Shown here: in pieces, positions 1 through 64,000 of the stretch
Layout: every line of letters begins with the position of its first letter
How positions within the stretch are numbered: position 1 is the stretch's first letter
Origin: Podarcis gaigeae
Taxonomy: Eukaryota
Reading direction: 5' to 3' (one strand)
NCBI GenBank assembly: GCA_964106915.2
Contig: OZ066917.1
Length of the DNA: 64,000 bases
The notes under the pieces: generated by a model
The model's input: the letters and a program-made list of their open reading frames with translations, nothing else
Told to the model about the DNA's origin: nothing
The model's database searches: none
Made by a program: the position numbers and the translations under genes

Positions 1-248
1 TTCTGGTTCAGTCCTTTTTTATGCTCAACCCAGATACAGTTCAATGAGTAGAATTTTACAGGAGGGGATGTTCTGAAGTTGCTTTAATTGCTAAATTGAA
101 CAGATGTTGCAAGTAAGCAATGAAAGGAACAGCTGGCGTACACATGTGAAAGTGGTTGGCTAGAGCCAGAAGAACACGTGTCTTCCTAACTCAGTTAAAT
201 TTCATGTTTGGAAACTTTCTGCTTTTTACTCTTTTCAATTGCAGTTGA

Positions 249-2857
<2,609 letters not shown>

Positions 2858-3643
2858 CGGGATATTTTCATTGCTTCCCATGTCTGTTTTCCCCCCGTTT
2901 TAATACTTCGTTTTTGCCCCCCTTACTCCCTGGCTCTTTTTATTTTATTTTAATTTTGTTCCACAAAATGCATGAAGTGAAATGGCCTGAGGGTTTTTAA
3001 AATTAAAAGACCTTAGAGGCCAATTACCAGGAATAGCACTTTCTTGCCAGAGATCTGCAGGGTTTTAACAAGTTTCTTATCTGTTTGGTTTTGTTTTTTT
3101 AAAAACTATAAATTTTAATGACATGTCTTTGTTATTCCCAGTGCAGTACATTTTTTCACATCTAAACCTGATATTCAAAAACAATTAACAGGGTAGTGTA
3201 AGCAGGAGAAGGAAGATTTTAATGACACTAATTTTGGCAGTACTGTATGTGTGATATGACCCACTAGGAAATAAACCAGTGCAACCTCTTTCATAAATGT
3301 AGCAATAGAACTTTGTTCTAGATTGTGATACAGTCTTTCCCCCCTCACTCTTACGCCTACCGCTGTATCCCTTTCAACCTTTTTGGCTTGATTGTTGTAA
3401 AAAGGTTGGTAGCCATGAGCTTTCTAAATTAAGTGAAATGATGTCAACATTTGTTTGTTCCATTTCCCCCCCCTCTCTCCTTGTAGTAGGAGCTTCTATT
3501 ACAAGGTGTACCTTCTAATTTGACTAATGTAAGCGTGTATATAAATCTGAATTTTAAAACCCTTTATTTATGCAATGCAATACCTTATTGGATTTTTGTA
3601 TAAGTATTATTCATGTCGCCTAAACTAAAACTTTTGTTTAAAA

Positions 3644-3649
3644 AATAAA
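3644..3649 (+). terminator. Probable CLDND1 polyadenylation signal (AATAAA)
   Basis: AATAAA at the end of an AT-rich, repeat-free stretch about 790 nt after the stop codon. Confidence 0.55.
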
Positions 3650-6355
3650 TCTGAGCAAAGCTCGTGGAATTTTACTGGATTTATATGCAGCCGATGAGAC
3701 AGAAAAATGCATGGAGTACAACTGAAGCTCAGTTTCCACTAAGAGAACCTTGACATGAACTTCTGTCCAAATTTCCATTTTTATGCATATTTAAAAACAT
3801 TATGGAATGGGGAGTAAGGATATGTGGAAGAGGAAAAGTTTGTTGGTCTCATTTCAAACTGATACTAATATAAAACAGACGTGGTACACATTTTTTAAGG
3901 GATCCGCACAGTGGTTCTAACTCAAATTAGTCCAATTGTGTGTTGTGGTCATTGCAAATAAATAGGTAATAATTAGATCCGCTGGGAAGAGACGGTGGGC
4001 CAACCTTGTAGATCCAATCTAGATTATGCTATTCGTTCGTATGGAGAATACATTTCTCTATTTATGCATCAAGGGACCTTTACAAAACATTGGGGAGTGA
4101 AAGGAACCTATGGAATTACACCTGTGACATGAATGGTGGTAGGGATACTGGCCAATAGGCTTCTATGACATTCCCACTGGCACCTTTCAGATTACGCTTG
4201 TCTTGGCAGTAATAGCACAGGGAAGAGGGTTTTGGGGATGGCATTGCAATCTTGAACACTGGGGGAATGTGCCATCCCCACAACGAACAGAGAAGTAGCA
4301 CCTGAGCCATGGGCATCTGGATTGCCCATAACATACGAGTAACCAAAGAACTTGCATGTTTATGTGATCATACAAGTATTCCCTGAGGCTCAAAACTGGC
4401 TTGTCCTGAACATCAACACGTGTGTAACTAACTTGCAACATGCTTATTTTACTTATGTGATCACAGCTTTGCACAGGTGGGTGGAAATAAGCAAGTAAAT
4501 GGAGAATGTCACCCTCCCCACCTGCTCAAAGCTGCAATCACGGGTTTGGGAAGGCAGTGCAAGGGCTCTGGCAACATCCTGGGGCCCTCAAGCCTCCTTC
4601 CCGTAGCTGGACAAAAACCTACCAGGCTTTGGGAAGGAGGTTGGGTTGCTGCCAAAGCCCTCCCACCACCTACCCAAAGCAGGGCAAGCAGCCCTTCACT
4701 TTGCAGGGGACTTGGTTCCAGGAGTTCCTGGTTTTACGTCTTTTTGCGTATATTCTTCGACCCCTGGAACCTAACCTTTATGAGTTGCCTGTGTTGGGCA
4801 AATGCTGTGTTTCTCCACCTTATTGAATGAATCATTTAAATTGCTTTACATATCTGTTTCATTAGAACATGGAGAACAGGAATGGCAGCTTGTTCAACAA
4901 AAGAAGTCACCCCAGAAATGTATCGCTTCATAAGTCTGCATTTCATTTCCTAGTCTTTGCATTGTTAACATGCAGCTTAAATGGATACTGCAAGTCCTCA
5001 GCCATCAACCCTACACTTTCTGTGTGATATGAGAATCTTGTCTCTGCCCTGTGTTCATACTTTCTCATATAGCCAAGGAAAGGAACCTGCACAATCTCTG
5101 TTTGCCCAAAGTGATATTTTAGTAGCCTTCTGTGCAGCACACACACACACTTTTCAAAAAAAGGGAGGGGTCCAAAATCAGTTTGTAACATGGTGTGGAG
5201 GACTTGTGGTTCGAAGAAAGTAAGTAAAATTTATAACAGGCATCCCTAAGCCTTTGAACCCACTAAAATAGCTCTTTGAAGCCCACACTTGAACAGGAAA
5301 TAGTTCTGAGCAGTCACATTTGATAATGTTAACCTACTCCTCACGCCTTCAGCTGAGCCCAGTACCTGGATCTTCCCAACAAACTTCCCAAAGTCTTGTC
5401 ACCAATTCAGAGTCATTAGAATTATATATTTTAAAAATCAGCATTACAAAACAGAGCAGGAGTCAGTTTTGAGGAGACCGTCAACCTATTTATGGACACG
5501 TTCGTGAAAGCCTAAGGGCCGGATACTTTTTAATTTCATTTTAAGGGCAGATCAGTTCCTCTGGAGCTGCATGTATCTGAAACTAGAGGACCTCACCATC
5601 TAATTATGTGCTGCCTTTCCATAGTTGACCATGCTCAAGGCAGTTTACAACATGAAAATAGTTGCATAATTACAGAAATATAACAAAAGTCGCAAGCAAT
5701 AAATAAGAGAATATAATAGATAGACAACAAGATTTTGGTATTTTACAAAAAAAAGGTCAAGATAATAAACTTAAGTCTTGGAAGGCTTCTAGGATGGCTG
5801 ACTGATAATGATAATAAAATGCTGATGCCTATGCAGAAGCAAGGTGTCAAGCCAGGACAATGTCAAGCACATTGAAAACCGCATGATCCAATCACAGACA
5901 TATACTCTTGATCTTTGGAAAGCCAGGATGGGTGGGGACGGCTTGAGGTAAAACTGAAACATTGCTGCTATTATAATGCCTTAATCTGTGTTGTAAGCGG
6001 CAAAACACTGAGAAGGGTGTGTATGTTGTGGTCGCTGTTTCAGTATTGGAAATTGGCCTCAAGCGGTAGAAACTGTGCATAATTTATTGGTTTCAATCCA
6101 GCTAAAATTAGTTGTGACTAATGGTGCACTTCCACGCATGCTTACTTAGAAGTATGTCCTCTTGTGTTAAATGGAGCCTGGGCAACAGGCTGCTATGGGA
6201 AGATGTGCCCTTTCAGATATTTGGATCCCAATACCTATTCAAACACTCCCTGATAGAAGATCTAAGTCCGAGAGTGTGTTTGATAGTCCGAGAGTGTGTT
6301 TCATAGCCCAAACTGATGCTGCACCCATGGAAAGCATACAATTCCCTCTTTAATA

Positions 6356-6581
6356 CAGTGGTACCTCGGGTTAAGTACTTAATTCATTCCGGAGGTCCGT
6401 TCTTAACCTGAAACTGTTCTTAACCTGAAGCACCACTTTAGCTAACGGGGCCTCCTGCTGCTGCCGTGCCAGTGCTGCACGATTTCTGTTCTCATCCTGA
6501 AGCAAAGTTCTTAACCCGAGGTACTATTTCTGGGTTAGCGGAGTCTGTAACTTGAAGCATATGTAACCTGAGGTACCACTG
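6356..6581. mobile_element. Tc1/mariner-type MITE, family A
   Basis: TIR CAGTGGTACCTC(G/A)GGTTA at both ends, flanked by TA; six copies in the window. Confidence 0.9.
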
Positions 6582-7159
6582 TATTGGATTTAATTTTAGG
6601 AGTTGATACAACTGACTGTAAAAGAAATAGTACTATTTGATGATAAATATAGAAGGTCTGACTAAAGCAGTATGGGCCTTACTTCTTGAGAGCTTTAGAT
6701 AAATGTCAAGACCTCATTCCCATCTATTTTATTCATTTATTCTCTTATTTTATCACTCCTTTCCTATGGTGAAAGACTATTGAAGATACCTGAATTTAGT
6801 TTTATGAGGGGAGTGACTGAAAAGAGATTATACCTTAATTGCTGTAAACTGAGTTGCTCTAATAGTTGTTTTGGTTTTTTTAAGATACCCTCGTTCTGTC
6901 ACCCCTGTATCTCACACATGGTATCTCTACCTAGTACTTTATCCATCCTCTTAATGCAGCTGATGAAGTAATCTGTTTCCACCCAAATCCCCTGTCACGA
7001 AATGGCTGATCTTTAGATATTGCAACTGTCATCTTCCTGCACAAATACTGCTACTCTTCTGTATTACGAAGCATGTTATTGGAGACTGGAGAGACCTAAG
7101 ATGATACCCACCATTAGTTATGCTCTAAATAGACCCACTAAAACCAGTGGGTCTACTCT

Positions 7160-7287
7160 TAGAATCATAAAATTGTAGACTTGGAAGGGACCACCAACTC
7201 CCTACAATGCAGGAATCTTTTCCCCAACGTGGGGCTTGAACACATGGCCCTGACATTAAGAGTCTCATGCTCAACTGACTGAGCTGT
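7160..7287 (-). mobile_element. tRNA-Lys-derived SINE with CR1-like 3' tail
   Basis: Minus strand reads AGCTCAGTCAGTTGAGCATGAGACTCTTAATGTCAGGG...TTCAAGCCCCACGTTGGG (tRNA-Lys CTT-like), followed by ...CCCTTCCAAG...ATGATTCTA. Confidence 0.75.
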
Positions 7288-8902
7288 GCCAGAGATTTAG
7301 GCTGCATACACACTAAGCTGTACCTTTGAAGCACATCCCACACCCCACACACCCCAAAAAAAGAATTCTGGGCACATTGGTTCCTGAGAATTGTAGCTCA
7401 GTGAGAGGTAAACTGCAGTGCCTAGAATTCTATGGGGGGGGGGGACACACTTTGAATGTGCTTTAAAAGTATAGTGTTTATGCAGGCTTAGTTGACTATT
7501 GCTCCTACCATTTATTCCGATTTTGTTCAAATGTTGTTACAGATTATATCGTTTGTGAAGAGGAGAGGGCTGGTTCACGGCTCTGTTGTTTTTTAATGTA
7601 CGTATAGAAACCACCAGAAAACATCTGCAGGGTTAGTACATCAACTACAAACATAAAAGGAAGTGGTTAAGTGAGTAATATTTAAAAACAACACCTTCCT
7701 TTGTTGACAGAAAGCCTGCCTTGAGCAATTTGAAGGGCTCAGTGGAAGTGAAAAAAAAGATGGAAGATGCATCTCTATCTTGCTTCTAGAGTTGCATCTG
7801 AGTGTCCAACTGAAAGGTCTTTTGATAGAAATTCCATTCGTTCTGTAGTTTTGGAAATATTGCAGTCTATTTTGTAGACCATACGTAAGTCCCACTATGT
7901 GATGTGTGTTTGATATATATCCAGTTTTTAGCAAGAGTCTTCAAGCAACATTTATATAATGCACCAGATAAAACATTAAAAACTGAGGGTTGTATCCAAC
8001 TTTAGCCCCACCTACACCAAACATTTAAAGAACTATCCTACCACTTTGAGCCATCATGGCTTTCCCCAAAGAATCCTGGGGTCTCTATTTTGTTCAAGGA
8101 GTTAAGAGTTGTTAGGAGACTCATGTTTCCCCTCACAGAGCTACAATTGCCAGTGTTCCCAGAGAAGATGAATAGTTTGTTAAACCATTCTTTCAAGGTC
8201 ACCCTAATGTCATTTTATTTTTACTCCAGCTAGAGGCTTCATCCCACTATAAAGGTCTCTTATTGTGTGTAGTCCTTTCTGTTTCCAGTCTTTTCATTGT
8301 GTTTCTCTAGTACTGCTATAGAAATTCTGTTGTGTTACAGCAAATTTGAGATCCCAATCCTCTCATATGTGTTGAAACACTGCTAAAGAATCCTGTGTCC
8401 TAAACATGTGGAATGTCACATTTTCTGCTAGTTCTTAATCCTGTGGTTATATAAATATTGCAATTGCATATGTATTGCATGAGTTTCAGTTCCCCCCAGT
8501 ATGTTTATCTCATCTAAAAAAACCCAAAAATCCTGGAATGGAGAGAGTTCATGTCTCCCTCAACATCTCCAATGCTTCCAAAAGTTATCAAGGAAGGAAA
8601 AAGAGATAGAAGAGAAGTAGAATTGTAGAAGTAGATGTAGAAATCCAAACTCTGGTCTGTGCTACACTCTTTATTGCTGTTTTCCACTAGGTGGAAGCAG
8701 TGGTTCCCTGTCTGAAACCAATGGACTAGAATATTTCAGTGCTTCTCCAAAATAACTTTAGCAACATTATAAACATTGGCCAAACTACATAAGACGTGGG
8801 ATGGCGGTTGTTGGTAATTGAGGGATGTTGTTTTGTTTTTTTAAGAGGTTTTTCACAGTAGGCTAAGACTAGTCTTCACACAATTCAATTTCATTAGTGT
8901 TA

Positions 8903-9133
8903 CAGTGGTACCTCAGGTTAAGAACTTAATTCGTTCCAGAGGTCCGTTCTTAACTTGAAACTGTTCTTAACCTGAGGTACCACTTTAGCTAAAGGGGACT
9001 CCCGCTGCCCCTGTGCAATTTCTGTTCTCATCCTGAAGCAAAGTTCTTAACCCGAGGTACTGTTTCTGGGTTAATGGAGTCTGTAACCTCAAGCGTCTGT
9101 AAGCTGAAGCATCTGTAACCCGAGGTACCACTG
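8903..9133. mobile_element. Tc1/mariner-type MITE, family A
   Basis: Same TIRs, TA TSD. Confidence 0.9.
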
Positions 9134-9373
9134 TATTTACTCCTATGGCTTTGTTGGTATATGAGTTTCAGACAAGGAAAACACTATGGCCCCTGAAACT
9201 AGAGGTGAGGAATTTATGGCCTTCCAGGTTATGCTAGACTCCAACTGCTCTGAGCCCCAGCTAGCATGGGAACTGTAGTCAACAACATATTGAGGGCCAC
9301 AGGTTGCAAATCCCTGTCTTAAAACCTGTACTGTTTGAAATTAAAGGTTTGGTTAACACCTAAATATATTAGC

Positions 9374-9578
9374 TAAACGGCATTTCCATGCATGCTGGCA
9401 CTCGTCACGGTGTCCCGTTGTGCCGGAAGCGGTTTATTCATGCTGGCCACATGAACCAGAAAGCTGTCTGTGGACAAACATTGGCTCCCTCAATCTGAAG
9501 GGAGATGGGCGCCACACCCCATAGTCACCTTTGACTGGACTTAACCGTCCAGGAGTCTTTTACCTTTGCTTTTACCTT
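9374..9578 (+). mobile_element. 5'-truncated, diverged Sauria SINE
   Basis: ...catgctggccacatga...gactggacttaaccgtccagg...ttttaccttt tail. Confidence 0.75.
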
Positions 9579-11744
9579 AATAGCTAAAGTATTTATAATT
9601 AAACAATCCTGGCTTTTTAAAAGAACCTAGGACTCAGTTTTCAGCTGCAAATAAAACGTTCCAAGTGTGTTTTAAGTGCAGTACACAATGTGACACTAGA
9701 TGGCGATAGTTTATGGAAAATTTGATGTATTTTTAAAAACGCTTTTTTAAAAAAGTGTTTTCAGAATGGTTTTTATATGTGTGTAGATTCCGCCCTAGTT
9801 TCATTTATGCGTTGTTTGGCAGCTGGAAAGCTGCCCTTTCTCCTGCCCCCCTATGTCTCCCTTGTAATTGAGAGAATGACTATTATTCTTTCACTGCTGT
9901 CCTGAGAAGGCTGTGCTGGGGAAGAGACAGTGAAGCTTTGACAGACTGTGACAAGGTGGATAGCAGGAGTTATTGTGGCATGGAAAATACTGGTTTAGGT
10001 CACTTCCAGGTAGGCAACCTGCTTATTGAGCATTCAGCCTGATTCGTTTGCACAAGGTTGTGTGGAGGTTACATGACGTCATTTATTTATTGAGCATTCA
10101 TTGTGGTTTGTTTGTGTGGTGGTTCTACCACATCACATCAAGCAATTGTTACCTCACACTTTCTATTGCATTTTTCCACCACTTTTGTTTCAGCAAAAAG
10201 GCCCATCTTTTTTTATTGTGCTAATCTACTTTAACTGTGCAACCTGAATTTGCTGGAATGCGGCTGATTCCCACTTGCAAAATAGCAACAATCTGGAAGC
10301 ACCCTGTGTGCTGTTTATATTGAAACTTTTGGAGTTTACTTTCTTTCAGCAGCCAAATCCTGGAAGGACAACACTCCATGAATATTCTGCTTTCTTGGTA
10401 GTCTGCTCTAAGAAAGAGAGCTCATTTTCTTTTGGAGATGGAGAATTTAGGGCTGAAATATTCTAATCTGGATGCTGCTTTTCGTTTCTAAAGTTATGAT
10501 AATCCAAGTACGTATGATTAAAATATTGGAAGGGGAAGAAAAAATCTAAGTATTTGAGTTATATTTTTGGTAACAGGATATCTGACCCACAATTTCTTCA
10601 GTACACTTCTATAGTTAAAATACCATTGTCTGCTTTTCCTTTATTTAGGAAAGTAGAGGAAACTACAGTGGAGATGCAAGGCAAAACTAATTTACCCCAT
10701 CTTGCATGGGAAATTGAGCGGTTGTATGGAGCTCTTTCTGCCACTCCATCACTCAGACTGGAACTAACTGCTCCTCGCCCCAGCCAGCTTGGCATGCTCC
10801 ATCCATTTCAATTGCATTTTTTCCTTATTTTCCCTGTTCCAGCTTCCTTCTCTTCCCTGGGTTCCTCCTGCACTGCAGTTCATTGCAAGCCTTTCAATTC
10901 CCCTCCCCATTTCTCCTCCTTCCCTCTCTCACACAGACAGACAAACAAACAAACAAACAAACACATGATGCACACATACTTGCCAGAAGGATAATCTAAA
11001 GAGCATGTATGTGCATGAAATTAGTCTGGGGACCACGAGTTCCCGTTTGCCTTCCAGGCAGAATTGTACAACACGGGGAGAGAAAGAGCGAGAGCGCGCA
11101 TGACATATAACTCAATGGAGCTGTGCAACACCCCACCCCATCCCCCAAACTTCTCTCGGGCATTCATAGATCCAAGCAAGGTTAATTTGCAGGCCAAGGC
11201 CTTGGGGAGCAGAGAGAGGCAAGCAATGGCAATTGCACTGTGTCCTTTGCACAACGAGGAAGAGGTGGGAGGGATTGCAGTTTCATTGTTGAAACCTCAT
11301 GCTCATACATTCTGCTGGGCACTACTGCCCTTTGGTTTTAAGTGCTCTTGTATTTTTAAAAATCATTTTAGTATGCAATATGCAAATAAAACCTCTAAAA
11401 GGCTATAGCCTTTGGGCCTCCAGATGTTGCCAAATTACGGTACAACTCCCTGGCCATTGGCCATGCTTGCTGGGGCTGATGCGAATAGTGATTGATTATT
11501 TGCTATAGTAGGCAGCTAAATGGTTTATCCAACTAACTTAATGAAAAAAGAGATTTTGCACTTAAGAGGCATGATGGATAAATAAATTGAGTTTAGTCCT
11601 GCAATGAATAAATGAGCTGAGTTTTGTTTTGACTTCTTTGTTAATCACTGGAAACCCTTGTTAAGTAGGGCATATTCTCTTATTCTTTTTATTGGAATGT
11701 AGCAGGAGAACCAGTGGGCACTCCTGCTGCCATGTGGTATATGC

Positions 11745-12612
11745 AGGGCTTTTCCTCTTGCTGGAACTTGCCGGAACAGCATTCTGGCACCTCTCAGCTG
11801 GGCCCCAGAAGTGGGGAGAGAGACCTGACCAGTCTCAGCAAAGCCCCGCAAAGCACCTCTAGCCCTGGAGGAGACCCTCCTGGGAGCCAGAAGGGAACAT
11901 TCTCTACGGGCTCTGGATAAGGTCTCCTCACGAGCTGGAGACTCAATGGGGCTTTGGTGAGACTCTTCAGCCTCTCAGCTGATGCACAGAAAGCTGTGCC
12001 TCCTCTAAACAAGCCCCCAGCTGCTCAGCTCACATGAGTCAGAGAAGCATGGGTGGAAGCTTGTTAGGTTGTTCATCTGAGGCATGGAAGCCTCTCTGCA
12101 CTTCAGCTAAGCAAGCCCCAATGCTACTCTGGTTCATGTGAGATGGGAGGGGGGGCTGTTAGGCTGCTCAGCTGAGGCATGGAGGCCTCTCTGTGCCTCA
12201 GCTGAGCAAGCCCCAATGATGGGGGCTCATTAAGCTGCGTGGAAGCCTCCCCTTGCCTCAGCTGAGCAGCTTCAACAAGCCTCTGGCTAATGAGGAGACT
12301 GCCCCTCACCCAGCCCAAAGAGACCTTCTTTGGGCTCTAGGGTGGGTCTTCTGAGGGAGATGCTTTCTGGCACTTGTTTTCTCTAGAAACGTGTTTCCCA
12401 ATGTGGGGCACATGCCCCACAGGGGGGCAATTTGAGAATGAGATATTAGCAGTGAATGGCCTTTTAGGCTTCCTTCACATGAATAGGAGTTCACTTTTTG
12501 GATGATAAGAATTATATGTCACGGGGGGTGGGGGACATCAGGATTTTAGAGATGCTTAGGTGGCATGGCCAAAAAAAGGTTGGGAACCACTGCTCTAGAA
12601 AATAAAGCACTG
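11745..12612. mobile_element. hAT-like non-autonomous element with internal GCTCAGCTGAG repeats, containing a nested MITE
   Basis: Ends CAGGGCTTTT...AAAGCACTG; shorter relatives near 33461 and 57036; repeated CTCAGCTGAG palindromes at about 12020-12270. Confidence 0.6.
12389..12592. mobile_element. hAT (Charlie-group) MITE with 8-bp TSD CTCTAGAA
   Basis: CTCTAGAA at 12381-12388 and 12593-12600; termini GTGTTTCCCAA / TTGGGAACCACTG. Confidence 0.8.
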
Positions 12613-13883
12613 GGTATATGTGGAATTTGAACTCTTCATTTTCCCACTTCTCTTTCTATATCAGATTATGGGACTATGAGTTGAACATAAGAATTCTGGG
12701 CAATAAAGGAAGCTAAAACTGAGATGAAACTGAAATGCACAAGGTTGTGATGACAGATTTTATTTTCATTATGCAGTAGGGCTATTCTGAGAGAGGTGAG
12801 GCTAGTCTGGATTTTTGTTTTTGCTTGAGGCACTGTCCCTCAACAGGGCTCATTTAACCAACACTCATAAAGTGAGAGTAAGAAGGGAGAAACCCAAAAG
12901 GGGATACAAGGGGGGGTGGGGGGGTGGGGAAAGAGGAAGGACAGCAAAAGATCAAGATGGAAAACCTGGAAGAAATAATGGGAAAATGTTAGCAACTGAG
13001 CAACTGTCTAGCTGTCACCATGTCTATAATCTTCCCCGCCTCTCATCTGAATGGAAATAAGGAAAAAGCAGGTTACCACAGGAGAGCTGGCACTGGTTCC
13101 CATAAATGTTATTTATAATAATTTTGTTCCATCTTTTCTAAAAGAAGGAGAAAAATAAGATTCTGAGCAACTAGCAAAATCCCTGAAAATGTTAAAAAAA
13201 CAAAACCCTATATTATACAATAAAAGGCAGATAAAACTCATAAAGAGAATTAAAAACCTAAAAAAGAATAACATGAAGCAGTCCATAACATTAAAACACA
13301 AATGCTTTTTTGACCCAGTTTTTTCACCTGCCTTTTTCACTGCTATCCAATAATTAAATCAGTTTTCACAGAAGAAATGTGAAAGCAAGGAATCCTAAAC
13401 AAAACAGTACTAAAAACAGTCTTGTATAAAATCAATATAGGAACAGGCCTAAAAATAAAACAGGAAAACAGTTTATGCCCAGTTCTGAATCCAATAAAAG
13501 TTCTACAAAAATTATCTCCTGCTTAACCTCAGTGGGAGAACCTAGATAAGAGCCTCTGATGACTCTCCTAAGGACTGTGCAGGTGTGTGTGAGAGAGAGT
13601 TAGGGGACAGTGGGGTTGTACTGGATTCATTAGGATTCAAATTGCTGGAATAGCCAAGCCAGGTTCTTGATAGTGACCCCCAAAGTATGGGCCTTTAATG
13701 AAACAAAATAAGTGGCTCTCTGGGTGTGCCTGCTTCCCTCCACTGTCTGGTAATAAGAAAGACAAAAGCCAGAGTTGATGTTTGTGAGCTAGAAGCCAGA
13801 GGCAATAAGCAGGCTGGGCAACTGAGAGAAAGATTTCTGCTGGAATCCAAGGCTGTGGCTGGGTGAAGCAAGACCCTCTTGGG

Positions 13884-14115
13884 TAGGGTTACCAGACCCT
13901 AGTTCCTGGGGACAGTCCCTGGATTTGCAAATCTGTCCCCGGACAAATTCCGTCCCCGGAATGTCCCCAGATTTGCAAATCTGTCCCCGGGAAATGTGGC
14001 AGTGGCAGCCTCAGCAGCCCAGAGCCAACCTGGTAGCGCAGTTGGCCCTGGCTGGCTTCAGGAGCTGCTCGCTGCTTCCGCCACTGCCAAGGGGGAACCA
14101 GGGACATCTGGCGGT
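13884..14115. mobile_element. hAT-like fragment (TAGGGTTACCAGA terminus, GTCCCC subterminal repeats)
   Basis: Repeated gatttgcaaatctgtccccgg units. Confidence 0.5.
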
Positions 14116-14120
14116 ACAGA

Positions 14121-14453
14121 TCTCCTGCCCCCTTCCTCCTTTGTTTTGACAGATTGGGGGAGGCTCAGGAGTCACGGGCAGATGGGCGTTGGCCAGGAGG
14201 GGCGCAAGGCATGTGATTTCTCTGCCAGGCAAGGTGCAAAGCCCTTCTTTTGCACCCTGTGAAACATAAATGTGCAGAGTTTTTTTTAAAAAAACTGGGC
14301 AACAGCCACCTGCCCATGACTCCCAAGCTTCCCCCGATATGTCAAAACAAAGGGGGAAGGGGGCAGGAGACCAGGGGAGGCTCGGGAGTTATGGGCGGGT
14401 GGCTGTTGCCCAGTTTTTTGAAAAAAACTCTGCACATCTATGTTTCACAGGGT
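14121..14453. repeat. Complex overlapping inverted repeat
   Basis: 14254-14335 is the reverse complement of 14374-14453; 14121-14196 is the reverse complement of 14295-14370. Confidence 0.85.
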
Positions 14454-14882
14454 CAATTAGTGTGTTGAAATCTCAGGAAATTGTAGGTAGAAGCTTATTG
14501 TTTCAGCTTGGCATTTGCAGTTGTTGTTTTTTTTAATTAGAAAATTCCTGCCAGTGCCTATAAACTCAAATGCTACACGGTTATGAAAGTTGGACTGTAG
14601 CAAACACAGCAGTGAAGCGACTTGGAGGGGTCAGCTGAGGATGTAAGCAAACAGCTTAGGAAAGGAGCTACTGGCTTATTGGCTGCAGCATCTAAACCTG
14701 TCCAAGAGACATAATTCCCTCCCGACAACCCCTCCTGAAAGGAACAACGTGCAAACAGAGGCATTGAGCTGTGTTTGCCAGATGTGTTCTTAGTAAGGTA
14801 AAGGTTCTTAGTGACATGGGCCTTCCATCAGTCTCTGGACAGTGGGCACTTGAAAAGCAGAAGGAAGTGTCTCACCTTTAAC

Positions 14883-14914
<32 letters not shown>

Positions 14915-15072
14915 TATATTTAGCTCTGAGAGTAGAGGAGCAGCCTTCTCAGAGTGTTTATACACTCCCACTCCTTGGCTCAGTTTGACAGCAGAACTAC
15001 AGGGAGACTCTAGACAGCCAGGCTATGCGTGTCCGAGTGAAAGGGTGGGGGTCATTCTGAGTTGACCTCCAA

Positions 15073-15112
15073 ATGGAACTCCGGCTGGTGACACTGCTGT
15101 TTTTTCAAGCAG
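15073..15112 (+). CDS. PLA2G10-like signal-peptide exon
   Basis: aaATGG context; MELRLVTLLFFQA then G|gtaagt; phase 1 joins the exon at 17744 in frame. Confidence 0.8.
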
Positions 15113-18100
15113 GTAAGTACAAAATAGATGCCAAGCAATGTAGATGCTGACCTCATAAAAACACCTGTGCTTTTGTGCCCCCCTTAGTGCAGAGGTTTCA
15201 TTACTGGGCTTTACAACATTCTTATTGACCAAAGCAAACAGCTTTTGGGCAGGTGAGTAAGCTTATCTTTTTCATATTGTCATCATCGCCCTGGAACTGG
15301 GCTTTCGGTGTCTGATCTTAATGATAACTGTGCTTTGTTTGAACATGTAAATAGTGCAGGCGAAACATGTTCCAATGTGTTTACAAGTCTGAAAGTTCAT
15401 AAGTTCAAAAGTTTACAAAGTACTGTATGATAAAACTCCTTCAAATGGGTGGACTTATTTCAGTGCAGTGGGATTTGCACCAGGACATTGTTCAGGCTGT
15501 TATTAGACACTGAAAAATGCTCCAGTGGAATTAGGTCAATAGAATGGCTTGGTCTTAGGTGCTTTGGCATATTGCCAGGTGTCTTTCTCATATCTGAATG
15601 ATTGTCTTTGTTCATGCTGTAACTATCTGTTTGCCTCTTCCCTGTACTTTAAACAGCGAAATGTGAATAGCTAGTTTTTATTCATCTAAAGTCCAGGGTG
15701 GATGGGAGGAAGGAAATAAAGCTATTTTTATAAGGCCCCGCTACAGAAGCAGCACACAGCAGAACCGAAGCATGTGAGACCGTTATTGCAAGGCCTTTTA
15801 CTGTAATTATTTGAGGACACCTATATTACTGGAGCTTAATGCCTGCCAGTGTAAACTTCATCGTGCCAGGAAAGTTGAGATCATAAGATCCCATCCCAAC
15901 TGCCAGGCACATTTTTGTAACTATTTTGCTATTTATCAGGTAGAGTTACAAGAAACTGGGCCTGCTGGGCACAAAAGGATACTCAGCTTGGAATTTAACT
16001 ACTTTGTAACAGGAAAGAGTGAGAATTGCATTAAGTTGCATGCTCTTTCCCTTCCTGTCAGCTCTTTCAATACTGAGAACTGAAGTTTGCAATTTGTGTA
16101 CTTTAATACTTTGTCAATCACCTTGAACGTTTATGCTGTTCTTATAGTACAATAATTTTCAGCAAGGAATTCATATATACTCCTTACTTAGATACATACA
16201 GATTGGGAGGCTTTTCTCATTTTTTAAAAAGTCTGTTAACTGCAATGTTTTATTTGTAACTAATATGTTTAGGGTGGACTCTCTGTGCCTTTAAAACCTG
16301 AATCACCTCACTGTTATGGCACAGACATTGCTGCTGTTTGTTTGTTTTTCCTTATTAAGACAGAGCTCCTGCTTACATGTTTATTAAAATTAGACTTGAA
16401 TACTGTGAAGTAGAGAAGGAATGCTACATTTTTTCAGAATGCATACTTGATAGCCAAGGTATCAAAAAACAACAGCCGGTCTGTATTAAGACAGTAGTCT
16501 TCAGTTTGAGGTTTTGTTTTTTTGGCTTGGCAGTTGTTAAATGTCCCTGTTAAATCATCCTGAAGTAGACGATGAGGTACACTGCCATTTTCCTCAGGTT
16601 TATAGTGCAGAGACACTTGTGTTTCTGAAGCCTGTTTAAGTCTTGGATTCAGCAGAATGCTTTAACCAAAGTGCCTTTCGAGTCTAAACATTTAAAGCCT
16701 ATGCAATTTCCTTAGAATTGGCTATGATGAAACACATTTTCCATTTTGCAAGAACCAAATGTGTTTATATAATACAAATACATAGATTAAAGGAAAAACT
16801 CTAAACAACGTCAAAGAAGTTCTGTAGGAAAAAATGATGCTGATCCTGATAACATTTAGACATATCTGATCCAGAATTCTGTGTGTGCATATGTAGTGTG
16901 CCCTAATACAGGCACCCGCATTCCACTTGTGCGTGACTACATTTGTGCAGGTTGCTGCAAAATAAAAAAATATATTGGCCTTCCCTTGCACTGGGCAGTG
17001 GCCCCAATCGAGGGGAGGCTTGGGGCAGGCTGGGCAACGGCCCCAGGCAACTTCCAAGCAGCAGTCCCAGCGGTGCTTGTGAGTCTTGTTAAGTTGTGGG
17101 TGAACATATCAGACGACACAGCGATTCTTTCAAAGCAGCTCTTTTATTATTTGTAAGCTGGAACAGAACTGAACTGAAGAGCTCAGTCAGCCTGCTTATA
17201 TAGTGCTCCAGAACCTCGTTACTGTAACAACTTTCTAAAACTATCTAATCACTGAACGTCACTTTCGATCCTTCATTTGCATACAAACTATCCAATCACT
17301 GAACGTCACTTTCGATCCTTCATTTGCATAACTATCTACATTATCCCCCTGCTGGCCCAGGGTGAGAACTTCAGTACATAACAAGTCTCTTTCTCGCTCT
17401 CTCCTCCCTATTAAAGTGGATTGCTCCCCACGTTATGCAAGTTCACTTATATGCGCAGGGGCCCAGAACGTACTCCCCACATTAGTGGGGGGACGACACC
17501 TGTACATTTAAGTGAAGGGAGCTAACCTGGAATGTCGTTCTCAACTGAAATGAATGGGAATGCAAGGCAGACCCTTGGTTGCAGAAATGATATGTGTAGA
17601 GTTGTATTACTCTTTGTGAGCAGAAGTGCATTTTAAAGATATTATCAATAATACATACATTAATTCAGAACTGGGAAAGTGTAAAGATTTTGAGTAATGG
17701 TTTTTTACTCAGATGCACTAAAGTTTTACTTCTGCCTTTGCAGTTTGGAATAGCGTTCTTGGGAAGAACCATTCTGTACACAAAAGAGGCCTTCTTGAGT
17801 TATCTGGAGCCATAAAGTGTGGCACAAGACGATTTCCTTTGGCATATTTAGGTTATGGGTGCTACTGTGGCCCAGGAGGAAGAGGATGGCCTAAGGACAA
17901 AACAGACTGGTAAGGACATCAGTGACATCCCCAAGTGTCATTCTTCAATTGAATTCATCCAACCTTATTTAAGACCCTTGAAATGAAATGCAGGTTTAAT
18001 TTGTGGAAGAGAAACTGTAGGAAACTATATTGTGGTTACAGATGGGGCAGAAATTTGATCCTGTTCACATTTAAAGGTGAACCTACCAAATTCACATATT

Positions 18101-19746
18101 CCAAAACAATACAAGAACCAAAACACAGCTATCCTTCAAAATTCACACTGCTCTGAAATTTGCAGTGCCTTTCTCCAGTCAAGTAATGTGTGCAAAAAAA
18201 TCATGTGCTGGGGTAAAGCATCCATAAAATGCATATGGTAGTGAAAAATAACATAAAAAATGAAATTATTTTAGGGGAAATTGCTTCACGTAAATGTGTA
18301 TATTATGCAAACTTACATAGAAACATGTACATTAAGAGGGGGGAAATGCACTAAAATGATGATGAGTTTTCTTGAGGACTTCAAAAATTGGGGGAAATGT
18401 GCAGAACAGAACTTGAGATTTGAAAATGAGAAACCAAATTTGACAGATTTGCCCATCCCTAATTGTGGTAGCACAAACTGGTGCCAAAATCACATAGTGC
18501 TGGTGAGTGAGTAGTGAGAATAATAGGTAACATGATCAGCACATAACAAAACCTGCCCTTTATTATGCCAGATGACATTACCATGTTGCTAAGTTGAGAG
18601 AATGCAATGAGAGAAAAGGAATGCTGTGTGTCCTCTTTTAACTTGATTTGGAACCAGTGGACTTTCACTAGAGATAAATTTGATTTCTTTTTTAACCCTT
18701 GCTTCACTGAAAGAAGTGGTAGGTGTAATATTTGCATGCACCATGCTCTTGCTGTTTGTTTACCAAATGAATGATTCCAGAGGGATAAATACTTAATGTA
18801 AAAATTTAATGGGCTTTCCCTGAAACACTAGAAGTACGTGAAACAATATTGTAGAGTGCCTGTCTAGCTGAAGAATTTACTTCTGTATTGGCACATGCCT
18901 CTTTTTAAATCTTGGGTGGGCCTCAGAGAAATGCTCACAAAATATACCGTAATGGGTACAATTCAATCTCTATTGCTTAAAGGTGCTGTCATGAACATGA
19001 CTGCTGTTATGGCTTCGCAGAGGAACAAGGCTGTAACCCCATAATACGTAGATATAAATGGACCTGTAATGACAATACTGTGGTATGTGGTAAGGTAACA
19101 ATTTAAATTTCATTGTACTTATCCATTTTATCTTGATAAGCAATGCATGATCTAGTGTTAGGGTCTACTCAGAGTAGACTTAAATCCACTGATTTCAATT
19201 CCATAGTTTAACCACACAGAGTGTGAAGAAGTACTTCCTTATCTCTTACCTCATAAACTTATCTCTATCCACACCATATCTCTATACACGGATTCCACCC
19301 CATGCATAATTTTGTACACCACTATCATGTCACATACTCTCTCTTTTCTAGACCAAAAAGCCCCAAATGCCTCTCCCCATATGAACAACCCAGATCCTTC
19401 AATCATCATCTGAGGACCTTCTTCATGTGCCTCCTACACAAGAGGTCTGGAGTGTGGCAACACAAGAATGGGCCTTTTCTGTGGTGGCTCCCTGTTTGTG
19501 GAATGCTCTCCCCAGCGAGGCTTACCTGGCGCCTTCATTACATATCTTTAGGCACCAGGCAAAAACGTTTCTCTATAACCAGGCCTTTGGTTGATTAACA
19601 TTCTGTGGCTTTTTAAATGTGTTTGTGTGGGGTGGTGGTGGTTATTGGTTTGTTTTTGTTTTATTATCTATTTTGTGTTCTCATTTTGTATTTTTCTGTT
19701 GTGAACTGCCCTGGGATCTTTGGATGGACAGTATACGAATTTAATC

Positions 19747-19792
<46 letters not shown>

Positions 19793-20208
19793 CTGTCCAT
19801 TGTGAAAACTGTCCCTATCTGCTACCTGTTATTGTAACTGCTTTCAGAAATCTGAGCCTAAAATTTAAGAATGACTTACTTATTTTGATTTATAGTTATA
19901 TTTCCTTCCTGGTCTATCACGATTCCCAAAGCAGCTGCAATGAATAACAAATGAATAACAAATAGACATTAACCATTTGTGGCTAGTTGTTCCAGTTTGG
20001 TGCTGTTATTCCATTTCAACTATTCACCTGGTTTTTCTCTTTTTCAGATACAATGTTAGACAGATGTCAAAAAATCATATGCCAATGTGACAGAGAAGCA
20101 GCCAAGTGTTGGAGATCTGCCCCTTTTAACCGACGCTATGCCTTCTGGCCAAATTTTCTGTGCGGCCATATTTACCCTGTATGCAGTTATGGGAAATGTA
20201 GGCATTAA
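15073..20208 (+). CDS. Group X-like secreted phospholipase A2 (PLA2G10-like), spliced CDS: 15073-15112, 17744-17909, 18983-19089, 20048-20208 (474 nt, 157 aa)
   Basis: [157 protein letters not shown]. Has a signal peptide, dibasic propeptide, Ca loop YCGxGG, catalytic HD and the group X 16-Cys pattern. Confidence 0.93.
17087..17383 (-). mobile_element. Solo LTR (297 bp) with 5-bp TSD AGTCT
   Basis: TGTTA...TAACA termini; AGTCT at 17082-17086 and 17384-17388; minus-strand TATATAA near 17196-17202 and AATAAA near 17143-17148; 47-bp tandem duplication in the U3-like part. Confidence 0.85.
17744..17909 (+). CDS. PLA2G10-like exon 2 (propeptide, N-terminal helix, Ca loop)
   Basis: tttgcag| ... 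GACTG|gtaagg; ...[14 protein letters not shown]...[19 protein letters not shown]. Confidence 0.95.
18038..18461. mobile_element. Old non-autonomous DNA transposon (hAT-like, ...GCCCATCCCTA end)
   Basis: Homologous to 53985-54320. Confidence 0.55.
18983..19089 (+). CDS. PLA2G10-like exon 3 (catalytic His-Asp)
   Basis: ttaaag|G ... TGTG|gtaagg; [35 protein letters not shown]. Confidence 0.95.
19409..19790 (+). mobile_element. L2-type LINE 3' fragment with (AAT)n tail
   Basis: Encodes an AFSVVAPCLWNALP-like L2 ORF2 C-terminus; (AAT)n at 19747-19790. Confidence 0.7.
20048..20208 (+). CDS. PLA2G10-like last coding exon
   Basis: ttttcag|AT; [22 protein letters not shown]...[16 protein letters not shown], then TAA; ATTAAA at 20333 and AATAAA at 21043. 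Confidence 0.95.
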
Positions 20209-22062
20209 GACTACTTTTTAATGGAAACCTTCAGTTTCGTTCCACTTTAAGCTCTCTGTATTTTGTATATCATTCAACTAGACTAGCAGCTTCTGAACTG
20301 TGTATGTATCTTCAGATTTCTGGAAATGACAGATTAAACTATGACCTCTACACCTATTGGTTGCACAGATTCATAGGCTTCTTGTTATATCTTGTCATGG
20401 AAAACGTACCCTACAAAAGTGTTTTTGCAATGCCATGCTATGATCTTTTAAAGAGGTGGTGCATACAGTAAGTCTGCATAACTACAGTGCACGTGCCCAA
20501 ACCATCCTGGACCTCCACAGGTTCTTTGTGGTTGGTGATGCTGGGTTCCTATAAAGTGACAGTCCTATGGAACAGGAAGTGTAAGAGAGATACTCTAAGT
20601 GCAGAAAGGCACCATAAGATCCCTGAATACAGCAGAGAGCTTTTTACTGATAGAGAACAGGAGGTTCAGCCATCTTGGCCACACACTGGCTTATTGTGTC
20701 TGGAGAAGATATAATGCTCAGTGCAACCACCCCCTTTAAATGCTTTAATATAGTTTTCTTCTTTTATTTAGTAGTGAGGATGCTATTGTAAAAGGGTTGT
20801 GTGTGTTTTTTGGAAAAGGATGCTTATCTTATGACTAAACTGTAGTCACAATTTGAGGCATATATTCTAAAAGGATGGTAAAGCATTTTTATTATACTAT
20901 TTTTAGGTAGGCTATAGAAAACACTCAAACAACTGACATTTTTGCTTACATTCAGAAAACTATATAGTCGGTGGCACATCTGGCAATTACTTTAACCATG
21001 CTGTCCAAGTTATGCTGTGGAGGAAGAAAAAAAGATTAAGTAAATAAACAATGAAGTAGAGGATATGACACAATATAATGCAAGTAGTCATTTTACAACC
21101 CATTTTTCACAATATACATTTGAAGCACGTTCAGAACACATTTTTCCTATCAAAGAATTCTGGGCACTGCCAAGGAAGCTGTGTTTCAAATGTACTTTAA
21201 AGGTATAATATGTACGCAGCCTTGTATGATCACAAAGTTAATATAGTAATGTGCTTGAGCTGTGCAAGCACTTCTGATTATTTGGCTCCACTGTAGGTTG
21301 GCCAAACCCTTGCCACAAATATAACATACAAGAGCAGCACAAAATTCATGTTAATCATGTTAATATAGAATCATTTCTTGTGTTTCCATTGGCCTTGTTC
21401 AGCTCTGCACCTTGAAGGGACCTTTTATGGTTGTTTTATTGGTCCTAAAAGAATTAGAATGGAGACAGCTGCAGCAACTCAATAACATCCAGATGAATTT
21501 AAACATGTGGCAAGCTTTTTAATCTGACTGTTCTGTGCTACACTTAGTTTCTTAGACAGAGAATCATGCAATAAGTCCTTGAAGTCAGAGCCATTGTAGC
21601 AGGCTTTGTGCTGCTACCAGCTCTAACACCATCTCAAGGACTATAATCTCAAAAGCTTTCACTCAGATTACAAACACCTATTGGTTTCACTGTAGCTACC
21701 TTCCAAGTAAGTATTTTTAGGACTGCTGTCTTAATCTTCTCAGTGCAATTCAGCTTCTTCCTTGTGTATTTGTTCAATCTGCTTCAAGAACCTTGCTGTG
21801 CCTGTTTACAGAACATTCAAACTATTTCCTCTTTAAGCGGGCTTTTTGTTTTTGTGGTGTATGTGTGTGTATGTAGACACACACAGAGAGAGAGACAATT
21901 TGGCAAAACAACCCCAAATGCTTTGAAGATCGCTGAGCATACAGATATATACAGATAGCAATTGAAGTGAACTGTTTATTTAATAAGAAAGCATAGTACT
22001 GTATGTCTACACATAGACAATATCAGAGAGATGCGACTGCAGGTTTCCTCCATCAGCTCTTC

Positions 22063-22091
22063 TCAAAGCCCAGCCTCACTGCTACCTTTAC
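22063..22091 (-). CDS. Probable terminal coding exon of the VJ-Ig gene (GKGSSEAGL*)
   Basis: Acceptor tttctattggcag, in frame, AATAAA about 80 nt after the stop. An alternative acceptor at 22203 would give GDS*. Confidence 0.5.
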
Positions 22092-23086
22092 CTGCCAATA
22101 GAAATTCCACGAGGCTATAGTAAATGCAGGGACAGGACTGGAGGCCTCCATCACTGGCTCTGCTGAGAGACCAATTCCATCAGGCTCCCCCTTCAGCTAT
22201 CACCTATAAGCAGTTACTCCATCCAGCCACTATGGTGCCCACAAGTTGTTGGGCTCCCAATGGTTGAAGTCCAGCAAAATCTGGAAGGTCAGCTACCTTG
22301 TATAGCAACCTTGAAGCTATCTATCACCAGCTATCTTGAAGGTAAGAAATTGTGCTGCAGCCTCTCTGTTGAGAGACTAGCTCCATTTGCTGAAATTTCC
22401 TCTTCTACACCATACTTAAAGCTGTCCCCCCCTTTTTTTTTGCAACTGGTTAGCCTTTCAGAAAATGAAGTGCAGAGATTTGCTTGGATCGTTGGATATA
22501 TCAGCACTGGCGATCTCTCTTAGATCTCTTTAAGTTCTTATTCAGTATAAAGCTTGTTTTTCTGAAAGCATTTGGCAACAAATATGCATTGCATCTATAA
22601 TTCTGGCAAACAACTGAGCATTTTGCTGTCACCATACCTTGGTTTGACGTTGCTTTAGCACATGGAAGGCACTTCCTCAGCTGAGGAGTTAAAACTACTA
22701 TTAGAACTAACATGCCTCCAATGCCAGCTGCCACCACGCCAATGATTGTTCCAATGGATTCTTCTATGCCAAACAATCCTGGGGGGAAATACACAGAGGC
22801 ATCAGAAATCAATTGTCTTGAATATAGGGAATTGTAAGGAAAACTCAACGCACACTGGCTGGAAGAGGCTGCACTGAGAGACTGAGGGGGCGGATTTGGA
22901 TCTATATTTGCTAAACCTGTGAGAGGAACAACGAGAGACACTCTTGTGGTGTAACGTTCTGCATTACAGACTAGACTATTTTACGTCCAAAATGACAAAA
23001 ATATCTCCCTAGGAAAACTGAGGACATTCACAGCCTAGGGGCCTTTTTAAAATAGAGTGAGAAAGCCTAACAAATATATATATATA

Positions 23087-23122
<36 letters not shown>

Positions 23123-26100
23123 CAAGAACCAATTGTGTGAATTGGAACACAGTTTGAAGAGAGTGTGACTGAGGTGGGTTGGTAGATTATGAGTAACTCC
23201 ACCACTATTTAACATTCATATTGTGCTAATATTAAGCCCTGTTTCTATACAAATAATGTAGAATGTAAGCTGTCCCCATTCCAGGGACTTTACAATCTAC
23301 ATTAAACTGACAAAACAAGCATAGGACATTTATTCCTGTTAAGAATTTATAAATATTAGGCCTGTGACATTTCTCTGGCAGCAAACTCTGCCATACAGAA
23401 GATCTCCAGCCTGGCTCTGGCCTTATGGTCTGTGCCTTCCCATGTTTTCCTAGCAAGGTAACACAAGTACTACCAAGGTTTGTACTGGGAGTGGAGGTGA
23501 GTGGGTTGGAATTGCCATTTAAGTATCACCCCTGCCCCCCCAGCCAAAAGAGGAAACAAATCAACACAAAGAACAAAAGAAGGCAGACCTGCATTAGATG
23601 GTCATGTGTTAGTGTTTATATATATATATGCAAATTTATAAACAAGTGCTATAACTGTAACTGCATTTAGATGTTCTTAGAATGTTTTAATCTGTTTAAT
23701 CTGTTTTAGAAAGTTCCTGTTTTGCTTTTTTTAAAAAAAATGTATATCTGTTTGCCGCCCTTGGCTATAAATTCAATAAATAAATAATTTGAATAGAAAT
23801 ACAATGCAGGAGATTGCTGTGGGAAATTGCAATCAAACATAACTATGCAAAAGTGTCATTTAGTACTTGAGTTAAGGTTGTAGAGCTGTGCTCCTGGACT
23901 CAGCTAGGTCATGCCCACTTTCCTCTGACTCCTTTTCCTCACTCTCTCTTCCATGTGAACTCACCACAAGAGGAGCTCACACCATGCACTTGATAGCTTT
24001 TCTGTATTTTGTAACACAAGATATTTCTACTTGTGTTCTTCTTGCTGCTGCATGGAATAACACATGAATCTGACCATTGTTGGAGTTTTGTAAGTAAAGT
24101 ATTTTAAAACTTATTTAACAATGTGGCCTGTTCATTGCAAGAGGGGTAGAAATGAGGAGCACTGTATGCAACTAAATGAGATATGAAAAGAGTTTAATAG
24201 CCTATATCCCATGCTATATTGCTGCTTGACTTTTGTGAGTTTAAACTCTGCTGCTGCAAAGTGTGTTAAGGCCTGGATTTTGTATTTAGGAACCCAGCTG
24301 ATCCTTTTACTAATTACCCTCATGTGGGTCAGTGATCTACTTTCCACTGACATAATTATGACCACATGACCTGTGTGCTTGCTCATCCATTGTCTACGTG
24401 CGAACTGTTTATGGGCAGCCTCAAGGCTCCTGCTTAACCTTTGTATAGATTTTGTTACAGATAGGTAGCCGTGTTGGTCTGCCGTAGTCAAAACAAAAAA
24501 AATCCTTCCAGTAGCACCTTAAAGACCAACTAAGTTAGTTCTTGGTATGAGCTTTCGTGTGCATGCACACTTCTTCAGTTGTCATCTTTAAACTGGTGTT
24601 AGACCAGACAAATTAAGAAAGCACTTGAAAGAGGAGAGAGAAGTAGATGATTACAGAAAGGGTGGTGGTTCTAGATAGAAATTGCATCCCAAAAGATAAG
24701 GAAGTACCAGAAAGGGGTACTAGGGGTACATACAAATGGAGAAAAGGTGGAGAGCTTAAAAAGTCAGGCTTATCAGCTTGAGGCAAAAAGTGTCATTGAG
24801 TCACGGCAAAGGCTTATGACATCTCTAAAGGTAGATGCTGAAATATTCTGCAAGAGCAACTCTCTGAACAGTGAGGTACCGGTATATAAAATGTATAGAA
24901 CTTGTGCAGAGCACCTGATTTAGTCATTCGGCTCCCTTTCCCAATGACGATGCTCAGAATATGTGACCGAAGAGTCTCAGTACTTTCACCAAGCTATTCC
25001 CAGGATTCATTGCTGGTAAAGGTAAAGGTAAAGGGACCCCTGACCATTAGGTCCAGTCATGACCGACTCTGGGGTTGCAGCGCTTATCTCGCGTTATTGG
25101 CCGAGGGAGCCGGCATACAGCTTCCGGGTCATGTGGCCAGCATCACTAAGCCACTTCTGGCGAACAAGAGCAGCACATGGAAACGCCGTTTACCTTCCCA
25201 CCAGAGCGCTACCTATTTATCTACTTGCACTTTGATGTGCTTTCGAACTGCTAGGTTGGCAGGAGCAGGGACCGAACAATGGGAGCTCACCCCGTCATTG
25301 GGATTCGAACCACCAGCCTTCTGATCGGCAAGTCCTAGACTCTGTGGTTTAACCCACATCGCCACCCGCATCCCCTCATTGGTGGTGAAAGTAGTATAAA
25401 ACCACTATTAGGTCTAGTTTGGGTGTTGATGAACAGGTTGATATAATCACAACACTGGGGGGTGGGGAGAATTGAGCGTGAGGTACTTTTTAATCTTTAA
25501 TTGCTGCCATTCATTTGAAGTAAGGAATGTCGTTGCAAAGAGTTCCACTTCTGAAAAGCTGCCACTTCATAACGATTGCATATTCTCATTACCACCTGTC
25601 AAATGAAGTGAGATGGATGAAATTAATCAGGCTGTGACTATATTACAATGGCACCTTGATCATATTTTCAGAAAGCTTGGAAGAGAAATTCTAGGAAGAA
25701 ATAACAAAAGTTCCTTTGCTGTTATTTCCCTAACATATTTTCTGCTGTGAAAGCAGTGCTTGAATTTCTGAAGAATGTGTGCGCCAGAGCTAGTTCACAC
25801 ATGTATGTATACTTCACTTAGGGACTGTGTCCTGTGGCAAAACTGAACCTGTCCATTGGCTGGGGTAACGTGGCACCAGTGGTGTGAAATGCCCTCTCTG
25901 CTGAAATATAAGAAGCTGTACCAGTGCTGGCATTTCTCTGGCTCCTGAAGTCGCATCTATTCAGGCAAACATTCTTCTGAATTGAACTTGGGATTTAATG
26001 GTTTTAATTTTAAAAATTGTTGTATTGCATATTTTAATCAGAGGCATTTTAATGTTACTGTGTATTTTAATTAGGGATTGGTTTTCACAGTTGTAAACTG

Positions 26101-29100
26101 TTTTGGCATATTAAGAGCACATAAACAAACAAAACATGTAAGTTGATAGAGTGGTACCTCGGGTTAAGTACTTAATTCGTTCCGGAGGTCCATTCTTAAC
26201 CTGAAACTGTTCTTAACCTGAAGCACCACTTTAGCTAATGGGGCCTCCCGCTGCCACTGCGCTGCCGGAGCACGATTTCTGTTCTCATCCTGAAGCAAAG
26301 TTCTTAACCCGAGGTACTATTTCTGGGTTAGCAGAGTCTGTAACCTGAAGCGTATGTAACCCGAGGTACCACTGTACTCAAATAATTAGAGACATCAGAA
26401 GCATGCCAGTGGTCATACATTAATCACACAATGATGTGCATATCAATGCATCTTACATGTATAAAACACTATTATGCCACTTTAACAATCATGGCTTCCC
26501 TGCAGTGAATCCTGGGAACTGTGGTTTGTTCAGAGTGCCAAGAGTGTTAAGAGACCCCTATTCCCTTCACAGAGCTGGAGTTGTCACAACAGGTTAACAA
26601 TCAATCCTTCTTCCCAGGGAACTCTGGGAGCTGTAGTTCTGTGAGGGGAACTCTCAGCACCCTTAACAAATGACATTTCTCAGAATTCTTTGGGAGAAGT
26701 TATAACTGTTTAAAGTGGCATAATAGTGCTTTTACTATATGGTGTGGATGTGGCCTTATATGCACATTATACCACAGACTTAAACTGGTTTCATCATCAT
26801 ATCATCTCCCTAGGTGTTTGGAGAATACAGTGGTACCTCAGGTTACATACGCTTCATGTTACATACGCTTCAGGTTACAGATTCTGCTAATCCAAAAATA
26901 GTACCTCAGGTTAAGAACTTTGCTTCAGGATGAGAACAGAAATCGTGCTCTGGCGACGCAGCAGCAGCAGAAGGCCCCATTAGTTAAAGTGGTGCTTCAG
27001 GTTAAGAACAGTTTCAGGTTAAGAACGGACCTCCAGAACGAATTAAGTACTTAACCCAAGGTACCACTGTAATGCTTTCGACAGGACTGAGCACCCTCAT
27101 CGAGCCACAGAGCTCCCAGGATTCTTTCTAGGAAGCCATGCAATATAAAACTAGAGTGTAGATATGCCCTATGGCTTGGCCATGCATCTGTCAATTTTTT
27201 TTTGATGAGCAGCATAACACAGCATGCTTTATTAGTTCATGACAGTAGAGGCTAGTCCATTAGGGTGAAGGGTGCACTGCCCCCTTTAAACTCAGTCAGC
27301 CGCCACTCAGTCTATTTTGTTTACTGCTGTTATTGAGGCTCCATCTGCACTATATAAGGCAGTATAATACCACTTTAAACAGCCATGGCTTCCCCCCAAA
27401 GAATCCTGAGAACTGTAGTTTGTTAAGAGTACAGACCCCCTTAGAAAGCTACGATTCTCAGAGCTCCCTGTGAAGAGTGATTCATTGTTAAACCTCCCTG
27501 ATAATAGTAGCTCTGTGGGGAACAGGGGTCTCCTAACAACTCTCAGCTCCCTCAACACTCCCCAGGAGTCTGGTGAGACTAGAGCATGGGTAGTCAAACT
27601 AAGGCCCAGGGGCCAGATCCGGCCCAATTGCCTTCTAAATCCGGCCTGTGGACAGTCCCGGAATTAGTATGTTTTTACATGAGTAGAATGTGTGCTTTTA
27701 TTTAAAATGCATCTCTGGGTAATTTGTGGGGCATAAGAATTCGTTCATCCCCCCCCCAAAAAATATAGTCTGGCCCCCCACAAGGTCTGAGGGACGGTGG
27801 ACTGGCCCCCTGTTGAAAACGTTTGCTGACCCCTGGACTAGAGGACAGTCTTGATTTTTTAAAGTGGTAGGATAGCGTATAGTGCAGATTGGGGCTCATT
27901 TAGAAAAGAAACAAACAAAACAAAACATTACCCAGCGCCCTGCGGATCCTGAGCTTTGTGCCACCTCCTGTCACCACATCTCCATTGGAAAGGGTCACCT
28001 GGCAGAAATAAGTGCCATGATCGCTGGTTGTCACATTTAAGATAGTCAAAGATGCATCGCCTTCAGATAAATCCCCTGTCAGGAATGCTCTGGTGTAGTT
28101 TGCCAATACAGTGATGTTGTTCTCCATTAGGTCCCTCGACCCTTTTTCATCCTCCTTGTACCATTTCACTGTTAGGTTATTCAAAGATGAGCCATGGGAA
28201 CTTTGGAACCGACATCCAAGGGTCACTGTTTCACCCTCTTTGGCTTTCTCTCTGCTTGGACTCTGGGACACAGATGGAGACACAAGACTCATTCCGTATG
28301 TGTGAAACACTGTCTTGGGGGAAGCGGCAGGTGAATGGGTTGAGACAGCTCTGTTCTCCTTGGCTGCATTTCCAACGCCAGCATAAACAGCTGCAAAAGA
28401 AGAGAGAAAGACGAATGTTCTTGGTGAGACTTACAGAAGGTAGCGATTATTTAGGGGATGTGCGGGGTTCTGTGCGTGGGCGAACTGGGTTGTGTTGGGT
28501 TTAAAGGACTGGAAGTTCTGGCTTCATAGCAGATTATAGAAAGGGAGAGAGAATAGGTAATAAATAAAAGGGTGGGTATGTACTGATTTACTTTGTGAGT
28601 CTGCTGGCAAGAGATGCATTTTCAGTTGTTTCAACCATAATTCTGGATACGGGTGGTATACATTTTTGTACTACTGCAGGGATTAGCATTAGTGCAAAAG
28701 GATTTCCCAACAATAGCTGTCAACTTTTCCCTTTTCTTGCGAGGAATCCTATTCGGAATAAGGGAATTTCTCTTTAAAAAAGGGAAACGTTGACAGATAT
28801 GTTCCCAACTCCCCCTCCTGCTCCCATGGGTGCCCTCCCATCTACTCTGGATGTTTAGAAGTCCCTCATTTCACTCCAAGATGCATTTTGATTGGCACAG
28901 GAATTGTAGAGTTGGAAGGGACCCCAAAGGTAAACAGCTATGAGGCCCTTCTAACACACACCAAATGCGTGGAGAGCTGGGCACATTGGCAGCTAGCCTA
29001 CATGGACCCACAATCCCAACATTCATTATTTCAAAGTTGGAGGTGGGGTTGTTTGAGAACTCCGCACCCCTTAACTCTGTTTCCACCCCTAACATGCATG

Positions 29101-29833
29101 AATTTTAAAAATGATAAATAAGCAGAACCAAACCATGTTGTCCGTGAAATAAGTGTTTATGCACCATAACGCCTTCATGTATGGAAACATATACATTACT
29201 GCATTTGACTAAAGCTTTTAAAAGATCACAGTTATCTAGCAGAGGGGCTCAACTGTTTACAAAATCCTTTGACCTGAAAGAGATCACTGACATCCAGCCA
29301 TCTTTGGTAGCCTGTGAAGCCAAGTGGAGAGAGAGTAACAGGTGCACTTCAAGAGAGGCTGGACCAAACAGTATAGAAAGGAAGAATAAAGACTCTGTAA
29401 ATACAACAAGGGTTTTTGCTATGGCAACTTGAGCCTGTGAGTCACTGTCATGTGTCTAGACCGACTATCTTAGCTTCATCATCCCACAGTTAAAAGGAAG
29501 ACCTATGCATAAGCATAATTAAACTGGTTCACTTTATTAAAAATGCCCTTAGAATGATCATTTGAACTATCCTTATAATTTCATTCCCTACTTTATTTTC
29601 ACAACAATTTTACGTGGTACATCACAATTATCCTTATTTTGCAGATGGTGAACCGAGGCTAAGATATTATAAATTGGCAAAAGTCAACGTTTTTCTTGTT
29701 ATTGTTGTCCTGGTACCAGATATGCAGACAGTGCAGCAACATCAAAACACAGGGCTTATATATTTGCAGTTGCCAAGCCCTTCTATAGATTCTGGACTTT
29801 TATTTTGTAATTTAGTTCATAAAATGTATATAC

Positions 29834-29868
<35 letters not shown>

Positions 29869-32153
29869 GAAAAAGAATACAATGAGATTATCAGTAATTA
29901 AAAAACCCAGTTTTAGCCACATGACCCGGAAACTGTCTGTGGACAAACGCCGGCTCCCCTGGCCCATAAGCGAGATGAGCGCCGCAACCCCAGAGTCGGT
30001 CACAACCGGACCTAATGGTCAGGGGTACCTTTACCTTCACCTTTACTTAAGACATTTTAAAAAATTTAAATAAACAATAAGTGAAAACCTAGATTAAAAT
30101 GCATGACAACAAGCTACATATCTGGATAGACTTCCTTAAACAAAAATGCATTTAGTAGGTGCAGAACAGAGTACAGTGAAGGCACTTGCCCAATGTCAAT
30201 AGGCAAGGAGTTCCAAAGTTTGGGTGCTGCTACACTAAAAGACAGAGTCATCCCCCCCTCCCCAAATGTGGAATAAGTATTATGTAGCACTGGTAACTGC
30301 ACCAGTTCCATAGATCAAATTTATTTACAGTAATAAGATTTTTTTTTACTTACAGAATTGCCTTTCTGTTTCAATTTAGCACTGAAGATTGGGTTTCCCT
30401 TGCAGGAAGTGGCAGGGCAAATTGAGGTGTGGATAAGCACATGGCTTGGTGGGGATTCAAATCCTAATTTCCCAGGTCTTTGTCCGATACTCTAACCACT
30501 ACACCACACTGGCTCTTAATAGTACAACCAGCTTGATTCAAATATTAAACCTGAAGTGTGTGTGTTTCAAGCTTTGCTGGAAGCCAAAGATTCCCATCTT
30601 TGGTTCAATTACCAGCTCATTACCTAGGCTTCACTGTGAAGGTCGCCATGGAGGACTTGCTCTTAACATTGCAAAAGGTTATTAGTTCACTTGTATTTAT
30701 TTATATTGTCCTCCCGTAATACAAGCACACAGGAGTGTCCCTGTGTGCATCTGTGCAATGTTGGAAGGCAGGGTGTTGCTGGCATCCTGACATCTTTTTG
30801 TTTTCTAGATGGGAGTGTCATACACAGAATTTGGACAGTTCTTTGAAATCAATATGTGAAACCCAGCCCACCACCATCAGCATCATCACTTCATCTTCGC
30901 ACTTGCCTTAGGGATGGCTGTTGCTATGCTTTAGAGACAGTAGAAATCACAGCTGGCTGTAATTGTCCCTCCAGCTTCTAGTTGCAACAATCCTATCAGT
31001 CCTATTTCTCCCTCTTTTGCCTGCCCACTTATCCATGCCTATAGTTGCACAGCTTTTATTGCCTCCTGAGGTCACACACAAAGCTTTGGCCCGGTTGTAC
31101 ATTCCCCTTGGTTTCTGTTTCCTTCAACGCCATTGTGTCCTCAAGCCTCCATTTTTTTCATGCCACTGTTTACTTTATCCTACTTTCCAGCATTTACTAA
31201 ACCCAGGCATTTGACACCCTCAACCTATAACAGTATCAATATTCACTCCACTACAGATGCATTAGACACAAAGGAGCCTTATTCTCTTTGGACTTGGTCA
31301 CCCTAGGGTTGCATATCCAGGCAATAAACACATTACAATACTGTGTCCTCCTTAACTGATTTTGTGACAAATGTTTATGCATAACCTCGCAAGATCTCTT
31401 CAAATTGCAGGGTGAGGGAGGACACAGAAAAAGTGTATTTATAGCAGCTCTCTCATTAGGGTTTGCAGTCAGTACATCACAACAAGAAGAGACATAAAGT
31501 CCTAATGATACAAATCCTGAGGACAAATTTTCCCAGCTAAACCCCTTCTCTAAAACTCCCACATTCTGTCTTTAAGTAAAAAGGCAACATAATTATAGCT
31601 GCTTGTTGAGAAGCAGAAATGGGGGGGTTGACTTCAGATGTAAAAAGATTAGCACAGAAGCAACTTCTCTGCCTTTAGGATATATTTTTTAATGGAAAAC
31701 TGTGTGCCCCCCCTTTTGTTTAAAAATCACCTTATAAAACCAAATGTCATAAATTATAGAACCATAGACGTAACAGAATGTGAAAGACTAAAGACTGTCT
31801 ATCATAATTACAGATTCATATGCTTCAACCACCTTTTACAAAATAGCCTATAGACCAATAAGATACAGCCCAGATCACAACCTACTCAGACTGACTCTAT
31901 GGATGTTACTCAAAGCTATGTTCCATTGTGTTGAGTGGAGCTTACTTGCATCCAGACAAGTAAGAGTGCATAGGATTGCACCCTTGGTTTGCCACAAGCA
32001 ACTATAAGAAGAAACCACAGATCCCCTCTCCCTGCTCCAATCTCCTAAAAATGAAGGTACTGTAGTTCATTAGCTCAGTTACTTACCCAAACAGATAGAA
32101 ATCAGAAGACGGGGCACTGCCCAGCTGTAGGATTTCAAATTCTGCTTGATCAT
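22063..32153 (-). CDS. Orphan single-VJ-domain Ig-superfamily type I membrane protein (NCR3/NKp30-like). Exons 32153-32087, 28390-27932, 22778-22638, probable last exon 22091-22063 (about 231 aa)
   Basis: Leader MIKQNLKSYSWAVPRLLISICLAVYAGVGNA; V-set with C, W and DxGxYxC plus J-like TGGGTKLRI; TM IGTIIGVVAAGIGGMLVLIVVL. All introns are GT-AG, phase 1. Minus-strand AATAAA at 21975-21980. Confidence 0.85.
22638..22778 (-). CDS. VJ-Ig gene transmembrane/cytoplasmic exon
   Basis: tttccccccag|GA ... CAAG|gtatgg; 141 nt; GLFGIEESIGTIIGVVAAGIGGMLVLIVVLTPQLRKCLPCAKATSNQ. Confidence 0.88.
23074..23121. repeat. (TA)n(CA)n microsatellite
   Basis: Read directly from the sequence. Confidence 0.9.
24455..24578. 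mobile_element. Penelope-like element terminal fragment
   Basis: gtagccgtgttggtctg...gcaccttaaagaccaac...agctttcgtg...cacttcttcag resembles squamate Penelope ends (recalled). Confidence 0.55.
25018..25374 (-). mobile_element. Near full-length Sauria SINE
   Basis: Reverse complement of GGGATGCGGGTGGCG...(ACCTTT)n; imperfect TSD TCATTG(C/G)TGGT at 25007-25017 and 25376-25386. Confidence 0.92.
26149..26374. mobile_element. Tc1/mariner-type MITE, family A
   Basis: TIRs and TA flanks. Confidence 0.88.
26445..26756. mobile_element. Palindromic PIF/Harbinger-like MITE
   Basis: Long imperfect inverted arms (cactattatgccacttta / taaagtggcataatagtg); relatives near 8005, 27336 and 45270. Confidence 0.6.
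26828..27069. mobile_element. Tc1/mariner-type MITE, family A (opposite orientation)
   Basis: TIRs and TA TSD. Confidence 0.9.
27585..27835. mobile_element. hAT (Charlie-group) non-autonomous element with perfect 8-bp TSD GACTAGAG
   Basis: GACTAGAG at 27577-27584 and 27836-27843; termini CATGGGTAGTCAAAC / GTTTGCTGACCCCTG. Confidence 0.85.
27932..28390 (-). CDS. VJ-type Ig domain exon with N-terminal S/T/P-rich extension
   Basis: tcttcttttgcag|CT ... CTGG|gtaatg; 459 nt; ...PSVSQSPSREKAKEGETVTLGCRF...VKWYK...DASLTILNVTTSDHGTYFCQVTLSNGDVVTGGGTKLRIRRAL. Confidence 0.92.
29834..29866. repeat. (TGAT)n microsatellite
   Basis: Read directly from the sequence. Confidence 0.9.
29916..30046 (+). mobile_element. 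5'-truncated Sauria SINE
   Basis: gccacatgacccggaa...gagatgagcgccgcaaccccagagtcgg...ggtcaggggtacctttacctt. Confidence 0.85.
30060..30320 (-). mobile_element. L2-type LINE fragment
   Basis: Minus ORF contains FSVAAPKLWNSLP. Confidence 0.6.
32087..32153 (-). CDS. VJ-Ig gene leader exon
   Basis: ATG at 32153; MIKQNLKSYSWAVPRLLISICL then G|gtaagt; phase 1 completes a signal peptide with AVYAGVGNA. Confidence 0.75.
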
Positions 32154-35100
32154 AGCTGACAATGTATTCTCTTTGGTTTTGCCTTTGGCTCCAAACGTAT
32201 GGGCAAAAGAAAAAAGATGTGCCTCTCTGCCTTTGTGTTGCAACAGAATAGGAATTCACATTCTGCCCAGTAAATGTCACACTTACTAAGGTTACCACAG
32301 CTTTGACATCACAGCTCTCTGTCTGCTGCCTAGAGGGCTGCCACTTTTGGTCTTCCTACAATTATTTCATTAGGAAGCTGCTCTAATCTTTGTGAGGGAA
32401 GCTGCAGAGAGGGTGCTGGATAGGGAGGAAATTTTAAGAAGTGCCTTGGCTAAACAACCCAGAATTTGCACTTGATGATCAGGTTTTAGAATGACCTTCC
32501 TAAGATCCTTTGCCTCACAAATCCCCCATGAAAACAGCCAGCACTAATAAAATTGCTTGTGACCCTAGTTATTCAGCAAGAATTGTGAAGAATCTTCCCC
32601 TGAAATGACACCAAATATGTTTTGAATGTCATATTATCTGGATATATTAATATGTTGTGACTTTTGGTAAGCTTTTGTGTATTTTGTAAACCCCTCTAGT
32701 TTGGAAGGGAAAGTGAACAACAGTTATTTTTAATAAATACATTCTACTCCTCTTGTGCAACTTTTTCCCCAGTTACTGATAAAACAGATTGTTGATTCTC
32801 CATGACTAATTTAACTACATTTAACTTAATTGCCACTGGGGTTTTTGAAAACTGCCCAAACAAACTTGTGTGTTGTCAGGGAATAAGAATAAATAGTCTC
32901 ATGACCCATGGGAATAGTTGGACTTAACTGTGCCATGCCTAGAGTCTGTTTTCAATTTCATGGCTTAGCCCTGGGAAATGTAATGTAAAAATGAAAAAAA
33001 GGGTATGTAGTCCAACATCTGGGGTGTCACAGATCTCTTGTCTCTAGCAATGTCCCATGCTCCTAGCAATGTAATATCTGTAGTGAAAAAGACTAGGTTT
33101 TTCCCCCTTAAAAAATAATGTCAAAAATTAGGGGGCTTCATATACACGGATACATCTCCCTCCATCTTCTTAAATCTGAATCCCCCAAAATAGGGGATGT
33201 CCTATACATGGGGGCATCTTGTAGACGGAAAAATACGGTATGTTTTTCTGTCCTTCCCTGTGCTCAGAGACCGGTTATCTCATTTGATGAGTTGTTTCTT
33301 GTATTGTTGATAACAAGGGTGAGAAATTCAGCAGATTTAACGTATGCACAGGTAATTGAGTTTGGTGGTTTACCTGCACCGTCATCCTAAATCTTTTCAG
33401 CCTACTTTTACCAACAGAAGCTAAAAAGGCACATGTGACAATATCTATAAGATTGCATTACAGGGCTTGTTTTCAGCCAGAACTCACCAGAACTCAGTTC
33501 TGGCACCTCTCAGGTGGGCACCATTGCCATTATAAGAGAACAAGGGAGACATTCATGGTGAGTTCTGGCACATCTTTGTCTAGAAAGCTGGCTTTGCATA
33601 TCTAGTGTAAGAGGTCAGGCCCAAGCAGAAGGCAGGAGGGCTGGAAAATAGCGAAAGGAGACCTGTTGTACATAGTTCTTCTTACCTGATCTTTATTAAA
33701 CAGAGAATGCTACAAAAGCCGTTGCAATGTATTTTTCATCTTCTCTGCTTTGTTTCCTGCATTCTCAATAACATGAGACAGAGATCTAAGCAACTATGTC
33801 TTCAATATTTTAGATTTGATTCAATAAGACTCATGCTAGCATAGAAGGGATCTATTGTCATGGCAACAGGGTAGATTACCACCATTAAATATAATTGCTT
33901 TCATCCACGTACCAGCTGATGATCTAAACAAACAAACAATTTCAAGCAGCCTTCTCAGACCTGGTGGTTTCCATATCCCATTATCCCTAGCTAGTGTGGT
34001 CAATGGTAAGGGCTGATAGGAGTTGTATTCCACAGCATATAGTAAGGGCAGGGTTGCTACGGGCATATGATTTGGACTGGGCACAGGTGGACAATCTTCT
34101 GCCCTCGGTCTAGTAACTGTACGTGCTTTTGCAAGACTCATCTATCCCTTATGGCTCTCCTTCCTTGGAGCTTTTTAAGCAGAGGTTGGATGGCCATCTG
34201 TCATGTATGCTTTAACTGAGATTCTATTATTCTAATAGCTGTCATTATTTGATGGCAACAATATACCCTGCTGCACATGTGCAGATGCCCTTCCGTTCTA
34301 CTAGGGGTGCCAACTTGAATAAAATATTGTGGAGGCCCAGGTGAGCCCTGCCCTGCATAATTGATCGTATGACGCAGTGCGCACACACCATTTGAATGGG
34401 AACACCCATCAACTTTCTGGTGGCCCGGCCTCCTCAAATATTTTACTGTGGGGGCTGAAGCCCACATGGTCCCTAGCAGTGGGCTTCTATGCATCCTACA
34501 AATTCACAAGTGGAGCTCTAGCTCTGCAAGAACAGATTTCGAGGTCGAGGCAGAAGAACGCTGCAAGTTCTTGCTCCCCAGGGATGGGGAGAACGAAGGG
34601 TAGAAACATTGTCTATACGAAGGGGTCTGCTGCCAGCACAGAATGGAGCAGCGAGCTATTATGTCCATGCTTGTTACGAAAAGCAGAGGCTGGGATTGGG
34701 AGGGTGTGAGATGCTTGCTTTGAGCATCCATGGCCACTAGAGAGAGCTGCTGGGTTCTCAGCAACCCTATTGTAATAACTTTGGAGCTCCCGGGGGGGGG
34801 CTCTTCTGGGTTGTTAAACAGGGCTGGCTCTCAGGAGCCCACAGAAGGTAGTGAAAATTCAGCAGCCTCTCAGCACATGAGAGTGCACCATTGAATACCA
34901 GCTTCTGGGGAGCCCTGAGTCTGCCTAGACTCTGATATTCCAGCTTCTCTAGAGCACCCACCTTTTGAGGCCACCACAAATAGCGGCAGACCTGGATTTC
35001 AGCCAGCCCCAAGTTTCCAATTCGCTGAAAACATTTCAATTTTATTATTATTATTACTTCTTTCTCTCTTTCACAAGAACGCCAACATTTCAGGTCCAGA

Positions 35101-36599
35101 TTTATATTGTAAGATTATTAGCAGTTCAGTTATTTCACAGTCACCAACTCTTGTGACTTGAGAGACTTCTGGCAGCACATTTTTTGATAAAGCTGTGTGA
35201 ATATCAGCTTTTGTACAAAAATATTCTAGCTCTAATGACTGCATAACGGGGGGAAAGAGCCATCAGCGCTGGAAATTAGAACAAAAATGTGAACTATAAA
35301 CACAGGGAGGAGTAATAAAAATAAAAAGAGAAGAACCTATTCTGGAACTGAAAATCTGATAACATTGATAGTTTTTACTTGGATTTTGTTATTTTAACTC
35401 ATGCAACTATCCGTACTATGTGCCTTTATACTTGTGTTTTTCATCTTTTAATTTGTGTCAGTTATAATTGTTCTCTCTGTTTGACATACATTATAAAATT
35501 AAATAAATAAATAATAAATATTAGAAAAAAAAGAACCTGCTTTGTTAACAAGGAAACCACTGGAACCTCGCATCACTCGGAGATTGTAAGGGTGAAACAA
35601 ACAATTTTTTTTTACATTTAAAAAAAGCTTGTTAACATATTACGTTCCTGTAGGTGTCTCTGTTTTGAAGCACATGGAACTCAAATGCAATGCTGTGGCT
35701 GATATACCACGCAGTAAAATATATATAGCATAGGTTGAACTAGCCGAATTATTTTATTGGTTTTGTCTTTTGTTGTGGTTTTATTGTGCTGTAATGCTGT
35801 ATAGTGGGTCTCCTTGGTCCGAAAGGTGAGCTATTATTTTATTGGAAATACACGCTAAATAAAGGATCTCATTTCAGTCTTCAGCGGGTGGGTGGGGGGA
35901 GTCTGCTCTTGCTTATGTAGCACAAGAGATATGAACAGGCTGGGGGGGGGCGGGAACCTAGGTGTGCAAAAGTAAAAAAAAAATCTAGTAAAACAAAACG
36001 AAGGGAGCAACTTCTCTCCGCCCCACCCCAAAAACCAAGCCAGTGAGGACTGAGCCTCTTCAGTAGCCACAGAATGCTGAGTGTCTCTTGAAAGTGGATT
36101 GGGGGGGGGGAGAGATAAAACTGAATATGAATGAAATAGAACCACTACTCTGCAGAGTATTGTCCCACTTATATATTACTAATAGTGACCATCTACACAT
36201 GAGGGAGCATGGGCGGGGGCAGGGGGATTTTGCATCAAAATCAGTACAAATCAGAGGTTCTGCCCCCCCCCCCCACAAAAGTCTGCCCCTCCTAACAAAA
36301 ATCCTGGCTGCGCCCATGTGAGGGAGATATCGCCAGACTTGAGAGAATACTCCGCCCATGAAAATGCCTCCACAACACAATATTTCAATGTGTACACTGT
36401 ATATAAGAGTGAGAGAAAGATGATATTCGTTTGTAAATATGGTTGGGTCTTAACCCCACCCCCCTTTGAAAAACAAACCTTTTATTCAAGGGGAGGGGTG
36501 AAATCCCAGCCATCCTGGATCTTATTTTTGTCCTAAATAATAATAAAAAATTGCACACTCAGTAAGTGCAACTTTTAAAATTCCCTCGCAAAAACCTTC

Positions 36600-36855
36600 C
36601 AGTGTAAACATCTCCACAGCACAGGGCAGGCTCGGCCAAAGCGTCAATGGTCGGACAAATCGCCTCCTTCGAAAGGAGCCGGCACTTCTCGTAGCCGTAG
36701 GCGAGAGAAACTCATTTTCCGCGCGCTCTCTGTGTATTTTGCTTAATGCTGCTGGCCCTTTAAATTGCTGGGGAGAGAGGCGTTGCAAGCAGCCCTATGG
36801 TGCTAATTTTTGAGACAACCCGCTTGCAGGTTGCATCTTCTTTCTTCTCTCCATG
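36600..36855 (+). promoter_or_regulatory. GRAMD1C: CpG-enriched GRAMD1C promoter/first exon ending in ATG|gtaagc
   Basis: Local CpG enrichment in non-repeat DNA; ccATG at 36853-36855 is followed directly by a strong donor; phase 0 matches the exon at 39576. Confidence 0.65.
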
Positions 36856-39800
36856 GTAAGCGTTGCGATCTTTGCCCGTTGACTTTGCACTTGTGCTTCT
36901 TCTGCTCCCCGACCCCATTTTGCAAAAGCAAAATTAAATACAGTAGGCTCTTCAGCCTATTAGTGGATGGCTGCGGACTTTGAGGTTTCAAATAGCGTCC
37001 CTGTATTCAGAGTCCTCTCCTGCCAGGTGCTTCTTTTTTGTTCTCTTGCAAGCTATCGGTAGTCGTTGCTGATAAAGTAGGTAGACGTTTGAGGTCTAAA
37101 AGTTTCCCCCTTTGAAGGGAAAATGTGCTGCTTGCTACTCCCCTTAACACCCAGCTATGGGTCACGGGTTTTTTTCTTTCCTGCCCAACATTTTTTTTCC
37201 TTGGCAGGAATTCTGTATCTTTAAGCAAAAGGGTTCAAATTTCCTGCCATGCAGATCCAGTAATAGGAAGAACTTCACTTGTTGAACTTCTGCCTGTCAC
37301 ACAGCTGTTAAATGGTGCTGGAGTCCTGGAGGGGAATAGAGGGAGGAACAATCCTAATATGCACATAAACCTGTTTTAAAATGCTAGTTCTTAAGACGTT
37401 TTGATCCTATAGACTGTGTAAGCTATGTGTGTTGTAAGCCAGCCTGTAAAGGAGGGCTAAAAAACTCCATACCTGATAGGGCTATGCCTTGCCCTTTATT
37501 TTTTGACCACCCGCACCCCCCTCAGCTCTGGAGTGTTCTGAGGATGCTTCCACAGAAAACATTTACAAATGAATTTAAAATGAAACCTTTCACTGCCGTT
37601 ATTAACTTTTGTAAACTTCGTTTACAAAAGAAGTTTAAAAATAAACATTTGTCGGCCGTTACCATGTGGTTGTCCTTTCGCAAATACTGTTGGAATTGTA
37701 TAGTGTTATAATGCTGGTGCATTAGAATACGTTTTTATACACAGTGGTACCTTGGTTCTCAAACTTAATGCGTTCTGGGAGTCCATTCAACTCCCAAAAC
37801 CATTCAAAAACCAAGACATGGCTTCCAATTGGCTGCAGGAGCTTCCTGCGCTCAAGCAGAAGCTGCGTCGGATGTTCAGTTTCCGAAAAACATTTGCAAA
37901 CCAGAACACTTACTTCCAGATTTGCGGCGTTCAGGAGCCAATTTGTTTGGCAACTAGGCCATTCGGGAACCAAGGTTTGACTGTATAATACATTAAGAAT
38001 CCTATTTAAGCTGGGTCAAAGCTGATTTTCTAAAGAGCACTGTTTCTCTTGTCCACCCTTGGGATCTTCATATACTGTACTTTCCCTTAAATATATTTGT
38101 TCCTACCAACTCCACTGTTTACTCATAGAATCACAGAGTTGGGTTTGAACCCACAAGCCTGAGATTGAGTCTCATGCTCAACTGACTGAGCTATCTTGGC
38201 AGTCTTTGGTCAAGAGTCTTGAGGCATGATGTGGACCAGCATACTTTACTTATATATTGGTCCTGTGGTGATAATCCTGTGTGTTCCTTTTCAGTGTCAA
38301 ATTTATTTTATGCTATTTACATATAAAGGGTATTGTACTGCAGTTTTCATTTTTAAAGAAACACTGAATTATGGCTTAGTAGTTCCCTATATTTTTTCCT
38401 CTCTAGCACATGCAAGAAAATTAAAAAAACAGGCATGGGGTGTGTGACCTGCTTCACACCCTCCTCAAGTGTTTCTGTGTGGTTAGAATACGCCCTTGAC
38501 TTTTGATAATGCTTTTTGTTCATTTGGATGGAGGACAGAGGGATATGAGTGCATGTGCAAACCAAACTACTGCACAAAAATAAAAGCAACATTTGTTGCT
38601 CCGCCCACTTTTGTTTCTGGCCCCACCCACCACTTGCTTAGAAGGGAATGTGGCCATTGGGCTGAAAAGCTTCACTGTTCCAGAGAATTAAACTCCCAGA
38701 CTCCGAAGCTAAATATTCTCAAAATGGCGGATATTGATGTTAGATGGTTAGCTTTGCTGGTTTTTAAGAAGAACTTAAAACCTTCTGTGGTCAGCTGAGT
38801 GATCCTGCTCTGCAGTAGCAAAGTGAGAAAGCACATACCTTCAGAGAATGGGGGAGGCAAACGCCCCACATAAAAAGTTAACAAAATAAAGGTAGTATTT
38901 CTTAATGCTGTGCTGATTATAGTCTGATCTACACAGGCTGTAGAACGGGCTAAAGTTTGTATCACTTCAGACTGTAGGTACGGAATCATTTTTAAAAATA
39001 CACACACAAGCAAATCTCCGCTTGCGGGAAGGAAATTACTGAACCATCTTGTTTGTTTTCTCCTTGTAAGTAGTTAAGACACAGAGCATTCACCCAGGGC
39101 ACCACCACCCCACCTGTAGTCTGAAGTGGTACAATCCTCTCAAACACCTTTAGGATTCTGCAGCATGTGTCGGCAAAGGGGAAATGCAGTGGATGTCCAG
39201 GGCTGTCTTACAGCAACACTATGAGCAGCATTTACAGTTGACAATGAACATGCTGTCTGGAATGGAAAGAGAGGATGGGTAAAAATAAATTTCCCTCCAG
39301 ATATATCATATAGGAGTTTGAGTGCTGGTTGAATTAGTGGAACCTTAACTGAAGACGTGAAGCCCATGTGCAACAAATGAAAGGCATAATGTGCATGCAA
39401 TGAACTAATCAAGGGGTAAAAGACTTTGAAATGCTATAACCTAATTAGACCAAAGTAGATTGGAAATGTTCCTTCCTTGTTCCTCATGGCTTATCCACAG
39501 CATTAGAGGTTTAGCTAGAAATGCTGTATTTTACTCCAGTTTATTAAGCTGCACACTTTTATTCCTTGTTCACAGGCACTTCAAGAAGTGGATCATGGCC
39601 TTATCAGTCAGCTGTTGGTGGACTCGGAGGAAAACCTTAGTGTGTGTACAGAGAAAATTCAAGCCTCCCCTCCATACAACTGGAATGCTGACTGGAGCTT
39701 TTGGGTAATTCCATGGGTTCTCTGTTATGTATGAGTGATCTGTATTCCAAGACAACCTGCATTCTATAACAGTTTGAATAAGCCAATCCCTTCTTTCAGC

Positions 39801-42800
39801 TTGGGGAGATTGTAATGATCACTGTGTGTATGTTGACTTGAAGAGAAGTGACCTCACTAATGTATTTCATACTGAGTCATCGACAGCAGCACTGTAAGCT
39901 TGCAGGGCTTGCTTACTGATTTATCTTGTACATTAACAATCTAGAGTTAGTGGTGAGCAGTGAGGTGGCCAAGTTTGCTGATGATACTAAATTGTTCAGG
40001 GTCATTAAAACAAAAAGAGATTGCAAAGAGCTCTAAATGGCCTCTCTAAATTGAGGGAATGGGCAGTAAAACGACACATGCAATTTGGCATACACAAGTG
40101 TAAAGGGTTGCATATTGGGACACAAAATAAATCTTCCATTTCGTGTATATGCTCATGGTACTGGCTGTGCCTTACTAGGAACAGCACCTTGTGGTCACAG
40201 TAGATAGCTCAATGAAGAAGTTGCTCCAGTGCACAGCAGCTGTGAAATGGCAAATTTCATGCTAGGAATTGTTAGGAAAGGACTTGAAGATAAAAGTGTC
40301 GATATTATAATGCTGTGTTACACAAATCTATGGTGCAACTGTACTGTGTACAGTTCTGGCTGCCTCTCCTCAAAACGGGTATTGTAAAGCTGGAGGAGGT
40401 TCGGAAAAGGGAATCCGAAATGATCAGCAGGATGGAGCGATACTCCTATGAGGCAAAGTCGAAGTGTTTGGGACTTCTTAGTTCAGAGGAAAGGTAAGTA
40501 ACAGGTAACATGGTAGAAGTTTATACAAATATGCGTGGCATGGAGGAAGCGGCTAGAGAAAAGTTTTTCTCCTTCGTAACACTAGAATGTGTGGAAGCTG
40601 AATGGTGGAAGGTTCAAGACAGATAAAAGAAAGTACTTCTTCACACAGCGCATAGCCAAACTAGGGAACTTGCTCCCACAGAGCAGTGATGACTACCAAA
40701 GAGCATTAGACAAATTTATGGGAGATGAGGCTATCAATAGCTTCTAGCCCTGATGGCTGTGCTTTGGATCCATAGTTGGATACAGTAATGCTTCTGAACT
40801 CCACTTGCTGAAAGGGAGAATACTCTGATCCTGCTTGTGAGCTTCCCATGGGCATCTGCTTGGCCACTGTGGGAACAGGATGCTGAACTTGATGGGCCAT
40901 CGGCCTGATCCTGCAGGCTCTTCCTATGTTCTTAAGAATATGGAAGTTTCATAAGGCCTCTCTTGAATACCTTTTTATGCTGACAGGCCTTTGCGGCTGT
41001 TGGATTAACTAATCACTTTAATAATTATTTGTATTGTTTTTTCAAGGTGTTTTACGTTTTATCATGGTACACCATGGTGATATTTTAGGATATGGTGGTA
41101 TAAAAATGCTTTTATAAATAAATAAGTACACTCCAGTGCTGTGCCACTGGACTTTATTATTATTCAGCAGTTGTAGTTGCTGCTGATTAAGAAACAAAAC
41201 TACAAAGTTAAACAACTGTGTGATTGGTTTTGTAGGTGTACAAAGCCAGGGAAGTGGGGTCGCTGACCCAGACTGCGAATCTGGTGAGGGGAATCATAGA
41301 ACTGTAGAGCTGGGATTTGGAAGGGACCCAGATGTAGGGATCTTTTACCCAATGTGGGGCTCGAACCCTCAACCTTGAGATTAGAGTCTCATGCTGTATT
41401 GACTAAGCTATGCAGAGGGAGGAAGGAGGCTTTAACCCTTTTCTCTTAGTGCATCCTTAATTTGGAATTGGGGAGGCACACGGGAAAGGAACGATTCTAT
41501 TCACACCAATAAAAACTTCTAGTACAAACTGCAGGTGGAAGTGATCTGCTTAGAAGCATAGGGGGCAAAGGGTTAAAGTTCCTGGATCCCAGACGTTCCT
41601 GGATCCCAGACTGGATTGGTCACTGTACCTGATGTTTACACTTAAAAGCTATTCACCCAACTGCTAATTTTGTGAATGGTGTCATGTTTAGTTTGGCCTA
41701 AGAAGTCATAATTTCTAAGTGGCTTAAGTCTACAGGCTAAAAATCTTGCTGTATTAAAATCCATTCTACCTGTAAACTGTGAAACAGGGGAGTCCGATCA
41801 CTTGGGCAGTGCTACTTGCTCACCTGCTCCAGGCATGGAAGCATTATCTGAGCCATCCTTGATTACAATTTTAAATTATTAATCATACTCTTGGCATAGG
41901 AAATTTGAGTCAGAAGTTAAATACCCGAGCTGATGAAGTGAATCAGCTGCTGAGCTGAGATCTTTCGTCGCGTGCTAGATCCTCAGCATCACACAGCATT
42001 CCCTCAGCTGGAATCTCCTCACCTGAGATCCACAGATGAAGGGCAGTATACAAATTTAATAAATAAATATTTAAATAAATGGCTAGTAGTGGAAACGTCA
42101 AATTTTGCTCTACAGATCTTAAATCCATTATACTAGAGTTTAGCAAAACCATTCTTTCTTGCTTCTGTGAATTTCTGGTGGAGCCTTGAAGCTCTGAATA
42201 TTAGGCATCAAACTGTGGCGGCAATCCTAAACATACTTATGAGGCCTGTTGAACAAACACACCAGCCTTTTCTGAGTTGTTCTTCCATGATAGGTTTACA
42301 ATTGTGTGATGGGAGAATGAGACCATGCCCCACTCCTGCTGTTGTGTCTTCATTGGCCCAACCACATGCTGTGGGGGAAAGTCTGAAGTAGAGGGCCTGC
42401 TGCAAGTGCCCAGCTTCCCTTTGCAATTGGGGCTGCAATCACATGGTGACTTATTCTGTTTTCACAACTGCTCCCTAACTGTTAAGTTCCACGTTATATC
42501 TGAGCGTTCACACGACATGGAAGTCTCTACTGGACCTATAGTGGAATATAGTGCAAGTTTAGTGCTAATTTCTGTGTTATTTACTTATAGGGGGGAAGAA
42601 CTGTTTGCAAATAATATGGAAATGAGTGGTAATCTTGCATTATATTCTGGAAGTGGGTTTTACATCATGAGATAGCTCAAACATAATGTGGAAATTAACA
42701 GGGAAACATTGTGAAAATGAATTAGACTGCTATGTGAATGCAGCCTTAGAAGGGTATCATGCAGGGTTCCGAATCATGGGAGTCTACATTCATATTGTAG

Positions 42801-45800
42801 CTCCTTACTTCAGACCTTCAAACACGTGGGGACAGGACTAGTAAGAAGACAATAGAGGGCAGTGCCATAACAGGGGCGGGGCCACTGAGTGGGCAGACTT
42901 GTGAATGTGGCTCCTCTACACATGTTTATTATCGCATTCAAGTAGAGTGCTTGAAAAGAACTACTAAGACTGGCTTCTGAGTAAATAAGCATAGGATTTT
43001 ATAGTTGGTGTGATTTCATTCTAATTAAAAGTGGTTTGGTTGACATACATCAGAGAGACCACATCGACTATTCTATTCCTTTTTCTTTTTCAAAAAATGC
43101 CCTAAAGGGTAGTAAACATGCAAATTTAGAACAAGGAACTGAGATTTAAGTTTCATTTCTGTATTCTTGCCAATAGTGATTCTTGAGGCCAACTAGCAGG
43201 AAACAGATTTCTGTAGGGAATGTTGTTTTCGGCTAATCTGTATAATGATGTAGAAAGGTAGGACGCAATTGTTAATTAAGCCTTAGTTGTTGGGCTATGA
43301 ATATTTCCATGAAGCTGTAATTGCACCTCTAGAGACCTTTTTTTTATTGTGGTTAAACCCAAGTAAGAAGAGAACCTGGATTCTCACAGATTTTCCCCCA
43401 GGGCTGTTGGTTTCAACTAGATGTTGCTGGGAAACTTTGCTTGTAAATTCACTAATGTTACTTAGAGAGAAGCAGTGTAGATTTCCATAATACTATTTTG
43501 GCCAAAATATCAAATACCAAAAATCCTTGTAAAATCTTGAAAAGGTTTATCATTGATAAAAACAAAACATTTATGGCAATAAAGGTTGAAGGATGTGCTT
43601 GCAAGTCCAAAAGTCCACTTTCCCTTTGGTGGCTTTCATGATGATTAGCTGTTGAGCCTGACTCTTTTGTAATGTTTATATCTTATAAGCCACCCTGTGT
43701 AGTGCATTTAAACTAGAAGGGTGTGATAATAATGCCTTAAAATGCATTTAAATGCTTGTATCCAATAGAGGCCACAAATTTTCTAGTATTAAAATATTTA
43801 TAAAACAGTTAAATGAGAACATCCATCATGGATGCATTAGTTGAGATCCCTGTATTGTAGGGGGTTGGTTTAGATCAGGCATAGGCAAACTTGGCCCTCC
43901 AGATGTTTTGGGACTACAACTCCCATCATCCCCGACCTGTTTGCTAGGGATGATGGGAGTTGTAGTCCCAAAACATCTGGAGGGCCGAGTTTGCCTATGC
44001 CTGGACAAGATGACCCTCTTGATCCCTTCCAACACTATGATTCTATGAAAGGTGGGTTAGTAACTTGTGGATTTTGCAAATCTGGCTTTCACAGTGGGAT
44101 ACAAAGAGTTCTGTGACAAGTCTATTGTTTTTCCTTTTAAAAAATTAATAATTTGGGTAGGTAAAGCAGAGTAGCTCTCCTTGCACTGGGTATGGTTGGT
44201 TCGTGATGCCCAGTCATTTCACAAAATTAAGCATAGTATGGTAGTCCAAAACATCTGTAGAGCCATCATGTTAGGGAAGGCTGCTGTAGGAGGCGCATGA
44301 GCCAGATCAGGTGGCAACATACCTCACTTAACACATTAAGCACTGCAACCCACTGTAATTGTAGTGCACTGTCATTTTCTGTCATGTTTTGCTGTGCTAA
44401 TTAGGTGTCTCAGTAACACCTGGCAGGGTTATTCACAGCTGACTGCGACCTGTTCTTGCATCCTGATTCATAACAAACACGTGAATGATATAATTGCTGG
44501 CAGCATGCTCTCAAACGTTTAAAACAGTTGACTTTTAACACCCTGCCAAACAGTGATCTGGCATCTTAGGCTAAGCACAGATCTTCCCAAGTGTACTTCT
44601 GTTCATATAGTTAAGGGAGCTGTGAAAACAACAACAAAACCGTACCTCTAAACCCACCGGACCATGTTTCTAAACGTTGGCATGCTTGCCGCAACACACA
44701 CCTCAGCCCCATACAATGGAATATTCTCCCAGTGGATTTGATGCTGGTTTGCCCTTAGAGGATATACTCTTCTTTTCAAGGTAGGTTCTATCAGACTTTC
44801 CAATATTACTTAGTTTAAAAAATCAAAAGACGTTAGGGTTTATCTGTGACTAGTTTTCTATGTGCATGGGTCTTTTTGTTTGTGGGCAGAAAAGCCCAAA
44901 TTAATCTGAGCTTCCACCTATTAATGAAGTGGCATAGACACAGTTTTAGCACCTCAGCAAGAACTAAGTTGAAGAGTATAGAAGAATTTAAAACTTATTA
45001 GATACTTGTTATGAGTCTGACTGAACTGAACCATTAGCTATATCTGGTGTGTGTGTCCCCTATTCAGACTACTTTTTTAACAGTGCTGTATGCCTAGCTG
45101 CTGCTGCTGTTTGTTTTTCCTAGCAAGCATTATATGAAGGTTGAAAGGCATCCATCCTATTAGTTCAGTTGGGGTTTTTTGGTCACATTGTCTTCTAGTC
45201 CAGTGTGTACTTTGAGACAAGAGCATCCAATATCTTAAGGGAGATGAAGGGAGGCACAGAACACACTAAGGCCTCATCTACAATATATATTTAAAGCATT
45301 ATACCACTTTAAACAGCCATGACTTCTCTTAATTAATTCTGAAAACTAGTTATGGGTGCTGAGAGTTGCTAGAAGACAGAACTGCTTGCTCTCACAGAAC
45401 TGCTATACCCAGAGTTCCCTGGGTATTGACTGTTAAAAGAGTCTGGGAATTGTAGCTTGCTGAAGAAGACATAAGGGTTTCCAAAGAACTCTCAACAAAC
45501 TACAGTTTCCAGGATTTTTTTGGGCCTAAATCTCTTTCATTGAATTGAGACATTTGAAATGTTCCTTCTAACAGGTTGACAGACGTAATCTAATTTGACT
45601 AGAATGCCATTGTGCATATCAATGTGCTCAGCTCTTTTAGGATTGATAATTAATTTTTAATATAAATTTATTCTGTGATATAGTGAAGCAATATTGTTGG
45701 AAGGAGCCCAGAGAATTGTGCCTGAATATTAAATTTATCTAGCTTTGAGTACATAGCATTGGTTACAGATAGCATTAGAGAGGAGCTGTTTCCATGGAGG

Positions 45801-47140
45801 CATGGGGAAAGCATAATTTGAAAAACCTGCAGAAAAACAGTGGCCTGGGTTGGAAAACCCTTTCCTCCTGGATTTCTTTCTCTGTGCAATGCAGGAGCAA
45901 AACTGTACCCTCCCACCTTGCGTACTGGGTGTGTCAGCCCTGCAGGCTATACATGCACAGCTGTAATGTTTAAATATAACATAACACTTGTTAGAATTCA
46001 GTATGTGAAGGCCAGCTGAGTTCCCTCATACATTATGAGGATTGACTATGCAATTTGGACCGACACACCTTTTCCCCCTGCTAACGTTACACCCACATGT
46101 GGATATCTAGGTTAGGTGATTTGAGCAGGAAGGAGGAATCCTGATTTCCAGCACAAATACAAAGATGATCAGAAAGCATCACCTGAGTGGAACTGCATTT
46201 TGTGAAGTTTGTTGCAACAGCCATATTCTATCCATGTTTCCTCAAAACAAGTCTTGCTGAGTTTGGTGGGGCTGACTCACCTCTGACTGTATAGAACTGC
46301 ACCTAAGTCAGGATCAGTACTTGGGGAAATCTCACCAAATTCACTGTGTGACATGTCTCTTTGTCAGATGCTGTGGGAGACAGTGGTCAAAGAGTTGCAA
46401 ACAACACTTCATATGGCTCTGGGCATATAAAGGACAAATAGCTGCAGAGGGCTTATATTTCTGAGGTTTAATGGGAATACAAAAGAACGGGCAATAATGT
46501 ATTTCTCAGAATACATTTACAGTACATGGCTCAATAATACAGAGGAAGTCATTCCCCCAAATAAGCAAGCATGGCATGGGTACCGGAGAATCTTGCACAA
46601 ATGCTGCTCATTGACTTCTGCTGGGTCTGTTCTGACCCCTCTAGTATATCTGTTTCTCTCTGCCAATTAGCAGGACATTGGAGAGAGCTTACCTCGGAAT
46701 GTTATGTGTCTTGTGGTGATTTAATTCCCATCCTAAAACTACAAGATGTCAGACAGACAGATACACACACACACACACAAAAAAAAAAAACATACACACA
46801 TATATAAGTATGTATATAAAGGGACCCCTGACCATTAGGTCCAGTCGTGGACGACTGGTGTTGCGACACTCATCTCGCTTTATTGGCCGAGGGAGCCAGC
46901 ATACAACGTCCGGGTCATGTGGCCAGCATGACTAAGCCGCTTCTGGCGAATCAGAGCAGTGCACGGAAATGCCGTTTACCTTCCTGCCGGAGTGGTACCT
47001 ATTTATCTACTTGCACTTTGATGTGCTTTCGAACTGCTAGGTTAGCAGGAGCAGGGACTGAACAATGGGAGCTCACCCCGTCACGGGGATTTGAATGGCC
47101 GACCTTCTGATCGCCAAGTCCTAGGCTCTGTGGTTTAGAC

Positions 47141-47183
<43 letters not shown>

Positions 47184-50063
47184 TCCAGAATTGCCTTAAT
47201 TCCTGCTACATAAACCATGGTGAAAATAAAGCCAAGAAAACTAAAGCAATTGTTTTAGATTCAGTTCAGATAATACTCATACATAAAAGCGTCAACAACA
47301 AAATCACCCACTCCTAAGTATTTAAGAGTTTTATGCTGCCAGGCAACGATGAAAAACATCTTAAATGTGGGTTCTTTGTGGTTTTGCTTTTGCTTTTAAG
47401 CACATTTGAGGGTATGATCTCAAATGTTAAAAATTATTGCTACAGTATAGGCGGATGGCATAATTTGAGTTGGTTTTATTTTCACCATAGCGTCTGTACT
47501 TGGCATGAATAGGTAGCCCATTGCCCTGCAAAATATAAGTGCACAGCTTTTTAAGTTGTTGTGTGCCATGTGGTTATTGTTTCTGTATATCAAGTGAAGG
47601 AACTTTCTAAAACAGGAAACAACATTTTCTAGTCTTCTTAAATAACTGTTTTCTTTGGCTTGCAATAAATATGTATATATATTAAAAACCCCTAATTTAT
47701 GAGAAACAGAAACCTTATTTCTTCAGAGCTAGAGAAGCTTTATGAAAATCATGGTGCAAATTACAAGGGTGGCGGAAGCAAGGAGATTCTGTACATAATT
47801 AGATCACAGCGGAAGTATGATCAGCCACCCTGTCATAACACCAGTGCTGCCAGTGTGGAGCACTGGGTATTGAGGCCTAGATGAGTCATGTTAGAAACAC
47901 TATTTTCAGATGCCTTCTATCACCTTCCCAATCAGGAGGGAAGTGATTGTTAAGTATTTACAGATGTGGTTAAGAGTCAAAATACGGATAAGGCAGGATG
48001 CAGATTTATTGAAAAGCTCCTTTACATATCTCTGTGTGTTCATCCATACTTTGGTTTGGGAGGCTGTTGAAGGATTGCTTTACTTATCTGGAAGAACTAG
48101 TTTTTGGGATTTACTTGAGTAATTGAACCTTATACAAAATACATTTGTGGCCTGGTACTCTTTGCCACTCAGCATCATATGAAAAAACAGCTAATATGTG
48201 AAAAAAATTATATCTCAAGCAAGGTGTAAGGCATCAGAAATGTATTTCCTTTTTCTACCAAAGAGAAGTCATGTCCTCCATCATGGAGGGCACGTGTTGC
48301 GGTGAGATCACCGTAAGCTGCCTCTCTGTTGTGGAGTGGGACCGTTTGGATAGCCACAACACCCCATTGGTTGCCCCTCTGTCGCTGGGGCAGAAATTCG
48401 GCTTGTTGGGATGGCTATTGGCTGCTGAGGGGCTATTTAAGCTGCTGCACATCGCTGGAGAGCTTCTCTTTCTTGCGACGTGCAGCGGATCAGCTGCCCT
48501 CCTCTTCCTATATCTAGGGTTGTTCTTTGGCCTTGCTATGCCTGTCTAGGGGTCGTCTGTTTTGGAGCAGGGACCTGGTAGGAATCTTGCCATTTGGCTG
48601 ATTGGCTGGTGCCACTTGGTTTTTGCCTACTGTGTATCAAATCATCACAACTTTCTAAAGTTGGTGGCTAGGCATTTGGTTCAATGTTTTGCGGAGGGGA
48701 CGTGGTTGGCTGTGCCTGCCCCTCCATTGCTGCTGCTAGGGAATTCCGTTGAAGGAATCCAGGGGCTCACCTTGCCTTTGTCCGAACCCTGTCAAGGGGC
48801 AAGGGCCACGCCAGACCCCCTGGGAGCATGGTTTCTAAGATACTCTGCAATGTGACCCTGAATGGTTTGTTTCTCTTGTGTACCTGGTGAAGTAATACTA
48901 TTCTCTTAGTTACTACTGTGTTTAGTTAATCTGAATCTTAACAAAAATGGTTATTGATGTTGTGTCATCTGGCATAAATGTTTCTGAAAATTAGCTTATC
49001 TGATTCTACTGGGAATGTTTTCCTGGTCTGATTGAAGGCAAAAAAATCTCACCTGCCCAAACACTGCACAGTTAATCTGATTTTTTTTCAAAATCTTTCT
49101 CCTTCAGCCTCTACAAGTAACAGGGGGGCTGAGCCAAAGACTGGGACATAATCACACTAATGCCCAGGCCTCTGTCTGCCATTAGCCCTCTGGAAGAGAG
49201 CCCTCTGCTTAGGAGACTATCCTCTCCAGAGCAGCTCAGGGGAAATGAAGAGGAACAGAAAATGCATGTAAGTAGAACACACAGGCCTGGTTCTTCTAAA
49301 GCTTGAAGGATAGAGATGTTTCAGTTCAGCTGATTCTCATCTGGATGTGCAGCTGGCTCTAGCGAAAAAACATTTTATCTGAGGTGAAGTTGAAGCTCTT
49401 TTTATAAATGGTGGATCTGCGATGGCTCATTCACACACCTTGATATTGTGGTCACGAAATGACAGCCACGCATATATTAAGAAGGTGGCGTATATGTGTG
49501 CATCAGCAGTATCTTTGCACATTTAACGACACCTATTTTCTAGACTGAACAGTACCAAATTTGGTGAAAGAGCCACATGACCTATGAAAGTTAAGTATCT
49601 TAAACTTTCTTTCTTGAATGAGAGACGGAAGGAGAGTAAGCAAGTGAGCAGTTCTGCTAGGGCTCTCTAGGTTTAGGTGCTGATTCTGAGAGCAATAAAC
49701 AATGCAGGGTGCCCAAGCTCCTGTATAATATTTACATTATATAATAATAATAATAATAATAATAATTTGTTATTCGTACCCTGCCCATCTGGCTGGGTTT
49801 CCCCAGCCACTCTGGGCGGCTTCCACAGAGACCAAAAATTCACTAAAATGTCACACATTAAAAACTCCCCTGAAAAAAATGTTAATAAAAGGTATTAGGA
49901 AAGCTGCAGCATGTGAGAGAGATAAAGCAGGCGTGAGCCGTGTAAAAATAAACCATGGCTTGGTATTATGAGGATGAGCCACAAGGAGCCTTGGGCTCAC
50001 ATGCTCTTCCCTTCCTCCACCAGCAGAGGTGTACTTAGGGGTTGGCAAAACTGCCCTCCACGT

Positions 50064-50103
<40 letters not shown>

Positions 50104-53100
50104 CACCTATCAGACTTTGGAGTGTAGGACATATAGGTGTTGTGGTGAGATAAAACGTGGAAGAAGCTTCCCGCCCTTACGGTAAAATGATTATTTTTTT
50201 TGCAGAGGGTGCTAATGCAACTCCTTGCCACAAGCGCACTAGGGACCCTAAGTATGCCTCTGTCCACCCCCACAGTGGCAAGGAGGACTTTGGAAACTGA
50301 ATGCTGCTTTGTGGTGATGTCTGAACCCTGACAAACTACAGTTAGTTCTAGCTATGATGAGTAGAAGCAAGCCAGCTTCAAACAATAGGTTATGAAGGTG
50401 ACATATATTTACGATTAACCACACTTTACTGTTCAGACATAACACTAAACCATGGTTAATATGAACCACTAGTGGAAGCTTCCAATTTAATGGCTGCACT
50501 GGAAGGGGCTCAGGGAGGGGGTGTGCACTTGTGCAAGGACTAGATTTGATGCAGGAGATTGTCCGTGGAGAGAACCATAGAGCACATGCTTTGCACCCAG
50601 AAGGTCACAAGCTTAAACTTTAGCATCTTAGGTGGCGGATGATGTGAAAGACACTTGTTTCAGAGCTGCTAGAGCAGGAATGACTCTCCAAAAGAGGTTG
50701 TTGGAGAGGTTGTTGGGCTCCAGCTTCAATCAGCCACAGCATGACCATTGGACGGGGATGATGGGAAATGCAATCCAACAACATATGGAGGGCCCCGGGT
50801 TCTAGAGCTGCTGCCAGTCAACAGTGGACAGCAACTGGCATTCAAAGTCACAGTGCCTCTGAAAGCAGACATAGAACACAGTCATTCTTCTAATCTTTTA
50901 AAGGCATCAGAGTTGGTGGCCATCTCCACCTCTTGTGGGAGTGGATGCTATAGTCCCAACTAAGCGCTGTATGAAGGAGTTACCCTTCCTTTTGCTGTTT
51001 TCCTGACTTTAATCGCCTTAATTCCAACTGAAGCAGAGTATCTTAATTGTCCTTCCACCACAAACATACCTTTTGTACTAAAATATCATTATGCCTGGAA
51101 AAAGCAGCATGTGGATTATGCTGAAGAATACAAGACACAAGATAAAAAAGCTTTACGTATTTAAGATCCTACACATTCCACTGCTTTTTCCACGATTTTA
51201 AGCTATATATCTTTTCTCTTTGTCTTAGACGTTGTATCTTCTGCTTAGAAACAATTGCATTTTTGGTAGTCTTTGTTCAGTTTATGGGAAAACAGTCATA
51301 GATTTATACACCTGCAAGCGGTTTGTAGATGAGGCCTGGTGTGATTTAGCAGTGCTGAGGCTCAAGAGATTTAGTTTGTGCAGTTTTAGCTTTGAAAAGA
51401 CTCCCCTGGAGTGCTGATTTTTAGCAGTGTTGCTTTGGCCTGAGTATTGTGATAATCTAAGCGTGCTTGCAGAAGTTTTTTGTTTACCCAGGGGCAATTA
51501 CAGTGAATCGGCTTTCTAGTGGAGAAATCCTCTTTGGTGTTCCAAAGGGAGCTTAAAGAACTCTAAAATGATGTATATCTCACATGATGACCTGCAAGAA
51601 TGAACAGAATACATGCAGCATCTATATTAATCCTCTGCACTATTAAACATAGAGGAAAATTAGTAGGACCTGGCCAGTGTTTGCCACTTATTCTGTGAGA
51701 TTTCTGGCTGAATCTATTAAAGCAGGGTGGACGGGATTTGTGGCCCTCCAGGTATTGAACCTCAGCTCCCATCAGTCCTAGCCAGCAGGCTACTAAGGTG
51801 AGGGATGGTGGTAATTCCACAGGTTCTCCACTTCTACATTAAAGATGTTGGGTGGAATTCAAAGTAGCTGTTAGATGAGTGCAAGTATTTCTGCTTGGCT
51901 GTTTGGAACACTCTCCCCTCTAACCCCCCCCCCCCAACATGCTGTTCTGGGTGTTCTCCTGACACACACATCCCGAGCTGATTTTCCGGGGGTGGGGGGT
52001 GGGAGAAGAGGGAAAGTCTTATTGCACTAGTGGGACTTGCTGTGCTGGTTTCTAACAGCACAACTATTTAGTTGAATCTTGCCCATCATTTTGCACCAAT
52101 ATTCTGAAACAGTTTAGCTTAAGGAAGGGGTGGGGGAAGAACTAGGTAAAAGGTAAAGCTGGAGTAGTGGATCCAGAACTGGGCCATACTCTTTAGACTT
52201 GAAAGAAAGGTGAGGACCACCACCTGTTAATTATGGATGTCGTATGAATCATATGATGCTAGGTGACTCTAAAGTTCAAAGCCATGGTAGCAGGCACAGG
52301 CACATCTCCAATGTTTGTTCTAAAGTCCCACATCTCTGAGATCTGCTTTTTCTTTTATATTCAGAAAGCAGTAGTAGAAGCTTATCTTAATTGGATATAA
52401 GTCTTTGCCAGTTGCCTTTTTAGGTAGAGGAAGAGGCCTTTTTTCTTGTTTGCATCTTCTAAAAAAACTAGGCAGAGGCTTATCTCCGATCTTAGCGCTG
52501 TGGTCTCACGGTGCCAAGACTAAAGATATGAGTTCCCTTATTGCTTACTTTAGCACTTTGTGCTTATGGAAATAGCAGATCTCAGTGCCTGATGTCGTAT
52601 GATACCACGTGATTGGCAGCTGGGTGCAGTTTGCCCGGAATGGCCTTGCAGGTCAAATCCATAGGCCTAGTGTTTGGGCCAGAGCTTCCCCATGCTTGGG
52701 CACAAGAAAGGGAAGGACGCTAGTTAGGTCCTCATGGAATGTCATTTTCTGTCAGGGGCTGAGCTGCCGCTTCCAGAATCCCAAGTGATGTACTAACTTG
52801 CACATGCTATTTCTACCAGGGAAGGCCTCTATGACCTCTTCTTATGCTACCTTGGAAATGTGGGAGTTGCTACAGCACAGCTCCTTTCCACACCTTGGAA
52901 ACAGCCTGAGATGTCCTGAGCCACATAGGCGGAGTCTTTATCTCACACCCACATTCTGTGGCTTTATCTCACATCCACATCTCAGCCTTGTGCACGTTTC
53001 TACAGATGGAAGGCAGCCAGGATTCCAATAGCAGAGTACAGCTGCTTTTGCATTTTGCATTAATATCTATGATACGTTCAGACTGCTATATTTCATAAGT

Positions 53101-56100
53101 GCACATGGCAAAATGAGATGATAACAGTAATTTCCTTTTGTGTTGTCTGTTAAACCTTGGGTATGGCATGCAAACTCCATGTACAACTTCATGGCTGGGA
53201 TTCAGGGGGCGTCAGAACTTCAGGAGGGTTTCTGCCAGATCAAAGGGAAGGCTGGAGACTGGGTTGTGCTTAAGGCAACAGTGCATGGTTAATTCACTGG
53301 GTGTGGACACTGTGCACTTGCGTTAATTCTGACACTTGTTTTTCTGCAAGGCTTTGATGATAATAAAACACAAAAACCCCTTTTTTTCTTGAACCTTTTC
53401 TTTTTGCAGATCTCAAGCTCCACTTACAAATATAGGAATGAGGAATTTAAGAGACAATTCTCGCACCTGCCAGATTTGGAAAGGCTTGTAGTAGGTAAGA
53501 GGGAAACGTTTCATCCTATGAGTGGAGCTACAAGCTGCATTTTTATATTCGAAGCAAATTTGAACCTTGTAACCTGGAAACGTAATGCCAAAAATACTGA
53601 ATGCTTTGTTGTGAAGAAAATGAAACAACTTAAAGGACGCCTTCCTTGAAGCATGCTTTCTGAAATAAATTATTATTATTATTATTATTAATACAGTGGT
53701 ACCTCGGGTTACATACGCTTCAGGTTACATACGCTTCAGGTTACAGACTTCGCTAACCCAGAAATACTGCTTCAGGTTAAGAACTTTGCTTCAGGGTGAG
53801 AACAGAAATCGGGCTCCAGCAGCGCGGTGGCAGCAGGAGGCCCCATTAGCTAAAGTGGTGCTTCAGGTTAAGAACAGTTTCAGGTTAAGTACGGACCTCC
53901 GGAATGAATTAAGTACTTAACCCAAAGTACCACTGTAATAAATTTATTTATACCCCGCCCATCTGGCTGGGTTTCCCCAGTATGTAAACTGAAACCCAAC
54001 TGTTCTTTGAAATTCACACTTTTCAGAATTTTGCAATGCAGTTCCCCAGTTAGGTAATATGCATAAAAATGCACATTCTAGGGTAAAGTGTGCATAAAAA
54101 TGTCTACAATGATGGTTTATATTAGGAGAAATTGCTTTGCAAAAATGCATGTATCTGACCAAATTGAATACAGAAATGTGTATATGCTATTAGGAGGAAT
54201 TAGCACTGAAATGCTGGTGAATTTTCATGAAGACTTATTTTTTTAAAAAGGGAACTTAACTGATGTTAAGAAAAATGAGAAATGTAGAGAAACCAAAACT
54301 GACATATTTGTCCATCCCTAGCCTTGGAACTCTGGACCTTGCCATAATGTTGAAACATTTTCAAGAAGTTCAAACAGCAGATTAAGAAGAGATCTTGGGG
54401 GGGGGGGGGCAGTCAGTTTCCAGTTCATTTGTACTTGCAGAACATCTTCTTGCTAATTTCATTTCATTTGTGCCTTGCTTGCTTGCCTTTAATTTCTCTG
54501 TGCTTGAACAGCGCTGACATTTTGCTCTTTAATCTTCTGGATGTATTTGCCTTTTGTTCTCAGAATGTTCAACAAGGCCCTGCCCTTTCATTTCATCCCT
54601 TTGCAAATCCTCCATAGCTCCCTTGTGTATTTTGCACAGCTTTCAAATGCACCCATGACACAAGCTAACTTGATCTCATTTTTAAGACATCCTTACTGAA
54701 ACATTATCTGAAGCTTTAAAATAGCCCATATCCAATAGAGAATTAGTATGGTCTGTAGTAAACAATTCCACTTTATTCTAAAATTCCAAGCTGCCGTTTG
54801 CACTGGTGTAGGAAAGCAAGCAAGCAATTTGGCTCTTTGTGTGCGGCATACTTTCCATATGACAACCATTCTGAATTTGAAGAGTAAACAGCCGGATTAG
54901 GCATGGGCTGCACTGAATGCAAGTTTGACTAGTCAAGGACAGTGCAAAGTCATAGTATTGTATTCAAAGGAAATGTTGTTATTCATTAAAATGTTTCCTA
55001 CTCTGACCTTAAAGCTTTACTGTATTGCACTCTACAGCAGTATCAACTGTTATTCTCCAATATGTGACGCGAAGTCGGGAGCTATTACATATGATAAAAA
55101 AGGAGCAAAACCTTTTAAAGAACAAAGAATGGGAGGAGAGCTACTGTAGTTCTTAATCTGAAAAAAGGCCGAAAGCACAGTTCTCAATGACACCACGCCC
55201 TCTGTCCTTGAAGCCTTCCTTCTTACTCCTAAAAGTTGAAGCTTAAGCCAGCTAAAACAGATATGCTGTGAATAGGAAAGCAGATTACCCTAGATGGAGG
55301 TGTTCAACCAATCCTTGATGGAACTGCACTCGCCCTGAAAGACCAAGCTTGGGTGTGCAGCCCCCAGATTGTGGGGGCTGAAACTGCTTCTTATCAGCTT
55401 CAGTTTGTTTGCCGTGAACCTATTAAGAGACGTTGAGCCATGCCACAATTATTCATGCACTAGAGATTGCCAGGCTAGACTACTCCGAAGCTTTCTACAT
55501 GGGCTTGCATTTGATGATAGTTCAGAAGTTACAACTAGTACAGAATGCAGCTGTCTAGCTACTGGGGCCAGGAGGTATATGTTAAACATATACTTAGCCA
55601 ATTGCGCTGGTTACCAGTGTGTTTCTGGGCCCAATTCAAAGTGCTGGTGATGACATTAAAGTCCTAAATGGTTGGGACCAGGTTATATTATGGACTGCAT
55701 GCACACACATTAACCTACTCATACCCTCATACTACTCAGGTGCCTGTGAAATAGGGTTGCCATATTTCAAAAAGGAAAAAAAAACCAGGTTTCCTTAGGG
55801 AAACCCCAAAGTTATTGACAAAGCATCACATTTTGGAAATTCCCCAAGGATGTCATCTCTACCTTTGAAATCCCGGTGATGTCCAGGATAATAGGGCGTA
55901 TGGCAGCCCTATTGTAAAAACTATTAGGCTTACAGGTACATAGAACACTGCCTTTTCTGCGGCGGTCTCCCGGTTTTGGAATTCTGCTCTGAGTGATGTT
56001 AGGTAGGCCTTTAACAACTTTTAAACAGCAACCCCCCCTTTTTAAATCATGCCCTTTTAAGGTCAACTTTTGATGCTGAATTAAAAGGACTGCTTGCTCT

Positions 56101-58863
56101 GTGCTAGTTTTGTATTCTATTTTTGGATGTAATTGGCTTTCAATGCTTGTACTGCTTCGTTTGTATATGCTTATTGATTTGTAAACTGATTTGTTAGGCA
56201 ATTTGGCTTTGAGAAGCGGTATAGAAGCTTTTAACATACCGTAGATAAATAAATTAGAATGCATAGTGTTTGGAAATAATTATTCCTCAATGAGAGAAGC
56301 ACTGTCTGCATAGGGAGAAAGCCTGTCCCACTCAGAGCTAGTGCATTTGAAGGAGAGGCTCAAATTATTAAAGCGGCCTTTGAGTCCTAATCCCTGAAAG
56401 TTTTTGTTTTATCTGTTCAGATTGCCATGTTCCAGTGATACGGAGGCAATTTATTTTGGAACAGGTGGTGGCAAAAATGTGTGGTTTTTGGATAGCAGTA
56501 GATACTGATGCAGATTCATTCATATGTTTCTACTTTTAGGGCTCAAGTTCAGTGTGAAGTCTGAACAATTTGTAAAATGGGCAGGGCAATCTGAGCTGCA
56601 AGAAGCAAGAATGATTTATGCTGGGGTATATTATGCCTGTGTAATTTACCCCCTGAAGGACAGGGGCTACTGATGACTGAGGTGGCCTGAGCCTAGCAGA
56701 GGGAAAACAAGCCTTTAAAATAGTGTGGTGTAGTGGTTAAGAGCAGTAGACTCATAATCTGGTGAACTGGGTTCACGTCTCCGCTCCTCCACATGCAGCT
56801 GCTGGGTGACCTTGGGCTAGTCACACTTCTCTGAAGTCTCTCAGCCCCACTCACCTCACAGAGTGTTTGTTGTGGGGGAGGAAAGGAAAGGAGAATGTTA
56901 GCCACTTTGAGACTCCTTCGGGTAGTGATAAAGCGGGATATAAAATCCAAACTCCTCTTCTTCTTTTTTGCCAGTGTCACTTCCTGTGGGTGACCGAGCT
57001 GAACAGAGTTTGCAATGGGTTACTGTAGATCTCCCCAGTGCTTTTCTCCTCAGGAGGTACTCAAGGGTATACAGTACCGGCACCTCTTTTTAAAAGTATG
57101 GCACTTGTTACAGTAACTTCATGGTGGGTACTGGCACTTGTTTTTCTAGAAAAAAGACACTGGGTCTCCCCCTGCCTCTCTTCCAGAATGGCTCTTTTTA
57201 GCCTTTGCTAATCCCTTAGTTAGGGACGCAGGTGGCGCTGCGGGTTAAACCACAGAGTCTAGGACTTGCCAATCAGAAGGTCGGCGGTACGAATCCCCGT
57301 GACGGGGTGAGCTCCCGTTGCTTGGTACCTGCTCCTGCCAACCTAGCAGATCGAAAGCATGTCAAAGTGCAAGTAGATAAATAGGTACCGTTCCGGCGGG
57401 AAGGTAAACGCCATTTCCGTGCGCTGTTCTGGTTCGCCAGAAGCTGTACGCTCGCTCCCTCGGCCAATAAAGCGAGATGAGCGCCGCAACCCCAGAGTTG
57501 GTCACGACTGGACCTAATGGTCAGGGGTCCCTTTACCTTTACCTTTAATCCCTTAGTTGGGATGGATGACTTAAACTGGCATACATCCATCTGAGCAAGG
57601 ATGAGGAATTTCAGCTGATGTAGGCCCAGCTGAGCCCCGACTCAGCTGGAGATCTGCCTATTCCAAACCTGGCTCACCCCAGCAGATCTTGGGTTTGGAT
57701 TGCTTCCTCAATCTGCCTGTAACAGGAGGAAAATTTTTAGAACTGGGTAAATCTTGGTATCTTGAGGAGGGGCCAGAGTTGGAAAGCAGAATATGTGCTT
57801 TGCAGGGTTTCAGTTTTAAGTTTTATTCTCTTCTCTCTCCATGTCATGATCCCTGTGAAAAATGCCCATACCTCAAAGCTGCTGTTTTCTCCAGGAGGGA
57901 AATTGCCATTATTAATGCCAGTATTAATGGCTGTTTCCCTCCTGGGGCCTACAGTAACTTACGTGTGTCTGTGTCTGACATCAGGACCATGGGAATGGAA
58001 GGAAAGGATGTAACAGAGTTTCATTCCTGCTCCTCCCAGCAGCTGCTATTAAAAATAAAAGAGGACACATTCACTGCATTCACACATACAACATTAGGAG
58101 CAGTTTGGCCTTCAAGCGTGTAACCCTTGGAAAAACTGGTTCTGGAAGTAATGATGTCACCAGCTTCCAGTCAATCTTTTGTTGCAAACTGGAAGAACCA
58201 GTTTCTGCTCAACTCATTATGGGAGAGAAGATGATATACCTAAATAAAACCTGGCAAATGCACTTCCACAGTGAGCTCACCTTTTAAATTATGTAAGTCC
58301 GTGGGCATCCATACTATGAGCAGACAACATTAGGCTTAACCTGATGACCATTCTGTAAAAGAGCATGGTCAGATACATGACTTCATATGCATGTAAGTTT
58401 CAAGGATATCCCTGTTCCAGCACAGAAATGCCTTTTTTCCTTAACCTGTTTTTGAAGTTTTGCCAAGCATGTAGGTTTACTGAGGAATGAAGCACGTGTT
58501 AATTTTCCTCACATCTTAAAATAGTTGTACGCTGTTCTTTAAAAGGTTTTTTTCCCTAAAGCTGCTCAGAATATGAAATGTTTCAGGTATCCCTCTGACA
58601 AATGAAGAAAATTTCCTCCATTTTAACAACCACCCACAAGATACTTAAAGCTGCTTGAAGTTCCTTAGGAGCACAACATTGCTGCTAAGCTAAATCATGA
58701 GTTTAACTGAGCTCTGTTAAAAAGATACACTCTTTTATCATTTCCCTTTTTAGATTATGCCTGTGCTCTCCAGAAGGATATCCTCCTTCAAGGACGCCTG
58801 TATCTTTCTGAAAACTGGCTCTGTTTCCACAGCAACATCTTCCGATGGGAGACCACAGTAAGG

Positions 58864-58900
<37 letters not shown>

Positions 58901-61575
58901 ATGTGCCTGCAATGACTCCTCAGGACTGACCCTCTCATCAGGCATAGTGAGACAATGACTTCGGGTAGCAAAACTGGGACTGACCTACCATTAGGCAAAG
59001 TGAGGTGGCTGGCTGAGGTGGCCTTGCACTTCCTCAAGTGTGGTGATAGATGCTGTCCCATTGCCAATGTTGAAGCGATATTTAACTGCCAGTTTGACTG
59101 GCTTCTGGACATGGGGTGGGGGAGGGACCCACCTTTGACTCAGGTGGCAAAATGTCTTGGGCTAGTCCTTACTTTCCTAAAGTGATCTGCACCCCACTTT
59201 TTATTGTGCCCGGAATTCTCTGCCACACCTAGAAGGTTCTGTTGCAGACAAGTTGATATAGAAAAGGTTCCTTGTGGATAGCAAGTCTGAAAGCCAATGT
59301 TTTACATACTATGACATACTATGTCTTTAAAGCTTTCGTCTGAGGTCTTACATTGTTTTACTTCATGTGTGTTCTTAAACTTCAGATTTCTATCGCCTTG
59401 AAGGATATCACCTTCATGACAAAAGAGAAGACAGCTCGGCTCATCCCAAATGCCATCCAGATAGCAACTGAAGGGGAGAAGGTGTGATGCTCTTTAATTT
59501 ATTCTTTACTCTTTTTCTTTAAAAATGCTGAACTGTCCTGGCTCCTTCCCAGCACACACAGACAGAGATTCTTATGTGGAAGGTGGGGGGGGGGGATATT
59601 TATTCAAGCATGTAACAGTACCAGCTAGGCAGCAGACACACAGTTCAGGAGTTCAGGAATCAGACAGTTCAGGAGTTCAGGAATCAGACAAGATGCTAAG
59701 AACTGGATGTAAACAATGATAATGCCCTAATTGTTTCCACACCCCACAAGCCATGTTTTTAAAGACAAGGCGTGGCAAGCTCACTTGCAGGATTTCCTTG
59801 CTTTGTGGGAATGTCAGGATTGCAAATGCATGCTTTTCTGAGGTGGGTGGGTCTGTTGTCATCTGCATCCCTCTTGCATCCTCCTGATCAGTTGCTGCTA
59901 CCTCCTAATTTGCCCCCCTGCTCATCTAGTTTTGCCTCCATTCTTTACCTGACTGAGTTCTACATTGGTAACACTGAGACTAAGGAAGAGGAAGGTGACA
60001 GCCAGTGCCACCCCCTGGACTCAATATAAGTGGGGGCTACCTGAAGTTGATGGGGTAGTGCCCCATTTGCCCTGATGACCTATGTGGCAGTAAACTCTGT
60101 TGAGCTTAGTGGGACTTATTTCTGATTAGATTTGTATAGCATCTCAATGTAAACATTTTATTTTGTTATTATATTTATAAACATGCTGCTCATCCTGTAA
60201 TATCTGGGTGATGAGCACGCACAATGAAAACATAAAACAATTAATATAAAATGCACACATTTTTCAAGCTAAAGTGTCATCTCAGCTACTTTTTAGGATC
60301 CCAATATGGATACAAGCATATAATAGTTATTTAGATAAAATACGCTCTCAAGTTTCTTGAGACATATCCTGGGGCTCCCAAGTTCAATCAAGTATGAGAC
60401 AATGTGTGAAGAACTAGGTATACACAAGATGGAATGTTGGGTGTGGGCTAGCGCTATAAGATACTGGTTGCGTTGCCATTTCCGTTGCCAACCTTTGAGT
60501 CTGCTCTCTGAGTTACTTAAGGACTCTTATAAATCCAGAGAATTCTAACTCTTACATAGCAAAATCAGATATATCGGTATTGACTTGGAACCCTTGTATA
60601 ATTCAAGTCAGCAATATATTTAGTGCAATATTCAAACCAGATTAAGTGCAATATTCAAACCAGATATCGAAAAACAAAACATTGAGTCAGCTGTAAATAA
60701 AATTTGCTCCCTCAAGTTCTATGGTTTAAATACAACAGATAACAGGATCACTTATATCTCAAAATTAATAATTCCTGTCCAAAGCAGGCCTTTATGTTAA
60801 CACAACTGAAAGTTTTCCCCTCAGCTTTTGTCAAGGGCAGATATTTAAACATCCCCAGAAATTATAGACATTGTGGATGTTCTTTGAATGTGCTGGACAC
60901 TGTAGAACATATCCTTTTCTACTGTCCATTGTACAACCAGCTACACAAACACGTGCTATCCCCCTTTTTGGGTAGTCAAACACCATGGCACAATGAAAAT
61001 ATCAGATTCTATCTGTCTGACGTTAACATGGAAGTAACTGCAAGGGTGGCTGAGTGTTTGTCAATAGTATCTCTTAGAGTGGTGAATGGCATTATTTAGT
61101 GGGAAGAAATCCCAATGAAAATCTGTGTCATTATGCATTTTACATGGCTGTTTTTTATGATGACCTATACAGTACTTGTAATGCCTAATAAAGGTTTGGT
61201 GAAGTAAGTAATTAATTTAAGCACAATTTAAAAACATATTATGCCAATCAAAACAGCTCAGCAGCAGCGTCAGAAATAGTCCTTCTCAATAATGGACCTC
61301 CCACAAATGTCTGTGTGAACAGATGTGTGTTAAGTTGCCCTCTGAAATCCACCCGGATGGGGACAGCCTTATTAATGGAAACAAAATCCAACTGAAATCT
61401 TGTAGCCTTAGTTCCATGTATTTTCCTTGGGATGAGGATATGCAACATTCAGATCATTTTACAAATTGTACATGATTGTCATTTTTCTTTGCAGTTTTTC
61501 TTTACTTCATTCAGTGCCAGAGACAGAAGCTACCTCAATATCTTTAGATTGTGGCAGAATTCGTTGTTGGAGAAG
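36853..61575 (+). CDS. GRAMD1C: GRAMD1C / Aster-C, 5' part (continues beyond the window). Exons 36853-36855, 39576-39704, 53410-53494, 58754-58857, 59386-59481, 61495-61575
   Basis: ...NWNADWSFW|ISSSTYKYRNEEFKRQFSHLPDLERLVVDYACALQKDILLQGRLYLSENWLCFHSNIFRWETTISIALKDITFMTKEKTARLIPNAIQIATEGEKFFFTSFSARDRSYLNIFRLWQNSLLEK is a GRAM domain. WSFW-ISSSTYK matches recalled human GRAMD1C. Confidence 0.93.
37742..37983. mobile_element. Tc1/mariner-type MITE, family B (TIR related to family A)
   Basis: CAGTGGTACCTTGGTTC ... GAACCAAGGTTTGACTG followed by TA. Confidence 0.7.
39576..39704 (+). CDS. GRAMD1C: GRAMD1C exon 2
   Basis: ttcacag|GCA ... TGG|gtaatt; ALQEVDHGLISQLLVDSEENLSVCTEKIQASPPYNWNADWSFW. Confidence 0.88.
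39941..40934 (+). mobile_element. CR1 LINE 3' fragment (degenerate RT C-terminus and 3' UTR)
   Basis: VAKFADDTKLFRV and YCVQFW motifs broken by stops and frameshifts; ends in ttcctatgttctta. Confidence 0.88.
41291..41410 (-). mobile_element. tRNA-Lys-derived SINE
   Basis: Homologous to 7160-7287; a partial copy also lies at 38123-38194. Confidence 0.7.
43876..44003. mobile_element. Near-perfect palindromic hAT MITE nested in a CR1-type tail
   Basis: About 57-bp arms CAGGCATAGGCAAACT...CATCATCCC / GGGATGATG...AGTTTGCCTATGCCTG. Confidence 0.88.
46818..47143 (-). mobile_element. Sauria SINE, adjoined by (TG)n at 47144-47182
   Basis: Close homology to 25018-25374. Confidence 0.9.
48270..48860 (+). 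mobile_element. Putative LTR/DIRS-like terminal-repeat fragment
   Basis: GC-richer block with several ATTGG motifs and GGCTATTTAAG; termini not defined. Confidence 0.35.
49160..49267 (+). CDS. GRAMD1C: Candidate alternative N-terminal coding exon of GRAMD1C (exon 49108-49267)
   Basis: Strong acceptor tctttctccttcag at 49107, ATG at 49160, MPRPLSAISPLEESPLLRRLSSPEQLRGNEEEQKMH|gtaagt; phase 0, in frame with the exon at 53410. Confidence 0.6.
50067..50102. repeat. (CA)n microsatellite
   Basis: Read directly from the sequence. Confidence 0.9.
53410..53494 (+). CDS. GRAMD1C: GRAMD1C exon 3
   Basis: tttgcag|ATC ... GTAG|gtaaga; 85 nt. Confidence 0.95.
53694..53935. mobile_element. Tc1/mariner-type MITE, family A, inserted in a (TAT)n retroelement tail
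   Basis: TIRs and TA TSD; host continues as tttattataccccgcccatctggctgggtttccccag (also seen near 49770). Confidence 0.9.
56722..56969 (+). mobile_element. tRNA-derived CORE-type SINE (Squam3-like) with (CTT)n tail
   Basis: A box TGGTGTAGTGG, B box GGTTCACGTCT, CORE-like gctgggtgaccttgggc; nearly identical to 62411-62659. Confidence 0.85.
57223..57546 (+). mobile_element. Sauria SINE with 13-bp TSD
   Basis: GGGACGCAGGTGGCGCTG...(ACCTTT)n; TAATCCCTTAGTT at 57209-57221 and 57546-57558. Confidence 0.95.
58754..58857 (+). CDS. GRAMD1C: GRAMD1C exon 4
   Basis: tttttag|AT ... ACA|gtaagg; DYACALQKDILLQGRLYLSENWLCFHSNIFRWETT. Confidence 0.96.
58866..58899. repeat. (TG)n microsatellite just downstream of the exon 4 donor
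   Basis: Read directly from the sequence. Confidence 0.9.
59386..59481 (+). CDS. GRAMD1C: GRAMD1C exon 5
   Basis: cttcag|ATT ... AAG|gtgtga; ISIALKDITFMTKEKTARLIPNAIQIATEGEK. Confidence 0.96.
60260..61198 (+). mobile_element. Degenerate non-LTR retrotransposon 3' end (RTE-X-like, with zinc-finger motif)
   Basis: Broken ORFs LRHILGLPSS...EELG and GRYLNIPRNYRHCGC...DTVEHILFYCPLY; ends in aataaaggtttg. Confidence 0.7.
61495..61575 (+). CDS. GRAMD1C: GRAMD1C exon 6
   Basis: tttgcag|TTT ... AAG|gtaagc; FFFTSFSARDRSYLNIFRLWQNSLLEK. Confidence 0.96.
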
Positions 61576-62410
61576 GTAAGCTTTGATATGCTTGGGAAAT
61601 GTCTGCCCTGGCCATTTTTTTAAATGCTTGAATTCTAACATATATTGCTAGTTGTTTGCCTTTGCACTCTACAACTAAGTTCCGAGACTTGCATTTGTTA
61701 AGTTATCCATTCTTAAAAAATTAGCACTGGATATCGTGCATAAGGGTGCTTGTGTGCAAGATTGGTGTGGTTTAGAACAGTAAGCAAGATTTGTCACAAG
61801 AAGAAGTCTATACTTGTGGCAAGCAGTAAAGTCAATCCTGAGATGATAGCTTGGGTAGGTACCCTGCCTAGTGCTCTGGCCTTCTTGGTGATATTTGGTT
61901 CATAGATAAGAGCTAGAAAAACAGGATGTCATGGGGAAATAGCATAAATGGAAGTTAAACATCTCCACTATATAACAGGGTTGGAGAGAAGGAAGGTAAT
62001 TTTTTGGACAGGTGGTCTTTGGTGCTTGTAGGTTCTTGAGAGCCTTATGTTGCACTACTTTTTGCATCAGATCAGGTTTCATTAGAGAGTGAATTGCCTT
62101 CACACGAGGGCACGTGAGGGCAGTGTAAGCCCAAGGCTCTGAACTGTGTGTTCACATAATGCCTACCAAGGTTTGGCATGAGGCCTGATGTAGTTCTCCT
62201 TTGGGATGTGGAGAGATCTTAGTCACACACAAAAATAGTCATAACAAAAGCATATTGTAATCTATAAGGATATGAAAAGAAGGGATAGGAAATCTTTTTC
62301 AGTCTGGGCATTGTATTCCCCTCATGGTCAACCTGTTGTGGGCCACATGTCAGCAGTGGGTTAAGCCAGAGGCCAAAACAGGTAGAGCATTAGATCATGT
62401 GACTCTTAGA

Positions 62411-62659
62411 GAGCCAGTGTGGTGTAGTGGTTAAGAGCAGTAGTCTTGTAATCTGGGGAACCGGGTTCGCTTCCCCGCTCCTCCACATGCAGCTGCTGGG
62501 TGACCTTGGGCCAGTCACACTTCTCTGAAGTCTCTCAGCCCCACTCACCTCACAGAGTGTTTGTTGTGGGGGAGGAAGGGAAAGGAGAATGTTAGCCGCT
62601 TTGAGACTCCTTAAAGGGAGTGAAAGGCGGGATATCAAATCCAAACTCTTCTTCTTCTT
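62411..62659 (+). mobile_element. tRNA-derived CORE-type SINE (Squam3-like)
   Basis: Nearly identical to 56722-56969; (CTT)n tail. Confidence 0.88.
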
Positions 62660-63680
62660 AGCAGGGATGTAGAATCTGTGACCCTCCATATGTTGCTGGA
62701 CTTCATCTCCCATCATCCTGGCTGGGGCTGGCTGGGGCTGTTGGGATTCCAATAACAACCTAGTGGCCACAGGTTCCCCATCCCTGCACCATACAGTAGG
62801 CTGCATTCCAGCCATGGTTTCTGTGCACACACCCAAACACCAAAGGTCAGAGGTTTCTATGCATACATGTCTCCTCCAGGAAAGCAAGGACAGGGAAAAG
62901 CACCCAAGGAGGCTGCAGAGTTAGGGCTGCTGAGGTGATGTGGCCTAGAAAGAGTCCTGAGGCCTCAGAACCATGCATGGCCCCTGGACTTACCTGTTAC
63001 CAAATGTAACAGTTTCCACGTGAGGGATTTAGGCATCTTTATTTTAAAAACTGAATTGAATCCTTAAACAGGTTTTGGTTTATTCTAAGAATATTCTTAG
63101 AAAGACTTAAACTGTAGTTCTAAACTTGTTCAGAAATGCCACATGGCACACTACTTCCATAAAATAGGCCGTTTCAAGTAGCAGGTGGAAGATGACATGT
63201 TGAAATATTCTCTCTCACGTAAAAACAAAATAAAACCCAAACATCTAAGCTTCTCTTAAGCGTACTAGTTTGTTCAGGGATTATTATTTTTTTTAATATA
63301 GGAGAGAATTCGAACACAGTGGCCACATTCAAACATCATATTAACTTGAGTTTAGTGGGATGAGAAGGAGCTGCCGACCGAGCCTTGTGTTTCCATACTT
63401 GTCAGTGTAACATGGCAACGAGAAGATGGAAAGCTATTGCTTGCTTTTGATTAGCCACAGTTTAATGTTTCATCCAAACCCTAAACTGAATCTGCTTACC
63501 CATTTGGTAAGGGTCTGAGAATTATATTTAGGAGAAAAGATAGCTCTCTTGAATTGGTGAACAGATCCACTGTCTTGTTTGTGAAGCAGCTCTTCTCTTG
63601 TGTTTGAAATACACTGTGAATTAGGTACTTTGTGTGTGTTTTCATCTACCTAGATTATCCTATTGTAGGTTTTCCATGTA

Positions 63681-63923
63681 CAGTGGTACCTCAGGTTACA
63701 TATGCTTGAGATTACAAACACTTCAGGTTACAGACTCCGCTAACCCAGAAATATTACCTCGGGTTAAGAACTTTGCTTCAGGATGAGAACAGAAATTGTG
63801 CTCCGGCGGCACGGCAGCAGCAGGAGGCCCCATTAGCTAAAGTGGTACCTCAGGTTTAAAAACAGTTTCAGGTTAAGAACAGACCTCTGGAACGAATTAA
63901 GTACTTAACCTGAGGTACCACTG
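63681..63923. mobile_element. Tc1/mariner-type MITE, family A
   Basis: TIRs and TA TSD. Confidence 0.9.
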
Positions 63924-64000
63924 TATTTTTTTTTTTTACAGCTGTTGGATATTTTTAGGTGTTTCTTGTTCACCCATAGTCTTCCTGTGATTGAGGGGAT

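Follow-up and report, generated by a model that had tools for sequence, protein, structure and literature searches.

According to PMC11599192 and PMC12227049, the non-rearranging genes of the immunoglobulin superfamily (IgSF) in which V and J are joined include NKp30/NCR3, CD8, CD79, SIRP, NITR, PRARP, UrIg, and the CD28 family. Intact one-exon VJ genes are sought as kin of the pre-RAG antigen-receptor gene (PMC12227049). The catalogue of ancient single-V genes that mammals have lost is still growing (PMC11599192), e.g. cd28hl1, cd28hl2, cd28hl3, and cd28x, which that paper describes as not found in squamates.

The window, i.e. the whole stretch of 64,000 nucleotides that was analysed, contains a secreted phospholipase A2 gene (sPLA2) and a joined VJ gene (VJ-Ig) between CLDND1 and GRAMD1C. 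Domain matches and splice sites confirmed the gene order and strands of a preliminary description, CLDND1(+), sPLA2(+), VJ-Ig(−), and GRAMD1C(+). The coding span of CLDND1 on the left flank is 255..2857 (+), with Claudin_2/PMP22 matches on the first and last coding frames; we take the gene to be CLDND1 from its sequence resemblance and from GPR15 as its neighbour. The recognised coding exons of GRAMD1C span 53410..61575 (+), with a GRAM domain match at 58711-58926. This gene runs past position 64000, and its VASt exon lies at C8:75,289,608, 20 kb past the window end. The four genes had been placed within 37 kb, which holds only if an ATG plus donor at 36854, a candidate, is the first exon of GRAMD1C; the first recognised exon lies at about 53410.

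The two middle genes are both real, intact, and spliced, and they lie tail-to-tail. Every predicted junction of both was joined in RNA-type contigs from related lizards (four contig sets, selected because they contained the VJ exon). Their ends had been described as 1-2 kb apart, because the fourth VJ-Ig exon with its 5 coding bases (21014-21010) had been missed. In fact, about 0.8 kb separates the two stop codons, and the last bases of the spliced contigs, 20350 and 20918, lie about 0.55 kb from each other.

The sPLA2 gene (+ strand) encodes 157 amino acids in four coding exons, and all of its introns are GT-AG. Exon 1 (15073-15112) encodes the signal peptide and is joined to exon 2 in two of the four contig sets. 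Domain matches and contigs identify exon 2 (17744-17909), which encodes a propeptide with a dibasic end, the mature N-terminus, and the calcium loop, as well as exon 3 (18983-19089), which encodes the catalytic His-Asp and the Tyr. Exon 4 (20048-20350, coding to 20208) contains the second catalytic Asp, a C-terminal extension, the stop codon (20206-20208), and the 3′-UTR with a poly(A) hexamer at 20333. The catalytic and structural residues typical of group X are all retained, including the calcium loop, the His-Asp, the Tyr, and the second Asp. The number of cysteines is 16 in 24 of 25 records of the clade and 17 in the copy of the window. With the Pogona orthologue as the query, the closest solved structure was human group X (145 bits vs 106 for group IIE). 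By analogy with group X, the protein is predicted to be a secreted, calcium-dependent enzyme that is activated at the dibasic site and would act on outer membranes, releasing fatty acids and lysophospholipids. A cationic antibacterial specialisation was rejected as a feature of the clade, the net charge having a median of about +1 and a range of −3 to +6 (25 records).

The genome has 19 PF00068 matches, including a second group X gene on contig C26, which rules out that the gene of the window is the lizard's only, translocated PLA2G10. The outer exons of the C26 gene are 93-100% identical to a named PLA2G10 record, and its exon borders are those of the window gene. It adjoins a RING exon, presumably BFAR, and the contig also carries RRN3 and a CAF1/PARN-type match, PLA2G10 being located beside BFAR/PARN in the human order. 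The window gene has neither this position on the BFAR/PARN side nor membership in the PLA2G10 clade, while the C26 gene has both. The proposal that the enzyme is a paralogue of PLA2G10 was thus borne out, the orthologue being the C26 gene. The human group X structure scored 176 bits with a protein of the PLA2G10 clade and 145 with one of the window clade. The tree contains two sauropsid clades with supports of 100/94 and 100/97, both present in squamates, turtles, and birds and both within a lobe-finned group at 98. Sisterhood of the two clades was not rejected (AU p 0.227, in a tree of 36 rows that includes no mammal). In many genomes, proteins of the window clade already carry the annotation ‘phospholipase A2-like’. 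A retrocopy origin was discarded, as the introns match those of the C26 gene. The copy would have arisen by duplication at the DNA level, later than the split from ray-finned fish but earlier than the separation of squamates from turtles/birds. Table S1 of PMC10416458, which is based on homology and loose synteny, has a platypus gene in one row with the turkey PLA2 adjoining CLDND1, and frog, coelacanth, and chimaera genes are in this row, too. If the row is right, the copy is older than inferred and survives in monotremes.

VJ-Ig (− strand) encodes 223 amino acids in four exons. Exon 1 (32153-32087) encodes the signal peptide, and contigs extend to at least 32300. Exon 2 (28390-27932, 459 bases) encodes a Ser/Thr-rich spacer and the entire V domain, whose G strand carries GxG (Pfam V-set, 61 bits), as well as four N-glycosylation sequons, and it is spliced directly to the leader and helix exons. 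Contigs define exon 3 (22778-22638), which encodes a conserved stalk, an uncharged Gly/Ala-rich transmembrane helix, and a short Cys-bearing tail; a longer version via an upstream acceptor at 22916 is used by no contig. Exon 4 (21014-20918), joined as 22638-21014 in three of the four contig sets, contains the last residue, the stop codon (21012-21010), and the 3′-UTR, and a poly(A) hexamer at 20893-20888 lies just past the contig end.

Conservation was evaluated for 121 VJ-Ig records. GxG is present in the G strand of 120, a tail cysteine in all 121, and a charged transmembrane residue in none. A Tyr motif occurs in three records, all with extended predicted tails, and the normal tail does not contain it. 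The stalk/transmembrane part is near-invariant. An RxxR, possibly a furin site, follows the V domain in 109 of the 121 records; this motif shares positions with the last strand, sharks lack it, and we consider it a weak lead. In a fold search, the V domain matched those of Ig and TCR best (Z about 15; about 110 residues superposed with an rmsd of 2.1-2.9), and the stalk-helix-tail exon alone had no match among solved structures. The predicted V-domain homodimer scored 0.18, compared with a mark of 0.32, which argues neither for nor against such a dimer. Neither the 60 listed sequence matches nor the 50 listed fold matches include NKp30, TIGIT, CD28, or CTLA4, which does not exclude these proteins, as antibodies filled both lists. 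These sequence features suggest a surface glycoprotein that would be unable to signal alone. Its most likely role would be to bind a self partner that does not vary, e.g. an adhesion molecule, a ligand, or an accessory subunit; pairing might occur via the conserved stalk and the Gly-rich helix, and the tail might be anchored by acylation.

VJ-Ig is a single-copy gene in this genome. When the bichir VJ protein was compared with the genome, the best matches were the window exons, with 81 and 42 bits, and the next had 27. Among the relatives (120 listed of 167 matches), orthologues were found in a chimaera (Callorhinchus, LOC103177565), a shark (Mustelus), bichirs (Polypterus, Erpetoichthys), basal teleosts (Scleropages, Umbra, Aldrovandia), a lungfish (Protopterus), the coelacanth (Latimeria, LOC102352305), and all sauropsid groups. 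The V-domain identity to the window is 66-68% in five birds, reaches 73% in turtle and alligator, and falls to 54% in the coelacanth and 41% in sharks; for the PLA2, the values in the same five birds are lower, 58-62%. Table S1 of PMC10416458, a table of frog genes that placentals do not have, contained none of six VJ gene numbers; this would agree with the absence of a frog orthologue but proves nothing. The protein has at least seven automatic names, including NCR3-like (crocodilians), HAVR2, kappa V, SYG1, IGSF6, MPZL3, and SCN3B, and because they conflict for one protein they carry no weight. No earlier description of the gene was found in the literature searched, which did not cover every likely source.

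The two middle genes are also linked in other sauropsids. All 22 comparable assemblies, which represent lizards, snakes, turtles, and birds, have them on a single contig, and their identifiers are near-consecutive in eight species. On C8, the surrounding block comprises BOC, CFAP44, ILDR1, GPR15, CLDND1, the pair, GRAMD1C, ZDHHC23, CCDC191, QTRT2, DRD3, and ZBTB20, and a turkey gene list (PMC8470100) equals this block from BOC to ZBTB20. In all three bony-fish outgroups (Latimeria, Polypterus, and Erpetoichthys), the VJ gene is located on another chromosome, of different length, than the listed group X PLA2, although further matches in fish might include a second group X copy that adjoins the VJ gene.

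Relative to placental mammals, the locus is indeed a rearrangement break. A mouse interval of 0.8 Mb contains Boc, Wdr52, Spice1, Sidt1, Naa50, Atp6v1a, Gramd1c, and Zdhhc23 (PMC3651197), whereas SIDT1 and an ATP6V1A match are on C30 in this genome. In placentals, the segment ILDR1-GPR15-CLDND1-PLA2-VJ would no longer be located between CFAP44 and GRAMD1C, and its named genes would have moved. The two middle genes were probably lost in placental mammals, or the PLA2 was never present there, the listed matches comprising 120 of 167 for the VJ gene and 120 of 667 for the PLA2. The sauropsid or the placental gene order may be the ancestral one.

On balance, we favour the view that the pair consists of two intact genes of different age, a copy of PLA2G10 having landed beside an ancient resident, VJ-Ig, within an intact block, and that they do not form one working unit. 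Their linkage would then reflect that the chromosome block stayed intact. The preliminary description had instead envisaged a co-regulated innate-immune/lipid module of PLA2, VJ gene, and GRAMD1C, kept by selection, which we regard as unlikely. Functional constraint would also yield the linkage in all 22 comparable assemblies and the short distance of the 3′ ends, and both genes are spliced in three of the four contig sets, although the presence of the VJ exon was the basis for selecting these sets. In four raw-read runs from unspecified tissues, of which 6-12% each was read, neither gene had exon cover or listed joints, which is compatible with shared expression. The contig depths of the two genes differ in both directions and allow no ranking of expression. 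The module remains unsupported because the whole block from BOC to ZBTB20, including unrelated neighbours (CFAP44, BOC, ZDHHC23, and CCDC191), is conserved just as well in turkey, because the pair is unlinked in the three fish outgroups, and because the genes differ greatly in age. In addition, the convergent orientation precludes a shared promoter, the enzyme is not consistently cationic and does not have the antibacterial signature of group IIA, and the Ig protein has no signalling features. Chicken PLA2G10L is a differentially expressed oviduct gene in the one paper naming it (PMC8082553).

The chances are about even that VJ-Ig represents an undescribed, jawed-vertebrate-wide family of one-exon, non-rearranging VJ genes that is single-copy, located outside the MHC and the antigen-receptor regions, slower-evolving than the adjoining enzyme, equipped with a stalk and a helix whose conservation from sharks to birds suggests one fixed partner, and lost by deletion in the mammalian CFAP44-GRAMD1C rearrangement. 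Three known families offer alternative identities. It is quite improbable that the gene was not lost and that placental TIGIT is its displaced and much-changed orthologue, which gained an inhibitory tail. Placental TIGIT lies between DRD3 and ZBTB20, an interval in which no Ig V exon was found in this genome. Both genes have leader, V, transmembrane, and tail exons, a Pro-x-Gly turn that resembles the key loop of nectins and TIGIT is common in the FG loop of VJ orthologues, and a nectin-3-type V exon is 5 Mb away on C8. However, the TIGIT tail carries ITT/ITIM and the normal VJ tail has no Tyr motif, VJ-Ig has a leucine or tryptophan where nectin-family members carry their aromatic key residue, and an abrupt change would be needed in a protein that is slow from shark to bird.

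We likewise assign little probability to the notion that VJ-Ig is the missing ohnologue of the P0/MPZL/sodium-channel beta-subunit family, i.e. an adhesion or channel-accessory protein. SCN1B and SCN3B adjoin GRAMD1A and GRAMD1B, which is paralleled by the location of VJ-Ig at GRAMD1C. The topology is alike (one V domain, one helix, and a short tail), the Atlas look-alikes are MPZL1, P0, and CD83 at 0.94-0.96, and the family profile matches sodium-channel beta-2 over the V domain and the helix with 57 bits. Yet equal or higher scores were obtained with antibody and other V domains, the G strand of VJ-Ig is of the J type, and its V domain is contained in one exon of 459 bases, while it is split over two exons in MPZ/MPZL. 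The beta1 and beta2 genes split it as well, with a second exon of 167 bases (PMC1971062).

NKp30 couples to adaptors via a transmembrane arginine. The claim that VJ-Ig is a paralogue of NCR3, in the sense of an NKp30-like activating receptor of killer cells, is also very improbable, as a one-exon VJ domain with GxG and the automatic name ‘NCR3-like’ in crocodilians are opposed by the lack of a basic or charged transmembrane residue in the 121 records, by a single, slowly evolving copy, and by 460 kb of neighbours from BOC to ZBTB20 instead of MHC genes, to which NCR3 is linked (PMC12227049).

If VJ-Ig is a family of its own, it would join the short list of intact VJ genes for reconstructing the gene that was split by the RAG transposon, and it would be a gene lost by humans. 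It can be studied in chicken. The module idea would add little unless co-regulation is shown; the interest lies in the VJ gene, which is ancient and has no name. As there is a second group X PLA2, work on ‘PLA2G10’ of birds and reptiles must state which copy is meant.

In comparison with known systems, the sPLA2 of the window shares with PLA2G10 (group X) the dibasic end of the propeptide, the mature core with 16 cysteines, and the intron positions, and it differs by one extra cysteine near the C-terminus. VJ-Ig has in common with the joined-VJ IgSF genes that the entire V domain including the GxG of the G strand is encoded by one germline exon, that the fold resembles that of antigen receptors, and that it is present in cartilaginous fish. 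It differs from them by having no C1 domain, charged helix residue, Tyr motif, or PPP/EIP loop, and by a Thr, instead of Phe/Trp, before the GxG. It is located outside the MHC and antigen-receptor regions, among genes of the human 3q13 type, and is not among the genes described in PMC11599192 and PMC12227049. The C1 domain of PRARP/UrIg (VJ-C1) is missing, the V exon being spliced straight to the helix exon. The PPP/EIP motif of the FG loop and the cytoplasmic Tyr motif, which characterise the CD28 family, are likewise not present in VJ-Ig. The MPZ/MPZL/SCN1B-4B family resembles VJ-Ig in its Gly-rich helix and short Cys-bearing tail. The genes cd28hl1-3/cd28x (PMC11599192) resemble VJ-Ig in the single V domain, the range from shark to tetrapods, and the apparent loss in mammals, but their synteny markers and motifs differ, and VJ-Ig is present in all sauropsid groups.

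The order and strands CLDND1, sPLA2, VJ-Ig, GRAMD1C, as given in the preliminary description, were confirmed by exon translation and family matches. CLDND1 (+ strand) ends at 2857, 12 kb upstream of the start of the PLA2G10-like phospholipase gene. The coding exons of the latter (15073-15112, 17744-17909, 18983-19089 and 20048-20208, + strand) encode 157 residues, and those of the V-domain membrane protein gene, the VJ gene (32153-32087, 28390-27932, 22778-22638 and 21014-21010, - strand), encode 223 residues; both frames are open, with GT-AG introns throughout. The fourth VJ exon, 21014-21010, had been overlooked earlier. Pfam matches were obtained for PLA2 in three sPLA2 exons and for V-set in one exon of the VJ gene. 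The GRAM exon of GRAMD1C was identified by a domain match at 58711-58926 (+ strand), and its VASt exon lies 20 kb past the window edge.

Splicing was followed in contigs, presumably of RNA, from four runs of four studies on related lizards, which were selected for containing the V exon. For the VJ gene, the joint of exons 2-3 is present in all four contig sets, that of exons 3-4 in three, and that of exons 1-2 (single record) in two; for PLA2, the joints 1-2, 2-3 and 3-4 are present in two, three and two of the four sets, respectively. Spliced contigs stop at 20350 for PLA2 and at 20918 for VJ, with a poly(A) hexamer near each, so that the distance is about 0.55 kb instead of the 1-2 kb estimated before, and no overlap of the 3' ends was seen in them. 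Upstream of the VJ gene, the CpG-richer stretch 36600-36860 ends with ATG and an immediate splice donor and may represent the first exon of GRAMD1C, head to head with the VJ gene and about 4 kb from its 5' end. At 24300-30300, VJ intron 2 is crowded with repeats of SINE/LINE type, among them two in inverted orientation (about 26150-26376 and 26825-27071), and these repeats attract nearly all reads mapped to that stretch.

The V-domain search yielded 167 matches from 183 candidates. A species name was available for 107 of the 120 matches listed; these come without exception from squamates, turtles, crocodilians, or birds and show 63-93% identity. Among the 150 rows listed by a profile search against 1.84 billion representatives, 34 are single-domain; 17 of the 34 were looked up and 13 were named. 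Five of the named matches are from sauropsids, and the others are from Polypterus/Erpetoichthys, Callorhinchus, Scleropages, Mustelus, Protopterus, Umbra, Aldrovandia, and Latimeria. No mammalian or amphibian orthologue was among the 13 named of the 17 looked up, and placental mammals probably lack the VJ gene. An orthologue is present in lungfish, coelacanth, and basal teleosts, whereas none from amphibians or higher teleosts was named among the matches listed; independent losses in these two groups are possible.

V-domain identity to the window is 73% in both turtle and alligator, 66-68% in five birds (versus 58-62% for their PLA2), 54% in coelacanth, 45-46% in bichirs, and 41% in two cartilaginous fish. 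Searched against this genome, the bichir protein matched the window V exon with 81 bits and the helix exon with 42 bits, and everything else with at most 27 bits; no paralogue of the V exon above 37 bits was found in the genome. This unnamed, single-copy, strongly conserved VJ gene, with its V domain in one exon, can be traced to cartilaginous fish. Its orthologues are filed under names as diverse as "uncharacterized", HAVR2, kappa V, SYG1, IGSF6, MPZL3, SCN3B-like, and NCR3-like. Two other V domains contained in one exon and ending in a J-like strand, at C17:55,017,103 and C17:73,355,061 on another contig, are 32-34% identical to the window V exon.

In the predicted structure (mean pLDDT 66, rising to about 80 within the V domain), this domain is antigen-receptor-like; V domains of Ig and TCR rank first among its fold matches, with Z about 15. 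The stalk motif is present in 121 stored records, isoforms and close species among them. None of these has a charged residue in the transmembrane helix; a cysteine stands near the start of the tail in all 121, and GxG ahead of the stalk in 120. A Tyr motif occurs in three, each in an extended predicted tail. Judged from these sequences, the protein would be incapable of signalling through adaptors or tyrosines in the usual way. As it evolves slowly, it probably binds a self partner that does not change.

The PLA2 family search of the whole genome gave 19 matches, including a second group X-type gene on contig C26. The latter's outer exons are 93% and 100% identical to a named PLA2G10 record, its exon borders are identical to those of the window PLA2, and RRN3 and a CAF1-family match lie on the same contig. 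It is tail-to-tail with a RING exon that we take to be BFAR, the human neighbour of PLA2G10. For both lizard types, the best solved structure is human group X; with the PLA2G10 type it scores 176 bits, and with the window type 145.

In a tree of 74 proteins, hand-chosen from 132 listed rows and including no mammalian sequence, the window type forms a clade of squamates, turtles, and birds (support 100/94), and PLA2G10 proper one of squamates, tuatara, turtles, and birds (100/97); the bootstrap was unsettled and deep branches were not resolved. In a 36-row tree rooted with ray-finned fish, also without mammals, both clades fall within the lobe-finned group (support 98), and their sister relation is not decided either way (AU p 0.227). 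The separate gene on C26 and the two separate clades bear out the claimed paralogy: the window PLA2 is a sauropsid paralogue of PLA2G10, annotated already in databases. In it, every catalytic and calcium-binding residue is retained, as are 16 cysteines and the dibasic site that ends the propeptide. Two divergent sPLA2-like loci that lie apart from the clusters of groups I, II, and X, at C17:19.56 Mb and C16:11.2 Mb, are candidates for otoconin-type or similar genes.

One table row, if right, would conflict with the inferred dating of this copy after the split from ray-finned fish. Turkey LOC100551192, located 6 kb from a marker within CLDND1 (excerpt of PMC8912253), appears in the sPLA2 row of Table S1 of PMC10416458 together with platypus, frog, coelacanth, and chimaera genes. 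The method, as excerpted from that paper, accepts a gene that ranks among the three best homologues if a single witness is found within 5 Mb. An unrelated sPLA2-type frame at C1:84,523,333-84,523,611, with most of the domain in one exon and calcium loop and His-Asp intact, is possibly the counterpart of frog pla2g1bl, and could be the true match of the frog gene in the row. Given this frame and the loose criterion, the row is an open lead against the dating.

On the window's contig, C8, the order within a 400 kb flank is BOC, CFAP44, ILDR1, GPR15, CLDND1, PLA2, VJ, GRAMD1C, ZDHHC23, CCDC191, QTRT2, DRD3, ZBTB20, called from long frames and family matches; genes without a family match carry names presumed from sequence resemblance. 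CPOX, which we take to adjoin GPR15 in humans, is found at C8:74,291,945-74,296,530, beyond BOC and 0.9 Mb from GPR15/CLDND1. Between DRD3 and ZBTB20 (C8:75,410,000-75,452,000), presumably the position of placental TIGIT, a profile and motif scan found no Ig V exon. SIDT1 and an ATP6V1A match lie near the start of C30 (957,000-1,046,000), a contig other than that of GRAMD1C; a second ATP6V1A-type match is at C29:16,942,634. In turkey, CCDC191, ZDHHC23, GRAMD1C, CLDND1, GPR15, ILDR1, CFAP44, and BOC lie within 220 kb (excerpt of PMC8470100), whereas a mouse interval of 0.8 Mb and 11 genes includes Boc, Wdr52 (Cfap44), Spice1, Sidt1, Naa50, Atp6v1a, Gramd1c, and Zdhhc23 (excerpt of PMC3651197); GPR15 remains adjacent to CLDND1 (excerpt of PMC8892231). 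The outer flanks are therefore common to sauropsids and placentals and the middle segment differs, in agreement with the proposed rearrangement break.

PLA2 and the VJ gene are also linked in other sauropsids. A count by eye from match listings covered 22 species whose assemblies can be compared (5 squamates, 9 birds, 8 turtles), and in all 22 the two genes are on an equal-sized contig. Left out were species lacking a size on one side and five birds for which the two records stem from unlike or ambiguous assemblies. Seventeen of these contigs exceed 50 Mb and are weak evidence; the five scaffolds measure 0.37, 0.59, 5.1, 9.7, and 14 Mb. In eight species the two identifiers differ by 1-15 (Terrapene having consecutive ones), and in four others they are far apart. 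Among the matches listed, crocodilians have the VJ gene and no window-clade PLA2. Latimeria, Polypterus, and Erpetoichthys each have a single listed PLA2 of group X, on a chromosome that differs in size from the one with the VJ gene; a second copy may be among 547 further matches.

It had been proposed that PLA2, the VJ gene, and GRAMD1C form a co-regulated innate-immune/lipid module. Both PLA2 and VJ are spliced in three of the four lizard contig sets, and neither was seen in four raw-read runs of one related species (6-12% of each read), results that are compatible with co-regulation or its absence. The net charge of the window-type PLA2 is moderate and variable (median about +1, 25 records) and thus lacks a group IIA-like antibacterial signature. 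PLA2G10L is named in a single paper found, as a differentially expressed hen-oviduct gene, locus not given (excerpt of PMC8082553). As the block is conserved in turkey, the pair is conserved no better than its unrelated neighbours, and such a module is quite unlikely.

The finding worth keeping is the unnamed, ancient VJ gene, rather than the module. No description of it or of the pair was found in the literature (supplements: PMC10416458 only), where an earlier mention is possible, and five of its database gene numbers had no literature match. Joined-VJ proteins named in the excerpt of PMC11599192 are CD79, NITR, SIRP, CD8, NKp30, and PRARP, and UrIg, UrIg2, NCR3, and PRARP are located in MHC or antigen-receptor regions (excerpts of PMC12227049 and PMC10751288). 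Sodium-channel beta genes have a V domain split over exons (excerpt of PMC1971062). The four CD28-like genes lost in mammals that PMC11599192 reports differ from the VJ gene in that, as far as the excerpt describes them, they carry other motifs and have other neighbours.

Follow-up and report, generated by a model that had tools for sequence, protein, structure and literature searches.

A non-rearranging VJ-type V domain on a transmembrane anchor in Podarcis gaigeae, a member of an unnamed jawed-vertebrate gene family at the GRAMD1C/ATP6V1A locus

The window considered here, 64,000 nucleotides of contig OZ066917.1 of Podarcis gaigeae, contains on its minus strand a gene of four exons, the coding sequence of which runs from 32153 to 21010 with GT-AG borders at every intron. 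After a check of frame and splicing, the corrected coding sequence is 672 nt long and encodes a product of 223 aa with the C-terminus ...ATSNQA; 211 of the 223 residues are identical in the Zootoca orthologue P0001. The gene with a leader, a V domain, a transmembrane (TM) segment and a tail described in the initial annotation is thus present, but the initial model was wrong at three splice sites. The V exon had been started at about 28309, whereas with its real start at 28390 it also encodes the last part of the signal peptide and an extension of roughly 30 aa. For the TM exon the start is 22778 rather than about 22914. The last coding exon, placed at 22063-22090, in reality consists of CA and TAA at 21014-21010, the gene reaches approximately 1 kb past the start coordinate given initially, and the predicted product of 231 aa is replaced by the shorter one.

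The exon borders are given in the table. Exon 1 begins with the earliest in-frame ATG downstream of a stop, encodes the same residues as the N-terminus of the Zootoca orthologue and is followed by the donor gtaagt. The acceptor and donor are ttttgcag/CT and CTGG/gtaatg in exon 2, and cccccag/GA and CAAG/gtatgg in exon 3. Exon 4 was located by blastn with the gene ends of Elgaria (L002), Tiliqua (L003) and Rhea (L001), all of which read ...cag/CATAA or ...cag/CATAG; the last exon of the orthologues maps by homology to 21031-20854, not to 22063, and the orthologous proteins terminate in ...QA. The multi-copy depth in the repeats of intron 2 is very high at 24.3-25.4, 26.0-27.2 and 27.6-27.8 kb.

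Table. Features of the gene within the 64,000-nucleotide window
Feature	Position	Strand	Description
Exon 1	32087..32153	-	split leader; ATG at 32153-32151, then 22 codons and 1 nt of the signal peptide MIKQNLKSYSWAVPRLLISICL
Intron 1	28391..32086	-	3.7 kb, phase 1, GT..AG borders
Exon 2	27932..28390	-	459 nt; end of signal peptide, N-terminal extension of about 30 aa and entire V-set domain with fused J-like G strand
J-like motif GGGTKLRI	27945..27968	-	G-x-G-T-K-L beta-bulge of strand G, germline-encoded inside the V exon
Intron 2	22779..27931	-	5.2 kb, phase 1, rich in interspersed repeats; spliced out in the X1 and X5 RNA contigs
Exon 3	22638..22778	-	141 nt; juxtamembrane GLFGIEES, Gly/Ala-rich TM helix IGTIIGVVAAGIGGMLVLIVVL and tail TPQLRKCLPCAKATSNQ
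Intron 3	21015..22637	-	phase 1; contains the mistaken last exon of the initial annotation (22063-22090)
Exon 4	20888..21014	-	CA completes the final Ala codon; TAA at 21012-21010; 3'UTR with AATAAA at 20893-20888

RNA contigs from two related lizards, obtained in two studies (runs X1 and X5), fuse 22638-22777 directly to 27931-28391. They join the TM exon to the V exon and thus support the corrected junction of exons 2 and 3. The X1 contig spans 27931-28391 and stops exactly at the exon 2 acceptor; at its other end it carries 88 additional nucleotides past 22638, which presumably match exon 4. An uninterrupted coding sequence of 224 aa was found on a 3.4-kb Logan contig from another species. 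The lizard gene is therefore real and expressed, and the doubt left by the initial annotation, that spliced reads and conservation of the frame in squamates might be lacking, is removed by these contigs together with the squamate orthologues. In two bulk RNA-seq runs from a close relative the exons have practically zero coverage, and expression is thus restricted.

The entire V domain, from strand A through GGGTKLRI, is encoded in one exon, which contains ...YFCQVTLSNGDVVTGGGTKLRI... and matches the Pfam V-set profile PF07686 with E 6e-17 over positions 1-108 of 109. In all 37 aligned orthologues Cys82, Trp99, Cys152, the D-x-G-x-Y-x-C pattern (D146, G148) and G-x-G are invariant. The latter glycines are G164 and G166, and the following T167, K168 and L169 are at least 90% conserved in the same set, from shark to bird; the GGGTKLRI motif aligns with FGGGTKL of the lambda chains. 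The AF2 model has pLDDT above 90 across residues 61-173. There are four sequons, N94 (NLT), N114 (NIT), N120 (NYT) and N141 (NVT). No recombination signal sequence (RSS) abuts the V exon in a heptamer-12/23-nonamer scan of the whole 64 kb, where only two weak RSS-like strings were found, at 44096 and at 31137; the one at 31137, inside intron 1, was judged to be due to chance. Since V is joined to J in the germline and an RSS is absent, rearrangement is impossible. A rearranging Ig/TCR V segment was considered as a candidate and rejected for these reasons and because the V exon is spliced directly to the TM exon in the cDNA contigs. The gene belongs to the known non-rearranging VJ class. Here the initial annotation stands: the canonical residues and germline J-like motif of a single V exon, the number and type of the sequons, the lack of a flanking RSS and the non-rearranging VJ-type domain on a TM anchor are all borne out by the sequence, Pfam, the alignment, the exon structure and the scan.

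The same holds for its description of an uncharged TM segment with no basic residue and of a tail with no Tyr and no ITIM or ITAM. In the AF2 model the TM helix occupies residues 184-212. It contains no charged residue, and there is no Arg or Lys ahead of the cytoplasmic LRK; the residues flanking it on the outside are Glu-Glu, the only charges there. The helix, IGTIIGVVAAGIGG, is rich in Gly and Ala, with small-xxx-small packing motifs. Strand G ends only about 10 residues short of the membrane, leaving practically no stalk, and the only cysteines of the ectodomain are the Ig pair. The tail is 17 aa long, with two juxtamembrane cysteines and not a single Tyr. Tyr is likewise absent from the tails of 16 of 16 sauropsid and 10 of 10 fish orthologues, longer isoforms being extended at the N-terminus only, and Pfam gives no match in the TM/tail exon, Myelin-P0_C included. 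By these features the protein is a predicted type I membrane glycoprotein with predicted glycosylation, and its tail cysteines are probably palmitoylated. A glycine-zipper TM segment of this kind could equally serve homo-oligomerisation, as in MPZ.

The gene is the orthologue, in a lacertid, of chicken LOC418355 and elephant shark LOC103177565, which belong to an unnamed single-copy family of jawed vertebrates. Single-copy orthologues were found in squamates, turtles, crocodilians, birds, coelacanth, lungfish, bichir, some teleosts, shark and chimaera. They are called "uncharacterized LOC", and some members have been named automatically by NCBI as "MPZL3" or "sodium channel subunit beta-3-like". 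There are 150 sauropsid clusters with 61-94% identity. A profile search of 1.84 billion representatives retrieved Polypterus (3e-44), Latimeria (4e-44), Callorhinchus (1e-37), Mustelus (2e-31), Protopterus (2e-31) and Scleropages (4e-31), none of them named. The gene tree agrees with the species tree. The family is older than the divergence of cartilaginous from bony fishes and has persisted for over 400 My.

Members of the family adjoin GRAMD1C and/or ATP6V1A. In Rhea and Elgaria the gene is flanked by GRAMD1C-like and PLA2 genes, and the order in Polypterus is ATP6V1A - VJ-TM gene - GRAMD1C. In the shark Mustelus the gene adjoins ATP6V1A, and family searches found no orthologue in amphibians or mammals. 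The neighbours encode claudin-domain, PLA2, GRAM/VASt and V-ATPase A proteins, not those of MHC class III, so that the placement outside the MHC is upheld, as is the lack of a characterised mammalian counterpart, no clear 1:1 mammalian orthologue having been found. The labels "orphan" and "reptile" have to be abandoned, since the gene is single-copy and keeps its synteny in a family that reaches from chimaera and shark to birds. Its non-detection in mammals may be the reason why the gene has no name and why a literature search turned up no published account of it.

The gene is under purifying selection. Omega is 0.23-0.38 in the V core, 0.10-0.21 in the TM exon and 0.6-1.2 in the N-terminal extension, which is unconstrained and fast-evolving. 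Column conservation among sauropsids is 0.94 in the J/G strand, 0.94 in the juxtamembrane segment, 0.92 in the C strand and 0.90 in the TM helix, compared to 0.70-0.77 in the CDR-like loops, which themselves are under purifying, not diversifying, selection. The TM segment is thus more conserved than the binding loops, suggesting either a subunit that depends on a partner or a molecule that acts in adhesion or as a ligand. The immune role proposed in the initial annotation is no more than a candidate function: in structure the domain is equally close to MPZ and SCN2B, and its conservation peaks in the J strand, the juxtamembrane segment and the TM helix instead of the loops.

With confidence only a little better than even, we favour the reading that the protein belongs to a membrane complex, in which it would bind the ligand or have a regulatory role. 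From shark to bird no part is better conserved than the acidic juxtamembrane FG(I/M)EES and the Gly/Ala-rich TM segment, which makes such a subunit role most likely. The glycosylated V domain would bind a ligand by its CDR-like face; this ligand would be conserved and probably endogenous, as the loops are under purifying rather than diversifying selection. The protein would be unable to signal alone, and packing of the TM helix would hold it to a partner protein or to itself. The candidate membrane partner is postulated solely from the pattern of conservation. In the alignment with lambda VL, the VL/VH pairing face is altered: it has Thr for Phe98 of FGXG and Glu for Gln38, lacks the Pro44 turn and carries an invariant sequon on C', which makes V-V dimerisation in the manner of antibodies unlikely.

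A weaker but appreciable candidate is an autonomous adhesion molecule or cell-surface ligand of the MPZ or B7 type, which would bind in trans, either homophilically or to a receptor, with the Gly-rich TM segment self-associating and no heterologous partner. The ectodomains of MPZ (Z 16.8, rmsd 1.6) and SCN2B (Z 16.0) tie for the best structural match, the language-model neighbours are clusters of MPZL3, SCN2B, CD83 and MPZ, the architecture of one V domain, minimal stalk, Gly-rich TM and juxtamembrane Cys is shared, and the strong conservation has no arms-race-like pattern. However, identity to MPZ and SCNB is low (20-22%, compared to about 30% to VL), Myelin-P0_C or another tail domain is absent, and the very short tail has no recognisable cytoskeletal or PDZ motif. 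Moreover, the V exons of the MPZ and CTX groups are split, whereas here one V exon carries a J motif. An NKp30-like activating receptor, coupled through its TM segment to CD3zeta, FcRgamma or DAP12, is highly improbable. The VJ-type V domain, the TM segment and the short signalling-incompetent tail are as in NKp30, but the only charges at the TM helix are two Glu outside the membrane, with no Arg or Lys within it, the stalk is absent, the gene is not MHC-linked, and NKp30 is not among the best 60 sequence matches and best 50 fold matches.

An evolutionary reading compatible with the others is that the gene is a non-rearranging relative of the V gene invaded by RAG (compare UrIg/UrIg2, NKp30 and PRARP), or an unrecognised gene of the PRARP type; we consider this unlikely. 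More specifically, there is a small chance that it is a so far undescribed remnant of the non-rearranging VJ receptor stock ancestral to Ig/TCR V genes, with an age of 450 My or more, kept as VJ-TM at ATP6V1A/GRAMD1C and lost in mammals. The C1 domain of UrIg and of Ig/TCR chains is absent, the locus lies outside the MHC and the antigen-receptor complex, where relics are placed, fold similarity fails to separate the gene from MPZ/SCNB, and it is a single gene without the ITIM that PRARP is said to have. On the other hand, it has a single VJ exon with a split leader, its top sequence matches are Ig lambda/kappa VL followed by TCR V and vNAR, the family predates the split of cartilaginous and bony fishes, no mammalian gene was detected, as reported for PRARP, and the VJ class is treated in the same context in PMC12227049, PMC10751288 and PMC11599192. 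A pseudogene or annotation artefact was also considered. The two bulk RNA runs lacking exon reads are all that speaks for it; it is rejected with near certainty given the spliced contigs, the intact splice-checked ORF, omega well below 1 and retention for over 400 My.

To our knowledge, few germline-joined VJ genes are known (NKp30, CD8, CD79, SIRP, NITR, PRARP, UrIg), and such genes are central to the debate over what the RAG transposon invaded. The family adds to them a single-copy VJ-TM gene whose closest sequence matches are light-chain V domains and whose locus has been kept since before sharks and bony fishes split. A third unusual property is a TM segment conserved above the binding loops. 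Comparative immunologists thus gain a concrete molecule that can be tested in chicken, lizard and shark. If its function is non-immune, a light-chain-like VJ domain is able to serve an ordinary housekeeping or adhesion role. If it is a relic, the ultra-conserved TM segment would mark an equally ancient membrane partner, and the gene, being outside the MHC and the antigen-receptor complex, would offer an independent view of the function of V domains before RAG.

Among known proteins, the closest by sequence are the Ig light chains. In a phmmer search of PDB the best matches are Ig lambda/kappa VL (domain E about 1e-7, alignment through FGGGTKL), and Foldseek aligns lambda-6 VL with TM 0.87, rmsd 2.0 A and about 30% identity. 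Light-chain and TCR V domains have in common with the lizard gene the split leader, the Cys-Trp-Cys core, DxGxYxC and the GxGTKL G strand. Unlike them, it has a germline fusion of V and J, lacks both an RSS and a C domain, and carries the V domain directly on the TM segment; it is single, invariant and under purifying selection, with the VL pairing positions altered (F98 to T, Q38 to E, loss of the Pro44 turn). NKp30 (NCR3) is also a non-rearranging type I TM protein with a VJ-type V domain and a non-signalling tail. It is linked to MHC class III, possesses a stalk, couples to CD3zeta/FcRgamma by a TM Arg and is present in mammals, whereas the VJ-TM family lacks the stalk, the TM Arg, MHC linkage and any detected mammalian member. 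Thus the term "NKp30-like" of the initial annotation is apt for the VJ class but not for these features, nor for the best matches, which are Ig VL; no NKp30 chain occurs among the best 60 PDB sequence matches or the best 50 fold matches. The likeness to MPZ (P0), MPZL and SCN2B is in architecture only, with one V-set domain, minimal stalk, Gly-rich TM and juxtamembrane Cys. The differences are 20-22% identity to the MPZ and SCN2B ectodomains, no Myelin-P0_C tail, a J-type GxGTKL strand, a single V exon and another locus.

PRARP is reportedly a pair of genes with a cytoplasmic ITIM, forming disulfide-linked dimers. The VJ-TM gene resembles it in being a non-rearranging, VJ-joined membrane gene found in chicken and undetected in mammals. 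It differs from PRARP as described in being one gene beside GRAMD1C with a Tyr-less tail and only the Ig-pair cysteines in the ectodomain; any claim of novelty relative to PRARP is limited to this comparison of descriptions. PRARP genes (Fu et al. 2019, J Immunol 202:1992, as cited elsewhere) are described as non-rearranging VJ-joined IgSF membrane genes from chicken, absent in mammals, and are listed with NKp30, CD8, CD79, NITR and SIRP as joined-VJ genes (PMC10751288, PMC11599192). They are cited as MHC-linked (PMC10751288), whereas the VJ-TM gene lies at GRAMD1C/ATP6V1A. The UrIg and UrIg2 genes of elasmobranchs have ancient VJ exons that do not rearrange, a split leader and stronger conservation than rearranging V genes, and they have been discussed as relics of the precursor of antigen receptors (PMC12227049). 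The VJ-TM gene shares with them its age, the non-rearranging VJ exon and the split leader. However, UrIg proteins are secreted as multidomain VJ-C1 dimers, their genes are linked to the MHC or to the antigen-receptor complex, and they are confined to elasmobranchs (PMC12227049), whereas the gene of the lizard type consists of VJ-TM only, is linked to ATP6V1A/GRAMD1C and occurs from chimaera to birds.

The window contains a four-exon gene on the minus strand, 32153 to 21010, encoding one germline-joined V domain, a transmembrane (TM) helix and a short tail (VJ gene). All exon borders are GT-AG, every intron is in phase 1, and the 672-nt CDS gives a protein of 223 aa that shares 211 identical residues with the closest orthologue, protein P0001 of Zootoca vivipara (LOC118085263), by script comparison; a word search gave 94% identity across the V exon. 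The joined 223-aa model was used in scripts only (frame, identity, tree), and the searches were made with single exons or orthologue proteins. The window has no N runs. The VJ gene is a real and ancient single-copy gene whose transcript is spliced.

The initial annotation was essentially right about this gene, but its exon model and coordinates need correction. Its key exon is real: the ORF 27900-28310 holds ...GETVTLGCRF...LTVKWYKEDEKG...DASLTILNVTTSDHGTYFCQVTLSNGDVVTGGGTKLRI, the V exon covers the V-set Pfam profile end to end (E 6e-17), and the four N-glycosylation sequons are found at N94, N114, N120 and N141. However, the 231-aa splice model is contradicted at three junctions by the orthologue proteins, the RNA contigs and blastn searches with the ends of orthologous genes. 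The proposed V-exon start (about 28309) and TM acceptor (about 22914) were rejected, as orthologue proteins begin the V exon earlier and take a later TM acceptor. The last exon was placed by blastn of the gene ends of Elgaria (locus L002), Tiliqua (L003) and Rhea (L001) against the window; these ends all read ...cag/CATAA or CATAG, and the C-terminus ...QA is common to all orthologue proteins.

Coordinates of the VJ gene, neighbouring genes and repeats in the window
Feature	Coordinates	Strand	Basis
VJ gene, exon 1	32153-32087	-	
VJ gene, exon 2 (V)	28390-27932	-	
VJ gene, exon 3 (TM)	22778-22638	-	
VJ gene, exon 4	21014-21010 (CA+TAA)	-	blastn of orthologous gene ends
VJ gene, AATAAA signal	20893-20888	-	
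Secreted phospholipase A2 (PLA2) gene	15073-20208; last coding ORF 19987-20208	+	PF00068, E 4e-6 on last exon
Claudin-domain gene exons	255-2857	+	weak Claudin_2 matches
ORF fragment ...YKYRNEEFKRQFSHLPDLERLVV	53389-53460	+	resembles exon before GRAM domain of GRAMD1C
Interspersed repeats filling intron 2	24273-25454, 26046-27227, 27622-27818		
Related repeat copies elsewhere	29891-30040, 46847-47110, 53696-53920, 57273-57590		

Four RNA runs were aligned to positions 22500-28400. Assembled cDNA contigs from two related lizards, organism A (run X1, 1057 nt, depth 22) and organism B (run X5, 709 nt, depth 11), both put 22638-22777 directly against 27931-28391. Thus intron 2 is spliced out exactly at the corrected junction and not at the acceptor annotated initially. 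The match of the X1 contig ends at the corrected V-exon acceptor; the contig extends further by 368 nt towards the leader and by 88 nt on the 3' side, beyond the compared stretch. The X5 contig matches 10 nt beyond the acceptor (28391-28400), up to the end of this stretch, which may be due to a retained intron 1 in this transcript or to loose alignment. An unbroken 224-aa family CDS, again from processed mRNA, is present in Logan contig L005 (SRR29449358) of another species. Exon depth is essentially zero in raw reads of two bulk RNA-seq runs of organism A (X23, X24), and thus expression is tissue-restricted; these runs, with coded metadata, are uninformative on the tissue. Over the repeats, depth rises to hundreds or even thousands of reads and loose ends are frequent; the repeats are therefore multi-copy expressed elements. 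There are two element types, with ORF-like remnants KVKVKGPLTIRS...LAEGA... and MLQDENRNRAPAAQWQ....

A heptamer-spacer-nonamer scan of the window found no recombination signal (RSS) beside the V exon. Only two RSS-like strings occur in the 64 kb. One of them, a weak string at 31137 on the minus strand (CACAATG, 12-nt spacer, ACAGAAACC), lies in intron 1, 2.7 kb upstream of the V exon, adjoins no V-coding sequence, and was judged to be due to chance. No paralogue or second copy was seen within the window, as tblastn of the V and TM exons matched the VJ gene alone.

The V-exon search yielded 150 clusters with 61-94% identity, with squamates, turtles, crocodilians and birds among the matches listed. 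The sauropsid members are entered either as 'uncharacterized LOC' or under automatic names that contradict one another (HAVR2, KV5AF, SYG1, IGSF6, NCTR3, MPZL3). A profile built from 16 full-length proteins of sauropsids (A1) was run against 1.84 billion representatives clustered at 50% identity, and retrieved fish members, all unnamed, from Polypterus (E 3e-44), Latimeria (4e-44), Callorhinchus (1e-37), Mustelus (2e-31), Protopterus (2e-31), Scleropages (4e-31) and, with weaker E-values, Aldrovandia and Umbra. The GxGTKL strand is kept in Polypterus, Latimeria, Callorhinchus, Mustelus and other profile-found members, and so is the through-membrane motif (L/I)FG(I/M/F)(E/K)E(S/T)(I/V)G...G(V/I)xAA...(I/V)(I/L)V(P/T)xxR(E/K)x(L/M)(P/N)C. 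Hence the gene is neither an orphan nor confined to reptiles, as had been proposed: members occur in birds, crocodilians, Polypterus, Latimeria, Callorhinchus and Mustelus. The VJ class, the lack of a signalling module and the non-mammalian distribution given in that proposal all hold; the immune role is putative.

The VJ gene was not detected in mammals. No mammal or amphibian occurs among the matches listed in the word searches with the V exon (best 120 of 150) and the TM region (best 120 of 127), all of them sauropsid, or among the single-V proteins looked up from the 38 profile matches below 1e-30, all sauropsid or fish. P0110 and P0040, two of these 38, come from unnamed sequencing-run assemblies. 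As the databases searched contain hundreds of mammalian proteomes, and only 30 and 7 matches lie beyond those listed, a general or widespread mammalian orthologue is excluded; a relic may persist in monotremes, marsupials or amphibians.

In Rhea and Elgaria, as in the window, the VJ gene is head-to-head with a GRAM/VASt gene and tail-to-tail with a gene for a 162-aa PLA2. The gene order in Polypterus is V-ATPase subunit A, VJ gene, GRAM/VASt gene, and in Mustelus the V-ATPase subunit A gene adjoins the VJ gene. This synteny supports orthology of the family. In the maximum-likelihood tree, the 37 members branch in agreement with the species tree, and the window gene is sister to that of Zootoca, then Rhineura. 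The PLA2-VJ pair is conserved in sauropsids, since Rhea and Elgaria have the same PLA2 neighbour. The fragment at 53389-53460 looks like a GRAMD1C exon, given the GRAM/VASt neighbour in Rhea, Elgaria and Polypterus; Pfam gave no match on this short piece. At human 3q13.31, ATP6V1A and GRAMD1C are direct neighbours, and no Ig gene is known to lie between them. The claudin-domain exons agree with CLDND1, which in human is far from GRAMD1C. Thus the sauropsid arrangement differs from the ATP6V1A-GRAMD1C adjacency of Polypterus and human. Within 10 kb of the orthologue in Scleropages formosus (L004:2839-6320), neither GRAMD1C nor ATP6V1A occurs. This orthologue lies beside a cystatin gene and another V-set gene, which is divergently oriented, encodes 261 aa and is possibly a teleost paralogue.

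The VJ gene is under purifying selection. Pairwise dN/dS is 0.10-0.21 in the TM exon, 0.23-0.38 in the V core and 0.6-1.2 in the N-terminal extension. In sauropsids, conservation peaks at 0.94 in both strand G/J and the juxtamembrane segment, followed by 0.92 in strand C and 0.90 in the TM, compared with 0.70-0.77 in the CDR-like loops. The AF2 structure, computed for P0001 (95% identical to the window protein) with alignment A2, has a confident V domain at residues 61-173, where pLDDT mostly exceeds 90; residues 27-56 are disordered, and 184-212 form a single helix. Between strand G and the helix there are only about 10 residues (RIRRALGLFGIEES). Two Cys are conserved in the tail TPQLRKCLPCAKATSNQA, which lacks Tyr, and longer database isoforms have extra sequence at the N-terminus only. 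The product is a non-rearranging VJ-TM protein, probably glycosylated, without an autonomous signalling motif.

The nearest solved proteins by sequence are Ig lambda and kappa VL domains, and a lambda-6 VL is the top Foldseek match (TM 0.87, rmsd 2.0 A, about 30% identity), followed by TCR V and vNAR. Aligned with lambda VL, the protein retains Tyr36 and the YxC motif, whereas Gln38 is replaced by Glu, the Pro44 turn is deleted, and Phe98 of FGXG is replaced by Thr or, across the family, by another small or polar residue. The N114 sequon is invariant and lies on C'. As the VL pairing residues are altered and C' carries this sequon, the J motif seems to be retained for the beta-bulge, and not for canonical V-V pairing. 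VL-like sequence similarity and the exon structure are the only basis for considering the gene a relic of an antigen-receptor precursor, which we find improbable. The fold cannot tell an antigen-receptor-like from an MPZ-like protein, since structure alignment with cluster representatives gave tied Z scores (MPZ 16.8, antibody VL 16.7, TCR delta V 16.5, SCN2B 16.0). In the language-model comparison, the protein is nearest to type I proteins with a single V domain (MPZL3, SCN2B, CD83, MPZ and ICOS), and the atlas feature search yielded only look-alikes in architecture and the mis-named cluster of the family itself.

The protein may bind a conserved ligand and would depend on TM-mediated association. 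Association with a partner through the TM is the reading that we tentatively prefer. Self-association via the TM, with the protein acting as an adhesion or ligand molecule, is somewhat less likely. Coupling to ITAM adaptors in the manner of NKp30 is unlikely, as the TM has no basic residue.

Fu et al. (2019) reportedly described PRARP as a pair of genes with an ITIM. Where it is cited in PMC10751288, it is referred to as MHC-linked. The VJ gene is neither MHC-linked nor such a pair; however, it is set apart by the description of PRARP only, which is what chiefly limits the claim of novelty. Joined-VJ genes, including CD79, NITR, SIRP, CD8, NKp30, PRARP and UrIg, are central to the debate on the origin of antigen receptors (PMC12227049, PMC10751288, PMC11599192). 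The LOC identifiers of the family were not found in the literature, the locus is not mentioned in these papers, and a literature search with synteny words returned nothing relevant. The cd28x gene (PMC11599192) is not the VJ gene, as its synteny block is a different one and squamates lack it. The nearest sequences outside the family are large multi-V receptors of turtles (P0141, P0149, P0166), lungfish (P0153, P0121), bichir, sharks (horn shark P0218) and lampreys (P0187, P0328, P0329), on which the automatic names 'titin-like', 'pIgR-like' and 'protein turtle-like' are clearly wrong. The alignment of their V domains includes the J strand and spans profile positions of about 56-175, and the uncharacterised lamprey proteins reach E about 1e-19 summed over three domains.
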